64,000 nucleotides of DNA from Alphaproteobacteria bacterium (GCA_964291415.2 OZ219920.1:1024001-1088000); one strand, 5' to 3'; counted from the first letter of the stretch, positions 1 to 64,000 are shown. Notes: a model not told the origin generated them from the letters alone. A program made the numbers and translations.

Positions 1-1287
1 CGCGAGAACGTTGCCGAAAGATTCTACCGGGAACTCAGGGTCGACCGCATCTGGGAAGGAACCAGCGAAATCCAGCGGGTGATCATCGCCGACGGCCTGG
101 TGAAGCGGGGTCAGGAGGCTCTCACCGGCGCTGGTGAATCGGACGAGGCCCTGGTCTGGCGCCGGAGATTGCGCCCCTTCATCGATACGGAGCGCCTGCC
201 ACTGGAGCAGGTTGCCGAAGCGAATGGCGGACAGATTCCCGAGGACATCAGGGAGCGTCATCTCCAGGCCGCCCGGGACATGGGCCTGTGGCTGCCCCAG
301 GTGCCGAAGGAGGCGGGCGGTGGCGGGTTCTCTGCCGGAGCCATGGCCGGTGTCTGGGAAGAAGTCGGACGGGCAACCAACGGCGTCGGATTCTTCTTCC
401 ACGATGTCTCCCCATTTCTCGTGCGCACCGCGACGCCGGCGCAGAGGGAAGCCTGGGTTCAGCCACTTCTCGATGGTGCCACGAGCGAGTGCTACGCCAT
501 TACCGAAGAAAGCGCCGGCAGCGATGTCGATGCCATCGAGACGTCGGCGATACGCTCGGGCAACGGCTGGGTGCTGAACGGAACCAAGTGGCATGTCACC
601 GGATTCAACCGGGCCGGTATCGTCATCGTTCAGGCACGCCTCGAGGATGGTGCCCACGGGCTCTTCTATGTCGACAGTGACGCCGCGGGTGTCGATGTCG
701 TGCGCACACCCGCCTACAGCCACACCTACCCCTCCCATCATCCGGTCGTGCGGTTCGATTCGGTCAAGGTGACGGCCGACGCACTCATCGACCCGCAAGG
801 CGACGGCCGCACCTGGACCTACGAGTGGTTTCGCCAGGAACGACTCGGCATTGCGGCGCGCTGTTGCGGCGCCGCCAGCCGTCTCATCGACGAAGCACTC
901 GCCTTTGCGCAGGACCGCATCCAGTTCGGCCGGCCGATCATGGCGAATCAGGCGATTTCGTTCATGCTCGCCGACAGTCTCGTGGAACTGTGGGCCGGAC
1001 GCCTGATGGTCCATCGCCTCGCCGCGGCCATCGATGGCGGCGAGGACGTCAAGGTTCAGCACGCCTTGTGCTCCATGGCCAAGCTCTACTGTTCGGAAAT
1101 GGCCAATCGGGTCGCCGACCGTGCAGTGCAGATTTTCGGCGGTCGCGGCTACATGCGCGAATACGCGGCAGAGAGGTTCTTTCGGGAACTCAGGGTGGAG
1201 AGGATATGGGAAGGGACCAGTGAGATTCAGCGCATGATCATCGCCCACAGTCTGGCCAAGCGTGGCCAGGATGTTCTGATCGGTTGA
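1..1287 (+). CDS. Acyl-CoA dehydrogenase, 5'-truncated by the window edge; apparently two ACAD modules fused in one frame
   Basis: Frame 1 is open from base 1: RENVAERFYRELRVDRIWEGTSEIQRVII (an ACAD C-terminus) runs without a stop into a full ACAD with CYAITEESAGSD, LNGTKWHVT, RIQFGRPI, QIFGGRGY and IWEGTSEIQR. Confidence 0.9.
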   Translation, partial: RENVAERFYRELRVDRIWEGTSEIQRVIIADGLVKRGQEALTGAGESDEALVWRRRLRPFIDTERLPLEQVAEANGGQIPEDIRERHLQAARDMGLWLPQVPKEAGGGGFSAGAMAGVWEEVGRATNGVGFFFHDVSPFLVRTATPAQREAWVQPLLDGATSECYAITEESAGSDVDAIETSAIRSGNGWVLNGTKWHVTGFNRAGIVIVQARLEDGAHGLFYVDSDAAGVDVVRTPAYSHTYPSHHPVVRFDSVKVTADALIDPQGDGRTWTYEWFRQERLGIAARCCGAASRLIDEALAFAQDRIQFGRPIMANQAISFMLADSLVELWAGRLMVHRLAAAIDGGEDVKVQHALCSMAKLYCSEMANRVADRAVQIFGGRGYMREYAAERFFRELRVERIWEGTSEIQRMIIAHSLAKRGQDVLIG

Positions 1288-2039
1288 CCGCGTTGATCGA
1301 TCTTCCACCCGTCATCGGTCATCGCGGAGTGGCGGCAAGGGCGCCGGAAAACACCCTGGGGGGACTGGCGCGTGCCGCGGAGGAAGGCCTCGAGTGGGTA
1401 GAATTCGATGTCCGTCTTGCCGGCGATGATGTCCCGGTGGTGCTGCACGATCGCAGCCTTCTGCGCACCACCGGTGTCGACCGGTTGATCGACGAGGTGC
1501 GCAGCACGGAACTTGGCGCCCTTGACGCCGGAGGCTGGTTTGATCCGGTGTGGTCCGCAGAGCGGGTGCCGACCCTGGTCCAGGCGCTTGACGCCTGCAT
1601 CGTCCTGGGCCTCACCCCCAATGTGGAGATCAAGGCTGACGGCGGCGGCCTCATGACTCTGGCACGGCGCGTGACGCGTATCATCCGCAGCCGGTGGCCT
1701 GCCGGACGGCAGCGCCCCCTGGTGTCAAGCTTCAGCCTCACGGTTCTCTATCACGCCCGCCTTGCCGGGTATCGCTGGCCACTCGCCCTGGTGATGGGGC
1801 ACCGGCCGCGCCGTCTTTGGTCCTGGCATGCGGCTCGTCTCAAGTGCGCCAGCATTCACGTTGATCGGTCCCTGGCCACCCCGGAACTCATCTCCCGTGT
1901 CCATCGCGCAGGCCGGCGCGTTGCCGTCTACACGGTCAACTGCGCCGACGAAGCGCAGGCGCTCATGAATTCAGGTGTCGATTCGATCGTCAGTGACACC
2001 CCCGATTTCCACCGGATCAGCAGGGAGACAGAGTCATGA
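1284..2039 (+). CDS. ugpQ: Glycerophosphodiester phosphodiesterase (UgpQ-like)
   Basis: IGHRG...APENTL, VEFDV, VVLHD, NVEIK, VYTVN, SDTP motifs; 4-nt overlap with the upstream stop. Confidence 0.9.
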   Translation: MTALIDLPPVIGHRGVAARAPENTLGGLARAAEEGLEWVEFDVRLAGDDVPVVLHDRSLLRTTGVDRLIDEVRSTELGALDAGGWFDPVWSAERVPTLVQALDACIVLGLTPNVEIKADGGGLMTLARRVTRIIRSRWPAGRQRPLVSSFSLTVLYHARLAGYRWPLALVMGHRPRRLWSWHAARLKCASIHVDRSLATPELISRVHRAGRRVAVYTVNCADEAQALMNSGVDSIVSDTPDFHRISRETES

Positions 2040-3361
2040 ACGAGACCTTCGATCTTGTCGTCAGCGGCGGCGAGGTGATGACCCCGGCCGGACGGCGCCG
2101 GGCGGATGTGGCCATCACCGATGGCCGGATTGCGGCCATCGGCGACGTGCCCTCGACTGCGGCCGGCGCTTCGCTCGATGCGCGCGGGCTCATGGTCCTT
2201 CCCGGGATTATCGATACCCAGGTGCACTTCCGTGAACCCGGACACGAGGAGAAGGAGGATCTCGCGAACGGGTCTCGTTCAGCCGTTGCCGGTGGCGTGG
2301 TCGCCGTCTTCGAAATGCCGAACACCAATCCGCCGACGACCACGCCCGCGGCCCTGCAGGACAAGCTCGAGCGAGCCCGCGGCATGTGGTGCGATCACGC
2401 GTTCTTTGCCGGCGCCAGCGATGACAATCATGACGTACTGGCCGAGCTTGAACTGCATCCCGGTTGTTGCGGCGTCAAGATCTTCATGGGGAGCTCGACA
2501 GGCAGCTTGCTGGTTGCCGACGACGCGGCACTCGCATCCGTCCTGCGATCCGGCCGACGGCGCGTCGCCATACACGCCGAGGACGAGTTTCGCCTTGCCG
2601 AACGCCGACACCTGGCGGTCGAGGAGGGACATCCAAGGGCGCACCCCGTCTGGCGGGATGTCGAGACGGCCCTGAGAGCCACGCGGCGCATCGTGACCCT
2701 GGCCCGCGACGCGGCGCGGCCGATCCATGTTCTCCACGTGACGACTGGCGACGAGATTGCCTTTCTGGGCAGCGCCAGGGATATCGCAACCGTTGAACTG
2801 TTGCCGCAGCACCTCACCCTCGCAGCGCCGGAATGCTACGAGCGCCTGGGCGGCTTTGCCCAGGTCAATCCGCCGATTCGCGATTCACGCCACAGGGATG
2901 CTCTCTGGCACGGGATCGACCAGGGGATCGTCGATGTGGTGGGATCGGATCACGCGCCGCATACGGCCGAGGAAAAGCAGCGGCCCTATCCGGAGACGCC
3001 GGGTGGCATGCCGGGTGTGGAGACGATGCTGCCGATCCTGCTGAACCATGTCGCCGAGGGTCGCCTGACGCTCGAGCGTCTCGTTGACCTGCTGTGCTAC
3101 GGACCCCAGAGAATCTACAATATCCGCGGAAAGGGTCGCATCGCCGTCGGCTACGACGGGGATCTCACGCTGGTCGATCTGCAGGAGAAGCGCACGATCA
3201 GCCATTCCGAGCAGCATGCCAAGTGCGGCTGGACCGCCTACGAGGGCATGACGGTCACCGGCTGGCCGCGCGCCACCGTGATCCGCGGGCACGTGGCCAT
3301 GCGCGACGGCGAGATCAGTGACACGCCCACAGGCCAGCCTGTCCGCTTCTGGGATACCTGA
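2036..3361 (+). CDS. pyrC: Dihydroorotase (multifunctional-complex type)
   Basis: PGIIDTQVHFREPG, EMPNTNPPT, KIFMGSSTG, IHAEDE, NPPIR, GSDHAPH. Confidence 0.9.
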   Translation: MNETFDLVVSGGEVMTPAGRRRADVAITDGRIAAIGDVPSTAAGASLDARGLMVLPGIIDTQVHFREPGHEEKEDLANGSRSAVAGGVVAVFEMPNTNPPTTTPAALQDKLERARGMWCDHAFFAGASDDNHDVLAELELHPGCCGVKIFMGSSTGSLLVADDAALASVLRSGRRRVAIHAEDEFRLAERRHLAVEEGHPRAHPVWRDVETALRATRRIVTLARDAARPIHVLHVTTGDEIAFLGSARDIATVELLPQHLTLAAPECYERLGGFAQVNPPIRDSRHRDALWHGIDQGIVDVVGSDHAPHTAEEKQRPYPETPGGMPGVETMLPILLNHVAEGRLTLERLVDLLCYGPQRIYNIRGKGRIAVGYDGDLTLVDLQEKRTISHSEQHAKCGWTAYEGMTVTGWPRATVIRGHVAMRDGEISDTPTGQPVRFWDT

Positions 3362-3635
3362 TACATGGGCCATGCGCGGCGCGTGGTCCCAGCCATGGTG
3401 ACCGGGCGACTGCAAGACCTGGCCGCCTGTTCGGAGCATTGGGACTCTCGAGTAAAACACCCTTCAGGCGGCTGTGACTGCGCCACTTGTTGTTGGTTGG
3501 CTTTTGTCGATGGCCACCACGGCGAAGCCCGGTTGCCCGGCGCGTCGGGTGAGTGACGTCATGGTACGGTAGGTGCGGTTGCGTTCGACATGTTCTGTGC
3601 ACTGGGTGACCATCACGTAGACCAGGCACGCCAGT

Positions 3636-3707
3636 TCACGGGCCGTGGTTCTCGAGGCGTGCGAGACGCGAGCGATGTCTGGCGCCGATGACGGCCACCT
3701 TGTTCAT
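3636..3707 (-). pseudogene. Truncated 5' stub of a dehydrogenase-like gene (MNKVAVIGA...)
   Basis: ATG overlaps the eryA stop (ATGA); a Rossmann-like first strand KVAVIGA is followed by a stop after 23 codons. Confidence 0.4.
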
Positions 3708-5263
3708 CGTTGCTCACCCAGGTCGGCCAGGCGCGTCCACAACGGCGCCAACGCCTGGCGGGTCTCGACATAGAGCGGAAAGAGGTCCGCATAAGTCGAT
3801 GCCAGGGCCGGGTCAGGTCTCACCAGTTCGCCGCGATAGGGCGCCACCCAGTCGGCGGCGCAGGCCGCCATGTCAGGGTAGAGGCACTGTTGGACCGCCG
3901 CGATCATGGCTGCGCCCGATGCTCCTGCCTCGTCGCGTTCGAAGGTGCGCAGCGGGCGATCGAGAACGGCCGCCAGGATAGTGCGCAATGCGTCGGAACG
4001 GGCGGCGCCTCCGGCCAGGCGCACCTCCTCGGGGATCTCGCCCATGGCGCTGAAGCAATCCCGCGCGGCCATTGCCAACCCCTCGAGAACCGCCCGTGCC
4101 AGTTCGGCCAGCCCGGTGCTGGAATCGAGCCCAGTGAAGCTGGCCCGCGCCTGTGGCGCAAGAAACGGACCGCGTTCGCCGGCTGCGGAGATGTAGGGAT
4201 GATAGAGGATGCGCCCGGCGCTGGACGTGCGTGTCAGACGGTCGATTGCCGGCACGAGTTCACGACGCTCCCGCGTTATTCCAGCCTCCGACAGGACTTC
4301 CCGCATGACATCGAGCAGCCAGTCGATATTGAGAGTCGCGGAGAGGTTCGAATGCATCTGTGTCCAGGTACCGGGCACCGGAAAGCAAATCGTGTATCCG
4401 TCTCCATTGGCTCCCAGCCTGACCTCATCGACCTTCGAAGCATACTTCAGGTGCACTCCGGTCGAACCGATCACCGACAGCCCGGCGCGGACCGTCGGAT
4501 CAAAGAGTCCTCCTCCCAATGCGGTGCAGATCACGTCGACGTAGCCGAGAACCACGGGCAGGCCCTTGGGAAGATTGACTTGCGTAGCAGCGGCTGCCGT
4601 CAGCGGATGCGATGTCACGGTTCCATCGACGATCGGCGGCAACAGTCCGGCGTAACGGTTCAGTCCGAAGATTCGAAGAGGGAGATCATGATAGCGGCGT
4701 GTGCGGAAGTCGCCAAATGTCCAGACTCCCTCCGAAGGATCGGTCACGCGTTCGCCTGTCAGCTTGAAGTAGAGCCAGTCCTTGCAGTGAAAGGCGGTCG
4801 TGGCCCGGGCAAGCGCTTGCGGGGAATGGCGTGCCAGCCATGCCAGCTGACTGGACTGCTGGCACGGTGCTGCACCGGTGCCTGTCGTCTCATAGAATCG
4901 ACCGTACTCGGAGTGTTCGCGAACCCGGCGTGTTTCGTCTGCGGCCCTGCTGTCAAGCCACAGCAGGGCAGGCATGACAGGCTCGCCGTCGGCATCGATG
5001 AGCCATGTTCCGTCACCCTGGCCCGTGATCGCCAGGGCACAGGCACGATCATGGATTTCCGGCATCCCGTCTACGAGTTCAACAAGTGTGGCTGCGGCCT
5101 CCCGCCACGTCATCGCCACGTCCTGTTCGGCCCTGCCTCCTGCGCTTGTCGCATAGGAATTCGGCCGGGCTGCCATCGCCAGTTGTTCACCGTTGCGATT
5201 GAATGCGACGGCCTTGATGAGGGAGGTCCCGGCATCGATGCCAATGATGACGTCCTTCCTCAT
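3704..5263 (-). CDS. eryA: FGGY-family carbohydrate kinase, erythritol kinase EryA-like
   Basis: IIGIDAGTS, ITGQGDGTWL, HCKDWLY, TDPSE, FGDFRTR, YHPYISAAGERGPF and GGAARS match my recollection of rhizobial/Brucella EryA. Confidence 0.8.
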   Translation of the reverse strand: MRKDVIIGIDAGTSLIKAVAFNRNGEQLAMAARPNSYATSAGGRAEQDVAMTWREAAATLVELVDGMPEIHDRACALAITGQGDGTWLIDADGEPVMPALLWLDSRAADETRRVREHSEYGRFYETTGTGAAPCQQSSQLAWLARHSPQALARATTAFHCKDWLYFKLTGERVTDPSEGVWTFGDFRTRRYHDLPLRIFGLNRYAGLLPPIVDGTVTSHPLTAAAATQVNLPKGLPVVLGYVDVICTALGGGLFDPTVRAGLSVIGSTGVHLKYASKVDEVRLGANGDGYTICFPVPGTWTQMHSNLSATLNIDWLLDVMREVLSEAGITRERRELVPAIDRLTRTSSAGRILYHPYISAAGERGPFLAPQARASFTGLDSSTGLAELARAVLEGLAMAARDCFSAMGEIPEEVRLAGGAARSDALRTILAAVLDRPLRTFERDEAGASGAAMIAAVQQCLYPDMAACAADWVAPYRGELVRPDPALASTYADLFPLYVETRQALAPLWTRLADLGEQR

Positions 5264-6210
5264 GCGAGTTCTCCGCCGTGCGAGACGGCCGCTCCGCTCA
5301 GGGAATCGAAGACGTGGAGATCCTTCGCCTCGACATCAGCCTCCGCCAGGTTCATCGGCGGCTCACCGATGAAGGCGCCGACACATCGATTCGCCGGCGG
5401 GTCGCGCAGGGTCTCAGGGCTTCCCAACTGCTCGAGCACACCGTCTTCCATCACCGCGGCCCGATCCGCCAGCGCATTGGCTTCCGCCTGGCCGTGGGTG
5501 ACGAGAATGACTGTCAGTTCCCGTTCCTTGATGTGGCCGCGGAGCATCGCCCGCAACTGTGGCTCCAGTTGTCCCTTGGGTTCGTTGAGCAGGGAGAGGC
5601 CGGCGTCCCGCACCAGGGATCGCGCCAGCCCGGGGCGCTGCTGCTGACCGTCAGAGAGCGCCGCTGGCCGCCTCTCGAGAATGTCATCGATTTCAGGAAG
5701 TTCGGCGATGGACTTCACCCTGGCACTGGCGCCGTCTGGATCACGTCCTCGCGCCTTGAGCGCGAAGGCAATGTTCTCCCGTACGGTTGCTGGCGGGTGG
5801 AGAGAGTATCCCTCGAAAGCCATGGCGACATTGCGCCGCGCCGGCGGTTCATTCTGGATGGCACGGCCGGAGAGCGTGATCGTTCCGTTCGAGAGAACCT
5901 CACAACCTGCGATCATGCGCAGCGTCGAGGTCTTGCGGCAGCCCGAGGAACCGGGCAGGGCGTCGACTTCACCCTTGTAGAGCTGCATGTTCATCGCACG
6001 CACCGCATGAACCGGTCGGGAGCTGCGCGGATTGCAGATCCTGTCGACGCGGTCGAATGGATGCGAATCCGCGGGCGAAAGACGCCTGCCGTCGCTGGCG
6101 CTGAACACGAGGATGATGCGGGCGTCGACCGCAAGATTCACTCGTTGTCCGGGTTGCGGCACCGGTTCGTGGGACGGGCGCGACACCAGCGAACAGCCCG
6201 AAGTCGGCAT
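5260..6210 (-). pseudogene. Degenerate sugar ABC transporter ATPase remnant(s)
   Basis: Walker A GSSGCRKT (G>R), signature LSDGQQQR (G>D), Walker B LLNEP (D>N), VTHGQ (D>G); regulatory domain deleted; the N-terminal part resembles the tail of another ATPase (LAVDARIILVFSASDGRRL). Confidence 0.8.
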
Positions 6211-6219
6211 TGGACAACC

Positions 6220-7212
6220 CTAGATCCTGGTAACAAGGGGTGAGTGGCAAGAGTACGAGCAGAGGTGGCGCCCGGTCACCTCGTCGGTAATCAGTCCATC
6301 GAGCAACCCGCTCTTCAGCACGGCATGAATCGCCTCGATCTTGCCGGCGCCGCCGGCGATGGCGACCACCCGGCGATGTCTCAACTCGGCGATACCCGGA
6401 GACATCGCGCGTCCGTTGAGCGCCGAGGCCACAGGCCGGCCGTCGCCGTCAAGGTAATGACCGAGAATCTCGCCCGCCGCCCCTCCGGTGCGCACGCTGT
6501 CGATTTCATCCTTGCTCACCATTCCCGTCTCCGAGAGATGCGCGTGACTGTCGACGCCGCCGATTCCGACGAGCAGCAACGTCGCCGACCGGCCCATGGC
6601 AAAGACTTCGGAGATACCCGCCTGGGCCAGGAGGATCGTCTTGTCAGCCTCCGACTTGGCAAAGAGAGGCACCGGCAGCATGTAGGCTTCCGCACCGGTC
6701 TTCTCGGCGAGTCCGTGGATGACGTCATAGGGATTGGCCGCGTACTTGCGGGTCAGGCCACCGATGAGCGACACGAACGACATGTCGGGCCGATGCATGG
6801 TCGGAAGAGCGCCGACCACGGACGAGAGAGTGCGACCCTGGCCGACGCCGATGCAGCGGTGCAGACGACGCTCGAGAATGTCGCGAAGGAAGTTGGCGCC
6901 GGTAAGGCCCAGCGTTCGAAGAGGCAGGTTCCCCTCGCCGAGATCCGGCGCCACGCGGCAGAGTGTGAGCCCATGTTGGCGGGTCAGCTCTTCCTCGAGT
7001 TCCACGCACTCGAAGACATCTGCGTCGACAAAGATGCGTACCAGGCCCTCGCGGGTCGCGCGGGCAATGAGGCGGTGCGCCTTTGTTGACGGCACTCCAA
7101 GCCTCTTCGCCACCTCACCTTGAGTCATGTGTCCGCAGAAATAGAGCCACGCTGCGCGGGCCGAGAGACTCGCTTCATGGTCGAGAGCGCGCGTTCTGGT
7201 GGCCGCAATCAA
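6220..7212 (-). CDS. eryD: SorC/DeoR-family sugar-binding transcriptional regulator (EryD-like)
   Basis: ARAAWLYF...MTQGEVAKRLG HTH, IGVGQGRTL, SLIGGL, GAAGEILGHY, GLITDE; TTG start with purine-rich RBS. Confidence 0.8.
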   Translation of the reverse strand: MIAATRTRALDHEASLSARAAWLYFCGHMTQGEVAKRLGVPSTKAHRLIARATREGLVRIFVDADVFECVELEEELTRQHGLTLCRVAPDLGEGNLPLRTLGLTGANFLRDILERRLHRCIGVGQGRTLSSVVGALPTMHRPDMSFVSLIGGLTRKYAANPYDVIHGLAEKTGAEAYMLPVPLFAKSEADKTILLAQAGISEVFAMGRSATLLLVGIGGVDSHAHLSETGMVSKDEIDSVRTGGAAGEILGHYLDGDGRPVASALNGRAMSPGIAELRHRRVVAIAGGAGKIEAIHAVLKSGLLDGLITDEVTGRHLCSYSCHSPLVTRI

Positions 7213-7229
7213 CGTTCCCTCTTCCCTAC

Positions 7230-7283
7230 AGTGAGAATTTTTGCAACAGTTGCGATTATTTTCACTCTGATGACATCATGTCA
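7230..7283. promoter_or_regulatory. Divergent promoter region with long imperfect palindrome (7230-7266) and TGACAT-C-ATGTCA (7271-7283); candidate operators
   Basis: AGTGAGAATTTTTGCAAC-A-GTTGCGATTATTTTCACT, 14 of 18 arm positions complementary; AT-rich against a GC-rich background; lies between the regulator and the aldolase. Confidence 0.6.
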
Positions 7284-7333
7284 AGTTGATGGTGAATCCT
7301 GACCGGACACTGATCCCCGAGGAGACGCGAGAG

Positions 7334-7993
7334 ATGAAACAGGCGGAAAAGGCACTGCGCCGCGAGATCGTTGAAAGCTGCCGCGAGATGAACGCCAAGG
7401 GCATCAACCAGGGGACATCGGGTAACATCTCGGCGGTCTTCGAGGACCGCATGCTCGTGACGCCCTCGGCGGTCCCTTACGACGATCTCGAACCGGAGAT
7501 GATCGCCTCGTTTCCGCTCGATGGCGGCGGGAAATGGGACGGTCCCAGGCGGCCTTCCACGGAGTGGCGCTTTCACTTCGACCTGCTGCGGGCGCGAAGC
7601 GACGCCGGGGCCGTGGTTCACGCCCACCCGACCTACTGCACGGCGCTCGCCATCGCCCGAAAGCCCATTCCGTCCTGCCACTACATGATCGCCGCCTTCG
7701 GTGGCAACGATGTGCGTTGTTCAGGCTATGCCACCTTCGGAACGCAAAAGCTCTCTGATCTCGCCCTCGAGGCCATCAAGGACCGCACCGCCTGCCTGCT
7801 CGCCAATCACGGCATGATCGCCCTTGGCGACACACTCGCCAAGGCCATGTGGCGCGCCGTCGAACTCGAGACCATTGCCCGGCAGTACTACCTCACCCTG
7901 CAGATCGGTGGACCGGTGTTGTTGAGCGACGCCGCCATCGCCCGCACCGCAAGGGGATTCGCCACCTACGGCCTCGCCGAAGAGGATGACTGA
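7334..7993 (+). CDS. Class II aldolase/adducin family (FucA/Ald2-like ketose-1-phosphate aldolase)
   Basis: GTSGNIS, VTPS, PSTEWRFH, VVHAHP, HYMIA, YATFGT, LLANHG zinc-binding motifs. Confidence 0.88.
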   Translation: MKQAEKALRREIVESCREMNAKGINQGTSGNISAVFEDRMLVTPSAVPYDDLEPEMIASFPLDGGGKWDGPRRPSTEWRFHFDLLRARSDAGAVVHAHPTYCTALAIARKPIPSCHYMIAAFGGNDVRCSGYATFGTQKLSDLALEAIKDRTACLLANHGMIALGDTLAKAMWRAVELETIARQYYLTLQIGGPVLLSDAAIARTARGFATYGLAEEDD

Positions 7994-8095
7994 CGCGAGC
8001 GCTTCCGCGACACGCCGGCTCACCCGATCGAACGGGACCTGAACCTGCTCCCTTGAGCCGTCCCGCGACACGCGGCATTGACGCAGGCGGAGAGG

Positions 8096-8290
8096 TCGGG
8101 AATCGAGGACTTCTTCCTGGCGGCAGGCGATGTGGTCGTTCAGACCGTCGACGATGCCGGAATCAATGGGCGGCGTCTGGCACTCCTTCCACAGCCGGTG
8201 GGGCCTGTCGGCCGTTTCCAGAGCTCCGGAGTCGCTCGAGTTCTCGAAGTTCCTCCAGTCCGACGGCAGGAAACTATGGAAGGTCGTCTC
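8096..8290 (-). pseudogene. Decayed duplicate of the 3' end of the mttB-family gene at 11666-11872
   Basis: ETTFHSFLPSDWRNFENSSDSGALETADRPHRLWKECQTPPIDSGIVDGLNDHIACRQEEVLDS vs ETAFYSPLLSDWRNFENWNDSGAVETAERAHRLWKRMLKEYQAPPIDPGIADGLNDYIARRKEEILGS; stop TGA changed to CGA; 12-nt deletion. Confidence 0.9.
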
Positions 8291-8409
8291 CGGGATGACG
8301 CGGTTGAGACCCGCCTTGGGCCGCACGTGACGTCCCGGCTCCTCCTTCGTGCCCCTGGCGCTGCGGGTCATGTTGCGGACCTTCAGATCCTCGACCCCGG
8401 CATCCCTCC

Positions 8410-8616
8410 TTGCGCTTGAGGACCGCGCTCACCGACTATCCTCTTGATCAATGCTGCTTCGTGCTCGACGGCACGATGACCATCACCGACGAACGCGGCC
8501 ATACTGAGACCTGTACGTCGGGCGAGGCATTCGTCATCGCGCGCGGTTTCAACGGCCCCTTCAGAATGACAGGGAACTTCAAGAATCACTTCACAACTGT
8601 GGAACCCGAGCGATGA
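8410..8616 (+). pseudogene. Cupin (DUF861/EutQ-like) C-terminal fragment
   Basis: YPLDQCCFVLDGTMTITDERGHTET...GEAFVIARGFNG resembles the cupin_3 core; N-terminus missing and no RBS. Confidence 0.6.
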
Positions 8617-8653
8617 TGTTCGGACACCCGGCGCCAACCATGGGAACCAGGGA

Positions 8654-8953
8654 ATGTACGAAATCGATCCAACACGCACCGACCTGATCGAGGAATTCGA
8701 TCGAAATCCAGGTGGACCCTACGGTCCGGAGCTGACCCTGGTGGTCAATCGTCTGCGCCTGATGCCGATGGAAGACCGCACGATCATCGTCTGCACCAGG
8801 CGCGGAGTCGAGTGGACCCTGGCCAGGATGCCGAAGGCCCGCGGGGACAAGCTGGACTACTACGACGACCTGGTGTTCGACGACTACGCCGCCGCCGCAA
8901 GAAAGGTCTTCCGCATGCGCTGGCAGGCGGTCACCGGCGTTGCGCCCGACTAG
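8654..8953 (+). CDS. dmfA1: N,N-dimethylformamidase small-subunit-like protein
   Basis: LIEEFDRNPGG..ELTLVVNRLR.MP...A..KVFRMRW pattern, 99 aa, directly upstream of the large subunit. Confidence 0.7.
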   Translation: MYEIDPTRTDLIEEFDRNPGGPYGPELTLVVNRLRLMPMEDRTIIVCTRRGVEWTLARMPKARGDKLDYYDDLVFDDYAAAARKVFRMRWQAVTGVAPD

Positions 8954-8966
8954 GGAGGATCAGGGG

Positions 8967-11207
8967 ATGAAGAAGATCATGGGATACTGCAATCCCTGGA
9001 CCGTCATGCCGGGCGATACGCTCGATGTCATGGTCAGCACCTACGGCCCTGCTCGCTATCGCGCCGACCTGGTGCGGGTGATCTGCGGCAACGACGATCC
9101 CGACCTCGACATCTATCGCGAAGAGGAGATCGCGGCGCCCTTTGCCGGCGAGTATCCCGGTCGCGAGCAGAAGACCGTTGCCGGATCCTATGCGACCATT
9201 CCCTCGAGCCCGCTGGTAACGGGACTGGGCAGCTTCACGGTCCAGACCTGGGTTTTTCCCACGACCCCCGAAAAGGGCGCCCAGGGCCTGATCTCGAATT
9301 GGGACGGCGCCACGGCCAGTGGATTCGCCCTGGCCATCGACGACAGCGGCGCTGCGGCCATGCGGCTCGGCGACGGCACCGGCGGGTCCGTTGAAGTCAC
9401 CACCGGCAGGCCGCTGGCGGCGCGGCGCTGGCATCTGGTCTCCGCCGCCTATGATGCGGCGGCAGCAACGCTGACCGTCTCCCAGGACTTCATCGGCCCG
9501 CAGTTCGAAGCCAGCACCAGCGCCAGCACCAGCAGCGCCGTCGACTTCACACCCGCCATGGGCAGCGACCGGCCACTGATCATGGCGGCGATGCCGGCGA
9601 CCCATCCGGCGGGCCGGCCCGGCGCCAGCCACTTCTTCAACGGCAAGCTCGACCGGCCGCGCCTGGTCGGTCGTGCGTTGGACATGGCCGACAGCGTTGC
9701 CATGGGCTGGAACGCCATGCCCCACAAACTCGACGCATCGGTGATCGCGGCGTGGGATTTCTCCCGCGAAATCGGCGACGTCACGATTGTCGACGCCGGC
9801 CCCAACAGCCTTCACGGTCGGGTGGTCAACCTGCCGTCGCGCGCGGTCAAGGGCTTCAACTGGAGCGGCAATGAGCAGAACTGGCGTCACGCGCCCGAGG
9901 AATACGGCGCCATCCACTTCCACGACGACGACCTCTACGACGCAGAATGGGACACCGACTTCACCTACGAGGTCCCGGCAGACCTGCGCAGCGGCGTCTA
10001 CGCGGTGCGCCTGCGGGCCGACGACGACGAATGGTACCTGACCTTCTATGTCCGCCCGCCGCGCGGCACCACCACGGCCAGGCTCGCCTTCCTGGCGTCG
10101 ACGGCCACCTACATGGCCTATTCCAACATCCAGTGGACGTGGCAGGAGCCCTTCGGCGAAGTGACCGAATGCTACTGGACGACCATGCAACCGGGGGAAG
10201 TCTTCCTCCAGGAGCACCCGGAATACGGACTGTCGACCTACGACGACCACTCCGACGGCAGTGGCGTGCGGTATGCCTCGCGCCTGCGACCGGTGAGCCA
10301 GGTGGGCCCCAAGACGGATCCGGTTTGGAACATCAATGCCGACACCCACATCATTGGCTGGCTCGAAGAGAAAGGCATCGAGTACGACGTCATAACCGAC
10401 GAAGACCTGCACGACGAAGGCGTCGCGGTGCTTGAGCCGTACAGCGCCGTGATCACCGGCGCCCATCCCGAGTACTACACCACGCCCATGTGGGACGGCC
10501 TGCAGACCTATCTGGCGCGGGGTGGTCGCATGGCCTATCTCGGCGGCAACGGCTTCATCTGGCGTTGTGCCATGTCGGACGCCATGCCAGGCGTGGTCGA
10601 GTTGCGCCGGGCAGAGGACGGCATCCGCTATCGCAGCGAGGAGCCGGGCGAATACTATCTGGAGTTCAACGGCGAGTATGGTGGCCTGTGGCGCCGTCTC
10701 GGCACGTCGCCCCAGGCACTTTGCGGGGTCGGCACGGTCGCGGTCGGCTTCGATGTCTCGGGCTACTACGTACGCAAGGAAGGGAGCTTCGATGCCCGCG
10801 CCCGGTTCATCTTCGAGGGCATTGGCGACGACGAGGTCATTGGCAATTTTGGTTTCTTCGCCGGCGGAGCAAGCGGCAGCGAGATCGACGCGGTTGACCC
10901 CGTGCTCGGCACTCCGCCCCACACGCTGATCCTGGCGTCCTCGGAAGGTCATTCAAGTAACACGCTGATCGTGCCCGATGAAATCGGTTTCACTCATACC
11001 GTCATGGACGGCGTCCAGAACCCCAACGTGCGCGCCGACATGACGTTCTTCGAAACGCCCGGCGGCGGCGCGGTGTTCTCCGTGGGCTCCATCGCCTGGC
11101 CGGGCAGCCTGCCGCACAACGGCTATGACAACAACGTGTCGCGGATCTGCGAGAACGTGCTGCGCCGCTTCATGGACGACACCCCGTTTGCCATGCCCGA
11201 CGGGTGA
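8967..11207 (+). CDS. dmfA2: N,N-dimethylformamidase large (beta) subunit family, with LamG-like N-terminal region
   Basis: YGAIHFHDDDL, TYMAYSN, GLSTYD, TGAHPEY, YLGGNGF, GTPPHTL, VRADMTFF, DNNVSRI; RBS GGAGG. Confidence 0.9.
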   Translation: MKKIMGYCNPWTVMPGDTLDVMVSTYGPARYRADLVRVICGNDDPDLDIYREEEIAAPFAGEYPGREQKTVAGSYATIPSSPLVTGLGSFTVQTWVFPTTPEKGAQGLISNWDGATASGFALAIDDSGAAAMRLGDGTGGSVEVTTGRPLAARRWHLVSAAYDAAAATLTVSQDFIGPQFEASTSASTSSAVDFTPAMGSDRPLIMAAMPATHPAGRPGASHFFNGKLDRPRLVGRALDMADSVAMGWNAMPHKLDASVIAAWDFSREIGDVTIVDAGPNSLHGRVVNLPSRAVKGFNWSGNEQNWRHAPEEYGAIHFHDDDLYDAEWDTDFTYEVPADLRSGVYAVRLRADDDEWYLTFYVRPPRGTTTARLAFLASTATYMAYSNIQWTWQEPFGEVTECYWTTMQPGEVFLQEHPEYGLSTYDDHSDGSGVRYASRLRPVSQVGPKTDPVWNINADTHIIGWLEEKGIEYDVITDEDLHDEGVAVLEPYSAVITGAHPEYYTTPMWDGLQTYLARGGRMAYLGGNGFIWRCAMSDAMPGVVELRRAEDGIRYRSEEPGEYYLEFNGEYGGLWRRLGTSPQALCGVGTVAVGFDVSGYYVRKEGSFDARARFIFEGIGDDEVIGNFGFFAGGASGSEIDAVDPVLGTPPHTLILASSEGHSSNTLIVPDEIGFTHTVMDGVQNPNVRADMTFFETPGGGAVFSVGSIAWPGSLPHNGYDNNVSRICENVLRRFMDDTPFAMPDG

Positions 11208-11665
11208 CATCGAGTCACCCTCCTGTTTGGCCTTGCCGACACGCTGACCGGTCCCGGGCGGAGGAACAACCGGTCGACGCGAACCGACCAGGCCAAGAAC
11301 TTCGCCCGCGAGCGGTTCCCGGCCTGGGCCCGCGAGAACTGGTCTGTGGCCCCGGCATCTCCGGTGCTGACGGCCAATGCCTGAGTCCACGCCAGACCGG
11401 ACTTATGACAGTCATGGCGCACTATGGGGCTCGGTGCGAATAGGCTGAAACGCCCGTCGGCCGGACCGGCTCGTTCAGGCGGGACAGCCATTGGCGCTCG
11501 CGCAGCGAGTTCCTTGTCCGGGTCGGGTCCGGGGCCGCGGTGAGGTTTCGCGCGAACGAAGCCCGGCGGCGGACTTTCGGCAACTCACCTGGCTCCGGAA
11601 TGGCTGGCTGCGTTCGGTCCCGGCAACGTGAGCCCGTCTCAGACGCGGTGCATCCAGGAGGGGAA

Positions 11666-13189
11666 TCAGGATCCCAGGATCTCTTCCTTGCGGCGGGCGA
11701 TGTAGTCGTTCAGGCCGTCGGCGATGCCGGGATCGATGGGCGGCGCCTGGTACTCCTTCAGCATGCGCTTCCACAGGCGGTGGGCCCTTTCGGCCGTTTC
11801 CACGGCTCCGGAGTCGTTCCAGTTCTCGAAGTTCCGCCAGTCTGACAGCAAGGGGCTGTAGAAGGCCGTTTCGTAGCGCGCCAGGGTGTGGCGGGCACCG
11901 AAGTAGTGGCCTCCGGGCTGCACTTCGGCGATGGCATCAAACCCCAGACTGTCGTCGTCGACCCGGATTCCCTCAAGGTAGACGGCCATCATCTGCAGCA
12001 TCTCCGCATCGATGACGAGCTTCTCGAAACTGCCGACGAGACCGCCCTCGAGCCAGCCGGCGCCATGAAAGAGGAGGTTCGCATGGCCCATGATGGCCCC
12101 CCACAGGGACATCATGCTCTCGTAGGCAGCCTGGGCATCGGGAGCGTTCGAGGCATTGGTGTTGCTCGACCGGTAGGGCACGCGGTAACGCCGTGTCAGT
12201 TGTCCGGTGGCCTGGCAGGCGAGGACATACTCCGGGGTGCCGAATGCCGGGGCGCCCGTCTTCATGTCGACGTTGCTGGTGAAGCCGCCATAGAGACCGG
12301 GAGCCCCGGGCCTGACGATCTGGATCAGGGCGAGGCCGAAGAGCGCTTCCGCGTTCTGCTGCACCAGGGCACCGGCCACGGTCGCAGGCGCCATGGCGCC
12401 GCACAGCGTGAAGGGAGTCACCACCACCGGCTGGTTGGCGCGGGCGAGGGTGATCAGCCCCTGGGCCATGGAACCGTCAAGCTGACGAGGAGAGTTGGTG
12501 TTGATGTTGCCGAGGACGCAGGGCGTGGTCTCAAGATCCCGTTCGTCGAGGCCGAGGGCGATCTTGGCCAGCTCGATGCCGTCGCGCGCGCGCTCCCCAC
12601 CCAGCAGGTTCACCGGGACCGCCTTGTCACCATAGAGAAACCCCGCCAGACCGTGATCGAGATGACGCGTCTCGGCCGGCAGATCGAGAGAGGCGAAGGC
12701 GCCGACCCCCATCATGTGAATGACGTCGAACATCTGTTCGAGCTTCACGAAGTCGCAGAACTCGGCATAGGTCCCGGCGCGCCGCCCACGGTCGAGATCG
12801 CTGGTGAAGGCCGGCCCGGCGACCGGTGTAAAGTTGATGGCGTTGCCACCCACCACGATGTTGCGCGCCGGATTGCGCGCATGGAGGGTGAAGACGGATG
12901 GTGTGGTGGTGATCGCCTCCTCCACCAGGCCAGGCTCCATGAAAACCATCTCCGCGGTCTCGTCCACGCGCGCCCCTGCCTCTTTGAGAAGACTGCGGGT
13001 CTCGCCATCGAGAACCTTCATGCCGAGTTCGTCGAGAACCCGAAGCGAGGTTCGGTGAATGGCCTCGACCTCGTCGTCCGAGAGCGGCGAGATGGGCGGG
13101 AAGGGATTGCGCACCTGGCGCCATGACAGGAGGTGAAGCGCCTGGCGCTCGCTGCCGAGACCGGCTCGGCTCCTGCGTCGACGCGCCAT
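11666..13189 (-). CDS. mttB: Trimethylamine methyltransferase (MttB/MtgB) family, non-pyrrolysine
   Basis: FTLHARNP, NINTNSPRQLD, VTPFTLCGAMAP, SNVDMKTGAPAFGTPE, AGWLEGGL, SDWRNFE; no in-frame amber codon. Confidence 0.92.
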   Translation of the reverse strand: MARRRRSRAGLGSERQALHLLSWRQVRNPFPPISPLSDDEVEAIHRTSLRVLDELGMKVLDGETRSLLKEAGARVDETAEMVFMEPGLVEEAITTTPSVFTLHARNPARNIVVGGNAINFTPVAGPAFTSDLDRGRRAGTYAEFCDFVKLEQMFDVIHMMGVGAFASLDLPAETRHLDHGLAGFLYGDKAVPVNLLGGERARDGIELAKIALGLDERDLETTPCVLGNINTNSPRQLDGSMAQGLITLARANQPVVVTPFTLCGAMAPATVAGALVQQNAEALFGLALIQIVRPGAPGLYGGFTSNVDMKTGAPAFGTPEYVLACQATGQLTRRYRVPYRSSNTNASNAPDAQAAYESMMSLWGAIMGHANLLFHGAGWLEGGLVGSFEKLVIDAEMLQMMAVYLEGIRVDDDSLGFDAIAEVQPGGHYFGARHTLARYETAFYSPLLSDWRNFENWNDSGAVETAERAHRLWKRMLKEYQAPPIDPGIADGLNDYIARRKEEILGS

Positions 13190-13244
13190 CGCCCTTTCCT
13201 TTCTCCACACCCGCCGCGGTTATACCCCAGGTTGCTGTGAGGCG

Positions 13245-13265
13245 ATCGCACTTTTGCGATTGACA
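13245..13265. promoter_or_regulatory. ATCGCA-CTTT-TGCGAT palindrome abutting a TTGACA -35 hexamer, between divergent mttB and the DddP-like genes
   Basis: Perfect 6-bp inverted repeat at 13245-13260; TTGACA at 13260-13265. Confidence 0.4.
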
Positions 13266-13317
13266 CCCCCGGTGATCGTCCGTTCCATGCCGATCACGTG
13301 ACGGGGACGGTTCGACA

Positions 13318-14568
13318 ATGCTCCAGTCTTCTGCAGACAGTCAGTATCTTGCCCGCAACACGCCGGGAATCGCGCAGCACGATGCCGAGCCGCAGATCAA
13401 TGTTCCGGGGATGCGCCTCTACCGCCTTGGCAGGGTTCAGCAGATGCTGAAGGAACGCTCTCTCGCGGGTGTGCTTCTCTACGATCCCATCAATGTTCGT
13501 TACGCCAACGGCTCCAGCAACATGCAGGTCTGGATCCTGCACAATCAGCACCGGTACTGCTGGGTCCCGGCCGAAGGAGGAACCGTTCTCTTCGACTATC
13601 CGCCGGCCGTTCACCTGTCAGAACACCTCGAGACCATCCGCGAGATCCGTCCGGCCCGCACCTGGACCTACTTTGGCGCCGGCGACAACTACCGGGAGAG
13701 AGTCCGCCTGTGGGCGGACGAACTCGTCGATGTCATCCGCGAGACATCCGGCGGCGACCTCGCCGTGGCCGCCGACCATCTCGACCCTTCTGGCGCCCGG
13801 GCGCTCGAGGAGAGGGGATGCACCATCGCCAACGGACAGGAAGTCATGGAGCGCGCCCGGTCCATCAAGTCCGACGACGAGATCCAGGCGATGCTTGTTT
13901 CCATCTCGGTGTGCGAGGCCGGGATGGCGAAGATGCAGGAGAACCTTCGCGCCGGGATCACGGAGAACCAGCTGTGGTCGCATCTCCACCAGGTGAACAT
14001 CGCCATGGGTGGCGAATGGATCGAGACCCGTCTTCTGGCTTCCGGCGGGCGGACGAATCCGTGGTTCAGGGAGTGCAGCGATCGAATCATCCGGGCCGGA
14101 GAGCTGGTGGCCTTCGACACCGATCTCATCGGACCCTTCGGCTACTGTTCGGATATCTCGCGCACCTGGTACTGCGGTCCCGGCAAGCCGACGGACGAAC
14201 AGCGGCGGCTCTACGCCTATGCCCATGAGCAGATCGAGACCAACATTCAGGAAATGCGTCCGGGCCGGACCTTCCGGGACATTGCCGAATCGTCCTGGCG
14301 TGTTCCGAACGAATTCATGGCGCGCCGCTACGGCTCCATGGCGCACGGTGTCGGCATGGCCGACGAGTGGCCGGGACTGACGTTTTCCGACAAGGCCGAC
14401 AAGGCCATGCCCGGTGTTCTCGAGGAGAACATGACCATTTGTGTCGAGAGCTACATCGGCGCCGAGGACGGCAATGAAGGCGTGAAACTCGAGGAGCAGA
14501 TCCTGGTGACCCCGTCAGGTCCCCAGCGCCTTTCCACATACCCCTTCGACGACGCGTTGCTCGGCTGA
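13318..14568 (+). CDS. M24B metallopeptidase-fold enzyme, DddP (DMSP lyase)-like, paralog 1
   Basis: DPINVRYA..SNMQVW, GGEWIETRLLASGGRTNPWF, FDTDLIG, DISRTW, HGVGMADEWP, CVESYIG, VKLEEQ. Confidence 0.85.
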   Translation: MLQSSADSQYLARNTPGIAQHDAEPQINVPGMRLYRLGRVQQMLKERSLAGVLLYDPINVRYANGSSNMQVWILHNQHRYCWVPAEGGTVLFDYPPAVHLSEHLETIREIRPARTWTYFGAGDNYRERVRLWADELVDVIRETSGGDLAVAADHLDPSGARALEERGCTIANGQEVMERARSIKSDDEIQAMLVSISVCEAGMAKMQENLRAGITENQLWSHLHQVNIAMGGEWIETRLLASGGRTNPWFRECSDRIIRAGELVAFDTDLIGPFGYCSDISRTWYCGPGKPTDEQRRLYAYAHEQIETNIQEMRPGRTFRDIAESSWRVPNEFMARRYGSMAHGVGMADEWPGLTFSDKADKAMPGVLEENMTICVESYIGAEDGNEGVKLEEQILVTPSGPQRLSTYPFDDALLG

Positions 14569-14580
14569 CGGGAGAGTGAC

Positions 14581-15816
14581 ATGAACGATACATTCAGCCT
14601 GGCGCGCAACACCCGTGGCGTTGCCCAGCACGACGCCGAGCCGCAGATCGACATCCGCCGCATGCGCGCCTGGCGCCTGGGCAGGATCCAGGGCGAGCTT
14701 CGCCGCCTCGACCTGGGCGGCATCATTCTCTACGACCCGGTGAACATCCGCTACGCCACCGGCACCAGCAACATGCAGGTGTGGTTCACCCACAATCCGA
14801 TCCGCTATTGCTTCGTTCCGGCCGAGGGCAAGGCTGTCCTCTTCGACTACGAGAAGTCGATGCATCTCTACCGGCACATGGAGACCATCGGCGAGATCAG
14901 GCCGGCTCTGGGCTACATCTACATGGTGGCATCGGAGAACATCGAGGCACGGGTGAAGGCCTGGGCCGAGGATATCGATTCGGTGATGCGCGCCTATGGG
15001 ACCGGTCGGCGCATCGCCGGCGACCGGCTCGACTTCGAGGGCGCCAATGCCCTCCAGGAGATGGGATACGAGATCGCCAGTGGTACGCGCGTGACGGAAC
15101 GCGCCAGGGTGATCAAGTCCGATGACGAAATCGAGGCCATGCTTGTTTCCATCTCCGTCTGCGAGGCGGCCATGGCAAGGATGCGCGAGGAACTGCGTGC
15201 CGGCATCAGCGAGACGGCGCTGTGGTCCATTCTCCATCAGGTGAACATCGAACTCGGAGGCGAGTGGATCGAAACCCGGCTTCTCGCATCCGGGGGCAGG
15301 ACCAATCCATGGTTCCGCGAGGCCTCGAGTCGGGTGATCCGGGCTGGCGAACTCGTTGGTCTCGACACCGACCTCGTCGGCCCCTTCGGTTATTGTGCGG
15401 ACATCAGCCGCACCTGGTTCTGTGGTCCGGGACGACCGACGGACGAGCAGCGCAGGCTCTATTCGCTTGCCCACGAGCAGGTCCAGTTCAACATCGACAT
15501 TCTCGAACCGGGCATGAGTTTCGTCGAGGCCGCCGAGAAGTCGTGGCCCGTCCCGGAGGAGTTCCAGGCCCGGAGGTACGGCATCGCCGCCCACGGGGTC
15601 GGTCTTGTCGACGAGTATCCGTCAATCTCCTTCGCGGACACGCCGCAGCGCTCCTCGACCGGCGTCATCGAACCTGGCATGACACTGTGTGTCGAGAGCT
15701 ACATCGGCGCCGAAGACGGCATCGAGGGCGTCAAGCTCGAGGAACAGGTTCTCGTGACCGACACCGGCGTCCAGCGCCTGTCGAGCTTCCCCTACGAGGA
15801 CGCTCTGCTGGCATAG
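14581..15816 (+). CDS. M24B metallopeptidase-fold enzyme, DddP-like, paralog 2
   Basis: Same motifs (GGEWIETRLLASGGRTNPWF, LDTDLVG, DISRTW, HGVGLVDEYP, VKLEEQ); shares the N-terminal LARNTxGxAQHDAEPQI with paralog 1. Confidence 0.85.
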   Translation: MNDTFSLARNTRGVAQHDAEPQIDIRRMRAWRLGRIQGELRRLDLGGIILYDPVNIRYATGTSNMQVWFTHNPIRYCFVPAEGKAVLFDYEKSMHLYRHMETIGEIRPALGYIYMVASENIEARVKAWAEDIDSVMRAYGTGRRIAGDRLDFEGANALQEMGYEIASGTRVTERARVIKSDDEIEAMLVSISVCEAAMARMREELRAGISETALWSILHQVNIELGGEWIETRLLASGGRTNPWFREASSRVIRAGELVGLDTDLVGPFGYCADISRTWFCGPGRPTDEQRRLYSLAHEQVQFNIDILEPGMSFVEAAEKSWPVPEEFQARRYGIAAHGVGLVDEYPSISFADTPQRSSTGVIEPGMTLCVESYIGAEDGIEGVKLEEQVLVTDTGVQRLSSFPYEDALLA

Positions 15817-15856
15817 CGTCCGCGCTCAGGTGCTTTCGGGGAAGGACGGGCGGAAA

Positions 15857-16822
15857 TCAGCCGGTTCGGGACGTTGCCGTCCGATTCACGAAGACTTCGG
15901 TGAGTGCTGATGAGCAGACGAGAGCGAAGCCGGTGGCCTCTCGCCAGCCGAAGGGCTCGGCGGTCAGGATCCCGGCGCTGGCGATTCCAACCACGACTTC
16001 AATCTGCAGAAGAATTCCCACCCTGGCGGGATCGAGGTGCTGACAGGCATAGAGCTGCATGAACATGATCGGTATCAGGAACACCGCGGCAATCACGAAG
16101 AGCCATGGCAGGGCGTTGAGAGCCGTTTCGGCCTGGGGAAGGATGCCCAGTCCGGTCGCCGGAACCAGGGCCAGGGCGAGCGCGATGACCGAGCCGTAGA
16201 GGAAGAAGGAGAGAACATTCTCGAAGTGACTCGCTTCGGGATCCATGCGGACCCTGGTGGAGCCCCAGGCCCAGAAGATGCCGGCGACGATGGCCATCCA
16301 GTCACCGGCATTGCGGGGGAGGGGCACACCGCCCTCATCGGCCAGCAGGACGAGGATTCCGGCAAAGCCGAGAACGATGGCCGAGACCCGGGCCAGGGTA
16401 AGCCGTCGCTTGAGGAGCCAGATCTCCAGCACCATGCTCCAGGCTGGAGACACGTAGAAGAGAATGAGCGCCCGTGACACCTCGGTGAGCAGCAGGCTGT
16501 CGGCGTAGAGCGCGAAGGCGCCACCGGTGAAGAGGCCCGTGTGCCAGCGCGACAGACCCGATGGCCGGCCCCGCGCCATGAGGAACACCGCCACGGGCGC
16601 CATGATCACCACCGGCATCAGAAACTGGCCGGTCACGGTGGCCCCGGCCGGAAGACCGGTTGCTTCCAGAGCACGCAGGGGTATCCAGAACAGCCCCCAG
16701 ACGGCCGCAGAGACGGCAAGGAAAATGACGGGAAGAGTGGTCGTCAAGGGAGTGAACAGACCGGGCGAGGCGCACCGATCCTCGCCCGGCAGCCGGTGCA
16801 CCGTCAATCCGCAGCGTGTCAT
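15857..16822 (-). CDS. DMT/EamA family transporter (start uncertain)
   Basis: About 10 hydrophobic segments in two repeats; [42 protein letters not shown]. Confidence 0.85.
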
Positions 16823-16829
16823 CGGGGAC

Positions 16830-16858
16830 GTGACAATCGCAGGAAGCGAACCTAGTCT
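16830..16858 (+). promoter_or_regulatory. Putative sigma70 promoter of ilvD
   Basis: GTGACA-N17-TAGTCT. Confidence 0.4.
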
Positions 16859-16895
16859 CCGCCTCGAATTGGCATCAATCTCCAGGGAGTACCTC

Positions 16896-18614
16896 ATGAC
16901 CCGTTGGGACAAGTCCAGGTTGCCGAGCCGCCACGTCTCGGTCGGCCCCAAGAGCGCACCGCATCGCGCCTTCTACTATGCCATGGGCATGAGTGATGCC
17001 GAGGTGGAGCAGCCCTTCGTCGGCGTGGCGACCACCTGGAATGAGGCAGCCCCCTGCAACATCACCCTGATGCGCCAGGCCCAGGCCGCCAAGAAGGGGG
17101 TGAAGGCCGGTGGCGGCACGCCCCGCGAGTTCACCACCATCACCGTGACCGACGGCATTGCGATGGGGCATGCCGGGATGAAGTCATCACTGGTCAGCCG
17201 CGAGGTGATTGCGGATTCGGTGGAACTCACCATGCGCGGTCATTGCTATGACGGCCTCGTCGGACTGGCCGGCTGTGACAAGTCCCTGCCCGGCATGATG
17301 ATGGCCATGGTGAGACTGAACGTCCCGTCGGTCTTCATGTACGGTGGTTCGATTCTGCCCGGGCGCTACCGCAACCGGGACGTCACCATCATCGATGTCT
17401 TCGAGGGTGTCGGAGCCAATGCCTCCGGCGCCATGAGCGATGACGAACTGGATGTGCTCGAACATGCCGCCTGTCCATCGGGTGGGTCGTGCGGCGGGCA
17501 GTTCACCGCCAATACCATGGCGACCGTGTCCGAAGCGATCGGTCTGGCTCTTCCCAATTCAGCCATGACGCCGGCGCCCTTCGACAGCCGCGACATGTTC
17601 GCCGAAGCCTCCGGTCAGGCGGTCATGCGTCTCATTGCCGACGATATCCGGCCACGCGACATCGTCACCCGCAAGGCGCTGGAGAATGCCGCCGTGGTGG
17701 TGGCCGCAACCGGTGGTTCCACCAACGCCGGACTGCATCTTCCTGCCATCGCCCATGAGGCCGGCATCGACTTCACCCTCGAGGATGTCTGCGACGTCTT
17801 TCGAAGAACCCCCTATATCGCCGATCTCAAGCCCGGCGGCCGTTACGTGGCCAAGGACCTCTATGGCATCGGTGGTATTCCGGTGCTGATCAGGACCCTT
17901 CTCGATGGTGGATTCCTGCATGGCGATACTCTCACCGTGACCGGAAAGACGCTCGCTGAAAACCATGCCGACGTCGTGTTTCCCGAAGATCAGGACGTGG
18001 TGCGTCCCGTGACCAATCCGCTGTCGAACACGGGTGGCGTGGTCGGCCTCAGGGGCAATCTTGCGCCCGAAGGCGCCATCGTGAAGATCGCCGGTCTCGC
18101 ACGCCTTCAGTTCCGTGGCCCGGCCCGTTGCTTTGACACCGAGGAGGCCTGCCTCGATGCCGTTCTCGCCAGCGCCTTCGATGAGGGAGACGTTCTGGTC
18201 ATACGCTACGAGGGGCCACGGGGCGGGCCGGGCATGCGCGAGATGCTGGCCACCACCAGCGCACTCTATGGTCAGGGAATGGGTGAAAAGGTGGCGCTGA
18301 TCACGGATGGCCGGTTTTCCGGTGCCACCCGCGGATTCTGCATCGGTCATGTGGGACCGGAGGCGGGAGCAGGCGGGCCGATCGGGCTCCTCAGGGACGG
18401 TGACATGATCGCCATCGACGCGGCGGCCGGAACACTCGATGTCGAACTCGACGCGGCAGAACTCGAAGCCCGCCGCAAGGCGTGGAAGCCCAGAACCACG
18501 GACTACAATTCGGGTGTCATCTGGAAGTACGCACAGACCGTGGGACCGGCCCGGCTTGGCGCCGTCTCCCACCCCGGTGGCGGAGGAGAAACCCACGTCT
18601 TCGCCGATCTGTGA
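16896..18614 (+). CDS. ilvD: Dihydroxy-acid dehydratase
   Basis: [60 protein letters not shown]. Confidence 0.96.
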
Positions 18615-18670
18615 CACCTGAGCGGCTGATCAATGGAAGCGGCGGCGTCCCGAAGTGCCCCGGTGTTCGG

Positions 18671-20857
18671 TCAGCCCTGCGGGGCCGGCGACGCTTCGTT
18701 GTCGGCGGGTGTCGTGTCGAAGGGCAGGTGCACGGTAAACTCGGTGTAGGTATCGGGTTCGGAGTCGACCGTGATGGTGCCGCCGTGCTGGCGAACGATG
18801 TCGTTCGACATCGCCAGTCCGAGCCCGGTTCCCTGGTCCGTCGGTTTGGTGGTGAAGAAGGGGTTGAATATCTTGTCGATGACGTCGTCGGGAATGCCGG
18901 AGCCGTTGTCGTGCACCGAGATCTCGACACCGTCCTCCAGCTTCTTGGTGCTGATCCGGATAACCGGGTCGAAGTGCGCTGACGGGTCCGCCTCGCGAAT
19001 CTTGCGCCGACGGTCATCGGCCGCATAGCAGGCGTTGCCGATCAGATTGAGAAAGACGCGGCCGATGTCCTGGGGGATGATGTCCATCTCCGGAACCTCG
19101 GGGTCGAGTTCAAAGACAAGTTCGGCCTGGAAGTTGGTGTCGGTTGCCCGAGCGCTGTGATAGGCGAGACGGGCATGCTCGTCGACAAGCGGATTGATCG
19201 CGTAGGGCTGACGCTCGCCCGAGCCACGGCCCATCATCAGCATGCTCTGCACGATGCTGTCGGCGCGCGTGCCATGCTGGCGGATGAGCCTGGTGTTCTC
19301 GACCAGGTCGTCGGTGATTTCCCGGACGAGGGCACGGCGTTCCTTCGTCTCTTCGTTTTCATCGATGTCGGCGAGCAGTGCCTCGATCTCCTCCACCATC
19401 TCCTCAAGCAGTTCCGTCGAGCCTTCGGCGAAATTCTTGATGAAGTTGAGGGGATTGCGGATCTCGTGAGCGACTCCTGCCGTCAGTTCACCGAGTGCTG
19501 CGAGCTTCTCGCGCATGACGATCTGGTCCTGGGCCTTTTCGAGATCGGTCAGCGCCGTCTCGATGAGCTCGTTCTTGGCCTTCAATTCGTTGGCCATCTT
19601 CTCGACAAGATTGAGTCGCTGGACTTCAAGGGCATGCTGCCGGAAGACTTCCAGGGCGGAGGACATCTCCGCAATCTCGTCGCTGCCGCGCACCTCGATC
19701 TCTTCCTCCAGGTCGCCCTTGGCCATGATCCGCATGCGTTCCGACAACCTCGACAGGCGCCGGATAAGGCCGCGACCAATGTAGAGCCAGGAGATCAGCG
19801 CAGCACCCACGACACTGACCAGGCTGATGCCGACCAGGAGATTGCGCCCGGTCAGGATGGCGTCCTCGGACGCTTCGGTCGCATCGATGGCGGCCTCTTC
19901 CGCGTCACCGACCAGCTTCTCGACGTTGCTGACAAGGTTGAGGGCCAGCGACTGGTTCAGTTCCAGAATGCTCTGGAGTTCGGTCTCGGTTTCGAGTTCC
20001 CGCTGGCGGATGTCGAAACTGCTGCCCTCGCCGCTTCCAAGCTGATCCATCGCATTGAAGAGACTCTCGAGCTGTTGCCTCTCGTCACTGTCGGGCAGGG
20101 TGTTGAGGTTGTGCTGGATTCCCCTTCTGACAGCCTCGAACCGTTCCTTCAGGGGCTCGAGAAGAGTGATGCTGGACGTGTTGAAGACCGTCGCCAGGAC
20201 TTCGAACGCCACCTTTGTGCCGGAGTGGATTTCCGAAAGGACCCGGTAGCGCAGAATCTCGTGGTCGGTGAACGCGTGGGTCCGGGACATCGGTACCTCG
20301 CCGAGAGCCCGGTAGCCGGTCATGGCATAGAACAGCTGGTCGTCGATGGCCGGAATGAGAAAGTGGTTGAGTTCCCTGGAGAGCACCGCCATGCGGTCCG
20401 TGACACGCAGGCGTGATGCCTCGAGTGCGAAGAGGTTCCACATCAGGTTCTCGATATCGACGATGGTGCTGATCAGATCGCGGCTCTGGGTGCGGATGGG
20501 CTGGAATTGCTCATCATCGCCGCCGAGTTCCTCGAGCAACCGCAGCTGACTGGCGAATTCGTCGCGATTCTGCTGGACCTCGAAACCGGTGTAGGTGAGG
20601 TCGAGTTGGGTGCCGGCCGAGGTGAGCTTCGGCGCCGCCGCTGCCAGGGCACCGCTGTGCTGGGCGATACCGAAGGCGGCGGCAATGGCCGGAACCGTTT
20701 CTTCGCTGACGTGCCGTTGGGCATCCGCGACGCGGTCGAAGGAGTACCAGCCCACCATGCCGGAGATGACCGTCAGCGTGACCGCCCCCATGATGGCGAT
20801 GGTGAGCTGCGCCGAGATGCGCGAGCGCAGATCGTAGAGGCGCCGGAACATCGTCAC
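18671..20857 (-). CDS. Membrane sensor histidine kinase: TorS/PgtB-type helical periplasmic domain, HAMP, HisKA, HATPase
   Basis: TM1 ending VGWY, about 300-aa helical periplasmic region (..KLTSA..), TM2, HAMP (GSDEIAEM), H-box AHEIRNPLNF, N-box NLIGNA, DNGSG, FFTTK, GTGLGL. Confidence 0.9.
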   Translation of the reverse strand: MTMFRRLYDLRSRISAQLTIAIMGAVTLTVISGMVGWYSFDRVADAQRHVSEETVPAIAAAFGIAQHSGALAAAAPKLTSAGTQLDLTYTGFEVQQNRDEFASQLRLLEELGGDDEQFQPIRTQSRDLISTIVDIENLMWNLFALEASRLRVTDRMAVLSRELNHFLIPAIDDQLFYAMTGYRALGEVPMSRTHAFTDHEILRYRVLSEIHSGTKVAFEVLATVFNTSSITLLEPLKERFEAVRRGIQHNLNTLPDSDERQQLESLFNAMDQLGSGEGSSFDIRQRELETETELQSILELNQSLALNLVSNVEKLVGDAEEAAIDATEASEDAILTGRNLLVGISLVSVVGAALISWLYIGRGLIRRLSRLSERMRIMAKGDLEEEIEVRGSDEIAEMSSALEVFRQHALEVQRLNLVEKMANELKAKNELIETALTDLEKAQDQIVMREKLAALGELTAGVAHEIRNPLNFIKNFAEGSTELLEEMVEEIEALLADIDENEETKERRALVREITDDLVENTRLIRQHGTRADSIVQSMLMMGRGSGERQPYAINPLVDEHARLAYHSARATDTNFQAELVFELDPEVPEMDIIPQDIGRVFLNLIGNACYAADDRRRKIREADPSAHFDPVIRISTKKLEDGVEISVHDNGSGIPDDVIDKIFNPFFTTKPTDQGTGLGLAMSNDIVRQHGGTITVDSEPDTYTEFTVHLPFDTTPADNEASPAPQG

Positions 20858-22089
20858 TCCCCGCCGTCGCCGGCCGTCTCGATCACCGTCCGGTAACGGC
20901 CCTGATCATCGACGACCGTCAGGAAGACCGCATCGGACCCCTGGTTGCCGTCTCCGAACCGGATCGGGAACCCTCCAAGATCGATGACGCGATCGTCGGT
21001 CATGGTGTCGAGGAAACAGGCGCGATCGGGGGATTCCCCACAGCTTTCCAGGATGCTGACGGCCAGGCGACCCGCCAGGTAGCCCTCGAGTGACACGAAT
21101 CCGGGAGGAGTTTCCGGAAACTCCCGCGCCAGAAGCGTGCGATAGTGCTCGACGATCGGTGGACTGGCGACAGTGCTGTCATCGTCAACCACGCGAACGC
21201 GCCCGTCATCGATGAAGACAGCGCCCTCGTTGTCGCCCGGTGGCGGAACCACCTGGGTCACGAAGATGCCGCTGCTGGCGGGTCCGAGTTTCTCGATGAG
21301 TGCATTGCTGCCGACGAACGAGATGGTCATGAAATGGGGTTCGAAGCCGATCTGTTTCGCCCAGGCGATGAAAGTGGCCACCGGATCATAGGCGCCAACG
21401 AGTACGACTGCATCGGGATTGGCGGCTCGAAGATCGAGAAGCCCTGTCTTGACTGCCGTGGTGTTGCGTGGGTAGACGCCGGTTCCGACCATCGCAAGAC
21501 CACGGCGCTCGAGAGCGATCTGCACACCGCGCAGACCGGCCTGGCCGAATGAATCGTCCTGGTAGAACACGCCAATACGGTCGATACCCAGGGATCTTGT
21601 CAGGAAATCGACGATTTTCTCGGTTTCCTGATAGTATGACGCCCGCAAGTTGATCACGGTGCTCCACTGGCGGTCTCGCAGGAAGGCGGCGCCGGTGAAG
21701 GGTGCGATGTAGGGCACATTGTCGGCGTGGGCCACCGGGACGGCAGACCTCGAGGTTGGCGTGCCGACGGCGCCGATCAGCGCAAAGACGTTCTCCCGTG
21801 TGATCAGCTCCGTCGTGTTGGCGATGGCCGCTTCCGGCTCGTAGGCATCATCGAGCGAGACAAGTTCGAGAGTGCGGCCAAAGACACCGCCCGCCTCGTT
21901 GGCTTCCGCAAATGCCAACTCGATGCCCAGCCGAATCTCCTTTCCAAGATCCTGCGCCGGTCCGCTGAAGGCTGCCGACTGTCCGAACTTGATGGAATCG
22001 TCGTCGACGCCGGACTCCTGGCCGTGGGCAAGGCTGGCGGCCAGGACGAGAACGGCAGCGCACAATCGGGGCTGCAGGGCCCGTAGCAT
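20854..22089 (-). CDS. Periplasmic ligand-binding protein (Leu/Ile/Val-binding type I fold) with no cognate permease
   Basis: Signal peptide (ASLAHG/Q), FGQSAAFSGP, DDAYEP, GAVGTPT, NLRASY, QDDSFG, SLEGY. Confidence 0.88.
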   Translation of the reverse strand: MLRALQPRLCAAVLVLAASLAHGQESGVDDDSIKFGQSAAFSGPAQDLGKEIRLGIELAFAEANEAGGVFGRTLELVSLDDAYEPEAAIANTTELITRENVFALIGAVGTPTSRSAVPVAHADNVPYIAPFTGAAFLRDRQWSTVINLRASYYQETEKIVDFLTRSLGIDRIGVFYQDDSFGQAGLRGVQIALERRGLAMVGTGVYPRNTTAVKTGLLDLRAANPDAVVLVGAYDPVATFIAWAKQIGFEPHFMTISFVGSNALIEKLGPASSGIFVTQVVPPPGDNEGAVFIDDGRVRVVDDDSTVASPPIVEHYRTLLAREFPETPPGFVSLEGYLAGRLAVSILESCGESPDRACFLDTMTDDRVIDLGGFPIRFGDGNQGSDAVFLTVVDDQGRYRTVIETAGDGGE

Positions 22090-22508
22090 CAGTTCCTCCG
22101 CTTGGAGAGTGCCACGTGATTCTTGTTGTCGTCCCGCCAGTACCGGACGTCATCCACGAGCGTCTTGACGAAATGAACGCCGAGTCCGCCGACCCTGCGT
22201 TCTGCCAGCGCCGAGTCCGTGTCGGGATCCGGGGCATCCTCCAGGGGGTTGAAAGGGTCGCCATCGTCAACGATCCGGATCCTGACTTCGTCATCGTCGG
22301 ACTCGATCGTGACCGTCATGTCGTGATCGAGGTTGTCGCTGTGGGCGTAGTTGACCACGTTGGTGCACAGTTCATCGAGAACCAGCCTGATCTTGAATTC
22401 GATGTCCGGTTGCCAGCCCTCGGCGCCGGAAACCTCGTCCACGGCGGTCTCGACCTTCTGCAGTTCCTCGATGGTCGTCCTGATGACCAGGGTCGTGCTG
22501 GCTGCCAC
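22089..22508 (-). CDS. RsbW/SpoIIAB-like anti-sigma factor Ser kinase (HATPase_c_2)
   Basis: LVLDELCTNVVNYA, DDGDPFNP, GGLGVHFVK; GTG start just after the upstream stop. Confidence 0.88.
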   Translation of the reverse strand: MAASTTLVIRTTIEELQKVETAVDEVSGAEGWQPDIEFKIRLVLDELCTNVVNYAHSDNLDHDMTVTIESDDDEVRIRIVDDGDPFNPLEDAPDPDTDSALAERRVGGLGVHFVKTLVDDVRYWRDDNKNHVALSKRRN

Positions 22509-22512
22509 ACCA

Positions 22513-23670
22513 TCACTCCGAACGGTAGAGAGTGAGACACGTGATGTCGTCAAACTGCGGAGCGTCCCCCGAGAAGGCCTCAACCGCTCTGAACACGATG
22601 TCGTTGGCTTCCCTGGCGCTTGTCGGCGGCGACTCGCTGAACAGTTCCGTCAGCTGTTCCAGGCCGAACTGGTCCTGGTTCACGTTCTCGGCCTCCGTCA
22701 CGCCGTCGGTATAGCAGACGGCCATGTCACCGGGCTCCAGCCGGATCTGCTGTTGCGTGTACTCGATGCCGGGCACAACCCCGAGCGCAACGCCGGCGGA
22801 GGTGCCGAACACTGTGTGGCTGCCATCCGCGTGGACGATGAGCGGGGGATTGTGACCTGCATTGGCAAAGGTGAGGAGGCCCGAGGCGGGATCGTAGATG
22901 GCAAAGAACAGGGTCACGAACATCGACGTTTCGTTGTTCTCGTTCAGCAGTTCGTTGACTTCCGTCAGCACTTCGCTTGGCGACGTTCTGCCAACAGCTG
23001 CGCCCTTGAGAAGGGTGCGGCTCGACATCATGAAGAGTGCGGCGGGGACGCCCTTTCCGGAGACATCCGCTATGGCCAGGCCGACCCTGTTGTCAGGCAG
23101 GTTGAGAATGTCGAAAAAATCGCCGCCGACGTCCCGGGCCGGCTCCATGTTGGCAAAGACCTGGTAGGTCTGCGTCTCCGGAAAACTCGTCGGAAGGATT
23201 GCCTGCTGCATCGATCGTCCGACGCTGAGCTCGTTTTCCAGGGCGACGAGCTTGTCGCGTGATTGCAGTGCTTCGCGGAGCATCGTGAGATGCCGCAGGG
23301 TGCGATCGATGGTGACCCTCAGATCATCGAAATCAAGCGGCTTGGTCACGAAGTCGAAGGCGCCGCGATTCATCGCGGTGCGGATGTTCTTCATGTCGCC
23401 ATAGGCCGAGACAATCACCGAACGGATGTTGGGATCCACCTTGGGAATCTGTTCCAGCAGCGTCAGGCCATCCATCTCGGGCATGTTGATGTCCGAGAGA
23501 ACCATCTCGATTTCGGGGTCCTCGTTGAGCGCCTCGAGGGCCTGGACGCCGTTGCCGGCAAACGTGAAGTGGAACTTCCCGCGTCTGATCTCCCGGCGCA
23601 TGCGCTGCAGCATCAGGCGCTCCAGATCCGGTTCATCGTCAACGACAAGTATCTTGCGGGGTTCGGTCAT
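22513..23670 (-). CDS. Response regulator with REC domain and PP2C/SpoIIE phosphatase (RsbU/RsbP-like)
   Basis: ILVVDDE, LSDINMP, SAYG, VTKP; VGGDFFD, ADVSGKG, NAGHNPP, YTDGVTE, DDIT. Confidence 0.93.
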   Translation of the reverse strand: MTEPRKILVVDDEPDLERLMLQRMRREIRRGKFHFTFAGNGVQALEALNEDPEIEMVLSDINMPEMDGLTLLEQIPKVDPNIRSVIVSAYGDMKNIRTAMNRGAFDFVTKPLDFDDLRVTIDRTLRHLTMLREALQSRDKLVALENELSVGRSMQQAILPTSFPETQTYQVFANMEPARDVGGDFFDILNLPDNRVGLAIADVSGKGVPAALFMMSSRTLLKGAAVGRTSPSEVLTEVNELLNENNETSMFVTLFFAIYDPASGLLTFANAGHNPPLIVHADGSHTVFGTSAGVALGVVPGIEYTQQQIRLEPGDMAVCYTDGVTEAENVNQDQFGLEQLTELFSESPPTSAREANDIVFRAVEAFSGDAPQFDDITCLTLYRSE

Positions 23671-23718
23671 GGGGCGCCCATCAGTAAAGTCAACCGGAGG
23701 TAAGCGGGTGATGCGGCC

Positions 23719-24060
23719 TTACTTTTCCTGTGTGGCGTCAAGCGCCTCGGCCTTGTCGGCACACACCTGGATGATCTTGTCGAATCCGGCTATGGAAAAC
23801 ACCTCCTGGATGGATGGCTGCAACGAATGAAGCGCCAGCTTCGCATTGCGCGTCCACAGGTTCTTGGTGATCACCAGAACCGCCCTCAATCCAGCGCTGT
23901 TGATGTAGCTCAGGTTCTCGAAGTCAACGATGACCCTGCGGATGTCATCCGTGATGGCCCTTTCCATCAGGTGCTGGAACTCGCTGACCGTGGCGCTGTC
24001 AATGCGGCCGTTGACGGTGGTGACAAGGACATCGTCCTCTCGCTCTGTCCTGACTTCCAT
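23719..24060 (-). CDS. STAS-domain anti-sigma factor antagonist (RsbV/SpoIIAA-like)
   Basis: GRIDSA, VDFENLSYINSAGLR (conserved phospho-Ser), EVFSIAGF; RBS AGGAG. Confidence 0.92.
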   Translation of the reverse strand: MEVRTEREDDVLVTTVNGRIDSATVSEFQHLMERAITDDIRRVIVDFENLSYINSAGLRAVLVITKNLWTRNAKLALHSLQPSIQEVFSIAGFDKIIQVCADKAEALDATQEK

Positions 24061-24198
24061 TGTTGAGACCCGCTTTCTCCTGTTGGCGCTGAAATGGCGA
24101 TGACATCAGGGAATCGGACGATTCCCCGGGCAACGAACGGAATGCCGCATCCCTTCTGTCGGTCGGCAGCCTCCGGTGATCCCGATGATCATTCCCGA

Positions 24199-24227
24199 AA
24201 CCTAGAACGCCCCTGCCTGCTGTTCAA
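24199..24227 (-). promoter_or_regulatory. Putative sigma70 promoter of the STAS operon
   Basis: TTGAAC-N17-TAGGTT on the minus strand, about 140 nt upstream of the STAS start. Confidence 0.45.
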
Positions 24228-24236
24228 GCCTGTCGC

Positions 24237-27200
24237 TCATGACTTTGTGCCCATGTCGAGGATCGTTCCGAAGTGGAGGCGCGCCTGTTTCGCCGCATGA
24301 TCGATGGAATCGACAAGGGCATGGGAGACAAGCTGTCCGCCGAGCCGTTCCATGAGCGCGGTGTCGGCCAGGCTGCCGGCCCCTTCCTCTTCTCCGCTCA
24401 GCCGCGCCATGCCCTGGAGATTGTTCCACAGCGCCGTCGTTTCGCCGAGTTCGATGGCGACATCTTCGGCGATGAGGGAGAGGTCGCCGGCGCGTTCGAA
24501 AACTCCGATGGTGTTTCCTGCCAGGATCTCCGGCGTGTCGCGGGCATGCAGAAGCTCCAGGTACTGGGCGATGAACTCGACATCGAGAAGCCCTCCCGGC
24601 ATGTGCTTGATCGTCTCCTGGCTGGCTCGGTTTTCTTCGCGAATGCGCTCTCGCATGTCGATGACGTCGCCAGCAAGGGCTTCCCGGGCGCGCGCCCTGG
24701 TCAGAACGTCATGGCGCACCCGTTCGAACTCGTCCCCAAGTCGTCCGCTGGCGGCGACGACACGGGCCCTGGTGAGGGCCTGGTGTTCCCACGTCCATGC
24801 ATTCTCGTGCTGGTAGGATTCGAAGGAATCGAGGGAACAGGCAATGGGACCGGCCTTTCCGGAGGGGCGCAGCCTCATGTCGACGTCATAGAGGCGGCCT
24901 TCCCTGGTCGGCGCCGTGATGGCGGTGATCAGGCGGCGGCACAGGCGCGCATAGTAGTGAGTGGCCGGGAGTGGCTTGCGGCCATCCGACGCCGCCTCGC
25001 TGCCGCTCTGGTCATAGAGGAACAGGAGGTCGAGATCCGAACTCACCGTCATCTCCCGGCTGCCAAGCTTGCCGAAGGCGATGATCGCGAAGGAGCCGCC
25101 GGGTACACGGCCATGATCCGCCTCGAACTCCCTTTCGACGACGGGCAGCAGGGCGGAAATGCAGGCGTCGGCAATGTCGGAGAGAGGGCGGGCGGCCTCG
25201 ACCGGAGTCAGCATGCCCTCGAGCAGGTGCACGCCGATCTGGAAGACCTTGTCGTTTGCCCAGCGCCTGACCTCGTCAAGCACGTCCTGGAGGTCTCGTG
25301 CCCGGCCGGTGGCCTCGGCCAGCTGGGCGGTCATTTCCTCCCTGTCGAGTTCCAGGGTGTAGAACAGGCGCACCAGACCCCGGCGGGCGGTTTCGGCAAT
25401 CTCCGCTTCGAGGTCCTCGTCATCGAAGGAAAGATCGGTGAACTCGCGGGCGAGCACGCTGTCCATCAGCGTCGGCTTGCGGGTGAGCCAGCGGGACAGA
25501 TATGGCGCCACGCCCAGGATCTCGCCGAGCAGTTCCAGAAGATGTGGATGGGCGGCAACGAGGGAAAGGAAGGATGTACCGGCGGGCAGGCGGGACAGGA
25601 ATTCATCGAACTTCATCAGCACGGCATCGCAGTCGCGCAATCCGGCGAACACGCCCAGCGCCGAGGGTGCAAGGCGCATCAGGTGTTCGATGGATTGCGG
25701 GGTCCGCAGTACCGGGTATGGCCCCGCCTTCCATGCCATGACGGTGGCGGCAGCGCGTTCGGGCTCGCCATAGCCCAGCGCCGCGAGGCTCTTGCGGGTC
25801 GTGTCATCCACCGAATCTCCGGTGAAATCCATGGGTTGTTGCCTGATGCTCTCCACCCTCTCCGCGAAGAGACTGGTGTAGTGCCTTTCGACAACGGCCA
25901 CGGCGTCGAGAAACGAGCATTCCAGTGCATCGGCGTCCGCAAATCCCGAGAAAGCCGCGATGTTGCCGATACCTTCCGCGTTCGCGGGAAGGCTGTGCGT
26001 CTGGCGGTCGTCGACCATCTGCAGCCGGTGCTCGAGGGTGCGCAGAAAGCGGTAGGCCTCTTTCAGTTCAATGGCCGCACCGTGGGTCACGTGCCCGCCT
26101 GCAACGAGGATGTCGAGCGTCTCGCAGGTCCCCCTGGTTCGCAAGGCGGTTTCCCGGCCACCCCAGATCAGCTGTTGTGCCTGCACATAGAATTCAATCT
26201 CGCGAATGCCACCGCCGCCGAGCTTGACGTTGCGTCCCATGAACGTTCCGCCGTCGCGGGAGCGTGACGAGTCGATCTGCTGCTTGATGGTCCGGATATC
26301 CTGCATGGCCGCGAAATCCAGATGGCGCCTCCAGATGAAGGGCTGCAGCTCTTCGAGAAAAACCTCGCCCCTTGCCGTGTCGCCGGCCACGGTGCGTGCC
26401 TTGATCATGGCGGCGCGCTCCCAGTTGCGCGCCGACTCGCGATAGTAGGTTCCGGCAGAGACGGTGGAGATGGCCGGGGGCGTCGACGACGGGTCGGGAC
26501 GCAGTCTGAGATCGGTGCGAAAGACATAGCCGTCGGCAGTCTGTGCGTCGATGATCCGCGTCAGGCCCTGGGCAAAGCGTGTCATTGTCCGCTGCAGATC
26601 CTCGGCTCCAGTGGTCGGCACGATCTCGGGATCAAAGAGAATGATGAGATCGATGTCGCTGGAGTAATTGAGTTCGCCCGCCCCGAACTTGCCCATGCCG
26701 AGAACGAAGAGTCCGCACGCCGTTTCCGCATCATCCGGGTCCGCAAGGATGAGTCTCTCCCTTGCGTGAAGCGCTCGCAACAGGTGCCGGCAGGCCGTCC
26801 TGAGAGCGGTTTCGGCGAATTGCGAGAGGTTGCCGGTGACCTGCTCGAGCGACCAGAGGGACGAGATGTCGGCAAGGCCAGCCGCGAGATGGACACGCCG
26901 CTTGGCACGCCTCAGGCGAGTCATGAGGTCCTTTTCGGTTTCCCCGTCGATGTCCGGCCCCGCCATCGCGATGGCCGCATCGAAGGCGGCGTCCGGGCCG
27001 TCGCCGATCAGCGTCAAGGCGAACAGGGGATCGACCGTCACGCAGCGTGACAGGTAGGGGCTGTGTCGGAAGACGGGATCGAGGATTCCCTCGGCGGCGG
27101 GGCGCAAATCGAGGGCCCGCGTCCTCAGCTCCTCGTCACGAATTCGCCCGGCTGCCGCCTGCCAGCGCTGCCAGAGAAGCTCGACGCTCTCGGGAACCAA

Positions 27201-27239
27201 CTCCGGGGCCTTCAGTCCGGACCAGGCCTGGAAAATCAT
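24237..27239 (-). CDS. glnE: Glutamine synthetase adenylyltransferase/deadenylase
   Basis: Two nucleotidyltransferase domains: GMGKFGAGELNYSSDIDL...DLRLRP and AFGKLGSREMTVSSDLDL...DMRLRP; WEHQAL. Confidence 0.95.
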   Translation of the reverse strand: MIFQAWSGLKAPELVPESVELLWQRWQAAAGRIRDEELRTRALDLRPAAEGILDPVFRHSPYLSRCVTVDPLFALTLIGDGPDAAFDAAIAMAGPDIDGETEKDLMTRLRRAKRRVHLAAGLADISSLWSLEQVTGNLSQFAETALRTACRHLLRALHARERLILADPDDAETACGLFVLGMGKFGAGELNYSSDIDLIILFDPEIVPTTGAEDLQRTMTRFAQGLTRIIDAQTADGYVFRTDLRLRPDPSSTPPAISTVSAGTYYRESARNWERAAMIKARTVAGDTARGEVFLEELQPFIWRRHLDFAAMQDIRTIKQQIDSSRSRDGGTFMGRNVKLGGGGIREIEFYVQAQQLIWGGRETALRTRGTCETLDILVAGGHVTHGAAIELKEAYRFLRTLEHRLQMVDDRQTHSLPANAEGIGNIAAFSGFADADALECSFLDAVAVVERHYTSLFAERVESIRQQPMDFTGDSVDDTTRKSLAALGYGEPERAAATVMAWKAGPYPVLRTPQSIEHLMRLAPSALGVFAGLRDCDAVLMKFDEFLSRLPAGTSFLSLVAAHPHLLELLGEILGVAPYLSRWLTRKPTLMDSVLAREFTDLSFDDEDLEAEIAETARRGLVRLFYTLELDREEMTAQLAEATGRARDLQDVLDEVRRWANDKVFQIGVHLLEGMLTPVEAARPLSDIADACISALLPVVEREFEADHGRVPGGSFAIIAFGKLGSREMTVSSDLDLLFLYDQSGSEAASDGRKPLPATHYYARLCRRLITAITAPTREGRLYDVDMRLRPSGKAGPIACSLDSFESYQHENAWTWEHQALTRARVVAASGRLGDEFERVRHDVLTRARAREALAGDVIDMRERIREENRASQETIKHMPGGLLDVEFIAQYLELLHARDTPEILAGNTIGVFERAGDLSLIAEDVAIELGETTALWNNLQGMARLSGEEEGAGSLADTALMERLGGQLVSHALVDSIDHAAKQARLHFGTILDMGTKS

Positions 27240-27300
27240 CCGCTACCCGTCTCGCAGTGGAAGGGTGCGGAAGTCTGTGGACTGGCAACAGATGAGTCAA

Positions 27301-28107
27301 TCAGCGTGCCCGCGGCATGTCGACCGCCGGCTTCACGGGTTCCTGCAGGCGAAAGAGCCTGCCCGGACCGGCCATGGGATCATGGACACCGATCTGCCGC
27401 AGCATGCGCCAGACGAGTGCCTGGTTGCTCGTCACGACCGGTCTGCCGGTCTCATCCTCGATCGCGTCGATGACCTCGACAGCGCGAAGGGCCGTGCACG
27501 ACAGGAATATGCCGTCACAATTGATTGTGCAGGCGTCGAGGGCGAGGCGCGCGATGTCACGGGGCTCGACTCGCGCCATGTCCCGACCCCGGGCAATGCC
27601 GAGTCCCCTCATGGAGCAGACTTCGAATCCGCGATCTTCGAGGAACGCCGCCTCCATGCGGTTGACCTCGTCGAGATAGGGCGTACCCACAGCCACACGG
27701 GTGATCCCGAGATGGCGCATGGCGTCGACGACGCACGTGACCAGCGCCAGGGCACGGGTCTCCGGCTGTGCGCTCCTGATGGCGCGTTCGACGGCAGCCT
27801 CGCCCGCGGCAATGCTGCCCGAGGTGCACACATAGGCGATGGCGTCGAGATTCTCGGGCAGCAGGCGCGCCGCATCGTTCAGATCTCCGGCAACCGCAGC
27901 CAGATTCTGCACGTTCACCGGATCGGCAAGCCGCACTCTGGTAACGAAGACACCGACATCCCGCGGCACCATCGCCCGGATGTCGTCGTCCGCCGTCTCT
28001 TCGGTGTCGAGAAGGATGAAGCCCAGGCGCCCCCTGGCATGGCGTCCCTGTCCCTCGTTGCCGGGCGAGAGACACGGCCGGACCCGGGTCGAGGCGTGGT
28101 CAGTCAT
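27301..28107 (-). CDS. Maleate cis-trans isomerase / Asp-Glu racemase / EutA-like protein
   Basis: Two catalytic Cys motifs, AYVCTSGS and FLSCTAL; TPY; PVVTSNQA; start overlaps the xth stop. Confidence 0.85.
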   Translation of the reverse strand: MTDHASTRVRPCLSPGNEGQGRHARGRLGFILLDTEETADDDIRAMVPRDVGVFVTRVRLADPVNVQNLAAVAGDLNDAARLLPENLDAIAYVCTSGSIAAGEAAVERAIRSAQPETRALALVTCVVDAMRHLGITRVAVGTPYLDEVNRMEAAFLEDRGFEVCSMRGLGIARGRDMARVEPRDIARLALDACTINCDGIFLSCTALRAVEVIDAIEDETGRPVVTSNQALVWRMLRQIGVHDPMAGPGRLFRLQEPVKPAVDMPRAR

Positions 28108-28873
28108 CGAGTTCGCACACAAGAGGCGTGTGATCCGACGCCTTCGGCCAGGCACGGGGTGCGCGATCGATGTCGCACGCCACCAGGCGGTCCGCCGCAT
28201 GAGGAGAAAGCAGCATGTGGTCGATCCTGACACCGTGATCCTTTGGCCAGGCGCCACGCTGGTAGTCCCAGAACGTCCAGGCGCCCGCCGTCGTTCCGTG
28301 CAGGGTGGCATAGGCCTCCGTGTAGCCTGACCACACGAGTTCGCGAAACAGCGCCCGGGATTCATCGCGCGTGAGGGCGTCTCCTGGCTGAAGGGCCGAT
28401 TCGTGCGCGTCGTCGTCGGTGGGGCACACATTGTAGTCGCCGCCCAGAACGACCGCTTCCTCGCAAGCGAGGAGGCTGCGGGCATGATCGACCAGACGCC
28501 GCATCCATGCCAGTTTGTAGGCGAACTTTTCGCCCGGCGCCGGATTGCCGTTGGGGAGATAGATTGAAGCGACCCGCAGGCCGTGGGTGAAGACCTCGAT
28601 GTAGCGCGCCTGCGCGTCCTCCGGATCGCCCGGAAGGCAGATTGTCTCGATGTCGATGGGAGACTTGGAGAGGACGGCAACTCCGTTGAGCGCCTTTTGC
28701 CCGGCCACCGCGCAGTTGTACCCGAGATCGCCGATGGCATCGTGGGGGAAGGTCTCCGAAACGGTCTTGAGTTCCTGCAGAAGGACGATGTCCGGCTGCC
28801 GGGCTTCAAGCCATTTCAGCACGTTGGGCAGCCGTACCCTGATCGAGTTGACATTCCAGGTGGCAATCTTCAT
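28100..28873 (-). CDS. xth: Exodeoxyribonuclease III
   Basis: MKIATWNVNS, LQELK, YLPNG, GGDYN, WDY, RIDH, SDH. Confidence 0.95.
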   Translation of the reverse strand: MKIATWNVNSIRVRLPNVLKWLEARQPDIVLLQELKTVSETFPHDAIGDLGYNCAVAGQKALNGVAVLSKSPIDIETICLPGDPEDAQARYIEVFTHGLRVASIYLPNGNPAPGEKFAYKLAWMRRLVDHARSLLACEEAVVLGGDYNVCPTDDDAHESALQPGDALTRDESRALFRELVWSGYTEAYATLHGTTAGAWTFWDYQRGAWPKDHGVRIDHMLLSPHAADRLVACDIDRAPRAWPKASDHTPLVCELDD

Positions 28874-28893
28874 GTGCCGGCAAAGCGGAGGTG

Positions 28894-29244
28894 TCAGATC
28901 GCGAACGAGGTGCCACAGCCGCATGACGACGTGGCATTGGGATTGTCGAGCGTGAAGTAGTTGCCTTCGAGACTGTTCACGTACCGGAGGGTGGAACCGG
29001 CGAGGTATCGAAGGGAGACATCGTCGATCACGACCCGCGCATTGCCCGTGCCGTACTCGACATCGCCCTCCTCGGGCCCCTCATCGACCGTGAAATGATA
29101 CTGGAATCCCGAACAGCCACCCCCGGTGACAACGATCCGCAGGCGACCTCCGCCCGCTCCAGCCATGATGTCGCTGATCCTGGCAGCAGCATCTTCGGAG
29201 AGGTTGATGCCATCCTGGGGAAGGGTGTCTCCCATCATCCGCAT
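28894..29244 (-). CDS. erpA: A-type Fe-S cluster carrier (HesB/IscA/ErpA)
   Basis: GGGCSGFQY, NPNATSSCGCGTSF. Confidence 0.9.
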   Translation of the reverse strand: MRMMGDTLPQDGINLSEDAAARISDIMAGAGGGRLRIVVTGGGCSGFQYHFTVDEGPEEGDVEYGTGNARVVIDDVSLRYLAGSTLRYVNSLEGNYFTLDNPNATSSCGCGTSFAI

Positions 29245-29264
29245 CCTGCCTGGTTCTCCATCAT

Positions 29265-29293
29265 TACCTAGTGTCGCCGCTGGTTGCTGTCAA
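29265..29293 (-). promoter_or_regulatory. Putative sigma70 promoter of erpA-xth
   Basis: TTGACA-N17-TAGGTA on the minus strand. Confidence 0.55.
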
Positions 29294-29325
29294 TCCTGCA
29301 TGCGATGGAGTAACAACGTGGCATC

Positions 29326-30471
29326 ATGACCTCAGCACCCTATGCAGCATATCAGGCGACGAGTCGTGGCCGTCGCTTCGCCGAACAGCCGTCCTGCTAC
29401 CGCAGCGAGTACCAGCGAGACCGTGACCGCATCATTCACAGCAGGGCGTTCCGTCGTCTGATGCACAAGACGCAGGTCTTCGCCACTGTTCACGGCGACC
29501 ATCACCGCACCCGCATGACCCATTCCCTCGAGGTGGCGCAGATCGCCCGGACCATTGCCCGCAGTCTGGCTCTCGACGAAGATCTTGCCGAGGCGATCGC
29601 GCTAGCACACGATCTCGGTCACACCCCGTTTGGCCACATCGGCGAAGAGATTCTCGATGAGGCCATGGCGCCGTGGGGTGGTTTCAGCCACAACATCCAG
29701 ACCTTTCGAATCCTCACGCAACTGGAATCCCCCTATGCTGCCTTCGACGGCCTCAACCTGACCTGGGAGACCCTTGAAGGCGTTGTCAAGCACAATGGGC
29801 CCCTGTTGTCTGCGGTACCGCCGGCCATCGCGCGCTACAACCGTCTGCAGGATCTCGAGGTCGATTCGTTTCCGGGCGTGGAGGCCCAGGTCGCTTCGCT
29901 GGCCGACGACATCGCTTACAACGGCCATGATCTCGACGATGGCCTGAGGATGGGCCTCTTCACGCTGGACGACCTCGCCGGCGCGCCGGTTGCCGCGGAA
30001 GCGATCCGGGAGGTTCGGGAGCGCTGGCCCGATGCGCCCCTCGTGCGCAAGATTCACGAAACCATGAGAAAGATCATCGACGTGCAGGTCCGGGATCTGG
30101 TCGAGACATCGCGCGCAACCCTGGCCTGTGTGCGCCCTCAGTCGGCCGATGATGTCCGTTGGCACGACGCGCAGGTCATCGGTTTCAGCGAGGCCTTTGC
30201 GGACGCGGCGGCGGGCTTGAAGGCGTGGCTCTACACAAATATGTACTGCCACGAACGGTTGCGGGGGCAGGCCCGGGAAGCCGGAGCCATACTCCGTGGT
30301 CTGTTCTCGGCCTTCCGAGACGATCCGCAACGTCTGCCGGTCGAATGGAAGGAACATCTGGACGGGTGTGGCGAAGCGGACCGCATGCGCCTGGTCGCCG
30401 ACTATCTCGCCGGCATGACGGACCGCTTCGCACACAAGGAACATCAACGCCTGGTACGCCACGAACCATGA
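29326..30471 (+). CDS. dgt: dGTP triphosphohydrolase-like (HD domain)
   Basis: RDRDRIIHS.AFRRL..KTQVF, RTRMTHSLEV, AHDLGHTPFGH, ADDIAY, DYLAGMTD. Confidence 0.93.
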   Translation: MTSAPYAAYQATSRGRRFAEQPSCYRSEYQRDRDRIIHSRAFRRLMHKTQVFATVHGDHHRTRMTHSLEVAQIARTIARSLALDEDLAEAIALAHDLGHTPFGHIGEEILDEAMAPWGGFSHNIQTFRILTQLESPYAAFDGLNLTWETLEGVVKHNGPLLSAVPPAIARYNRLQDLEVDSFPGVEAQVASLADDIAYNGHDLDDGLRMGLFTLDDLAGAPVAAEAIREVRERWPDAPLVRKIHETMRKIIDVQVRDLVETSRATLACVRPQSADDVRWHDAQVIGFSEAFADAAAGLKAWLYTNMYCHERLRGQAREAGAILRGLFSAFRDDPQRLPVEWKEHLDGCGEADRMRLVADYLAGMTDRFAHKEHQRLVRHEP

Positions 30472-32236
30472 ATGTCCATGACGAGTTTACCTCGCGCATC
30501 CGCACCGCCGTGGAGTCGCTCGAGACCCGGGGAGTGGTCGCAGACGGTCTGACCGATCGCATTCAGGTGTCGGATCCGCGCCAGGCTGGCCACGGTGACC
30601 TGGCGAGCAACGCCGCTCTCGTGCTGGCTGGCGTAAACGGCATGGCACCGCGCGAGATCGCGGACCTGATCATCGGCGAACTGCGCCAGGATCCCGACGT
30701 GGCGACCGCCGTCAGCGCCGGCCCGGGCTTTGTCAACATCACGCTCCGTGAGAGCTTCTGGCACTCCTGGCTGAAGCGCCTTCTTGTCCATGGACCCGAC
30801 GCCCTGCTGGCGGACCGTGGTCAGGGTCGCATGGCGTGCGTCGAGTACGTGTCCGCCAATCCCACGGGGCCGCTGCATGTGGGTACGGCGCGTGGCGCTG
30901 TCATCGGTGATGTTCTGGCCTCCCTGCTCGAGGCCGTTGGCTGGAACGTGACCAGGGAGTACTACATCAACGATGCTGGAGCCCAGGTCGATGTCCTCGC
31001 CTGGTCCGCCTACGTCCGCTACCTTGAGGCGCTCGGCGAGCCGCCGGATGCAGCGGTCCTCGAAGCACTCTACCCGGGCGATTACCTCATCGAGACAGGC
31101 AGGGCTCTCGCCGCCAGGTACGGAACGGCGCTGAAGGAGGCCATCGGCGATCGTCGGCCTGGCAGCCTGCCGTTGCCGGAGCCTCTCGTGGAAGTCCGCT
31201 CCTTCGTCATCGAAAGGATGATGGATATCGTTCGCCATGATCTCGCCCTGGCAGGCGTGCATCAGGAAGTGTTCAGTTCGGAGCGCGCCATGATGGAGTC
31301 GGGCGGGATCGAGAGGTGTCTGGAGAAGCTCGATGCCCGCGGACTGATCTATACCGGCGTGCTGGAACCGCCGAAGGGCAGGGAACCCGAGGACTGGGAG
31401 CCCGTGCCCCAAACCCTTTTCCGTTCCACACGCTTTGGCGACGATCTTGATCGGCCACTCAGGAAGTCCGATGGCTCCTGGAGCTACTTCGCCCCGGACA
31501 TCGCCTACCACAACGGCAAGGTTGAGAGAGGATTCGATCTCATGATCAACGTCTTCGGTGCCGATCACGCCGGTTACGTCAAGCGGCTCAAGGCCGCGGT
31601 GGCGGCGCTGTCGGATGGCCGAGCCTCCTTCGATATCCTGCTGACCCAACTTGTCCGCTTTACCGGCAATGACCGGCTGGCGAGAATGTCGAAGCGGGCC
31701 GGCCGCTACGTCACCATGCGCGAGTCGTGGAATCGGTCGGCAAGGACGTGCTGAGGTTCATCATGGTGACACGCCGCAACGACGTGCCGCTCGACTTTGA
31801 TCCGGTGAAGGCGCAGGAGCAGTCGAAGGACAATCCCGTGTTCTATGTCCAGTATGCGCACGCACGCATCTGCTCGGTCCTGCGCAAGGCGGACGAGGCT
31901 GGTATCGACACGTCCGGACTCGCCGGCGCATCCCTGTGCCGCCTCACCCAGCCCCGCGAGATTGCCCTCATCAGGACCCTGGCTGGCTGGCCGGCCGCCA
32001 TCGATGGCGCTGCTGCTGCCCACGAGCCCCATCGCGTCGCTGCCTGGCTCAACACGCTTGCCGGCGAGTTTCACGCGTTGTGGAACACGGGCAGGGATGA
32101 TCCTTCGCTGCGCTTTGTTGTGGATGGAGACACGGAACTGACACGCGCCAGGCTTGCGCTCGGCGCGGCAACACGGCAGGTGATTGCCCGTGGTCTGCGT
32201 CTTGTCGGTGTCGAGCCCAGGGAGGTCATGCGCTGA
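30468..32236 (+). CDS. argS: Arginine--tRNA ligase, split by a one-base frameshift at about 31724/31725
   Basis: GPGFVN, EYVSANPTGPLHVG, REYYINDAG, GADH.GY, MSKRAG; continues in another frame as VESVGKDVLRF...YVQYAHAR. Confidence 0.93.
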
Positions 32237-33171
32237 ACGACCGCCGCGAACCAACACTCTTCGCCGGGGGGCAGCCCGAACCCCGGGAAGAACCAGAGGT
32301 CCCCGTCCAGGAGACAGCGACGGCGCCCGTTCGACGGCGCGGACTGTGGCGCCGTGCTGTCATGCTGCTCCTTGTCGTCCCGGCCGCCGGAGGCGCCGCG
32401 TGGTTCTTCTGGCCCGACAGCGACAGCACCGGAAACCGGGAAGTTACGGTGTTCCGGGCGGATACCACGCCCTATCGGGTGGCACCGGAGATCGCAGACG
32501 TGTCGGACATTCCCAACACCGGAATCCTGGTTCTCGAAACCACGGCCAACGGCGAGGAGAACGAGGGGCACGAGGTCCTGATGCCGCCGCCCGAGGAGCC
32601 CTTTGTGCTCGATACCGGGGCGCAGGCGGAGGGAGATGTGATCGTAGATGTTTCAGAGGCGCCGCTGGAGCCGGCCGATGAGGGGGCCGTGACCGATCCG
32701 ATCTTCGATGCCGACCAGGTCACGGCCATGGTCGACGAGGCTCTGGACGAGACTCCTCCACCAGTGCCTCCCCTGCCGGACGACAAGCCGGCGGTGCCGG
32801 ACGTGGACTGGGGGCCAGGCATCGCGGCTGCCGATGATGCCGCAGGGTCGGGTTCGTTGTCCTTTTCGGATGTTGCGGCCTCCCTCGGAGGAGAGACTTC
32901 CGGTGAGCTGCCGGAAGAGTCTGGAACGCGCTATGGTGTTCGCATTGCCTCCTACTCCAGCGAGAATGGGGCAACGGCCGCCTGGGATCGGCTGCACCGC
33001 GAACACAACGATCTCTTCGGTGACCTGGAGGCAACCATCACCACGATCTCTGTCGATGACAGCAGGTTCTTCCGCCTCACCGTCGGCGAATTCGAGGCCA
33101 GACAGGAGGCCGAGGGACTGTGTGCCGCGGCTGTCGAGCGCGCGCTCGAATGCCGCGTCGTGTCCTACTGA
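32233..33171 (+). CDS. SPOR-domain cell division protein (one TM, acidic linker); probable CTG start at 32233, first ATG at 32362
   Basis: TM helix, Asp/Glu/Pro-rich linker, C-terminal YGVRIASYSSE..A...W..L...FFRLTVG...AEGLC...C; usual position after argS. Confidence 0.8.
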   Translation: MNDRREPTLFAGGQPEPREEPEVPVQETATAPVRRRGLWRRAVMLLLVVPAAGGAAWFFWPDSDSTGNREVTVFRADTTPYRVAPEIADVSDIPNTGILVLETTANGEENEGHEVLMPPPEEPFVLDTGAQAEGDVIVDVSEAPLEPADEGAVTDPIFDADQVTAMVDEALDETPPPVPPLPDDKPAVPDVDWGPGIAAADDAAGSGSLSFSDVAASLGGETSGELPEESGTRYGVRIASYSSENGATAAWDRLHREHNDLFGDLEATITTISVDDSRFFRLTVGEFEARQEAEGLCAAAVERALECRVVSY

Positions 33172-33175
33172 CACC

Positions 33176-34168
33176 GTGCCGCGCGCTCTCGTTACCGATG
33201 TTGCCGGGACCCGCATCTCGGCTTCAGAAAAGTCCTTTCTGCGCGCCTTCGATCCTCTGGGTATCATTCTCTTCCGCCGCAACGTTGTCGATCCGGCCCA
33301 GGTCAGTGAACTGGTGGCATCCTTCCGCGACACCGTCGGCCGCGACGAGGCGCCGGTCATGATCGACCAGGAAGGCGGGCGTGTGGCGCGTCTCGGGGAA
33401 CCCCACTGGTGGCCCGGTCTTCCTCCTGCCACGATTGCCCGGGGAGGGGAGCGGGCCGCCTGGCTTGCCGGTCGCCTGCTGGCCCACGACATGGCACCGC
33501 TGGGCATCGATGTCACGTGCGCCCCCTCGCTCGACCTGCGACTTGCAGGCATGAACGATGTCATCGGTGATCGGGCCTTCTCCCATGATCCTGACAGCGT
33601 GAGCGACCTTGGGGCGGCCTTCATCGATGGTCTTGGAGCGGGTGGCGTGCAGGCGACGATCAAGCACATGCCCGGTCACGGCCGGGTGACCGTGGACCCG
33701 CACGACAGCTTGCCACGTGTCGACACGTCGCTCGAGGTCCTGAGGGAACAGGACTTCATTCCCTTCCGGCGCCTGTCCGCCTGTCCCTTCGGCATGGTGC
33801 CCCATGTTGTCTACACGGTCGTTGACAACCGGAATCCGGCGTCAGCCTCGCCGGCGGTGGTCCGCCGTATCATTCGCGGTGAGCTGGGCTTTGCCGGCGT
33901 GCTGTTGAGCGACGCCATCGACATGGGAGCTCTGAGCGGTCCTCATGAAGCAAGGGCCCGCTCGTGCATCGCCGCCGGGATCGACGTGGTGATGCACTGC
34001 AACCAGACTCTGAAGGTGCGTGAGCGCGTTGCCGCCGCCACACCGGAACTTGCCGGTGGCGCCCTGGAGAGGGTGACGAAAGCAGCAGCAGCACGCCGCC
34101 CGCCGCAATCCGGATTCGACCCCTGCGCGGCCCGCGCGGAACTGGCGCAACTGGTGGCCATGTCATGA
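33176..34168 (+). CDS. nagZ: Beta-N-acetylhexosaminidase (GH3)
   Basis: ILFRRN, IDQEGGRV.RL, KHMPGHG...DPH, SDAIDMGAL. Confidence 0.92.
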   Translation: MPRALVTDVAGTRISASEKSFLRAFDPLGIILFRRNVVDPAQVSELVASFRDTVGRDEAPVMIDQEGGRVARLGEPHWWPGLPPATIARGGERAAWLAGRLLAHDMAPLGIDVTCAPSLDLRLAGMNDVIGDRAFSHDPDSVSDLGAAFIDGLGAGGVQATIKHMPGHGRVTVDPHDSLPRVDTSLEVLREQDFIPFRRLSACPFGMVPHVVYTVVDNRNPASASPAVVRRIIRGELGFAGVLLSDAIDMGALSGPHEARARSCIAAGIDVVMHCNQTLKVRERVAAATPELAGGALERVTKAAAARRPPQSGFDPCAARAELAQLVAMS

Positions 34169-34854
34169 CCTTCGATCTGGAGGGAATCCTGTGGCTGGTT
34201 TCGGTCTGGGCCCTGCCGGTGGTGACCGCCATTACGCTTCACGAAGCGGCGCACGGCTGGGTGGCATGGAAACTGGGGGATGACACCGCGCGGCTCATGG
34301 GACGGGTCACCTTCAATCCCCTGAAGCACATCGACCGGTTCGGGACGATTCTTCTGCCGTGCCTTCTGCTTCTCTTCCAGGCGCCGTTCCTGTTCGGTTA
34401 TGCCCGTCCGGTTCCGGTGCGGTTCCATCGCCTTGGGCGACCGCGACGCGACATGGTTCTGGTGGCGGCTGCCGGTCCGGCCATCAATCTTCTGATGGCC
34501 CTTGCCGCGGCCGTCGCCTTCCACCTCGTGGTCCTTGTCCCCGACGTGGCCTCGGCCTGGCTTGCCGCCAACCTGCGCAATGCGCTGATCATCAATGTCG
34601 TGCTGGCGGTCTTCAACATGCTGCCACTCCCGCCGCTCGACGGCGGGCGCGTGGTGACCGGCCTTCTCCCCACTCGCCTGGCGGCGCGCTTCCAGCGCGT
34701 GGAACGCTACGGTATCGCCATCCTGGTCGCCCTCATCGCAGTGCCGCCGCTCATTGGCGAACAGATCGGAATGGACATCAGCATTCTCTCCCATCTGCTC
34801 CTGCCTCCGGTCGAAGCCATCATCCACGCCATCGTCTCTGTCGCGATGGTATGA
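34165..34854 (+). CDS. Site-2 protease (peptidase M50)
   Basis: ITLHEAAHG, NPLKHID, AAGP, FNMLPLPPLDG. Confidence 0.92.
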   Translation: MTFDLEGILWLVSVWALPVVTAITLHEAAHGWVAWKLGDDTARLMGRVTFNPLKHIDRFGTILLPCLLLLFQAPFLFGYARPVPVRFHRLGRPRRDMVLVAAAGPAINLLMALAAAVAFHLVVLVPDVASAWLAANLRNALIINVVLAVFNMLPLPPLDGGRVVTGLLPTRLAARFQRVERYGIAILVALIAVPPLIGEQIGMDISILSHLLLPPVEAIIHAIVSVAMV

Positions 34855-34944
34855 TGGACGATCCTCTCTGCGGAGCCTGAACATGACGGCTGGAATCGAG
34901 GCGGAAATGCGGCGAGACTCACGTTCTGGTCTGATGGAGGCCGA

Positions 34945-35727
34945 ATGCCGGTGACCGGCGAGGACTTTGCCGAGGATGAGGCGGGCCAGGGACCCGGTCC
35001 GTCCGGCGTCTTCCGGGTGGATGTGGAGGGCTACGAGGGTCCGCTCGATGTCCTGTTGGCCCTGGCGCGTCAGCAGAAGGTCGATCTCGCCCGTATTTCC
35101 ATGGTGGATCTGGCGGATCAGTACCTCGCGTTCGTGGCCCGCGCCCGTCATCGCCACCTTGAACTTGCCGCCGACTACCTCGTCATGGCGGCCTGGCTTG
35201 CCTACCTCAAGTCGCGACTCCTCATCCCCCGTGAAGAAGAGGAAGCGCCGTCGCCGGAACTCATGGCCGAGGCGCTGCAATTCCAGTTGCGCCGTCTCGA
35301 GTCGATGCGCGACAGGGCCCGGGCGCTCATGGCTCTTCCGCTTCTCGACCGTGATGTCTTTCGCTGCGGTCATCCCGAAGGCCTGCCCGTCGAGACCCGG
35401 GACGTATGGCGTGAGTCCCTCTGGCGCCTGCTCAGAGCCTATGGCGAACTCCTGCAGCGTGTGCGCCGCCAGGACTGGCGTCCGGAACATGTCGAGGTGT
35501 TTTCCGTGGAGGCGGCTCTGCAGCGCCTTGAGGCCCTGGTCGGTGATCTGCCCGACTGGATGGACATGATCAGCCTGCTTCCCGAGGACCTGAAGAGCGG
35601 CCTTTACTACAGGTCTGTCGTCAGTTCGACCCTGGTTGCGGGACTTGAGCTTGTCCGTCAGGGCAAGGCCGAACTGCGCCAGGACGGTGCCTGGACACCG
35701 ATCGAGATTAGAAGGCGCGGAGCATGA
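34945..35727 (+). CDS. scpA: Segregation/condensation protein A
   Basis: YEGPLDVLL.LAR.QKVDL, ADYLVMAAWLAYLKSRLL, LELVRQG. Confidence 0.93.
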   Translation: MPVTGEDFAEDEAGQGPGPSGVFRVDVEGYEGPLDVLLALARQQKVDLARISMVDLADQYLAFVARARHRHLELAADYLVMAAWLAYLKSRLLIPREEEEAPSPELMAEALQFQLRRLESMRDRARALMALPLLDRDVFRCGHPEGLPVETRDVWRESLWRLLRAYGELLQRVRRQDWRPEHVEVFSVEAALQRLEALVGDLPDWMDMISLLPEDLKSGLYYRSVVSSTLVAGLELVRQGKAELRQDGAWTPIEIRRRGA

Positions 35728-36305
35728 AGACACCGACCCGGGATGTGCGCATTGTGGAGGCTCTGCTGTTCGCCTCGCCCCAGCCTGTCGACGAGAAGGA
35801 GATCGCGGGGCGGCTTGGCGAGGACGCCGATGTCGGAGCCTGCCTTGGCCAGCTTGCCGAGGATTACCGGGGGCGGGGCGTTGAACCGGTGCGGATTGCC
35901 GGCAAGTGGTCCTTTCGCACGGCGGTGGATCTGGGCGCGGAACTGAAGATCCTGTCCGTACGCCGCCGCCGGCTGTCGAGAGCTGCCCTGGAGACCCTGG
36001 CCATTATCGCCTATCACCAGCCGGTGACCCGCGCCGAGGTCGAGTCCATTCGGGGCGTTTCGCTGTCGCGCGGTACGCTCGATCTTCTGCTTGAGATCGG
36101 CTGGATCCGTCCGTCGGGTCGCCGGCGTACACCGGGAAGACCCTTGCAGTGGCGCACGAGCGGCGAATTCCTTGAGCACTTCGGTCTCGAGTCGGTTGAT
36201 GACCTTCCGGGGCGCGACGAGTTGCTGGCCGCGGGATTGCTCGACACCCGGCCGGATCTGCCGCTTCCCGGAGGTCCCGGAGACGACGAGGAAGAGGCTT
36301 CCTGA
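35724..36305 (+). CDS. scpB: SMC-Scp complex subunit ScpB
   Basis: EALLFAS, LSRAALETLAIIAYHQPVTRAEVE.IRGV, PGRP, FL.HFGL. Confidence 0.95.
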   Translation: MKTPTRDVRIVEALLFASPQPVDEKEIAGRLGEDADVGACLGQLAEDYRGRGVEPVRIAGKWSFRTAVDLGAELKILSVRRRRLSRAALETLAIIAYHQPVTRAEVESIRGVSLSRGTLDLLLEIGWIRPSGRRRTPGRPLQWRTSGEFLEHFGLESVDDLPGRDELLAAGLLDTRPDLPLPGGPGDDEEEAS

Positions 36306-36323
36306 CAAAGCATGATGAGAGGC

Positions 36324-36353
36324 TTGAAAATAAGAACCGTTTGCACATAGCAT
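36324..36353 (+). promoter_or_regulatory. Putative promoter (TTGAAA-N18-TAGCAT) overlapping an AT-rich, possibly Fur/Mur-type box
   Basis: AATAAGAACCGTTTGCACA lies upstream of a Fe3+-type ABC ATPase; only a partial match to a remembered consensus. Confidence 0.3.
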
Positions 36354-36384
36354 CCCGCCAGCGTGATCAGCATGCGGACGTTTC

Positions 36385-37431
36385 ATGCCCGGATTGTCCT
36401 TTCACGGTGTCAGTCATTCCTGGGCCGGTGAAGAAGCCCTCAAGAGTGTCGATCTCGAGATTGCCGATGGCGAGGTCATGTGCCTGGTCGGGCCTTCGGG
36501 ATGCGGCAAGACCACCGCCCTGCACCTTGCCGCCGGCCTCGAACCCCTCGCGACCGGCGAGATCCGCATCGGTGATGACGTGGTCGCCGGAAACGGCGTC
36601 CACCGGCCGCCCGAGGTTCGGGGTGTGGGCCTTGTCTTCCAGGAGTTCGCCCTGTTCCCTCATCTCAGTGTGGCCGACAACATCGCGTTCGGCCTGCGCG
36701 GACGCCGGCGGGCGAAGGCCGCCGTCGGAGAGCTTCTCGACATGGTCGGTCTCGGCGGCTACGCGGAGAAGTACCCGCACATGCTGTCGGGCGGTGAACA
36801 GCAGCGTGTTGCGCTGGCGCGTGCCCTGGCGCCGAAACCACGAATCCTGCTGCTCGACGAACCGTTTTCAGGCCTCGACGTGCGCTTGCGTGAATCGGTG
36901 AGGGACCAGACCCTCGCAATCCTGCGCGACATCGGGACGACAACACTCATTGTCACCCATGATGCCGAGGAAGCGCTTTATCTCGGCGACCGTCTTGCCG
37001 TCCTCCAGGGGGGCAGGCTGCTCCAGACGGGAACGCCGGACGCGATCTACCAGCGTCCGGCAACGGCCTTCGTGGCGCGGTTCCTCGGTGACGTCAACTG
37101 GCTGCATGGCACTGCGGCTCCCGGCCGGATCCACTCGCCGGTGGGTGACGTCCTGGCTGATGGATTCGTCACCGGCCAGAGGGTCGATGTCCTGATTCGC
37201 CCGGAGGGCCTCCACCTGACGCCTGAAGGCGACGGTCCCGGTGCACGGGTGATCGAGCGGCGGTTGGTCGGCCATTCCACGCTTGTTTCCCTGCGCCTCA
37301 GGGACGGCGAAATGCTGCGCGCTCGCATCCTTGGCCAGACTGCCCCGAAGCCCGGTACCGACGTCAGGATCCGCTTCGATGACGATTCCGTCCTTGTCTT
37401 CCCCTGCCACGAGACCCCGAATATCGCCTGA
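36385..37431 (+). CDS. ABC transporter ATP-binding protein (FbpC/PotA-like) with TOBE domain
   Basis: GPSGCGKTT, FQEFALFPHL, LSGGEQQRVALARAL, LLLDEPFSGLD, VTHD. Confidence 0.9.
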   Translation: MPGLSFHGVSHSWAGEEALKSVDLEIADGEVMCLVGPSGCGKTTALHLAAGLEPLATGEIRIGDDVVAGNGVHRPPEVRGVGLVFQEFALFPHLSVADNIAFGLRGRRRAKAAVGELLDMVGLGGYAEKYPHMLSGGEQQRVALARALAPKPRILLLDEPFSGLDVRLRESVRDQTLAILRDIGTTTLIVTHDAEEALYLGDRLAVLQGGRLLQTGTPDAIYQRPATAFVARFLGDVNWLHGTAAPGRIHSPVGDVLADGFVTGQRVDVLIRPEGLHLTPEGDGPGARVIERRLVGHSTLVSLRLRDGEMLRARILGQTAPKPGTDVRIRFDDDSVLVFPCHETPNIA

Positions 37432-37584
37432 GTGGTGGACGTGAGGCTCCGGGAGAGTCACGAGGAAGGACGTGGCAGAGGTGCCCGGGTCATTGGCGCC
37501 GCACGATGACCTGACGACAGACTTCTGCGCGGTTGCCGTCGCGGCGGAATGTCGCCCGGAACACGCGGTGTACCGGTCCCTCGT

Positions 37585-38184
37585 TCAGTCAAGTTGCTGG
37601 GGATGGACAATGGCGACGCCTTCTCCGGCGTGGGTGTACATGGCCGCAGATCCGTCCAGCAGGGCAGCGTGAAGGTCCGGCCAATTCCTTTCGGCGCGTT
37701 CGATGCGCGTGGACTGTTCGGACAGGAACGCATCGCGAGTCCCGGCATCCCAGTTCAGGTAGAGCTTGCCGTCGAGCACAGACCAGCCGTTCACGAAATC
37801 GACCTCTGCACCGTAACCCTCCGATACGGCATAGGCACACCAGCCGTTGTATTGCGGCTCGTACGCACCCGGGTCGGCCGCGAAGGCCGCTGCATTCTCC
37901 GGTGAGCTGAACATCCACGACGTACCCTTGTAGTCGACGGAGTTGGAGGCCAGGCCCCTGGCAGGTTCGCCGTCGAAATAGGCAACGACATCGAAACCGT
38001 CCATCGCAACACCGTCGGACAGCGCATTGACGAATTCGTCCGATTCCACTCCGCTGATCCCATCCTCATCGGCGATCGTCTGACCGACGACCAGCGAGAG
38101 CCCGGCCGCGAACACGCCCGCGAGCAGCGCTCGGCGCGACAGGATCCCCGCCGTCGCTTCCAATCCACTTCCCTTTCGGTGCAT
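37585..38184 (-). CDS. YHS-domain periplasmic protein with a twin-arginine signal
   Basis: SRRALL plus hydrophobic helix; GFDVVAYF, W.FSS.EN...F.ADP..YEPQYNGWCAYAV, DGKLYLN, AERNWP. Confidence 0.85.
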   Translation of the reverse strand: MHRKGSGLEATAGILSRRALLAGVFAAGLSLVVGQTIADEDGISGVESDEFVNALSDGVAMDGFDVVAYFDGEPARGLASNSVDYKGTSWMFSSPENAAAFAADPGAYEPQYNGWCAYAVSEGYGAEVDFVNGWSVLDGKLYLNWDAGTRDAFLSEQSTRIERAERNWPDLHAALLDGSAAMYTHAGEGVAIVHPQQLD

Positions 38185-38902
38185 CGGTCATCTCCTCTTC
38201 CGTTCCCGGCTCACGGTACATCCATTCTGCAATGTCGGTTCCGGGCAACCAGCACTGACAGACTATCATGCATCGGGTTGCGGCGAAGAGGTCGTTCATG
38301 CCGATATCGTCGGGCTGAAACATGGCGACTGGACCGGTCTCGGCCTGTCAACCCCGGCCGGCGAGGGCCGCACGATCGTCCAGGTGGTCCATACCCGGAT
38401 CGTCTCGCAACGATCGGGTTCTGACTCGGGAATGGACTGGACGCAGTTCGTCGTTGATCCAGGAGTCTCTATTGGTGCCGGAAGCCCTGGCCCGTCCCTG
38501 CCGTCCTGTCGGCAATTCGGTGCGTTCGGCCCGGTCGCCCAGGACACTCATGTCATCGTCCATCGGAATACGGCAGCGTGTGTGATGCCGAGCCGTCTGA
38601 ATCCACGTCATGTGCGGCATGTGCCCGCTCCCTCGGCATGTTCTTGACGCCATGGCAATACGGGGGCCTGGCGCCGAGTCGGATGGAGCCCGGGAAGCCG
38701 CAAGGGTCCGCGGTTGTGTCCGGCCCCGCAGCCTGACGATTGAGGGCAGACTCTCGATGAACATGGCCTCCCCTGGCACCGCAGGCGGGAGGGAGACGCT
38801 CATCGTCGTTGCCCTTGGTCCCCTGGAAGGCTATATGTCCCGGGTCGGGACGGTGCATCGCTGACGCCGTTTCATGGATTGACAGGGAAGGGAGACCTCA
38901 CC

Positions 38903-39139
38903 ATGGGTACCTTCAGCATTTGGCATTGGCTCATCGTGCTGGTCATCGTTCTGCTCCTCTTCGGACGCAACCGGATTCCCAAACTGGCCGGCGACCTTGC
39001 CAAGGGGATCAAGGAGTTCAAGTCGGGCATGAAGGACGAGTCGGAGCAGGCACGGAAATCCGCTGAATCCCCGACAACCATCGAGGGAACCGCCACGCCT
39101 GCGTCCGCCGAGAACGACAAGGACAAGACTGTCGCCTAG
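38903..39139 (+). CDS. tatA: Twin-arginine translocase TatA
   Basis: [35 protein letters not shown]. Confidence 0.96.
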
Positions 39140-39162
39140 ACACTTGGTGAAGATAGCCGGAC

Positions 39163-39540
39163 ATGTTCGATCTCGGATGGTTCGAAATAGCGGTCGTCGG
39201 GGCGGTGTTGCTGGTTGTTGTTGGTCCCAAGGACCTGCCCAAGGTGCTGCGGACCGTCGGCGTATGGACCGGCAAGGCACGACGCATGGCGCGGGATTTC
39301 CAGAAGGCGCTGGACCAGTACGCCAAGGAAGCCGAACTCGATGACGTCAAGAAGGCCGTTGAGACACCACTGAAGGCGAAGAAGGCGGTTGCCGCGGCTG
39401 TTGATCCCACAGGCACCCTCAAGAAGGAACTCGAGGAAACGGGCCGCGAGATGCAGGAGAACATGACAGTCAGGGATGAGCCGGAGGCAACGGCCCAGGC
39501 GGCGCCGACTGAACGCGCCAGGGCTTCCGGCGACACGTAG
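39163..39540 (+). CDS. tatB: Twin-arginine translocase TatB
   Basis: MFDLGWFE...LVVVGPKDLP. Confidence 0.95.
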   Translation: MFDLGWFEIAVVGAVLLVVVGPKDLPKVLRTVGVWTGKARRMARDFQKALDQYAKEAELDDVKKAVETPLKAKKAVAAAVDPTGTLKKELEETGREMQENMTVRDEPEATAQAAPTERARASGDT

Positions 39541-39547
39541 AACGCCC

Positions 39548-40561
39548 TTGATCAAGGATATCGACAACACGAAGCTTCCGCTGCTGGAGCATCTCGTCGA
39601 ACTGCGCCGGCGCCTGGTGCGCAGCGCGGCGGTGGTGCTGCTTGCCTTCCTGCCATGCTTCTACTTTGCACCGGCGATCTACAACTTCCTCGCCCTGCCG
39701 CTCTACGATGCCTATGGACTGGCGCCGGTGGAGGAGACGGAGGAGGGGGAGGAGACGTGGGTCGAGCGCACCCTGCATGATGCCTGGATGCTGTTTTCCC
39801 CGTCACCGGACGAGGATGCTGCGCCTGCAGAGCCGGCAGGCGTCACCGAGGGCGCCACCATCGATCGCAGCGCCGATTCCGAGTACCCGCCACGGTTCAT
39901 CTTCACCAGTCCCCAGGAAGCCTTCCTGACCTATGTGAAGGTCGGTTTCTTCGTGTCCCTGTGTGTCTCGCTGCCGTTTCTAGTCTGGCAGCTTTGGGCG
40001 TTTGTGGCGCCCGGCCTCTATCGCCGGGAGAAGAAGCTGGTTCTGCCCTTCATGCTGGTGTTTCCCCTGCTCTTCACGCTCGGCGCGGCGATGGTCTACT
40101 ACGCCTTCTTTCCCGTTGCCCTGAGGTTCTTTCTCGGCTTTCAGCAGACCGGGGATTTCGGGCAGTTGCCCATTGTCATGGAAGTGCGGGTGAGCGAGTA
40201 CTTTTCTCTTCTCCTCAAACTCCTCTTCGCCTTCGGCATCAGTTTCCAGTTGCCCCTGGTCATGACTCTGGCAGCCCGAACCGGGATGGTGACGGCTGAA
40301 GGGCTGAAGGAAAAACGAAAGTACGCCATCGTCGCCGTCTTTGTGCTGGCGGCCGTGATCACGCCGCCCGATCCTTTCAGCCAGCTTGGCCTCGCCTTGC
40401 CGTTGATCCTGCTCTACGAAGTGTCGATCTGGTGTGCACGCTTCACCGAGCGGCGCAAGGCCGCAATCGAGGAAGCTGGCGATGAGGAAGAGGTTGAGGA
40501 GGAGGATGAGATGGACGACCCCCAGGCTTACGAGGAAACGGACTTCAATCCGGCGCGCTGA
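39548..40561 (+). CDS. tatC: Twin-arginine translocase TatC
   Basis: LPLLEHLVELRRRL, QLWAFVAPGLY..E, FG.SFQLP, ITPPD, LYEVSI; TTG start inferred. Confidence 0.95.
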   Translation: MIKDIDNTKLPLLEHLVELRRRLVRSAAVVLLAFLPCFYFAPAIYNFLALPLYDAYGLAPVEETEEGEETWVERTLHDAWMLFSPSPDEDAAPAEPAGVTEGATIDRSADSEYPPRFIFTSPQEAFLTYVKVGFFVSLCVSLPFLVWQLWAFVAPGLYRREKKLVLPFMLVFPLLFTLGAAMVYYAFFPVALRFFLGFQQTGDFGQLPIVMEVRVSEYFSLLLKLLFAFGISFQLPLVMTLAARTGMVTAEGLKEKRKYAIVAVFVLAAVITPPDPFSQLGLALPLILLYEVSIWCARFTERRKAAIEEAGDEEEVEEEDEMDDPQAYEETDFNPAR

Positions 40562-40593
40562 CCGTTCCGGCACGCACCGCAAGGTAGACCCGC

Positions 40594-41889
40594 ATGCACG
40601 ATCTTGTGTGGATTCGCGCCCATCCCCAGGCCTTTGATGCGGCCTGCGCGCGCCGTGGATTGCCTCCACAGGCGTCGCAGATACTCGACATGGACCGCAA
40701 GGTGCGGCACTCGAGAACCGGTGTCCAGGAGCTGCAGCATCGACGCAACGAACTGACACGCCTGATCAGCGAAGCGAAGCGTGGCGGCCGGGACGCAGCG
40801 GCAGAGATCGCGGAAGTCAGCAGCATCAAGCAGCAGATCGCGGACCTGGAGGCAACCGAGCGGGAGGATGCCGGAAAGCTCCGCAACGTGCTTGAGGCGA
40901 TCCCCAATGTGGTCGACGAAGCCGTTCCCGAGGGCGCTGACGAATCGGACAACGTCGAGATGCGCCGCTGGGGAAACATCCCCAACTTTGCCTTCGAGCC
41001 GAAGGACCACGTTGATCTCGGTGCCATTCTGGGCGGCATGGACTTTGAAGTCGCGGCGCGCCTTGCCGGTGCGCGTTTCGTGGTCCTTTCCGGTGCCATG
41101 GCCCGCCTTGAGCGGGCGCTTGCTTCCTTCATGCTCGACGTGCACACGCGGGAGTTCGGCTATGTCGAGGTCTCCGCGCCGCTGCTGGTGCGTCCCGAGA
41201 CCGCTTACGGCACCGGCAACCTTCCCAAGTTTGCCGGTGATCTCTTCCGAACCACCGACAACCGCTATCTCATTCCCACCGCGGAAATGACTCTCACGAA
41301 CCTGGTTCGCGAAACGATCGTGGACGAGGACACGCTTCCCCTGCGCTACACGTCACTTACCCCGTGTTTCCGGTCTGAGGCGGGGGCGGCGGGGCGAGAT
41401 ACCAGGGGCATGCTGCGCCAGCATCAGTTCTGGAAAGTGGAACTGGTTTCGGTGACCACGCCCGAGGAGTCCCCGGAGGAGCATCGACGCATGGCGGACT
41501 GTGCGGAGACCATCCTGCAACGCCTGGCATTGCCCTACCGTGTCGTCACCCTGGCTGCCGGAGACATTGGATTTGCAGCCCGCCTTACATGGGACCTCGA
41601 AGTGTGGCTGCCGGGGCAGGGAAGGTGGCGGGAAATCTCGAGTCTGTCGAACTGCGCCGATTTTCAGGCGCGCCGGATGGCTGCGCGCTGCCGAACCAGG
41701 GATACGCGCAAGACCCGATTTGTGCACACGCTCAATGGATCGGGTGTCGCGGTTGGCCGGGCGTTGATAGCCATCCTGGAGAATTATCAGAACGAGGACG
41801 GAAGCGTCTCCATTCCCGAGGTTCTGCGTCCATACCTGGGTGGCACCGAGCGCCTTCATCCCGGCGGAGCCACACCGGTCGACGGCTGA
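40594..41889 (+). CDS. serS: Serine--tRNA ligase
   Basis: LIPTAE, CFRSEAG.AGRDTRGMLRQHQF.KVE, REISS.SNC.DFQARR, HTLNGSG. Confidence 0.97.
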   Translation: MHDLVWIRAHPQAFDAACARRGLPPQASQILDMDRKVRHSRTGVQELQHRRNELTRLISEAKRGGRDAAAEIAEVSSIKQQIADLEATEREDAGKLRNVLEAIPNVVDEAVPEGADESDNVEMRRWGNIPNFAFEPKDHVDLGAILGGMDFEVAARLAGARFVVLSGAMARLERALASFMLDVHTREFGYVEVSAPLLVRPETAYGTGNLPKFAGDLFRTTDNRYLIPTAEMTLTNLVRETIVDEDTLPLRYTSLTPCFRSEAGAAGRDTRGMLRQHQFWKVELVSVTTPEESPEEHRRMADCAETILQRLALPYRVVTLAAGDIGFAARLTWDLEVWLPGQGRWREISSLSNCADFQARRMAARCRTRDTRKTRFVHTLNGSGVAVGRALIAILENYQNEDGSVSIPEVLRPYLGGTERLHPGGATPVDG

Positions 41890-41899
41890 CAGCACGGCG

Positions 41900-42520
41900 A
41901 TGCCCGCCTCGCGCCCGGAACTCCTCCAGGATCTCGTTTCGCTGGGCGTTCGTTCGTCCACGGTACTCGAGGCCATGGCGACGGTTCCCAGGGACCGGTT
42001 TGTGCGTCCTGACCTCATTGCCCATGCCTGGGAGAACATGGCGTTGCCGATCGACTGCCAGCAGACGATCAGTCAGCCTTTCGTCGTGGCGCTGATGTCC
42101 GAAAGACTGGCTCTCGAAGAGGATATGCGGGTTCTCGAAGTCGGAACCGGAAGTGGCTACCAGACTGCCATTCTGGCACAGTTGGCAGGACACGTGTGGA
42201 CGATCGAACGCCACGACACGCTGCTCGATCTGGCGATGGCCCGGTTTGCCGAACTGAACCTCGAGAACATCTCTTGCCGGTCGGGAGACGGCTCGACCGG
42301 CTGGCCGGAGGAGGCGCCCTTCGACAGGATCATGGTGACGGCCGCAGCGACCACCATGCCGCAGCCTCTGATCGACCAGCTCGTTCCTGGTGGTATCATG
42401 GTGGTGCCGGTTGGTAGAACGATCTTCGACCAGAAGCTCTACCATGTGCAACGCCTTGATTCGGGTCATGAATGTCATGCCTTTCTCGATGTCAGGTTCG
42501 TTCCGCTCGTCCATGGGTGA
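41900..42520 (+). CDS. pcm: Protein-L-isoaspartate O-methyltransferase
   Basis: QTISQP, VLEVGTGSGYQTA, PFDRIMVTAA, VRFVPL. Confidence 0.93.
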   Translation: MPASRPELLQDLVSLGVRSSTVLEAMATVPRDRFVRPDLIAHAWENMALPIDCQQTISQPFVVALMSERLALEEDMRVLEVGTGSGYQTAILAQLAGHVWTIERHDTLLDLAMARFAELNLENISCRSGDGSTGWPEEAPFDRIMVTAAATTMPQPLIDQLVPGGIMVVPVGRTIFDQKLYHVQRLDSGHECHAFLDVRFVPLVHG

Positions 42521-43469
42521 GCGGCCGTTCCCAGGGTTTGTGGCGTTCCTTTCCGCCGCTGTTCTGGTGGCATCCTGCGCCCAGATGCCGGCTCCGGTGC
42601 GTCACATTGACCAGGTCATGCCGCCGCTGCCAGGAACCCCGCCGGCCGGCAGGCTGGCATCCCTGCCTCCCCTTCCGACCGAAAAACCCCTTCCGCCAGA
42701 GGCGCCTGCTGCGCCGCCACAACCCGTCGTGGAGCCGGAAGAACAGGCCGCCGAGGATCTGATGGCGCGCATTGAGCGCATTCTTGGCGCTGCCCGGGAT
42801 GATGTGCCCCGCGAGGCGGTAATTCTGGAGACCGTGCCTTCGGACACGGGGCCGGTGACCATCTACACGGTGCGCCGCGGCGACACGTTGCTCGGCATAT
42901 CGCGCCACCTTGGTGTACGTTCACGCGAACTCGCCGAGATGAATGGCCTCGTCAAACCCTATCTTCTCGTGGAGGGACAGCAACTGACGGTGCCGCAGGC
43001 GGCCACGACGCCGTCCCGGGTGGCTGCAGCTGAGGTATCCATTCCCGAACCCGTGACGACGGCGATTCCCGAGCCCGCGCCCGGAGACGATCTGCAGTTC
43101 ATCTGGCCGGTCACAGGAACGCTCGTCTCGGGTTTTGGCCCCAAGGAGGGCGGTCTTCACAACGACGGTATCAACATCGCCGCACCAGCCGGAACGCCGG
43201 TGCGTGCCGCCGAGGACGGCGTTGTCTCGTACGTCGGTAACGAGATCAGGGGCTACGGCAACCTTGTGCTGTTGCGCCACACGGATGGCTGGGTCACGGC
43301 CTATGCCCACAACGCCCGCAATCTCGTCGCTCGTGGCCAGATGGTGTTGCGTGGTGACGTCATTGCCAGCGTCGGCGCCAGTGGTGGCATTTCCCAACCG
43401 CAGTCCCACTTCGAGCTGCGCCAGGGAACCACAGCTGTCAATCCGATCGAACACCTTGTCGAAGGCTGA
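42513..43469 (+). CDS. nlpD: LysM/M23 lipoprotein (NlpD-like)
   Basis: Lipobox LVASC, LysM YTVRRGDTL, M23 FIWPV..G, NDGINI, YAHN, HFELR. Confidence 0.88.
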   Translation: MGERPFPGFVAFLSAAVLVASCAQMPAPVRHIDQVMPPLPGTPPAGRLASLPPLPTEKPLPPEAPAAPPQPVVEPEEQAAEDLMARIERILGAARDDVPREAVILETVPSDTGPVTIYTVRRGDTLLGISRHLGVRSRELAEMNGLVKPYLLVEGQQLTVPQAATTPSRVAAAEVSIPEPVTTAIPEPAPGDDLQFIWPVTGTLVSGFGPKEGGLHNDGINIAAPAGTPVRAAEDGVVSYVGNEIRGYGNLVLLRHTDGWVTAYAHNARNLVARGQMVLRGDVIASVGASGGISQPQSHFELRQGTTAVNPIEHLVEG

Positions 43470-43485
43470 ACCACCGGTCACGTCT

Positions 43486-44358
43486 TCAGCCGGTCTCGAG
43501 GGTCCTCTCCATGCGGCCTGCCAGATCCTGGATGAACTGCCAGGCAACGCGACCGGACCGCGCTCCGCGTGTCATCTGCCACTCGATAGCGCGTGCGTGG
43601 AGCGCATCGTCCTCCACGTCCAGGCCGAAATGGTCCGCATATCCCTTGACCATGGCAAGGTAGGTGGGCTGGTCACACCCGTGGAAACCAAGCCACAGCC
43701 CGAACCGGTCGGAAAGCGACACCTTTTCCTCGACAGCCTCGGCCGGATGGATCGCGGTCGAGCGCTCGTTCTCCATGATGTCGCGAGGAGTCAGGTGACG
43801 CCGGTTGGACGTGGCATAGAAGAGCACGTTGTCCGGGCGTCCCTCGAGACCGCCCTCGAGCACTGCCTTGAGCGACTTGAGCGTGCTGTCATGGGCATCG
43901 AAGGAGAGATCGTCGCACATCAGGATGGCGCGCCGCTCCAGCCGTCGCATTCGCGAAAGCAGACGGTAGAGATGGGTGATGTCTTCCCGGTGTATCTCGA
44001 TGAGCGCCAGGGATCCCGGCTGTTCGGCGTGGACTTTGGCGTGGACGGCCTTGATGAGTGTCGACTTCCCCATGCCGCGGGCTCCCCACAGCAGAGCGTT
44101 GTTGGCGGGATAGCCTCTGGCAAACTGGCGCGTGTTCTCGAGCAGCGCATCCCTTGCGTGGTCAATGCCGTGCAGAAGGTCAAGCGGTACATGCTGGACG
44201 CGTTCAACCGCCTTGAGGGTGTCGGTCCCCGCGTGCCAGACAAACGCTTCGCTGCCCTGCGGAAGAGCCGTGACAGTGTTGTCCCCGGGGGCTGCAGCGG
44301 CGGTGCCGGCGATGCGTTCCAGCGCCTGTGCGATTCGGGCGAGTGCGGGATTCGTCAT
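43486..44358 (-). CDS. DUF815 family AAA+ ATP-binding protein
   Basis: LLWGARGMGKST, CDDLSF, YATSNRRHL, EEKVSLSDRFGLWLGF, RSGRVAWQF. Confidence 0.9.
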   Translation of the reverse strand: MTNPALARIAQALERIAGTAAAAPGDNTVTALPQGSEAFVWHAGTDTLKAVERVQHVPLDLLHGIDHARDALLENTRQFARGYPANNALLWGARGMGKSTLIKAVHAKVHAEQPGSLALIEIHREDITHLYRLLSRMRRLERRAILMCDDLSFDAHDSTLKSLKAVLEGGLEGRPDNVLFYATSNRRHLTPRDIMENERSTAIHPAEAVEEKVSLSDRFGLWLGFHGCDQPTYLAMVKGYADHFGLDVEDDALHARAIEWQMTRGARSGRVAWQFIQDLAGRMERTLETG

Positions 44359-44470
44359 GAAACGGGCAAGGCGGTCAGTCGGCGGTCATCATCGTGTTCC
44401 ACAGTACCCGGCAGTTTGCATTTGGTCATCCCCCGGCTATAGTCCGCCACCTTTCTCGCAGGATATCGAC

Positions 44471-44839
44471 ATGCCGATCACACACGCCTATGCACAGGGT
44501 GAAGCAGGTGCCGCCGGTTTCGATCCCTTCTTCCTCATTCTCATGGTCGCCATGTTCGGCGTCTTCTGGTTTTTCGTGTTCCGGCCACAGTCAAAGAAGG
44601 CCAAGCAGCACCAGGCCATGCTCAGTTCGATCAAGCGTGGAGATCAGGTGGTCACGAACGGTGGAATCATCGGAAATGTGACGCGCATCGAGGGAGACGG
44701 CGTTCTCATCGTCGAAATCGCCAAGGACGTCAGGGTGAAGTGTCGGCACTCGATGATCGCCGACGTCATGGCGAAGCCGGAACCCCGCCAGGCCGTGAAA
44801 GCGGATGAGGGGAATGCGGGCGACAACGGTGGCAGCTGA
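44471..44839 (+). CDS. yajC: Preprotein translocase subunit YajC
   Basis: TM plus FRPQ.KK, RGDQVVTNGGIIG. Confidence 0.93.
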   Translation: MPITHAYAQGEAGAAGFDPFFLILMVAMFGVFWFFVFRPQSKKAKQHQAMLSSIKRGDQVVTNGGIIGNVTRIEGDGVLIVEIAKDVRVKCRHSMIADVMAKPEPRQAVKADEGNAGDNGGS

Positions 44840-44850
44840 CGCGACCGACC

Positions 44851-46413
44851 ATGCGTTACTTTCCGTCCTGGAAGATCTGGATCGTCGTTATTGTCGGTGT
44901 TCTGGGTCTGGCCTTCGCCGCACCGAACCTGCTTTCACGTGACATTGCAAACGAACTGCCGACCTGGTTGCCGCACAAGCAGGTGAGTCTCGGACTTGAC
45001 CTTTCCGGCGGAGCACATCTCCTGTTGCAGATCGACGAGGCAGCCTGGCGGGAAGGGCGTCTCGCATGGCTCGAGGGCAATGTGCGGCGGACGCTGCGTG
45101 GTGAACGCATTGGTGTCAGAGTCACCGGAGGTGATGACAGTCACCGGCAGTTCACCCTGCGGAATGCCGACGATGCTGCGGCTGCTGCCGGCGAACTTGA
45201 AGGACTGGCGGACGATTTCACGATCACCGTCGATGAGAGCGGCACGATCACGGCGGCGTTCACCGAGGACGGCCTGGAGGCAGGTCTCAGCGATGCCATC
45301 GAGCGCACCCTGGAGGTGCTGCGCGGGCGCATTGATCCCGATGGTGTTCTGGAACCGGTCATCACCCGCCAGGGGCGGGACCGAATTCTGGTCCAGGTGC
45401 CGGGAGTCGACGACACGCGCGTGTTGCGCTCGCGCCTCGGTCAGACCGCCAAGCTGACGTTCCATCTCGTCGATCAGGATACGTCCGTTACCGCTGCCGA
45501 AGCCGGGCAACTCCCGGTCGGCTCGGTGCTCATGCCCAGTCGTGAACAGCCCGGACAGAACCACGTCCTGCGGGCGGAGATTCTCGTGACCGGGGAAAGT
45601 CTGGAGAGTGCCGCCGCAAGTTTCGATCAGGGTCGTCCGGTTGTCGCCTTCAGCTTTGACGGCGTGGGCGCCGCGCGGTTTTGCGATGTGACGACGGAGA
45701 ATGTCGGACGTCTGCTCGCCATTGTTCTCGATGGGGTCGTCATCAGTGCCCCGCGCATCAATGGGCCGATCTGCCAGGGAAGCGGTATCATCACCGGCTC
45801 CTTCACCGTGTTCGAGACGCAGGAACTGGCGTTGCTGTTGCGGGCTGGCGCATTGCCTGTTCCGCTCACGGTCGTCGAGGAGCGAACCGTTGGTCCCACC
45901 CTGGGCGCGGATTCGATTGAAGCTGGCAAGATTGCGGCGGCCGTCAGCTTCGCTGCCGTCATCGTCTTTATGGTTGCCTGCTATGGAATCCTGGGTGCCT
46001 TCGCCAACGTCGCGCTCATCACCAATCTCATTCTCCTCATGGGCCTGCTGTCACTGTTGCAGGCGACCCTCACCCTTCCCGGAATTGCCGGCATCGTCCT
46101 CACGGTCGGAATGGCGGTCGATGCGAACGTGCTGATCTTCGAGCGCATCCGCGAGGAACAGCGTCATGGGCGCACCATCCTCAATGCCGTCGAGACCGGT
46201 TTCAGGAGAGCCATGACGACCATACTCGATGCCAATATCACCACCGCCGTGGCGGCATTCCTGCTGTTCTTCCTTGGATCCGGGCCGGTCAGGGGATTTG
46301 GCGCCACACTGGCGATCGGCATTCTCACGTCGATGTTTACGGCGATGTTGCTGACGCGCCTTCTCACCCATCTTTGGCTCGCCCGGTTCCGGCCGAAGGC
46401 CCTGGGGATCTGA
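44851..46413 (+). CDS. secD: Protein translocase subunit SecD
   Basis: LGLDLSGG, RILVQVPG, LRAGALP, VGPTLG, GMAVDANVLIFERIREE, DANIT. Confidence 0.96.
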   Translation: MRYFPSWKIWIVVIVGVLGLAFAAPNLLSRDIANELPTWLPHKQVSLGLDLSGGAHLLLQIDEAAWREGRLAWLEGNVRRTLRGERIGVRVTGGDDSHRQFTLRNADDAAAAAGELEGLADDFTITVDESGTITAAFTEDGLEAGLSDAIERTLEVLRGRIDPDGVLEPVITRQGRDRILVQVPGVDDTRVLRSRLGQTAKLTFHLVDQDTSVTAAEAGQLPVGSVLMPSREQPGQNHVLRAEILVTGESLESAAASFDQGRPVVAFSFDGVGAARFCDVTTENVGRLLAIVLDGVVISAPRINGPICQGSGIITGSFTVFETQELALLLRAGALPVPLTVVEERTVGPTLGADSIEAGKIAAAVSFAAVIVFMVACYGILGAFANVALITNLILLMGLLSLLQATLTLPGIAGIVLTVGMAVDANVLIFERIREEQRHGRTILNAVETGFRRAMTTILDANITTAVAAFLLFFLGSGPVRGFGATLAIGILTSMFTAMLLTRLLTHLWLARFRPKALGI

Positions 46414-46416
46414 CCG

Positions 46417-47352
46417 ATGAAGCGGCTTCGCCTGGTCCCGACCGGTCTCAATCTGCCGTTCATGGACGTTCACCGGATTGCGGTGACCGTGTCCGTGGTT
46501 CTCTTCATCGGTTCGCTTGCCTTGCTGCTCCTTTCCGGACTGAACTTCGGCATCGACTTCAAGGGCGGCACCCTGATCGAGATCCGCACGCCGCATGCCG
46601 CCGATCTCGCAGCCGTGAGAAGTGAACTCAATGCTCTCGACGTCGGCAGCATCGCGTTGCAGGAGTTCGGTTCCGCCAGCGACGTGCTGATCCGTCTGCC
46701 CTTGCTGGCCGGCGATGAATCCGTTCAGCAGGCAGCCATCGACAGGATTCAGGCGACACTCAACGACATGTATCCGCAGATCGAGTACCGGCGCGTGGAG
46801 TTCGTGGGTCCGCAGGTTTCCGGCGAACTCATCGAGAAGGGTGCCCAGGCGGTTCTGGTCGCCCTTGTCCTCATGATGATCTACATCTGGTTCCGCTTCG
46901 AGTGGCAGTTCGGCGTCGGTGCCGTGCTCGCTCTCGCTCACGATGTCGGCCTCACCATCGGGGTGTTCAGTCTGACGCGCATCGAATTCGATCTGCCGGT
47001 CGTCGCCGCGCTGCTGACCATCGTCGGCTATTCGATGAACGACACGGTCGTTGTCTATGACCGCATCCGGGAGAATCTCCGCAAGTACAAGCAGGAATCG
47101 GTGCGCGGAGTCATTGACCGCTCGCTGAATGACACGTTGTCACGCACCGTCATGACAAGTGTCACGACGATGCTGGCTCTCGTCGCCCTGTGGCTGTTCG
47201 GCGGCGCGGTGATCGCCCCCTTTGTGCTGGCCATGATCTGGGGGGTCCTGATCGGCACCTATTCGTCCCTGTTTGTCGCTGCTCCGGTCCTGCTCTATCT
47301 CAGGCCGGTCCGGGTGAGCGACGAAAGGGAAGGACTGTCGGACACTCCCTGA
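46417..47352 (+). CDS. secF: Protein translocase subunit SecF
   Basis: GIDFKGG, VGPQVS, HDV, GYSMNDTVVVYDRIREN, GTYSS. Confidence 0.96.
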   Translation: MKRLRLVPTGLNLPFMDVHRIAVTVSVVLFIGSLALLLLSGLNFGIDFKGGTLIEIRTPHAADLAAVRSELNALDVGSIALQEFGSASDVLIRLPLLAGDESVQQAAIDRIQATLNDMYPQIEYRRVEFVGPQVSGELIEKGAQAVLVALVLMMIYIWFRFEWQFGVGAVLALAHDVGLTIGVFSLTRIEFDLPVVAALLTIVGYSMNDTVVVYDRIRENLRKYKQESVRGVIDRSLNDTLSRTVMTSVTTMLALVALWLFGGAVIAPFVLAMIWGVLIGTYSSLFVAAPVLLYLRPVRVSDEREGLSDTP

Positions 47353-47371
47353 TGCCCCGACGCTCGATGCA

Positions 47372-47743
47372 GTGGTGATGGGTGTGCCTGCCGCCACCCG
47401 CAATGTCATCACCAGCTATGGAGACGGCGGATTTCGCATCGGTGACCAGCGCCACGAGGGCTCCCTGATAGTCTTTCCCGATGCGGTGATGGCCTGGCCG
47501 GTGGCCGGCATGCCGGACGTGACGCCGGCGGCCCTGGCAGAGGTCGTGGCACGGTCTCTTCGTGTCGACATTCTACTGTTGGGCTGCGGGGAGGCATCGG
47601 ATTTGCCGCCCCGGGAGGTGCGCGAGTTTCTGCGCTCGCACGGCATTGTCGTGGATGCCATGACGACGGGCGCAGCCTGCCGCACCTACAACATTCTGAT
47701 GGCCGAGGAACGCCTCGTCGCGGCTGCCCTCATGGCCGTCTGA
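47372..47743 (+). CDS. Mth938-like / DUF498 (NDUFAF3 family) protein
   Basis: YGDGGF, LLLGCG, M.TGAACRTYNIL..E.R.VAAAL. Confidence 0.9.
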   Translation: MVMGVPAATRNVITSYGDGGFRIGDQRHEGSLIVFPDAVMAWPVAGMPDVTPAALAEVVARSLRVDILLLGCGEASDLPPREVREFLRSHGIVVDAMTTGAACRTYNILMAEERLVAAALMAV

Positions 47744-47748
47744 GATCA

Positions 47749-47784
47749 CGTCCCGGGAAGACGCCAGAGCGCCTTCCCGGGACG
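47749..47784. terminator. GC-rich hairpin between convergent genes
   Basis: CGTCCCGGGAAG-ACGC-CAGA-GCGC-CTTCCCGGGACG, 12-bp perfect outer stem; no clear U-tract. Confidence 0.55.
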
Positions 47785-47792
47785 GACGATTG

Positions 47793-48299
47793 TCAGAAGT
47801 ACCAGGGGTTCTGTGCCGACACCATGCAGAACAGCATGGGAATCGACAGCATGGTGTTGGTGCGTGAGAACAGCATGGCGGTGCGCGCCGAGGCTTTCTT
47901 GGCGTCATCGCTGGCATCGACCATGCCCAGCGCCCGCTTCTGATTCGGCCAGATGACGAACCAGACGTTGAACCACATGATGGTGCCCAGCCACATGCCG
48001 ATGCCGATTGCGGTGCTGGCGCCACCGTCGATGAAGCCGATGGCGATCGACTCGACGAAGTAGCCGTTGAGCATCGCCAGGATAAGACCGGTCACGATCG
48101 TTGCCATGGCGCCCCAGCGGAACCAGAACAATGCTGTTGGAGCGATGACCTTGCCGACCGCGGGCTTCTGGTCATCAGGGATCTTTGGCATGCTGGGGAT
48201 CTGCACGAAGTTGAAGTACCACAGCAGGCCAATCCACATGACGCCCGAAAGCACATGGAGCCAGCGGAACAGGAACGAAAGAAAGTCGAGTCCTTCCAT
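47793..48299 (-). CDS. DUF989 / urate hydroxylase PuuD-N-like membrane protein (no cytochrome c domain)
   Basis: FRWLHV..GVMWIGLLWYFNFVQ, WFRWGA, NVWFVIWPNQK, SRTNT.LSIPM; strong RBS GAGGAGG. Confidence 0.85.
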   Translation of the reverse strand: MEGLDFLSFLFRWLHVLSGVMWIGLLWYFNFVQIPSMPKIPDDQKPAVGKVIAPTALFWFRWGAMATIVTGLILAMLNGYFVESIAIGFIDGGASTAIGIGMWLGTIMWFNVWFVIWPNQKRALGMVDASDDAKKASARTAMLFSRTNTMLSIPMLFCMVSAQNPWYF

Positions 48300-48324
48300 G
48301 AGATGGTCCCTCCTCGCGGCGCGA

Positions 48325-48414
48325 TCAGATCGAGACAAGGATGATGGCGACGATAACCGTCAGCACACATCCGGCGATGACTGTGGACGAGAGTGATTCG
48401 AGTATCTTGGCCAT
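48325..48414 (-). CDS. 29-aa single-TM small protein MAKILESLSSTVIAGCVLTVIVAIILVSI
   Basis: RBS-like GGGGGAAG before the ATG; hydrophobic helix; same strand as, and 25 nt upstream of, the DUF989 gene. Confidence 0.6.
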   Translation of the reverse strand: MAKILESLSSTVIAGCVLTVIVAIILVSI

Positions 48415-48515
48415 GAGCTTCCCCCAATCTCCGTTAGGTCCCGACACCACATGGCGGCCAACCGCGAAGGGCCACCACATTGCGTGAAACTCATATGGCA
48501 TCGCCCGCATGATGT

Positions 48516-49865
48516 CTACACCCGGCACCGGGTATGAGCCGCCAGCCAGGGATCCAGGTCGGCTCGCGCTGCAGCGACGATCGCAGACCGGCGCGCGGCT
48601 TTCCTGAGGTCGGGCCCGGGGGAAGGGAAGAGGCCGAAATTGCAGTTCATCGGCTGGAATGTGCGGGCATCCGCCCCGGTGGTGACGTGGTTGAGAAGGG
48701 CGCCAAGAGCCGTCGTCGCGGGGGGTGGAACGATGACGTCCGCGCGGCTTTCCAGCAACGCGAAACGTCCGGCGAGAAGGCCGATCGCCGTGCTCTCGAC
48801 ATAGCCCTCGACCCCGGTGATTTGTCCGGCAAATCTCAGGTGTGGCCGCTGGCGCAGTCGCAGCGCGCCATCGAGCAGGTGCGGGCTGTTGATGAAGGTG
48901 TTCCGGTGGACACCGCCCAGGCGTGCGAAACGGGCATCGTTGAGCCCGGGAATGGTGCGGAACACTTCGACCTGATCACCGTGGCGCATCTTGGTCTGGA
49001 AACCGACCATGTTGAAGAGAGTTCCAAGGGCATTGTCCTGGCGCAGTTGTACAACGGCGAAGGGTCTCTGTCCGGTGGCGGGATCGGTCAGTCCGACGGG
49101 CTTCATCGGTCCGAAGCGCAGGGTGTTGCGGCCGCGCTGCGCCAGCACCTCGATGGGCAGGCATCCTTCGAACCATGGCGTCTCCCTTTCCCAGTCGCGA
49201 AAGGGTGTCAACTGTGCGGCGCACACCCTGCCGACAAAGGCATCGTACTCCTCAAGGGTGAGCGGACAGTTGATGTAGGCCGCGGTATCTCCCGCCGGGC
49301 CGGGCTTGTCGTAACGCGACTGGAACCACGCGATGTCGAAGTCGATGCTGTCGCGGTGAATCACCGGAGCGATGGCATCGAAGAAGGCAAGGGCGTCCCG
49401 CCCTGTCGCCCGCAGGATGTCAGCGGCGAGGCCGGGCGCCGTGAGAGGACCCGTGGCGACAATCGCCAGGCCCTCGTCCGGGCCCGGGAGGGACGGCATC
49501 TCCTCGCGGCGCACTTCGATCAGCGGCTCGGACTCGATGGCCCTTTCCACGTCGCGGGAAAACCCGTGGCGATCGACAGCCAGGGCGCTTCCGGCCGGCA
49601 CCTGGTGGCGGTCGGCAGCGGCCATGATGAGGGAACCGGCGCGTCGCAGTTCCTCGTGGAGCAGGCCCACGGCATTCGTGGCGGCGTCATCTGAACGGAA
49701 CGAGTTGGAGCACACCAGTTCGGCGAGAGTGTCGGTCCTGTGAGCATCGCTGGTGCGGTGCGGTCGCATCTCGTGGAGCACGGCGCCGCCGCCTCCACGC
49801 GCGATCTGCCAGGCCGCTTCGCACCCGGCCAGACCACCACCGATGACATGAATGGATGTGTTCAC
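48516..49865 (-). CDS. trmFO: Folate/FAD-dependent tRNA (m5U54) methyltransferase
   Basis: [64 protein letters not shown]. Confidence 0.95.
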
Positions 49866-50174
49866 GGCAGCACCTTCCGTGCATGAACTGTGGAACAGGG
49901 AGCGGGCACCGTCCGAGGAAGATCATTCGGCATCTTGAGTGAATCTTTCCAGATCAAAGACGATGCGGATTGCTCCATGTTTCATCGGACCATCGCGATC
50001 TGTCGAGGGCATAATGCAAAACGACGTTCTGTCCACTGGAATGCCCCAGCCAACACACCGGGAGGTCACAGGAGTATAGTCGAAGTGTCCCGGGGCCGAT
50101 GCACACTGCAAACCGGATCGTGCTCGTCAGGGGTGATAGAGTCCACACAAGTGGCGAAGACGCTCGGGGTTCCC

Positions 50175-51365
50175 ATGACTGATCTCAACGACGGTAGAGA
50201 CTGGACATCCATTCCTACGCTTCCCCATGTTCTGCCGGAAACCCCGGAAACACCCAGCGAAGGCACGCAATTCACCACCGGGGTGCTGCCCTATCAGCGG
50301 CTCGAGGCCCTGATCGGTTCCACGATCGTTCCTGACGATCCACCGGCGGAAGGTCAGTTGCAGCCGGCGAGCCTGGACCTCAGGCTGGGCGATGTCGCGT
50401 GGCGCGTCCGCTCGTCCTTCCTGCCGGGACCACGTTCGACCGTCGAGGGCAAGCTTGCTGAAACCGCAGGCATCATGCACGAGATTGATCTCGCCGGAGG
50501 CGCGGTCCTCGAGCGCGGATGCGTTTACATCATTCCGCTTCAGGAGAGCCTGCGCCTGAAGGCACAGGACGAACTCGCAGGTTTCGTCAATCCGAAGAGT
50601 TCGGTTGGCCGGCTCGATGTCTTCACCCGGGTCATCACGGACTACGCGACGGAGTTCGACAGGGTGGCGCGAGGCTACCGGGGTCGCCTCTACGCAGAGG
50701 TCTCACCGCGCACGTTTTCCGTTCTGGTGCGCCGCGGGTCCCGACTCGCACAGCTTCGGTTCCGTCGCGGCACTCCGCCGCTTGGCGAGGATCGGCTGCG
50801 ACAGCTTCACGACGAACACGGTCTCGTGGACACTCCTGATGCATCGATACGCGGCAATACCGTGGCCCTGACCCTGGATCTCGAAGGTGCGGGACCGGGA
50901 TCTCTCGTAGGATTTCGCGCCCGGCGGAACACCGGGGTTGTCGATGTCGATTGCAGGGGAGAACTCGAGGCTGCACGGTTCTGGGAACCCATCCATGCCG
51001 CGGCCAACCTGATTCTCGACCCCGATGAGTTTCACATCCTCGCAACCCGGGAACGGGTGAGGGTTCCGCCCGATCATGCTGCCGAGATGGCGGCCTACGA
51101 CACCCTCGTAGGCGAGTTCCGCGTGCACTATGCGGGTTTTTTCGATCCCGGCTTTGGCTGGAGCGCGGATGGTGGCGCCGGAGCAAAGGCTGTCCTCGAG
51201 GTCCGCAGTCACGAGGTTCCCTTCCTCCTCGAGCACGGCCAGATCATGGGACGACTTGCCTTTGAACGTCTCACCGAGCGCCCATCGGTTCTCTATGGCG
51301 CCGACCTCGGAAGCCACTATCAGGACCAGTCGCTGGCGCTCTCGAAGCACTTCAGTGCCAGGTGA
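50175..51365 (+). CDS. dcd: dCTP deaminase (long alphaproteobacterial type)
   Basis: QPASLDLRLG, NPKSSVGRLDVFTR, GEFRVHYAGFFDPGFG, EVRSHEVPF. Confidence 0.9.
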   Translation: MTDLNDGRDWTSIPTLPHVLPETPETPSEGTQFTTGVLPYQRLEALIGSTIVPDDPPAEGQLQPASLDLRLGDVAWRVRSSFLPGPRSTVEGKLAETAGIMHEIDLAGGAVLERGCVYIIPLQESLRLKAQDELAGFVNPKSSVGRLDVFTRVITDYATEFDRVARGYRGRLYAEVSPRTFSVLVRRGSRLAQLRFRRGTPPLGEDRLRQLHDEHGLVDTPDASIRGNTVALTLDLEGAGPGSLVGFRARRNTGVVDVDCRGELEAARFWEPIHAAANLILDPDEFHILATRERVRVPPDHAAEMAAYDTLVGEFRVHYAGFFDPGFGWSADGGAGAKAVLEVRSHEVPFLLEHGQIMGRLAFERLTERPSVLYGADLGSHYQDQSLALSKHFSAR

Positions 51366-51559
51366 ACGGCATTGGACCCGTGGTCGCGTCCTGCTCGCCG
51401 GCGAGTACGCCGAAACGTGATCGTCTCAAGCGGCACGTGACCGCAGTCAGGTGTGAAGCGCCTTCCCATCCCGGATCTGACCGAGCAAACCGGTTGTCAT
51501 ACGTTGGCGGATGTGGTTAGCGTTTGCCTGTGGTTCCGGACCACAGGGAGAATCTGGGC

Positions 51560-52588
51560 ATGACCGCTTCCTCTCCAGGCAGGCGCAATCGGGACTGGGC
51601 CTGGCACCCCGACATCCCCATGCCCGTCGTACCGTTGTTTGCCTGGCCATGGCGGCCCCTGGAGGCCCTGCGATATCTGCTGTCGCTGGGCTTCATGTGG
51701 ACACAGATCGTGCCCTTCGCGATTCTCGCGATTGTGGTCTGGGAGTTCACGCAGCCGGCCCTGGAGCGCTGCCGGGAACTCGAAGCTGGCTGGATTGTCT
51801 GGATGTACCTGCGCAATCTCGGTCTCATGATCCTGATCGCCGGGGGGCTGCATCTCTTTTTCCATACCTTCCGTGCCCAGGGCGACCGGCGAAAGTTCGA
51901 CACCCGCGACCTTGCCCGCAACGATGCGCGCTTCTTCACCGGAAACCAGACGCGTGACAACATCTTCTGGTCGTGTACCAGCGGCGTCGGTATCTGGACG
52001 GCCTACGAGGTCATCATGATGTGGGGGTATGCCAACGGCTGGTTCCCGCATTTCCTCGTCTGGCACGAGAATCCGGTTCTCTTCGTCGCCTGGTTCCTGA
52101 TCATTCCCTTCTGGTCGGCCGTGCACTTCTATGTCATCCACCGGCTGCTTCACTGGAAGCCGCTTTTCCGCATTGCCCACGCCCTGCATCATCGCAATGT
52201 GACGGTCGGACCCTGGTCGGGCCTGTCGATGCATCCGATCGAGCACCTCATCTATCTCTCGGGCGTCTTCATTCACGCGGCGGTTCTGTCGCACCCGGTG
52301 CATGTCCTGTTCCACGGGCAATACAACACCCTGCAGGCGGCAACGTCCCATACAGGTTTCGATTCCATCCTGGTGCGCGGCAAGCCGGTTCACTACGCGG
52401 GCAGCTTCTTCCACACGCTTCACCATCGCTACTACAACTGCAACTACGGCAACCAGCTGGTGCCGATGGACAAGTGGTTCGGCAGTTACCACGACGGTAC
52501 CCCCGAGACATGGGCCAGGTTGCGCCGCCGCATGGCAACGCGATCGGTTGCGACAGCACCCGATCGCGGCACGTCATCCATTGCGTGA
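51560..52588 (+). CDS. Sterol desaturase / fatty acid hydroxylase family membrane di-iron enzyme
   Basis: His boxes HFYVIHRLLH, HALHH, HTLHH..YNCNYG; PWSGLSMHPIE; DKWFGSYHDG. Confidence 0.9.
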   Translation: MTASSPGRRNRDWAWHPDIPMPVVPLFAWPWRPLEALRYLLSLGFMWTQIVPFAILAIVVWEFTQPALERCRELEAGWIVWMYLRNLGLMILIAGGLHLFFHTFRAQGDRRKFDTRDLARNDARFFTGNQTRDNIFWSCTSGVGIWTAYEVIMMWGYANGWFPHFLVWHENPVLFVAWFLIIPFWSAVHFYVIHRLLHWKPLFRIAHALHHRNVTVGPWSGLSMHPIEHLIYLSGVFIHAAVLSHPVHVLFHGQYNTLQAATSHTGFDSILVRGKPVHYAGSFFHTLHHRYYNCNYGNQLVPMDKWFGSYHDGTPETWARLRRRMATRSVATAPDRGTSSIA

Positions 52589-52591
52589 GGA

Positions 52592-55447
52592 CTATTCCGC
52601 CGCGGCCGTAACGGTCCCTGCGTCGGAGAGGATGCCGGCGAGATAGCGGCCCGTGTGACTGGCCGGGATCCCGGCAACAGCCTCCGGTTCTCCCTCTGCG
52701 ACAATGTGACCGCCTTCGTCGCCGCCCTCGGGTCCAAGATCGATGATCCAGTCGGCGGTCTTGATCACTTCCAGGTTGTGCTCGATGACGACCACGGTGT
52801 TGCCGGTATCGACCAGGGCGTGCAGGACCTCGAGGAGCCTGCGCACGTCCTCGAAGTGAAGACCCGTGGTTGGTTCGTCGAGAATGTAGAGGGTGCGTCC
52901 GGTGGCGCGTCGCGACAGTTCCTTGGCCAGCTTGACCCGCTGCGCCTCGCCGCCCGAGAGCGTCGTCGCCGGCTGACCGACCCTGATGTAGCCCAGTCCG
53001 ACGCGCATCAGCATATCGAGTTTCGAGCGGATGGCCGGAACGGCCTGAAAGAAATCGCGTCCTTCCTCGACGGTCATGTCGAGCACATCCGCGATCGACT
53101 TGCCGCGGAACCTGATCTCCAGGGTCTCCCGGTTGTAGCGTCGGCCCCGGCAGGTGTCGCACTGGACGTAGACATCGGCGAGAAAGTGCATTTCGATGCG
53201 CAACAGGCCGTCACCGCGACACGCCTCGCAACGCCCGCCCTCGACATTGAAACTGAAGCGACCGGGCTGGTAGCCCCGCGCCTTCGATTCCGGCAGACCG
53301 GCAAACCACTCGCGGATGGGGGTGAAGGCGCCGGTGTAGGTGGCCGGATTGGATCGCGGCGTCCGGCCGATCGGTGACTGGTCGATGTCCACCACCTTGT
53401 CGAACATGTCGGCACCCTCGAGAACCGAATGGGCTCCTGCCGCGTGGTGGTGCGACCCGAGGTGGTTGTTGAGCGCCAGGTAGAGGGTTTCGTTCACCAG
53501 GGTCGACTTGCCGCTGCCGGACACTCCGGTCACGCAGGTGAGGGCGCCAACGGGAAAGCGGGCCGTGATCGCCTTGAGATTGTTGGCCGACGCTCCGGCG
53601 AGGGTCAGGAACCGTTCCGATCCGCGCCGGCTGCCGGGGACGTCGATCTGGCGTGCGCCAACGAGATACTGACCGGTCAGACTCGCCTCGCTCGCCATCA
53701 CGTCACCCGGCGTTCCCTCGGCGACGATGTGACCGCCGTGTTCACCGGCGCCGGGGCCCAGGTCGATCACGTGGTCGGCGGCGCGGATTGCTTCCTCGTC
53801 GTGTTCGACGACGATCACCGTGTTTCCCAGGTTGCGCAGATCGGTCAGGGTTTCCAGAAGCCGCTGGTTGTCTCTCTGGTGCAGGCCAATCGACGGCTCA
53901 TCGAGCACGTAGAGGACCCCGGTCAGGCCCGATCCGATCTGGGAGGCGAGCCTGATGCGCTGGCCCTCGCCGCCGGACAACGTTCCGGAACGGCGTGACA
54001 GGGCCAGATAGTCGAGACCCACCCGGCTGAGGAACGTCAGGCGATCGTTGATTTCGGCAAGGATGCGCCGGGCAATTTCGGCCTGCTGGGGGTTCAACGT
54101 CCTGGCCACGCCGGCAAACCAGAGCCGCGCTTCGCCGATCGAATACTCCGAGACCTCGGCGATATGCTTGCCGGCTATGCGCACGGCAAGGGCCTCAGGC
54201 TTGAGACGGAAACCGTTGCAGGCCTCGCAGGTCGTCATGGCCTGATAGCGGCCGAGTTCTTCGCGTACGTGTTCGCTCGATGTCTCCCTGAGGCGTCTCT
54301 CAAGGCCCGGAACCACGCCTCTGAACGGCGCCCGGAACTCGGAAAGATCGTCTTCTTCGCCGAATTCCTCCGTCCACCTTATCTTCTCGTTGCCCGACCC
54401 CTCGAGAAGCATGGTGCGCATGTCCTGTGGCAGCTCCTGCCAGGGCGTATGGAGGGATTCGCCGAAATGGCGGGCTACCGAGCGCATGGCCCGCCTGTAG
54501 TAGAGGCTGGAGCTGCGATGCCAGGGAACGATGGCGCCGCCGTCGAGACTGCGACGGTGATCGGGAACAATGAGATTGACGTCGAAGACGAGGCGTGTGC
54601 CGATGCCGCTGCACTCCGGACAGGCGCCGAACGGGTTGTTGAAGGAAAACAGCCGGGGTTCGATCTCTTCGATCGTGAAACCCGACACGGGGCAGGCAAA
54701 TCGCGAGGAGAGAGTCGTCTGCTCGTGACTGTCGACGTCAAAGACGACAAGGAGTCCGTCGGAAAGACCGAGGACGGTCTCGATGGAGTCCGCCAGCCGT
54801 CCCTCCAGCCCTTCGCGCTTGACGACCCGGTCGACCACGACCTCGATGGTGTGCTTGCGTTTCTTGTCCAGACGCGGGGCATCCTCGATCATGTGAACGG
54901 CGCCGTCGATCCTCACACGCTGAAACCCCGACCTCAGCAGCTCGCCAAGCTCCTTGCGGTATTCGCCCTTGCGACCCCGCACCACCGGAGCCAGCAGCAT
55001 GAGACGCGCGCCATCGGCCATGCCCATGATCCGGTCAACCATCTGGCTGACCGACTGGCTTTCAATCGGCAATCCGGTCACGGGCGACCAGGGAACGCCG
55101 ACCCTGGCCCACAAGAGGCGCATGTAGTCGTGAATCTCCGTCACCGTGCCAACCGTCGAGCGTGGATTCTTCGAGGTAGTCTTCTGCTCGATCGAGATCG
55201 CCGGGGACAGACCGTCGATGTGCTCGACATCGGGCTTTTCCATCATCTCGAGGAACTGGCGCGCATAGGCACTCAGACTTTCGACGTAGCGTCTCTGGCC
55301 TTCGGCATAGATCGTATCGAAGGCAAGGGACGACTTGCCCGACCCGCTCAGTCCGGTCATGACGATCAGACGGTCCCGGGGGAACTCGACGTTGATACCC
55401 TTGAGATTGTGCTCCCGCGCGCCGCGTACGCGGATGCTCTTGGTCAT
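52592..55447 (-). CDS. uvrA: Excinuclease ABC subunit A
   Basis: [17 protein letters not shown], two ABC modules ([16 protein letters not shown]), zinc fingers. Confidence 0.98.
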
Positions 55448-55607
55448 GATGGTTCCGTGTCGCTCCCACCTTGTTTATGGGGAGGCGCTTTGTCTGGCAA
55501 GGGCGCCGACTGTGGATAGGCGTCACAGTTCTTCATGCGCCGCCGGCAAACCCCTGATATGCTCAACGATACACCCAATTCACCGGTCATTCATGTGGAG
55601 ATGCCAG

Positions 55608-56081
55608 ATGGCAGGAAGTGTCAACAAGGTCATATTGGTGGGCAACCTCGGGCGTGATCCGGAGATCCGCCGGATGACGTCGGGAGACGCCGTCGCCAAT
55701 CTGTCGCTTGCCACCACCAAGACCTGGAATGACCGGCAGACGGGCGAGAAGAGGGAGCGCACCGAGTGGCATCGGGTGGCCATTTTCGGCCGGACGGCGG
55801 AGGTTGCCGAGCGCTACCTGCGGAAGGGTGCAAAAATCTATATCGAGGGTGAGTTGCAAACCCGCAAGTGGCAGGACCAGAGCGGCCAGGAACGTTATAC
55901 GACGGAAGTCGTGGTGCGGGGCTTTGGTGGCACAATGGTGATGCTCGACAGCCGGGGAGGGGGTGCGCCACGCATGGACGATGGCGACCCGCAACAGTCA
56001 CCGTGGAATGAAGTCGAGGATTCCGGCCAGACGATCTCCGACAGGATTTCATCGGACTTCGACGACGGAATCCCCTTCTGA
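55608..56081 (+). CDS. ssb: Single-stranded DNA-binding protein
   Basis: [23 protein letters not shown]-terminal DDGIPF. Confidence 0.97.
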
Positions 56082-56121
56082 GCACCGTGCCAGGGAGACC
56101 CCTGCGGCCAGTCGATAGCGC

Positions 56122-58821
56122 ATGGCGGGACGTGACGTGACCGATCCGGTTTCTTCCGAGGCCATCGCGCCGGTTTCAATCGAGGATGAGCTGCGCCGGA
56201 GCTACCTCGACTATGCCATGAGCGTCATCGTGTCGCGGGCCCTTCCCGATGTTCGCGATGGCCTCAAGCCGGTCCAGCGGCGCATTCTCTATGCGATGGG
56301 CGAAGCCGGCTATACAGCCGAGCGTCCCTACCGCAAGTCCGCCCGCATCGTCGGCGACGTGATGGCCCGTTATCATCCCCATGGCGACAGTGCGATCTAC
56401 GATGCCATGGTGAGGATGGCGCAGACCTTCACCATGCGTTCGCCACTTGTCGATGGTCAGGGGAACTTCGGTTCCATGGATGCAGATCCGCCGGCCGCCA
56501 TGCGCTACACCGAGGCAAGACTTGCCCGCATCGCGTCCAGCCTGCTTTCCGATATCGACCATGACACGGTGGATTTTCGCGACAACTACGATGGCAGCGA
56601 AACGGAACCGGTTGTGCTGCCGGCCTGTTTCCCCAATCTCATCGTCAACGGCAGCACCGGTATCGCTGTTGGCATGGCCACCAACATTCCACCTCACAAT
56701 CTCGGTGAAGTGATTGATGCATGCTGCGCATTCATTGACGATCCAGCCATCGCTCCCGGCGACCTTCTGCGATACGTGCCGTGCCCCGACTTTCCCACCG
56801 GGGGAATGGTCATGGGACAGGCCGGCGTGCGGGATGCCTACCTTTCAGGAAAGGGACGGATCGTCGTGCGTGCCCGCACTCACGTCGAGGAGGTGCGCAA
56901 GGGACGCGAGGCGATCATCGTCACCGAAGTTCCCTATCAGGTGAACAAGGCGCGGTTGATCGAACGCATTTCCGAACTGGTCCGAGACAAGCGCGTGGAA
57001 GGAATCCACGAATTGCGCGATGAGAGCGACCGTCACGGAGTGCGGGTGGTGATCGAACTCAAGCGCGATGCGATGTCCGATGTCGTGCTCAACCAGCTGT
57101 GGCACTACACACCGCTGCAGATCGTCTTTGCGGTCAACATGCTGGCCCTCGACGAGGCAGGACGACCCCGCCAGATGTCGCTCCTTGATGTCATTGCGCG
57201 GTTCATCCGTTTCCGCGAAGACGTGGTCACCCGGCGGCTGCGCCATGAACTTGCGCGCATGCAGGAGCGTGCCCACCAGTTGATCGGTCTTGCCATCGCC
57301 GTCACGGAAGTCGACGAGGTGGTGACGCTCATCCGCAAGGCCGCCAGTCCGGAGGATGCGCGCACACAGTTGATGGCCAGGACCTGGCGCGCAGCCGTGG
57401 TTGAACCGGTGCTCGGACTCATCGAGGGTGCGGAAGCCCTCGCCCGGTTGCGCGAAGAGGGTGTCTATCGTCTCTCCATCGAGCAGGCGCGCGCCATTCT
57501 GGAGCTGCGACTGCAACGGTTGACCGGCCTGGAGAGAGACAAGATCATCGCCGAACTCAAGGGGTTGGCGGAGAAAATCAAGGGCCACCTTACCATCCTG
57601 GCGTCACGGGACCGCCTGATGGAACTCATTCGCGGAGAACTCGTCGCATTGCGTGACGAATTCGCCAATGAACGGCGCACGGAGCTCGGCGACGAGGTAT
57701 TCGACAGGACTGACGAGGACCTGATCCAACCGGAGGACATGGTCGTCACCGTCAGTCTCAACGGTTACGTCAAGCGGGTGCCGCTGGCCGACTACCGGGC
57801 GCAAAGGCGCGGTGGCAAGGGACGCAGTGGCATGTCCATCCGCGACGAGGATGTCGTCAACCAGGTGTTCGTGGTCAACACTCACGCCTGGGTCCTGTTT
57901 TTTGCCACCTCCGGTCTTGTCTTCCGTCTGAAAACCTACCGCCTGCCCATGGCAACGCCGCAGGCACGCGGCAAGGCCTTCGTCAACCTGCTGCCCCTGG
58001 ATGACGGCGAAACGATCTCGACGGTCATGCCCATGCCGATCGACGAGGCAAGCTGGGACGACCTGCACGTGGTATTCGCGACCGCGCAGGGCACGATACG
58101 ACGCAACCGGTTGTCGGACTTTGCCAACATCCGAAGAAACGGTCTCATCGCCATGAAACTGGAGGAGGGCGAGAGGCTGATCGGCGTCAAGACCTGCCGA
58201 GAGGATCAGGACATCCTGCTGTTCACCCGCCAGGGGCGCGCCATCCGCTTTCCCGTCGACGCCATCCGAACGTTCGCCGGGCGCACCTCCACGGGCGTGA
58301 GGGGGATCCGCCTTGGAGACGGCGATGCCGTCATCGACATGACGGTCCTCGATCACATCGACATCAATCCGGAGGTCAGGGCGGCCTACCTGAAACGGGC
58401 GGGGCTGGAACGGCGTTCAGACCAGGATGAGACGGACGATGCGCCCGGCATCGCTGACGACGTCTACGAAGAACTGCGCGGCCGGGAACAGTTTCTCCTT
58501 ACCGTGGCCAGCGATGGCCTTGGCAAGCGCAGTTCGGCCTACGAGTACCGGGTCACGGGACGGGGAGGGCAGGGCATCGCCAACATGGACCTCGATCGTG
58601 GCGAGGACATGGATCGCGCCGAAGTGGTTGCCTCGTTTCCGATAGTCGACAGCGACCAGGTCGTGCTCGTCTCCGACACCGGCCAACTGATCCGCAGTCC
58701 CGTCAACGAGATACGCATTGCCGGTCGCAACACTCGCGGCGTGCATCTCTTCCGTGTTACCGAGGGCACGAAAGTGGTATCGGTGGCGCTGGTCAAGGAA
58801 GAAGACAACGGGGATCCCTGA
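56122..58821 (+). CDS. gyrA: DNA gyrase subunit A
   Basis: [33 protein letters not shown], GyrA-box QRRGGKG. Confidence 0.98.
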
Positions 58822-58850
58822 CGCGTCAGGGGCGATCCGGGGAAGGTTTG

Positions 58851-59354
58851 ATGAACGCGAACAGGGTTGGTGTCTATCCGGGTTCGTTCGATCCCGTGAC
58901 CAATGGGCATATCGACGTCATTTCAAGGGCACGCACGCTGGTGGACAGGCTCATCGTCGGCGTGGCCGTCAACACCGGCAAGAATCCGCTGTTCGGTTAC
59001 GACGAGCGCGTGGAGATGCTCGAGAAGGAACTGTCGGATCTCGGGGACGCGTCGGGACTTGCGTGCATCGACGTGCGTCCCATCAACGGTCTTCTGGTGG
59101 CCTTCGCGAAGGAGTGTGGCGCCGGTGTGATCATCCGCGGACTGCGTGCCGTCAGCGATTTCGACTACGAGTTCCAGATGGCTGGCATGAACGCCCGCAT
59201 GGAACCCGGCGTTGAAACGGTGTTCCTCATGGCTTCTGAACGCCACACGTTCATTTCGTCGCGCCTGGTCAAGGAAGTGGCCTTGCTGGGGGGCGACTTC
59301 GCGAGCTTCGTTCCTGAGCGCGTGGCCCAACGCCTTGCCAGGGCCATAGCCTGA
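58851..59354 (+). CDS. coaD: Phosphopantetheine adenylyltransferase
   Basis: YPGSFDPVTNGH, RGLRAVSDFDYE, ISS.LVKE. Confidence 0.96.
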   Translation: MNANRVGVYPGSFDPVTNGHIDVISRARTLVDRLIVGVAVNTGKNPLFGYDERVEMLEKELSDLGDASGLACIDVRPINGLLVAFAKECGAGVIIRGLRAVSDFDYEFQMAGMNARMEPGVETVFLMASERHTFISSRLVKEVALLGGDFASFVPERVAQRLARAIA

Positions 59355-59359
59355 GGCCG

Positions 59360-60397
59360 ATGCGGGTCGACACGTTCGACTTCGACCTTCCGTCCGACAG
59401 GATCGCGACACGCCCTGTGGAGCCCCGCGATGCGGCGCGCCTTCTGTTTGTCGACGGCGCTGGCGACCGGACCCATCACGTCTTCGCGGATCTCCCCCGG
59501 CTCCTCGAACCGGGCGACATTCTCGTGGTCAACGATACCCGGGTCGTGCCCGTCCGGATGAGCGGGCAGAGTGCCCGCACCCCTGTTGAAGTGACGGCGG
59601 TGGGTTGCGAGGGCGGTAGCCTGTGGCGGGTTCTGGCGCGCCCGGCCCGCAAGCTCAAGCCGGGGCAGTCGATCTCGTTGCCTGGCGAGATGTCTGCCAC
59701 TGTCGTCGCCAGGGAGGCGAACGGAGCCGTCATTCTCGATGTCGGCATGGCCAGGGAGGAGTTTCTGGCCCATCTCGAATGCCACGGAGTCATGCCGCTG
59801 CCACCCTACATCCGGCGTCATGCGGATGAGCGCGACCGCAGCGACTATCAGACCATCTTCGCCCTCAAAGCCGGGGCCATCGCCGCCCCGACCGCCGGGC
59901 TTCACTTCACGGAGCGATTGCTCGACGCCCTCGCCGCAGCAGGAATCGGGCGTGTTGCCCTTACATTGCATGTCGGCCCAGGCACCTTCATGCCGGTCCG
60001 CACGGATGCGGTGCGGGATCACGAGATGCAGGAGGAGTGGGGAGAGGTCTCCCAGGAGGCGGCAGACCGGATCAATGCCGTGCGGCAATCCGGCGGGCGA
60101 GTCATCGCTGTCGGCACGACCACCGTGCGCCTTCTCGAAAGCGCGGTTGACGACTCCGGCGTCGTGCACCCCTATCGGGGCGACACCGCTCTCTTCATCA
60201 TGCCGGGCCACAGGTTCCGTGCCATCGACGCCCTCATCACCAACTTTCACCTTCCCCGTTCGACGCTCTTCATGCTCGTGTGCGCCTTTCTCGGCACCGG
60301 CATCATGAAGCGGGCCTACCAGGATGCCATCGCCGGGGACTACCGTTTCTACAGCTACGGCGACGCCTGCCTGCTGGCGAGAGAACGACCGTGTTGA
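59360..60397 (+). CDS. queA: SAM:tRNA ribosyltransferase-isomerase
   Basis: [45 protein letters not shown]. Confidence 0.96.
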
Positions 60398-61494
60398 GCT
60401 GGCGCTGCCGAAGCACGAGCGGACGGGCGCGCACCGGTGTCCTGTCGACCGCACACGGAGACGTGCAGACACCGGTGTTCATGCCGGTGGGGACGGCTGC
60501 AACCGTCAAGGGTCTGATGACCTCTCATCTGCAGGAAGCCGGCGTTTCCATGCTCCTTGGCAACACCTATCACCTCATGTTGCGTCCGGGGGCCGGAAGA
60601 ATCCGGGACCTGGGCGGGCTGAGGCGGTTCATGAACTGGCCGGGACCCGTTCTGACCGACAGCGGCGGCTTCCAGATCTTCTCGCTCAAGGGCCTGAGCA
60701 AGGTCACGGAAGAGGGAGCCGTCTTCCGCAGCCATGTTGACGGCAGTCGCCACGAACTCACGCCGGAAGGCTCGGTGGAGATTCAGGAGTGTCTCGATTC
60801 CACCGTCACCATGGTTCTCGACGAGTGCACCGAACATCCGGCCACGCACGAAAGGGCGCTGCAGTCCATGGAACGCTCCATGCGCTGGGCCGAGCGCTGC
60901 AGGACCGCCTTCCGTCCCCGCGAAGGCTACGGCCTCTTCGGGATCGTGCAGGGCGGCGTTCATGATGATCTGCGGCTTGCCAGCGCCCGCGCACTGCGGT
61001 CAATCGGATTCGAGGGTTATGCCGTCGGCGGCCTGGCGGTGGGAGAAGGACAGCAGGAGATGTTCCGTGTCCTCGACCATCTGGTGGAGCATCTGCCGGC
61101 GGACAGGCCGCGCTATCTCATGGGCGTGGGCCGCCCGGACGACATCGTCGGCGCGGTGGCCCGCGGTATCGACATGTTCGACTGTGTGCTCCCCAGCCGC
61201 TCCGGAAGAACCGGCCAGGCCTTCCTCAGGGATGGAACGCTCAACATCCGGAATGCCCGCCATCGCGATGACCCGCAGCCGCTTGATCCTGACTGCCGCT
61301 GTCCGGCCTGCCGGAACCACTCGAGGGCCTACCTGCACCACCTGTTCCGTTGCGGCGAGATGCTGGGTCCGATCCTCCTGTCGCTCCACAACATCACCCG
61401 CTATCAGGATCTCATGAACGAGATCCGCCAGGCCATCGAGGACGGCACCTTCGATCGCCTGGCCGCCGGCGCCCGCTCTCAAGGCCTGTCGTAA
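60391..61494 (+). CDS. tgt: Queuine tRNA-ribosyltransferase
   Basis: [40 protein letters not shown], Zn motif C.CP.C. Confidence 0.96.
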
Positions 61495-62360
61495 CCGGGA
61501 CGGGCAAAGGCCGCCTCATCGTCGTCTGTCGCGCCATAGCTGGAGAAGAGCCGGTAGCCCAGGAGGGTGCGCATTGTGTCATCCAGCGTCGCGTGATTGT
61601 CGGGGCTGACGGCGAGCGTGTGATTCTGCAACTGCCGGAACTGGGGGCCACAGTATGTGATGGAGACACCGATGCGGCTGGATTGCGTGGTGTTGCTGCC
61701 CGAGCCATGCCATGTACGGGCATCCCACATCACCACACCGCCAGCCGGGATTTCCGCATGAACAGTAGCATAGGTCTGGCGGGGGTCCGGCTCGGCGCCG
61801 GAAAGATGGCTGCCGGGAACCAGGCGGGTGCATCCGTTGGCGCGCGTGAAGTCGCTGATGGCCCACATGACGTTGATGACGACGGCGGGATTGATCGGAT
61901 GTGCGGCGGGCGAGGGAGGTCCGTGGCGGGCCGAGGCACGCGTGATGTCTCCCGGCCGGTTCGGCGGTTCCCCCGCATGCATGGCGCGGGGAAGCCACCA
62001 CTGATCGGTATGAAGATCCATCTCCTCGTTGCCGGGGTGGATAATGTGGCCGGTATAGCCTGACAGCATGATTCGCTGGCCGAGCAGGTGACGCGCCATG
62101 GCAAGGGCGAGAGGGTGACGGACCATGTCGTCCAGACCACACTCACCGGCGATGAGAACCACCCACTCGTCACCGGCGCGCAACCACTCATTGGCATCCG
62201 CCGAGCGCTGCTTCTTGCGACGTGATGCGCGCTCCACTTCCCCGACGGCCGTTTCAAGCTGAACCCCGTCGAGCACTCCTTCGGCCATGCAGAAGCCGAA
62301 GCGCTCAAGGTCCAGGCGCATTCCCTGTGTATCGTCCGGCTTGCGAAGCGTGCTCGTCAT
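61479..62360 (-). CDS. PhyH-family Fe(II)/2-oxoglutarate dioxygenase
   Basis: LHTDQ (HxD), [23 protein letters not shown]; converges on and overlaps the 3' end of tgt. Confidence 0.88.
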
Positions 62361-62415
62361 GTGCCGAGCATCACGCAATTTTCCCACGGGAACAACAGGC
62401 GACGGCGGGCGATCC

Positions 62416-62444
62416 TTGACCGGGACCACGGCAGTCACTAGGTT
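62416..62444 (+). promoter_or_regulatory. Putative sigma70 promoter of tRNA-Lys
   Basis: TTGACC-N17-TAGGTT followed by a GC-rich discriminator. Confidence 0.55.
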
Positions 62445-62480
62445 GCGCGCTGCCCGTTCCCCCAGTTTTGGTTTCCGCGA

Positions 62481-62556
62481 GAGCCCGTAGCTCAGCTGGT
62501 AGAGCATCTGACTTTTAATCAGGCGGTCGAAGGTTCGAATCCTTCCGGGCTCACCA
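62481..62556 (+). tRNA. tRNA-Lys (anticodon UUU)
   Basis: Acceptor stem GAGCCCG/CGGGCTC, D-arm TAGCTCAGCTGGTAGAGC, anticodon loop CTTTTAA, T-loop GGTTCGAATCC, encoded CCA; 76 nt. Confidence 0.97.
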
Positions 62557-62788
62557 TCTACGAGGTGGTGTGACCTCGGGCGATGGTGCGCCGGAAAAGG
62601 CCTTGCGTCGCTGGTCCAAGAGCGTCCCGGATGCGGGCTGCATCGTTATGCCACTCGTCATTCCAGGCCGCGACCTCCCCGCCGGGTCGAGGCCGGTGAA
62701 GGCGGCACAGCGTCAATGGTGGTCGCCTCCGCATTTCTCTTGTTGTTGCTCAGCCTTGAGCAACGAACACCACTGTTCGGACTGATGA

Positions 62789-62812
62789 CTCCTGTCACAA
62801 CGGTGACAGGAG
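62789..62812. promoter_or_regulatory. Perfect inverted repeat CTCCTGTCAC-AACG-GTGACAGGAG, candidate WYL-regulator operator
   Basis: 10-bp perfect arms about 55 nt upstream of the RidA start, with an HTH-WYL gene next downstream. Confidence 0.65.
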
Positions 62813-62866
62813 GGCTGTGTTCCAATGGCGTTTCCCAAAGGAAACGTCACTGAGGAGGTGCAAACA

Positions 62867-63262
62867 GTGAAGAGAGCAGCCGTCAACCCCTGGTCGTGGT
62901 CGCAGAACCTTGGCTACAATCAGGCCGAATTGCTCACCGGAGCCAACAGGTACCTGGTCTGTGCAGGTCAGACTTCTGTCGACGCTTGCGGCAATCCGCA
63001 ACACCCGGGAAACATGCGTCGTCAGATCGCTCTTGCCATCGACAATCTTGAAGCCGTCTTGAAGGCTGCCGACATGGGTCTTGCCAACGTCGTCAGGCTG
63101 AACATCTACACCACCGACGTCGACGAAACCCTGAAACACTTTGATGTTCTGGGCGCGCGATTGAGGCCCCTTGGTGCAACTCCTCCGATGACCCTCCTCG
63201 GTGTTTCGCGGCTTGCCATGCCGGCGTTGATGTTTGAAGTCGAGGCCGCGGCCGCCGACTGA
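62867..63262 (+). CDS. RidA/YjgF/YER057c family protein
   Basis: GYNQA, CAGQT, VVRLNIYTTD, TLLGV.RLA.P..M.EVEA; RBS GAGGAGG before GTG. Confidence 0.88.
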   Translation: MKRAAVNPWSWSQNLGYNQAELLTGANRYLVCAGQTSVDACGNPQHPGNMRRQIALAIDNLEAVLKAADMGLANVVRLNIYTTDVDETLKHFDVLGARLRPLGATPPMTLLGVSRLAMPALMFEVEAAAAD

Positions 63263-63437
63263 ACGGAACAGCGACAGGTGCGGAAGCCTTCTGGTTTTCT
63301 TCCTTGAATGCTCCGATTGTCACAGCCGGTTTGGCGCGACTTTCGCACTCGGACTCTCGCCGATTGCATCGCCCGGACTTTGGTTGAGAATGGTTGTGTC
63401 CGGGAATCTCGCGAAGTCCAAGTCATGTGAGAAGCCG

Positions 63438-64000
63438 ATGAGGCGTGCGAAAGGCTGTTCAGGCTGGTCAACGAGATGCGCACCCGCAACGTCAGCCGGG
63501 CTTGCGAGTTGGCGGAACATCTGGAGGTCAGCGTCAGCACGATTTACCGCGACATTGCCCACCTCCAGGCATCCGGCATGCCGATTGAAGGCGAGGCCGG
63601 TGTTGGCTATCTGCTGCGACCGGGCTTCGACCTGCCCAACGTGACATTCACCCATGACCAGGTCGATGCGCTTGCCATCGGACTGTCATTCGTGGAAGAC
63701 ACCGGCGATCCGATCCTGGCGACGGCGGCCGGCGAAGCAAGGGCAAAGGTGCAGGCAGCCATGCCCCGACCAACGGAACGCAAGCTCGCTGATACTCCGT
63801 ATTTCAGTCTTCAGTCAGAAAGAGGACGACGCCCTATGTGTCGTCGATCCGTCAGGCAGTTCGTCGGCGACAGATTGCGCAGTTCGATTATCAGGACGGT
63901 GATGGAAGCCGGACAGTGCGTCGAGTGCGCCCTCTCGTGATCTGGAATGTGATCGATGACTGGATGTTCTCCGCCTGGTGCGAGCTCCGTCAGGATTTCC
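63438..64000 (+). CDS. YafY-like HTH-WYL transcriptional regulator, two apparent frameshifts, truncated by the window end
   Basis: MRRA[E]RLFRLVNEMR; HTH LAEHLEVSVSTIYRDIAHL; PIEGEAGVGY; WYL domain in a shifted frame: IRQAVRRRQIAQFDYQDGDGSRTVRRVRPL...AWCELRQDF. Confidence 0.85.

Follow-up and report, generated by a model that had tools for sequence, protein, structure and literature searches.

The window, that is, the whole stretch of 64,000 nucleotides that was analyzed, carries five co-oriented genes on its minus strand between positions 18671 and 24060. All five ORFs were found at the coordinates, and with the overlaps, given in the original prediction. The first codes for a STAS-domain protein of the anti-sigma-factor-antagonist type (23719..24060; 113 aa; Pfam STAS, 2.4e-18). 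It is followed after 48 nt by the gene for a response-regulator receiver joined to a SpoIIE-type Ser phosphatase (REC-PP2C; 22513..23670; 385 aa), with the REC domain at ca. 23308-23652 (Pfam Response_reg, 3.3e-23) and the PP2C domain at ca. 22528-23097 (Pfam SpoIIE, 2.8e-56). The third gene codes for an RsbW-like GHKL Ser kinase or anti-sigma-type protein (22089..22508; 139 aa; Pfam HATPase_c_2, 1.8e-25), the fourth for an orphan periplasmic binding protein of the LivJ/Peripla_BP_6 type (20854..22089; 411 aa; Pfam Peripla_BP_6, 1.6e-59), and the fifth for a membrane histidine kinase (18671..20857; 728 aa) with the Pfam domains TorS_sensor_domain (2.8e-8), HAMP, HisKA, and HATPase_c.

As read from the sequence, the PP2C gene ends with TGA at 22515-22513 and the RsbW gene starts with GTG at 22508, with GGAG located 5' of this start at 22519-22516; a TTG at 22583 is an alternative start, which gives the longest ORF. 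The RsbW stop codon TGA (22091-22089) and the ATG of the binding-protein gene (22089-22087) overlap by 1 nt. The TGA of the latter (20856-20854) overlaps the GTG of the kinase gene (20857-20855) in the motif GTGA. The upstream neighbor, on the same strand and 176 nt from the STAS gene, is glnE, which codes for glutamine synthetase adenylyltransferase (24237..27239; NCBIfam NF010706, 955.9 bits vs. a cut-off of 724). A DeoR/LsrR-like regulator is encoded at 6220-7212, ca. 11 kb from the cassette. The UvrA encoded in the window has named relatives with 69-75% identity, mostly from Rhodospirillales-type alphaproteobacteria, which supports an alphaproteobacterial host.

Recurrence of the cassette in related loci

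At least 120 homologs of the kinase were found, all listed ones being full-length with at least 51% sequence identity. The related loci considered here are the 27 with a full-length kinase match among the matches listed; none is a close relative of the window. They span Chloroflexota, Acidobacteriota, Gemmatimonadota, Actinomycetota, Latescibacterota, and Proteobacteria. In all 27 (among the matches listed), the binding-protein gene lies directly upstream of the kinase gene, and where the gene pairs were called, start and stop codons of the two mostly overlap. REC-PP2C is present in 25 of these listed loci, and RsbW and STAS in 23 each. The five-gene order that had been described for the window is conserved: the complete set occurs in 23 of the 27 listed loci, and order and strand are as in the window in 15. 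RsbW and STAS are missing nearby in the other four (L003, which is at a contig end, L007, L020, and L028); of the five genes, L007 has just those for binding protein and kinase. Its recurrence in 27 related loci across many phyla shows that the gene arrangement is far beyond chance.

The predicted partner switch and its possible output

The STAS protein scores above the cut-off of the anti-sigma-antagonist superfamily (NCBIfam TIGR00377, 72 vs. 53.45 bits). Its predicted phospho-acceptor is Ser55 in the motif INSAGL, which is present in 26 of 27 orthologs and which we take to correspond to the phosphorylation site of SpoIIAA/RsbV. The closest solved relative of REC-PP2C is PDB 3eq2 (E-value 5.3e-25), and the protein is 45-67% identical to its orthologs in 25 of 27 loci (among the matches listed). 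Residues D11, D12, K110, and the phospho-acceptor D60 of the REC domain, as well as the metal-binding Asp residues D184, D187, D202, D322, D374, and D375 of the PP2C domain, are kept in 26 of 26 orthologs. Pseudomonas RssB was considered for this protein and rejected (equivalog NF045505, 114.6 bits vs. a cut-off of 700); the best non-RssB matches of the receiver are NtrC-family receivers. The RsbW-like kinase matches the RsbW and SpoIIAB families of NCBIfam weakly and below cut-off (43.9 bits vs. 145), and E46, N50 (N-box), D81, G107, G108, and G110 (GGxG at 107-110) are kept in 25 of 25 orthologs. In the histidine kinase, H464, N604, N608, D650, and G654 are kept in 28 of 28 sequences. The key residues had been claimed to be intact in the window, and they proved to be conserved in the orthologs, too.

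Three features of RsbU/V/W-type modules are thus present, namely a STAS protein with a Ser in a DSxG-like loop, the GHKL kinase boxes, and a SpoIIE-type PP2C with its metal-binding Asp residues. A cognate sigma gene at the locus is absent, none being found among the window genes scanned, and the cassette also has no gene for a DNA-binding protein, as had been stated. By analogy to RsbU/V/W and to RsbY, the RsbW-like kinase would phosphorylate Ser55 of the STAS protein and the PP2C domain would remove the phosphate, with the unphosphorylated STAS protein binding RsbW. The output would be post-translational, with a partner whose gene lies outside the cassette as its target.

This partner might be an alternative or primary sigma factor which is encoded elsewhere and sequestered by RsbW in a classical stress or stationary-phase switch, with the nitrogen genes described below being its regulon or a coincidence. 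The anti-sigma Ser kinase fold and motifs of RsbW and the family assignment of the STAS protein agree with such a switch, as does the Gram-negative relative HsbR-HsbA of Pseudomonas aeruginosa which, according to the available text of PMC6482189, acts on RpoS. A sigma gene was also detected near one related cassette, this being an RpoD-like gene ca. 3 kb away in L016, but it is the only one among the 76 neighbor ORFs scanned from related loci. Moreover, the cassette is carried by phyla with very different sigma repertoires. For Rhodobacter capsulatus, the portion of PMC3999984 that was available describes mutants and two-hybrid tests which yielded no sigma partner for RbaW, while RbaV, the STAS protein, acted as the determinant. 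We thus consider a classical anti-sigma switch rather unlikely.

The proposed periplasmic input

The kinase has two hydrophobic segments (ca. residues 18-36 and 340-358, from hydropathy), and its predicted periplasmic sensor lies at residues 40-340 (19838-20740; AF2 model, pLDDT 92.7). Pfam PF21689 matches this sensor with 34 bits (cut-off 27). When the model was compared to the PDB with Foldseek, the top six matches were all TorS sensor domains (TM 0.60-0.86; best match, E-value 1.7e-6, TM 0.74/0.82). Four of these are chains from entries of the TorS-TorT complex, and the TM-scores against TorS in this complex are 0.72-0.82. Of the description as a TorS/PgtB-type kinase, the TorS part holds for the fold of the sensor, as judged by Foldseek and Pfam, but the equivalog cut-offs for TorS (TIGR02956, 174.2 bits vs. 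676.5) and PgtB (NF047794, 85.6 bits vs. 1000) are both missed. In its core, the kinase resembles NtrB, AtoS, and ZraS, and the Pfam scan revealed neither a REC nor an Hpt domain, so that the kinase is non-hybrid; the cassette also has no TorR-like gene.

Family-level pairing and synteny suggest that the kinase autophosphorylates on His464 and that the phosphoryl group may pass to Asp60 of REC-PP2C. If these two proteins were not cognate, the kinase would address a DNA-binding regulator elsewhere and another kinase would feed the partner switch; in favor of this, the binding protein and the kinase occur in L007 without the switch genes. However, REC-PP2C lies alongside in 25 of the 27 listed loci. 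Even among 53 loci which share only the kinase core, a homologous REC gene follows the paralogous kinase within 700 nt downstream in 35, with a full REC-PP2C in five. In addition, the fusion protein P0233 ties input to output, as it combines a sensor of this kinase type (residues 49-358), SpoIIE, and HATPase_c_2 in one chain. It is thus very improbable that the kinase and REC-PP2C belong to separate pathways.

The binding protein has an N-terminal segment resembling a signal peptide. Its family profile matches PDB 4kv7 over the full length (7.2e-100), and mean column identity across phyla is 62%. A 21-residue insertion (residues 289-309; 21163-21225) is specific to the window. Although the Peripla_BP_6 fold is present, an assignment as the LivJ equivalent for ABC transport was rejected (NF011933, 68.8 bits vs. 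a cut-off of 477). As originally noted, a permease or ATPase is not encoded nearby: LivHMGF-type genes neither adjoin the cassette in the window nor occur among the neighbor ORFs scanned in related loci, and the closest genes for ABC components, both coding for ATPases, are found at 5260-6210 and 36385-37431, at a distance of more than 12 kb.

The pairing of the binding protein with the kinase, for which complex modeling had been proposed, reached an ipSAE of 0.51 (runs 0.51, 0.50, and 0.58), compared to 0.01 for the best control. The runs agree in at least 96% of the contacts and the pLDDT of the partners is at least 88. The model thus stands out from its controls, but the tool rates it as "weak support", a level of pass which by its calibration fails more often than it holds if the pairing is not likely beforehand. 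The binding protein may sense a small solute and dock on the periplasmic TorS-fold sensor of the kinase encoded next to it. That it mainly serves an ABC importer encoded elsewhere and adjoins by chance a kinase which senses its signal directly would agree with its membership in the LivJ/HAAT transport family and with the dual transport and signaling roles that the available part of PMC8050422 reports for some binding proteins, but this is very improbable. Its gene immediately precedes that of the kinase in all 27 listed loci, mostly with overlapping start and stop codons, LivHMGF-type genes are lacking among the scanned neighbors, the sensor fold is shared with TorS, which works via a binding protein, and the modeled complex scores far above the controls.

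Nitrogen neighbors and relation to known systems

Nitrogen genes (the ammonium transporter Amt, GlnE, or an ATP-grasp/Alpha-E/transglutaminase cluster) flank the cassette in 14 of the 27 listed loci and in one of the 53 control loci (Fisher p = 1.6e-7, to be taken as indicative only because the loci are related rather than phylogenetically independent and the controls are kinase paralogs from a different mix of organisms); they are missing at the other 13 listed loci. GlnE is found beside the cassette also in L018, L022, and L024. We consider the glnE of the window as context that is possibly linked functionally to the cassette. A sigma54-type promoter was searched for in the 176-nt region 5' of the STAS gene without a match. 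According to the available text of the respective reports, the ATP-grasp cluster of Burkholderia cenocepacia is strongly NtrC/sigma54-dependent under nitrogen limitation (PMC5491218), and in marine metagenomes, the domains of this cluster show covariation with domains of urea metabolism (PMC3597751).

The original prediction had guessed an amine or amide ligand from neighboring catabolic genes, which in the window include dimethylformamidase-like, MttB-like, and creatinase-like genes. This basis could not be sustained, as none of these Pfam families occurs among the neighbor ORFs scanned in related loci. Since Amt, GlnE, and the NtrC-regulated ATP-grasp/Alpha-E/transglutaminase cluster are conserved instead, a nitrogen-containing ligand remains plausible, and both signal and response would concern nitrogen supply. 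For the target of STAS or RsbW, we tentatively and slightly favor a component of nitrogen assimilation; a sigma factor encoded elsewhere is possible but would be our second choice.

The original prediction also knew of no characterized system with this architecture, which is too strong: the path from a two-component system via REC-PP2C to a STAS/RsbW pair has been characterized before (accessible text of PMC3999984). In Bacillus cereus (RsbK-RsbY-RsbV-RsbW-SigB; available text of PMC3999984 and PMC4574943), a sensor kinase likewise acts through REC-PP2C on a STAS/RsbW pair. RsbK is, however, a hybrid with its own receiver and without a binding-protein partner, and sigB is at the locus, whereas the window has a non-hybrid kinase with a TorS-fold periplasmic sensor, a coupled orphan binding protein, and no sigma gene. 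The alphaproteobacterial proteins RbaV, RbaW, and RbaY of R. capsulatus (STAS, RsbW-like, and REC-PP2C) have, when compared by description, the same domain architectures. They were studied genetically, with the STAS protein proposed as output, and affect gene-transfer-agent production and stationary-phase viability; rbaVW and rbaY are at separate loci, and neither a kinase nor a binding protein is described in the available portion of the report (PMC3999984).

On the input side, TorT-TorS, which senses TMAO, also pairs a signaling-dedicated binding protein with a kinase having a double four-helix bundle sensor. TorT belongs to Peripla_BP_1 (available text of PMC8050422), in contrast to the Peripla_BP_6 protein of the window, and TorS is a hybrid with REC and Hpt which signals to the DNA-binding TorR, while the window kinase would signal to a PP2C. 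In HptB-HsbR-HsbA of P. aeruginosa and SypE-SypA of Vibrio fischeri, a phosphorelay-controlled PP2C and an RsbW-type kinase act on a STAS protein, and the output is not a locally encoded sigma factor (available text of PMC6482189, PMC10120452, and PMC12826045). As described there, HsbR and SypE unite REC, PP2C, and kinase in one protein with input from Hpt or hybrid kinases, whereas the window has separate genes and a dedicated pair of binding protein and kinase.

The reading of the locus as a hybrid circuit stands in part, the exceptions being its claimed lack of precedent and the basis of its ligand guess. That the five genes form one circuit is supported by conserved synteny, intact catalytic residues, the TorS sensor fold, the kinase-coupled orphan binding protein, and a cassette that contains no gene for a sigma factor or a DNA-binding protein. 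We consider it reasonably likely that this is a self-contained cassette of three layers (input, transmission, and switch) with its partner outside the cassette and a signal related to nitrogen supply. While partner switches fed by a two-component kinase are already known, the literature searched contained neither the pair of a binding protein and a TorS-fold kinase as input, nor its occurrence as a fixed cassette, nor a link of such a cassette to nitrogen. Through the cassette, a nutrient signal from the periplasm, likely related to nitrogen, probably reaches a two-component kinase and from there a switch of phosphatase and kinase, which acts on a small protein with a STAS domain.

Gene content and setting of the cassette

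The cassette is encoded on the minus strand of the window (18671–24060). In transcription order, it codes for a STAS protein (24060–23719; 113 aa), a REC-PP2C protein (23670–22513; 385 aa), an RsbW-like kinase (22508–22089, with a GTG start; 139 aa), a Peripla_BP_6 binding protein (22089–20854; 411 aa), and a histidine kinase (20857–18671; 728 aa). ORF analysis and reading of the sequence confirmed the five co-oriented genes of the original prediction, including their positions, junctions, and overlaps. A gap of 48 nt lies 3' of the STAS gene. The stop codon of the REC-PP2C gene (22515–22513) is followed by the GTG at 22508, with GGAG just 5' of it. At 22089, the RsbW gene shares 1 nt with the binding protein gene (TGATG), which in turn shares 4 nt with the histidine kinase gene (GTGA, 20854–20857).

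All domains of the cassette were assigned by Pfam with strong scores, except for the TorS_sensor_domain of the histidine kinase, for which the match is weak and above the threshold. This domain is followed by HAMP, HisKA, and HATPase_c, and Pfam detected neither a receiver nor an Hpt domain in the kinase. Its hydropathy profile has exactly two strongly hydrophobic segments (approximately residues 18–36 and 340–358), which enclose a domain of about 300 residues. The N-terminus of the binding protein is a hydrophobic, signal peptide-like segment. All five proteins score below every NCBIfam equivalog cut-off.

The fact that the window carries gyrA, uvrA, secDF, tatC, serS, and glnE indicates that it is chromosomal. 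Named relatives of its UvrA (69–75% identity) are mostly from Rhodospirillales-type alphaproteobacteria, as would be expected for the host assumed in the original prediction. Scans of region 18300–24500 were uninformative, both for promoters (no promoter-like site) and for terminators (4 terminator-like sites vs. 4.5 expected). The sigma54 −24/−12 pattern has 19 matches in the window (26.3 expected), none of them in 24061–24240.

Two further window genes have unusual reading frames. The argS gene (30159–32236, plus strand) appears to be split into overlapping ORFs (30159–31754 and 31727–32236) which correspond to the N- and C-terminal parts of arginine-tRNA ligase models; either a frameshift or an error in sequencing may account for this. 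The ilvD ORF (16527–18614, plus strand) codes for 695 aa from its first start codon, while family models match from about residue 130, and translation probably starts some 390 nt further downstream.

Conservation of the cassette and its input side

Among 8,000 candidates scored, 5,450 proteins are related to the histidine kinase at E ≤ 1e-10; the 120 best that were listed are all full-length and show 51–96% sequence identity. A genome scan with the kinase returned at least 80 loci (with numbers up to L080). In 27 of those listed, which include no close relative of the window, both the sensor and the kinase core are matched. Conservation of gene order had been suggested as a check on the original prediction. 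When the five window proteins were compared to the 27 listed loci by tBLASTn, the genes proved to recur as a unit, with the order and strand of the window kept in 15 of the 27.

The binding protein gene is directly upstream of the kinase gene in all 27 listed loci, being cut at the contig end in L003 and distributed over two frames in L015 (6884–7965; pieces 24–246 and 247–402), pointing to a frameshift or to misassembly. REC-PP2C is present in 25 of the 27 (missing in L003, where only 793 bases are available upstream, and in L007), RsbW and STAS in 23 each (both missing in L003, L007, L020, and L028). Where the arrangement differs, STAS may be located downstream on the other strand (L011, L018, L022, L073), or RsbW and STAS upstream on the opposite strand (L023, L024). 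Locus L045 has STAS alone on the opposite strand, with RsbW located ahead of REC-PP2C on the kinase strand. Locus L035 (958–6829) carries two copies each of STAS and RsbW, with a xanthine/uracil permease gene between them.

Carriers of the cassette belong to Dehalococcoidia/SAR202, Caldilineaceae, Acidobacteriota, Gemmatimonadota, Acidimicrobiia, Latescibacterota, Alphaproteobacteria, Pseudomonadales, and Bacteriovoracaceae. The input side, consisting of the binding protein and the TorS-fold kinase, is kept across at least eight phyla or classes. In the orthologue alignments, the catalytic and phospho-acceptor residues of STAS, REC-PP2C, RsbW, and the histidine kinase are invariant or nearly so. 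In a tBLASTn search for the kinase against 72,556 plasmids, none of the 3,161 matching records covers at least 80% of the query.

A PDB sequence search with the histidine kinase matched kinase cores only and returned nothing for the sensor, so that its likeness to TorS required a fold comparison. The AlphaFold2 model of kinase residues 40–340, computed with 27 orthologues, is confident (pLDDT 92.7, pTM 0.82) and all-helical. Its six best Foldseek matches in the PDB are all TorS sensor domains, and four of these are chains of the TorS-TorT complex entries 3o1i, 3o1h, and 3o1j (E from 1.7e-6, TM 0.72–0.82). PilJ is next, with a much lower TM. The kinase had been described as TorS/PgtB-type. For TorS, this holds for the sensor fold but not for family membership (174 bits vs. 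an equivalog cut-off of 676.5), and TorS is a hybrid kinase whereas the window kinase is not. Membership in the PgtB family is not supported either (85.6 bits vs. a cut-off of 1000).

The complex of binding protein and sensor was predicted as 1:1, whereas the TorS-TorT complex is 2:2. The ipSAE of 0.51 (runs 0.51, 0.50, and 0.58; best control 0.01) lies in a range (0.60 or under) which, in the calibration set, also contains 18 of 157 solved complexes and the only two mismatches that passed. Partner pLDDT is at least 88, and the runs agree in at least 96% of contacts. The predictor thus gives weak support to the pairing. Docking of the binding protein on the sensor was likely beforehand, given the invariable adjacency of the two genes, and we regard the model as modest corroboration rather than proof of it.

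The binding protein is a LivJ/HAAT family member, whereas TorT is from another family. Its orthologue profile matches PDB entry 4kv7, a structural genomics entry, over the full length (7.2e-100); a literature search found no paper on this entry. LivHMGF-type transporter genes were found neither near the binding protein in the window nor among the 76 neighbour ORFs scanned in related loci. The protein is strikingly conserved across phyla (mean column identity 62%, 60 invariant columns), which argues for a ligand common to these orthologues. The window protein has a 21-residue acidic insertion (residues 289–309; 21163–21225, minus strand) which is absent from all 25 aligned orthologues.

An amine or amide had been suggested, speculatively, as ligand on account of neighbouring catabolic genes. 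The window has a cluster of genes of the amine/amide catabolic type (8940–15816 and 27301–28809), which comprises an N,N-dimethylformamidase-beta-like gene (8940–11207), an MttB-family methyltransferase gene (11666–13210), two creatinase/prolidase-like M24 genes (13318–15816), and an EutA/arylmalonate decarboxylase-like ORF (27301–28809; the match starts only at residue 256). We rejected this clue because none of the neighbour ORFs scanned in related loci matches the Pfam families of the dimethylformamidase-, MttB-, and creatinase-like genes that had prompted it.

Probable coupling of the kinase to the partner switch

The kinase has an NtrB/AtoS/ZraS-type core and, apart from RssB, the best NCBIfam matches of the receiver are receivers of NtrC-family regulators. 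Another 53 listed loci have no more than the kinase core in common with the window and carry other sensors in front of it. A homologue of the window receiver starts at most 700 nt downstream on the same strand in 35 of these 53, and a full REC-PP2C is present in five (L032, L034, L041, L070, L077). This kinase core family and this receiver family thus travel together in many contexts, which supports a putative phosphotransfer from His464 to Asp60.

Downstream of the kinase core paralogues with other sensors (within L030–L080, e.g., L031 8001–9666, L071, L072, and L078), there are usually one or two receiver genes, the products of which are 38–66% identical to the window receiver; some of these receivers are fused to a second kinase. 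Genes from plasmid records that match these paralogues carry the annotation GAF domain-containing.

Searching 1.84 billion representatives with a profile of the sensor only retrieved 992 proteins at E ≤ 1e-10, 216 of them at E ≤ 1e-30. A Pfam scan of 19 of the longer matches revealed seven histidine kinases (one hybrid with a receiver, one with PAS), six proteins with chemoreceptor signalling domains, two with nucleotide cyclase domains, and three with no recognisable output domain. One more, P0233, has SpoIIE and HATPase_c_2 directly behind the sensor; this fusion is independent evidence linking such a sensor to a PP2C/RsbW-type output. Reuse of the sensor was seen in P0174, P0182, P0192, P0199, P0209, P0224, P0233, P0236, P0242, and P0250 (numbers of proteins from the profile search), with chemoreceptors, nucleotide cyclases, a hybrid kinase, and the PP2C-RsbW fusion as outputs.

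In the mechanism that we propose, the binding protein would dock on the sensor, and His-to-Asp phosphotransfer would regulate the PP2C. Phosphorylation of Ser55 would be set by PP2C and RsbW, and unphosphorylated STAS would bind RsbW. Such switch logic is already known. The sources cited here describe as established the Bacillus cereus RsbK/RsbY system, which leads from a two-component kinase via REC-PP2C to a STAS/RsbW pair, and report for the alphaproteobacterial RbaV/W/Y system of Rhodobacter capsulatus that no sigma partner was found and that the determinant was apparently the STAS protein (PMC3999984). They also describe fused versions of the kinase-fed partner switch, HsbR-HsbA from Pseudomonas and SypE-SypA from Vibrio (PMC6482189, PMC10120452, PMC12826045). 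In view of these precedents, the claim that no system with this architecture has been characterised was overstated.

Nitrogen genes beside the cassette and candidate outputs

Neighbour ORFs of the 27 loci were clustered and scanned with Pfam, and loci were assigned to them by tBLASTn. At least one nitrogen neighbour flanks 14 of the 27 cassette loci compared to one of the 53 loci sharing only the kinase core (Fisher p = 1.6e-7, indicative only because the loci are not independent samples).

Three types of neighbours recur. The first is a cluster of circularly permuted ATP-grasp, Alpha-E, and transglutaminase-like genes. Its ATP-grasp gene was found in eight cassette loci (L004, L006, L009, L012, L015, L019, L023, L073), and in three of these (L004, L009, L073) the cluster immediately precedes the cassette on its strand. 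The second is an ammonium transporter gene (amt), which seven cassette loci carry and which, in L012 and L019, is the gene immediately preceding STAS on the strand of the latter. It is embedded in the first cluster, in the order ATP-grasp, Amt, Alpha-E, in L006 (11843–16585) and L019 (10302–14112, minus strand), and directly adjoins ATP-grasp, which follows it, in L023 (197–2996, minus strand). These arrangements link the cluster, which is uncharacterised, to ammonium. Two publications report that mutation of ntrC lowers the Burkholderia cenocepacia ATP-grasp cluster (I35_5080-83) 6- to 9.4-fold when nitrogen is limiting (PMC5491218), and that the domains of the cluster co-vary with urea metabolism domains in marine metagenomes (PMC3597751). 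The third neighbour is glnE, found in L018, L022, and L024. In L024, glnE, RsbW, and STAS are contiguous, and in the window glnE is the immediate upstream gene of STAS on the same strand.

That STAS or RsbW targets nitrogen assimilation is the reading that we tentatively place first, at somewhat under even chances. A sigma factor encoded elsewhere comes close behind it, as a target only slightly less likely. An RpoD-like sigma gene is located about 3 kb from the cassette in L016, the only one among the scanned neighbours of the 27 loci; none was found among the window genes scanned, in agreement with the original prediction of an operon devoid of a sigma factor. What likelihood is left falls to an output that is neither of these.

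The cassette might be a PII-independent, post-translational nitrogen controller which binds a component of ammonium assimilation directly, a reading that we consider unlikely. The binding protein and the TorS-fold kinase would sense a nitrogen solute in the periplasm, and this signal would set the phosphorylation state of STAS. STAS, or RsbW released by it, would then bind the Amt channel, GlnE/glutamine synthetase, or the ATP-grasp/Alpha-E/transglutaminase system, similar to GlnK acting on AmtB. Hints in this direction are the adjacencies of amt and STAS (L012, L019), of glnE, RsbW, and STAS (L024), and of glnE and STAS (window). A further hint is that a regular expression for a PII-like motif had no match in any of the 27 loci or in the window, which is a weak negative.

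The available part of a review on receptors stimulated by binding proteins covers LuxP/LuxQ, XylFII/LytS, TorT/TorS, HptA/HptS, ChvE/VirA, and AioX/AioS. It has a single case of Peripla_BP_6 paired with a signalling receptor, which is a chemotaxis transducer from an archaeon, and none in which the partner is a kinase (PMC8050422), so that the cassette would add a class of binding protein/kinase pairs to those covered there. A full-text literature search, with subscription journals outside its reach, found no paper describing this cassette. Its fixed input of binding protein and TorS-fold kinase and its association with nitrogen genes appear to be undescribed.

To our knowledge, few partner-switching modules outside the Firmicutes have an identified input and output. 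The present cassette is unusual in that its input side is explicit, with a dedicated binding protein and a TorS-fold kinase. Because this side is also conserved in at least eight phyla or classes, a widespread pathway would be defined by a ligand screen together with a phosphotransfer assay. If the nitrogen link is true, the cassette would represent a level of nitrogen regulation beyond the PII/NtrBC scheme and would provide a functional handle on the ATP-grasp/Alpha-E/transglutaminase cluster.
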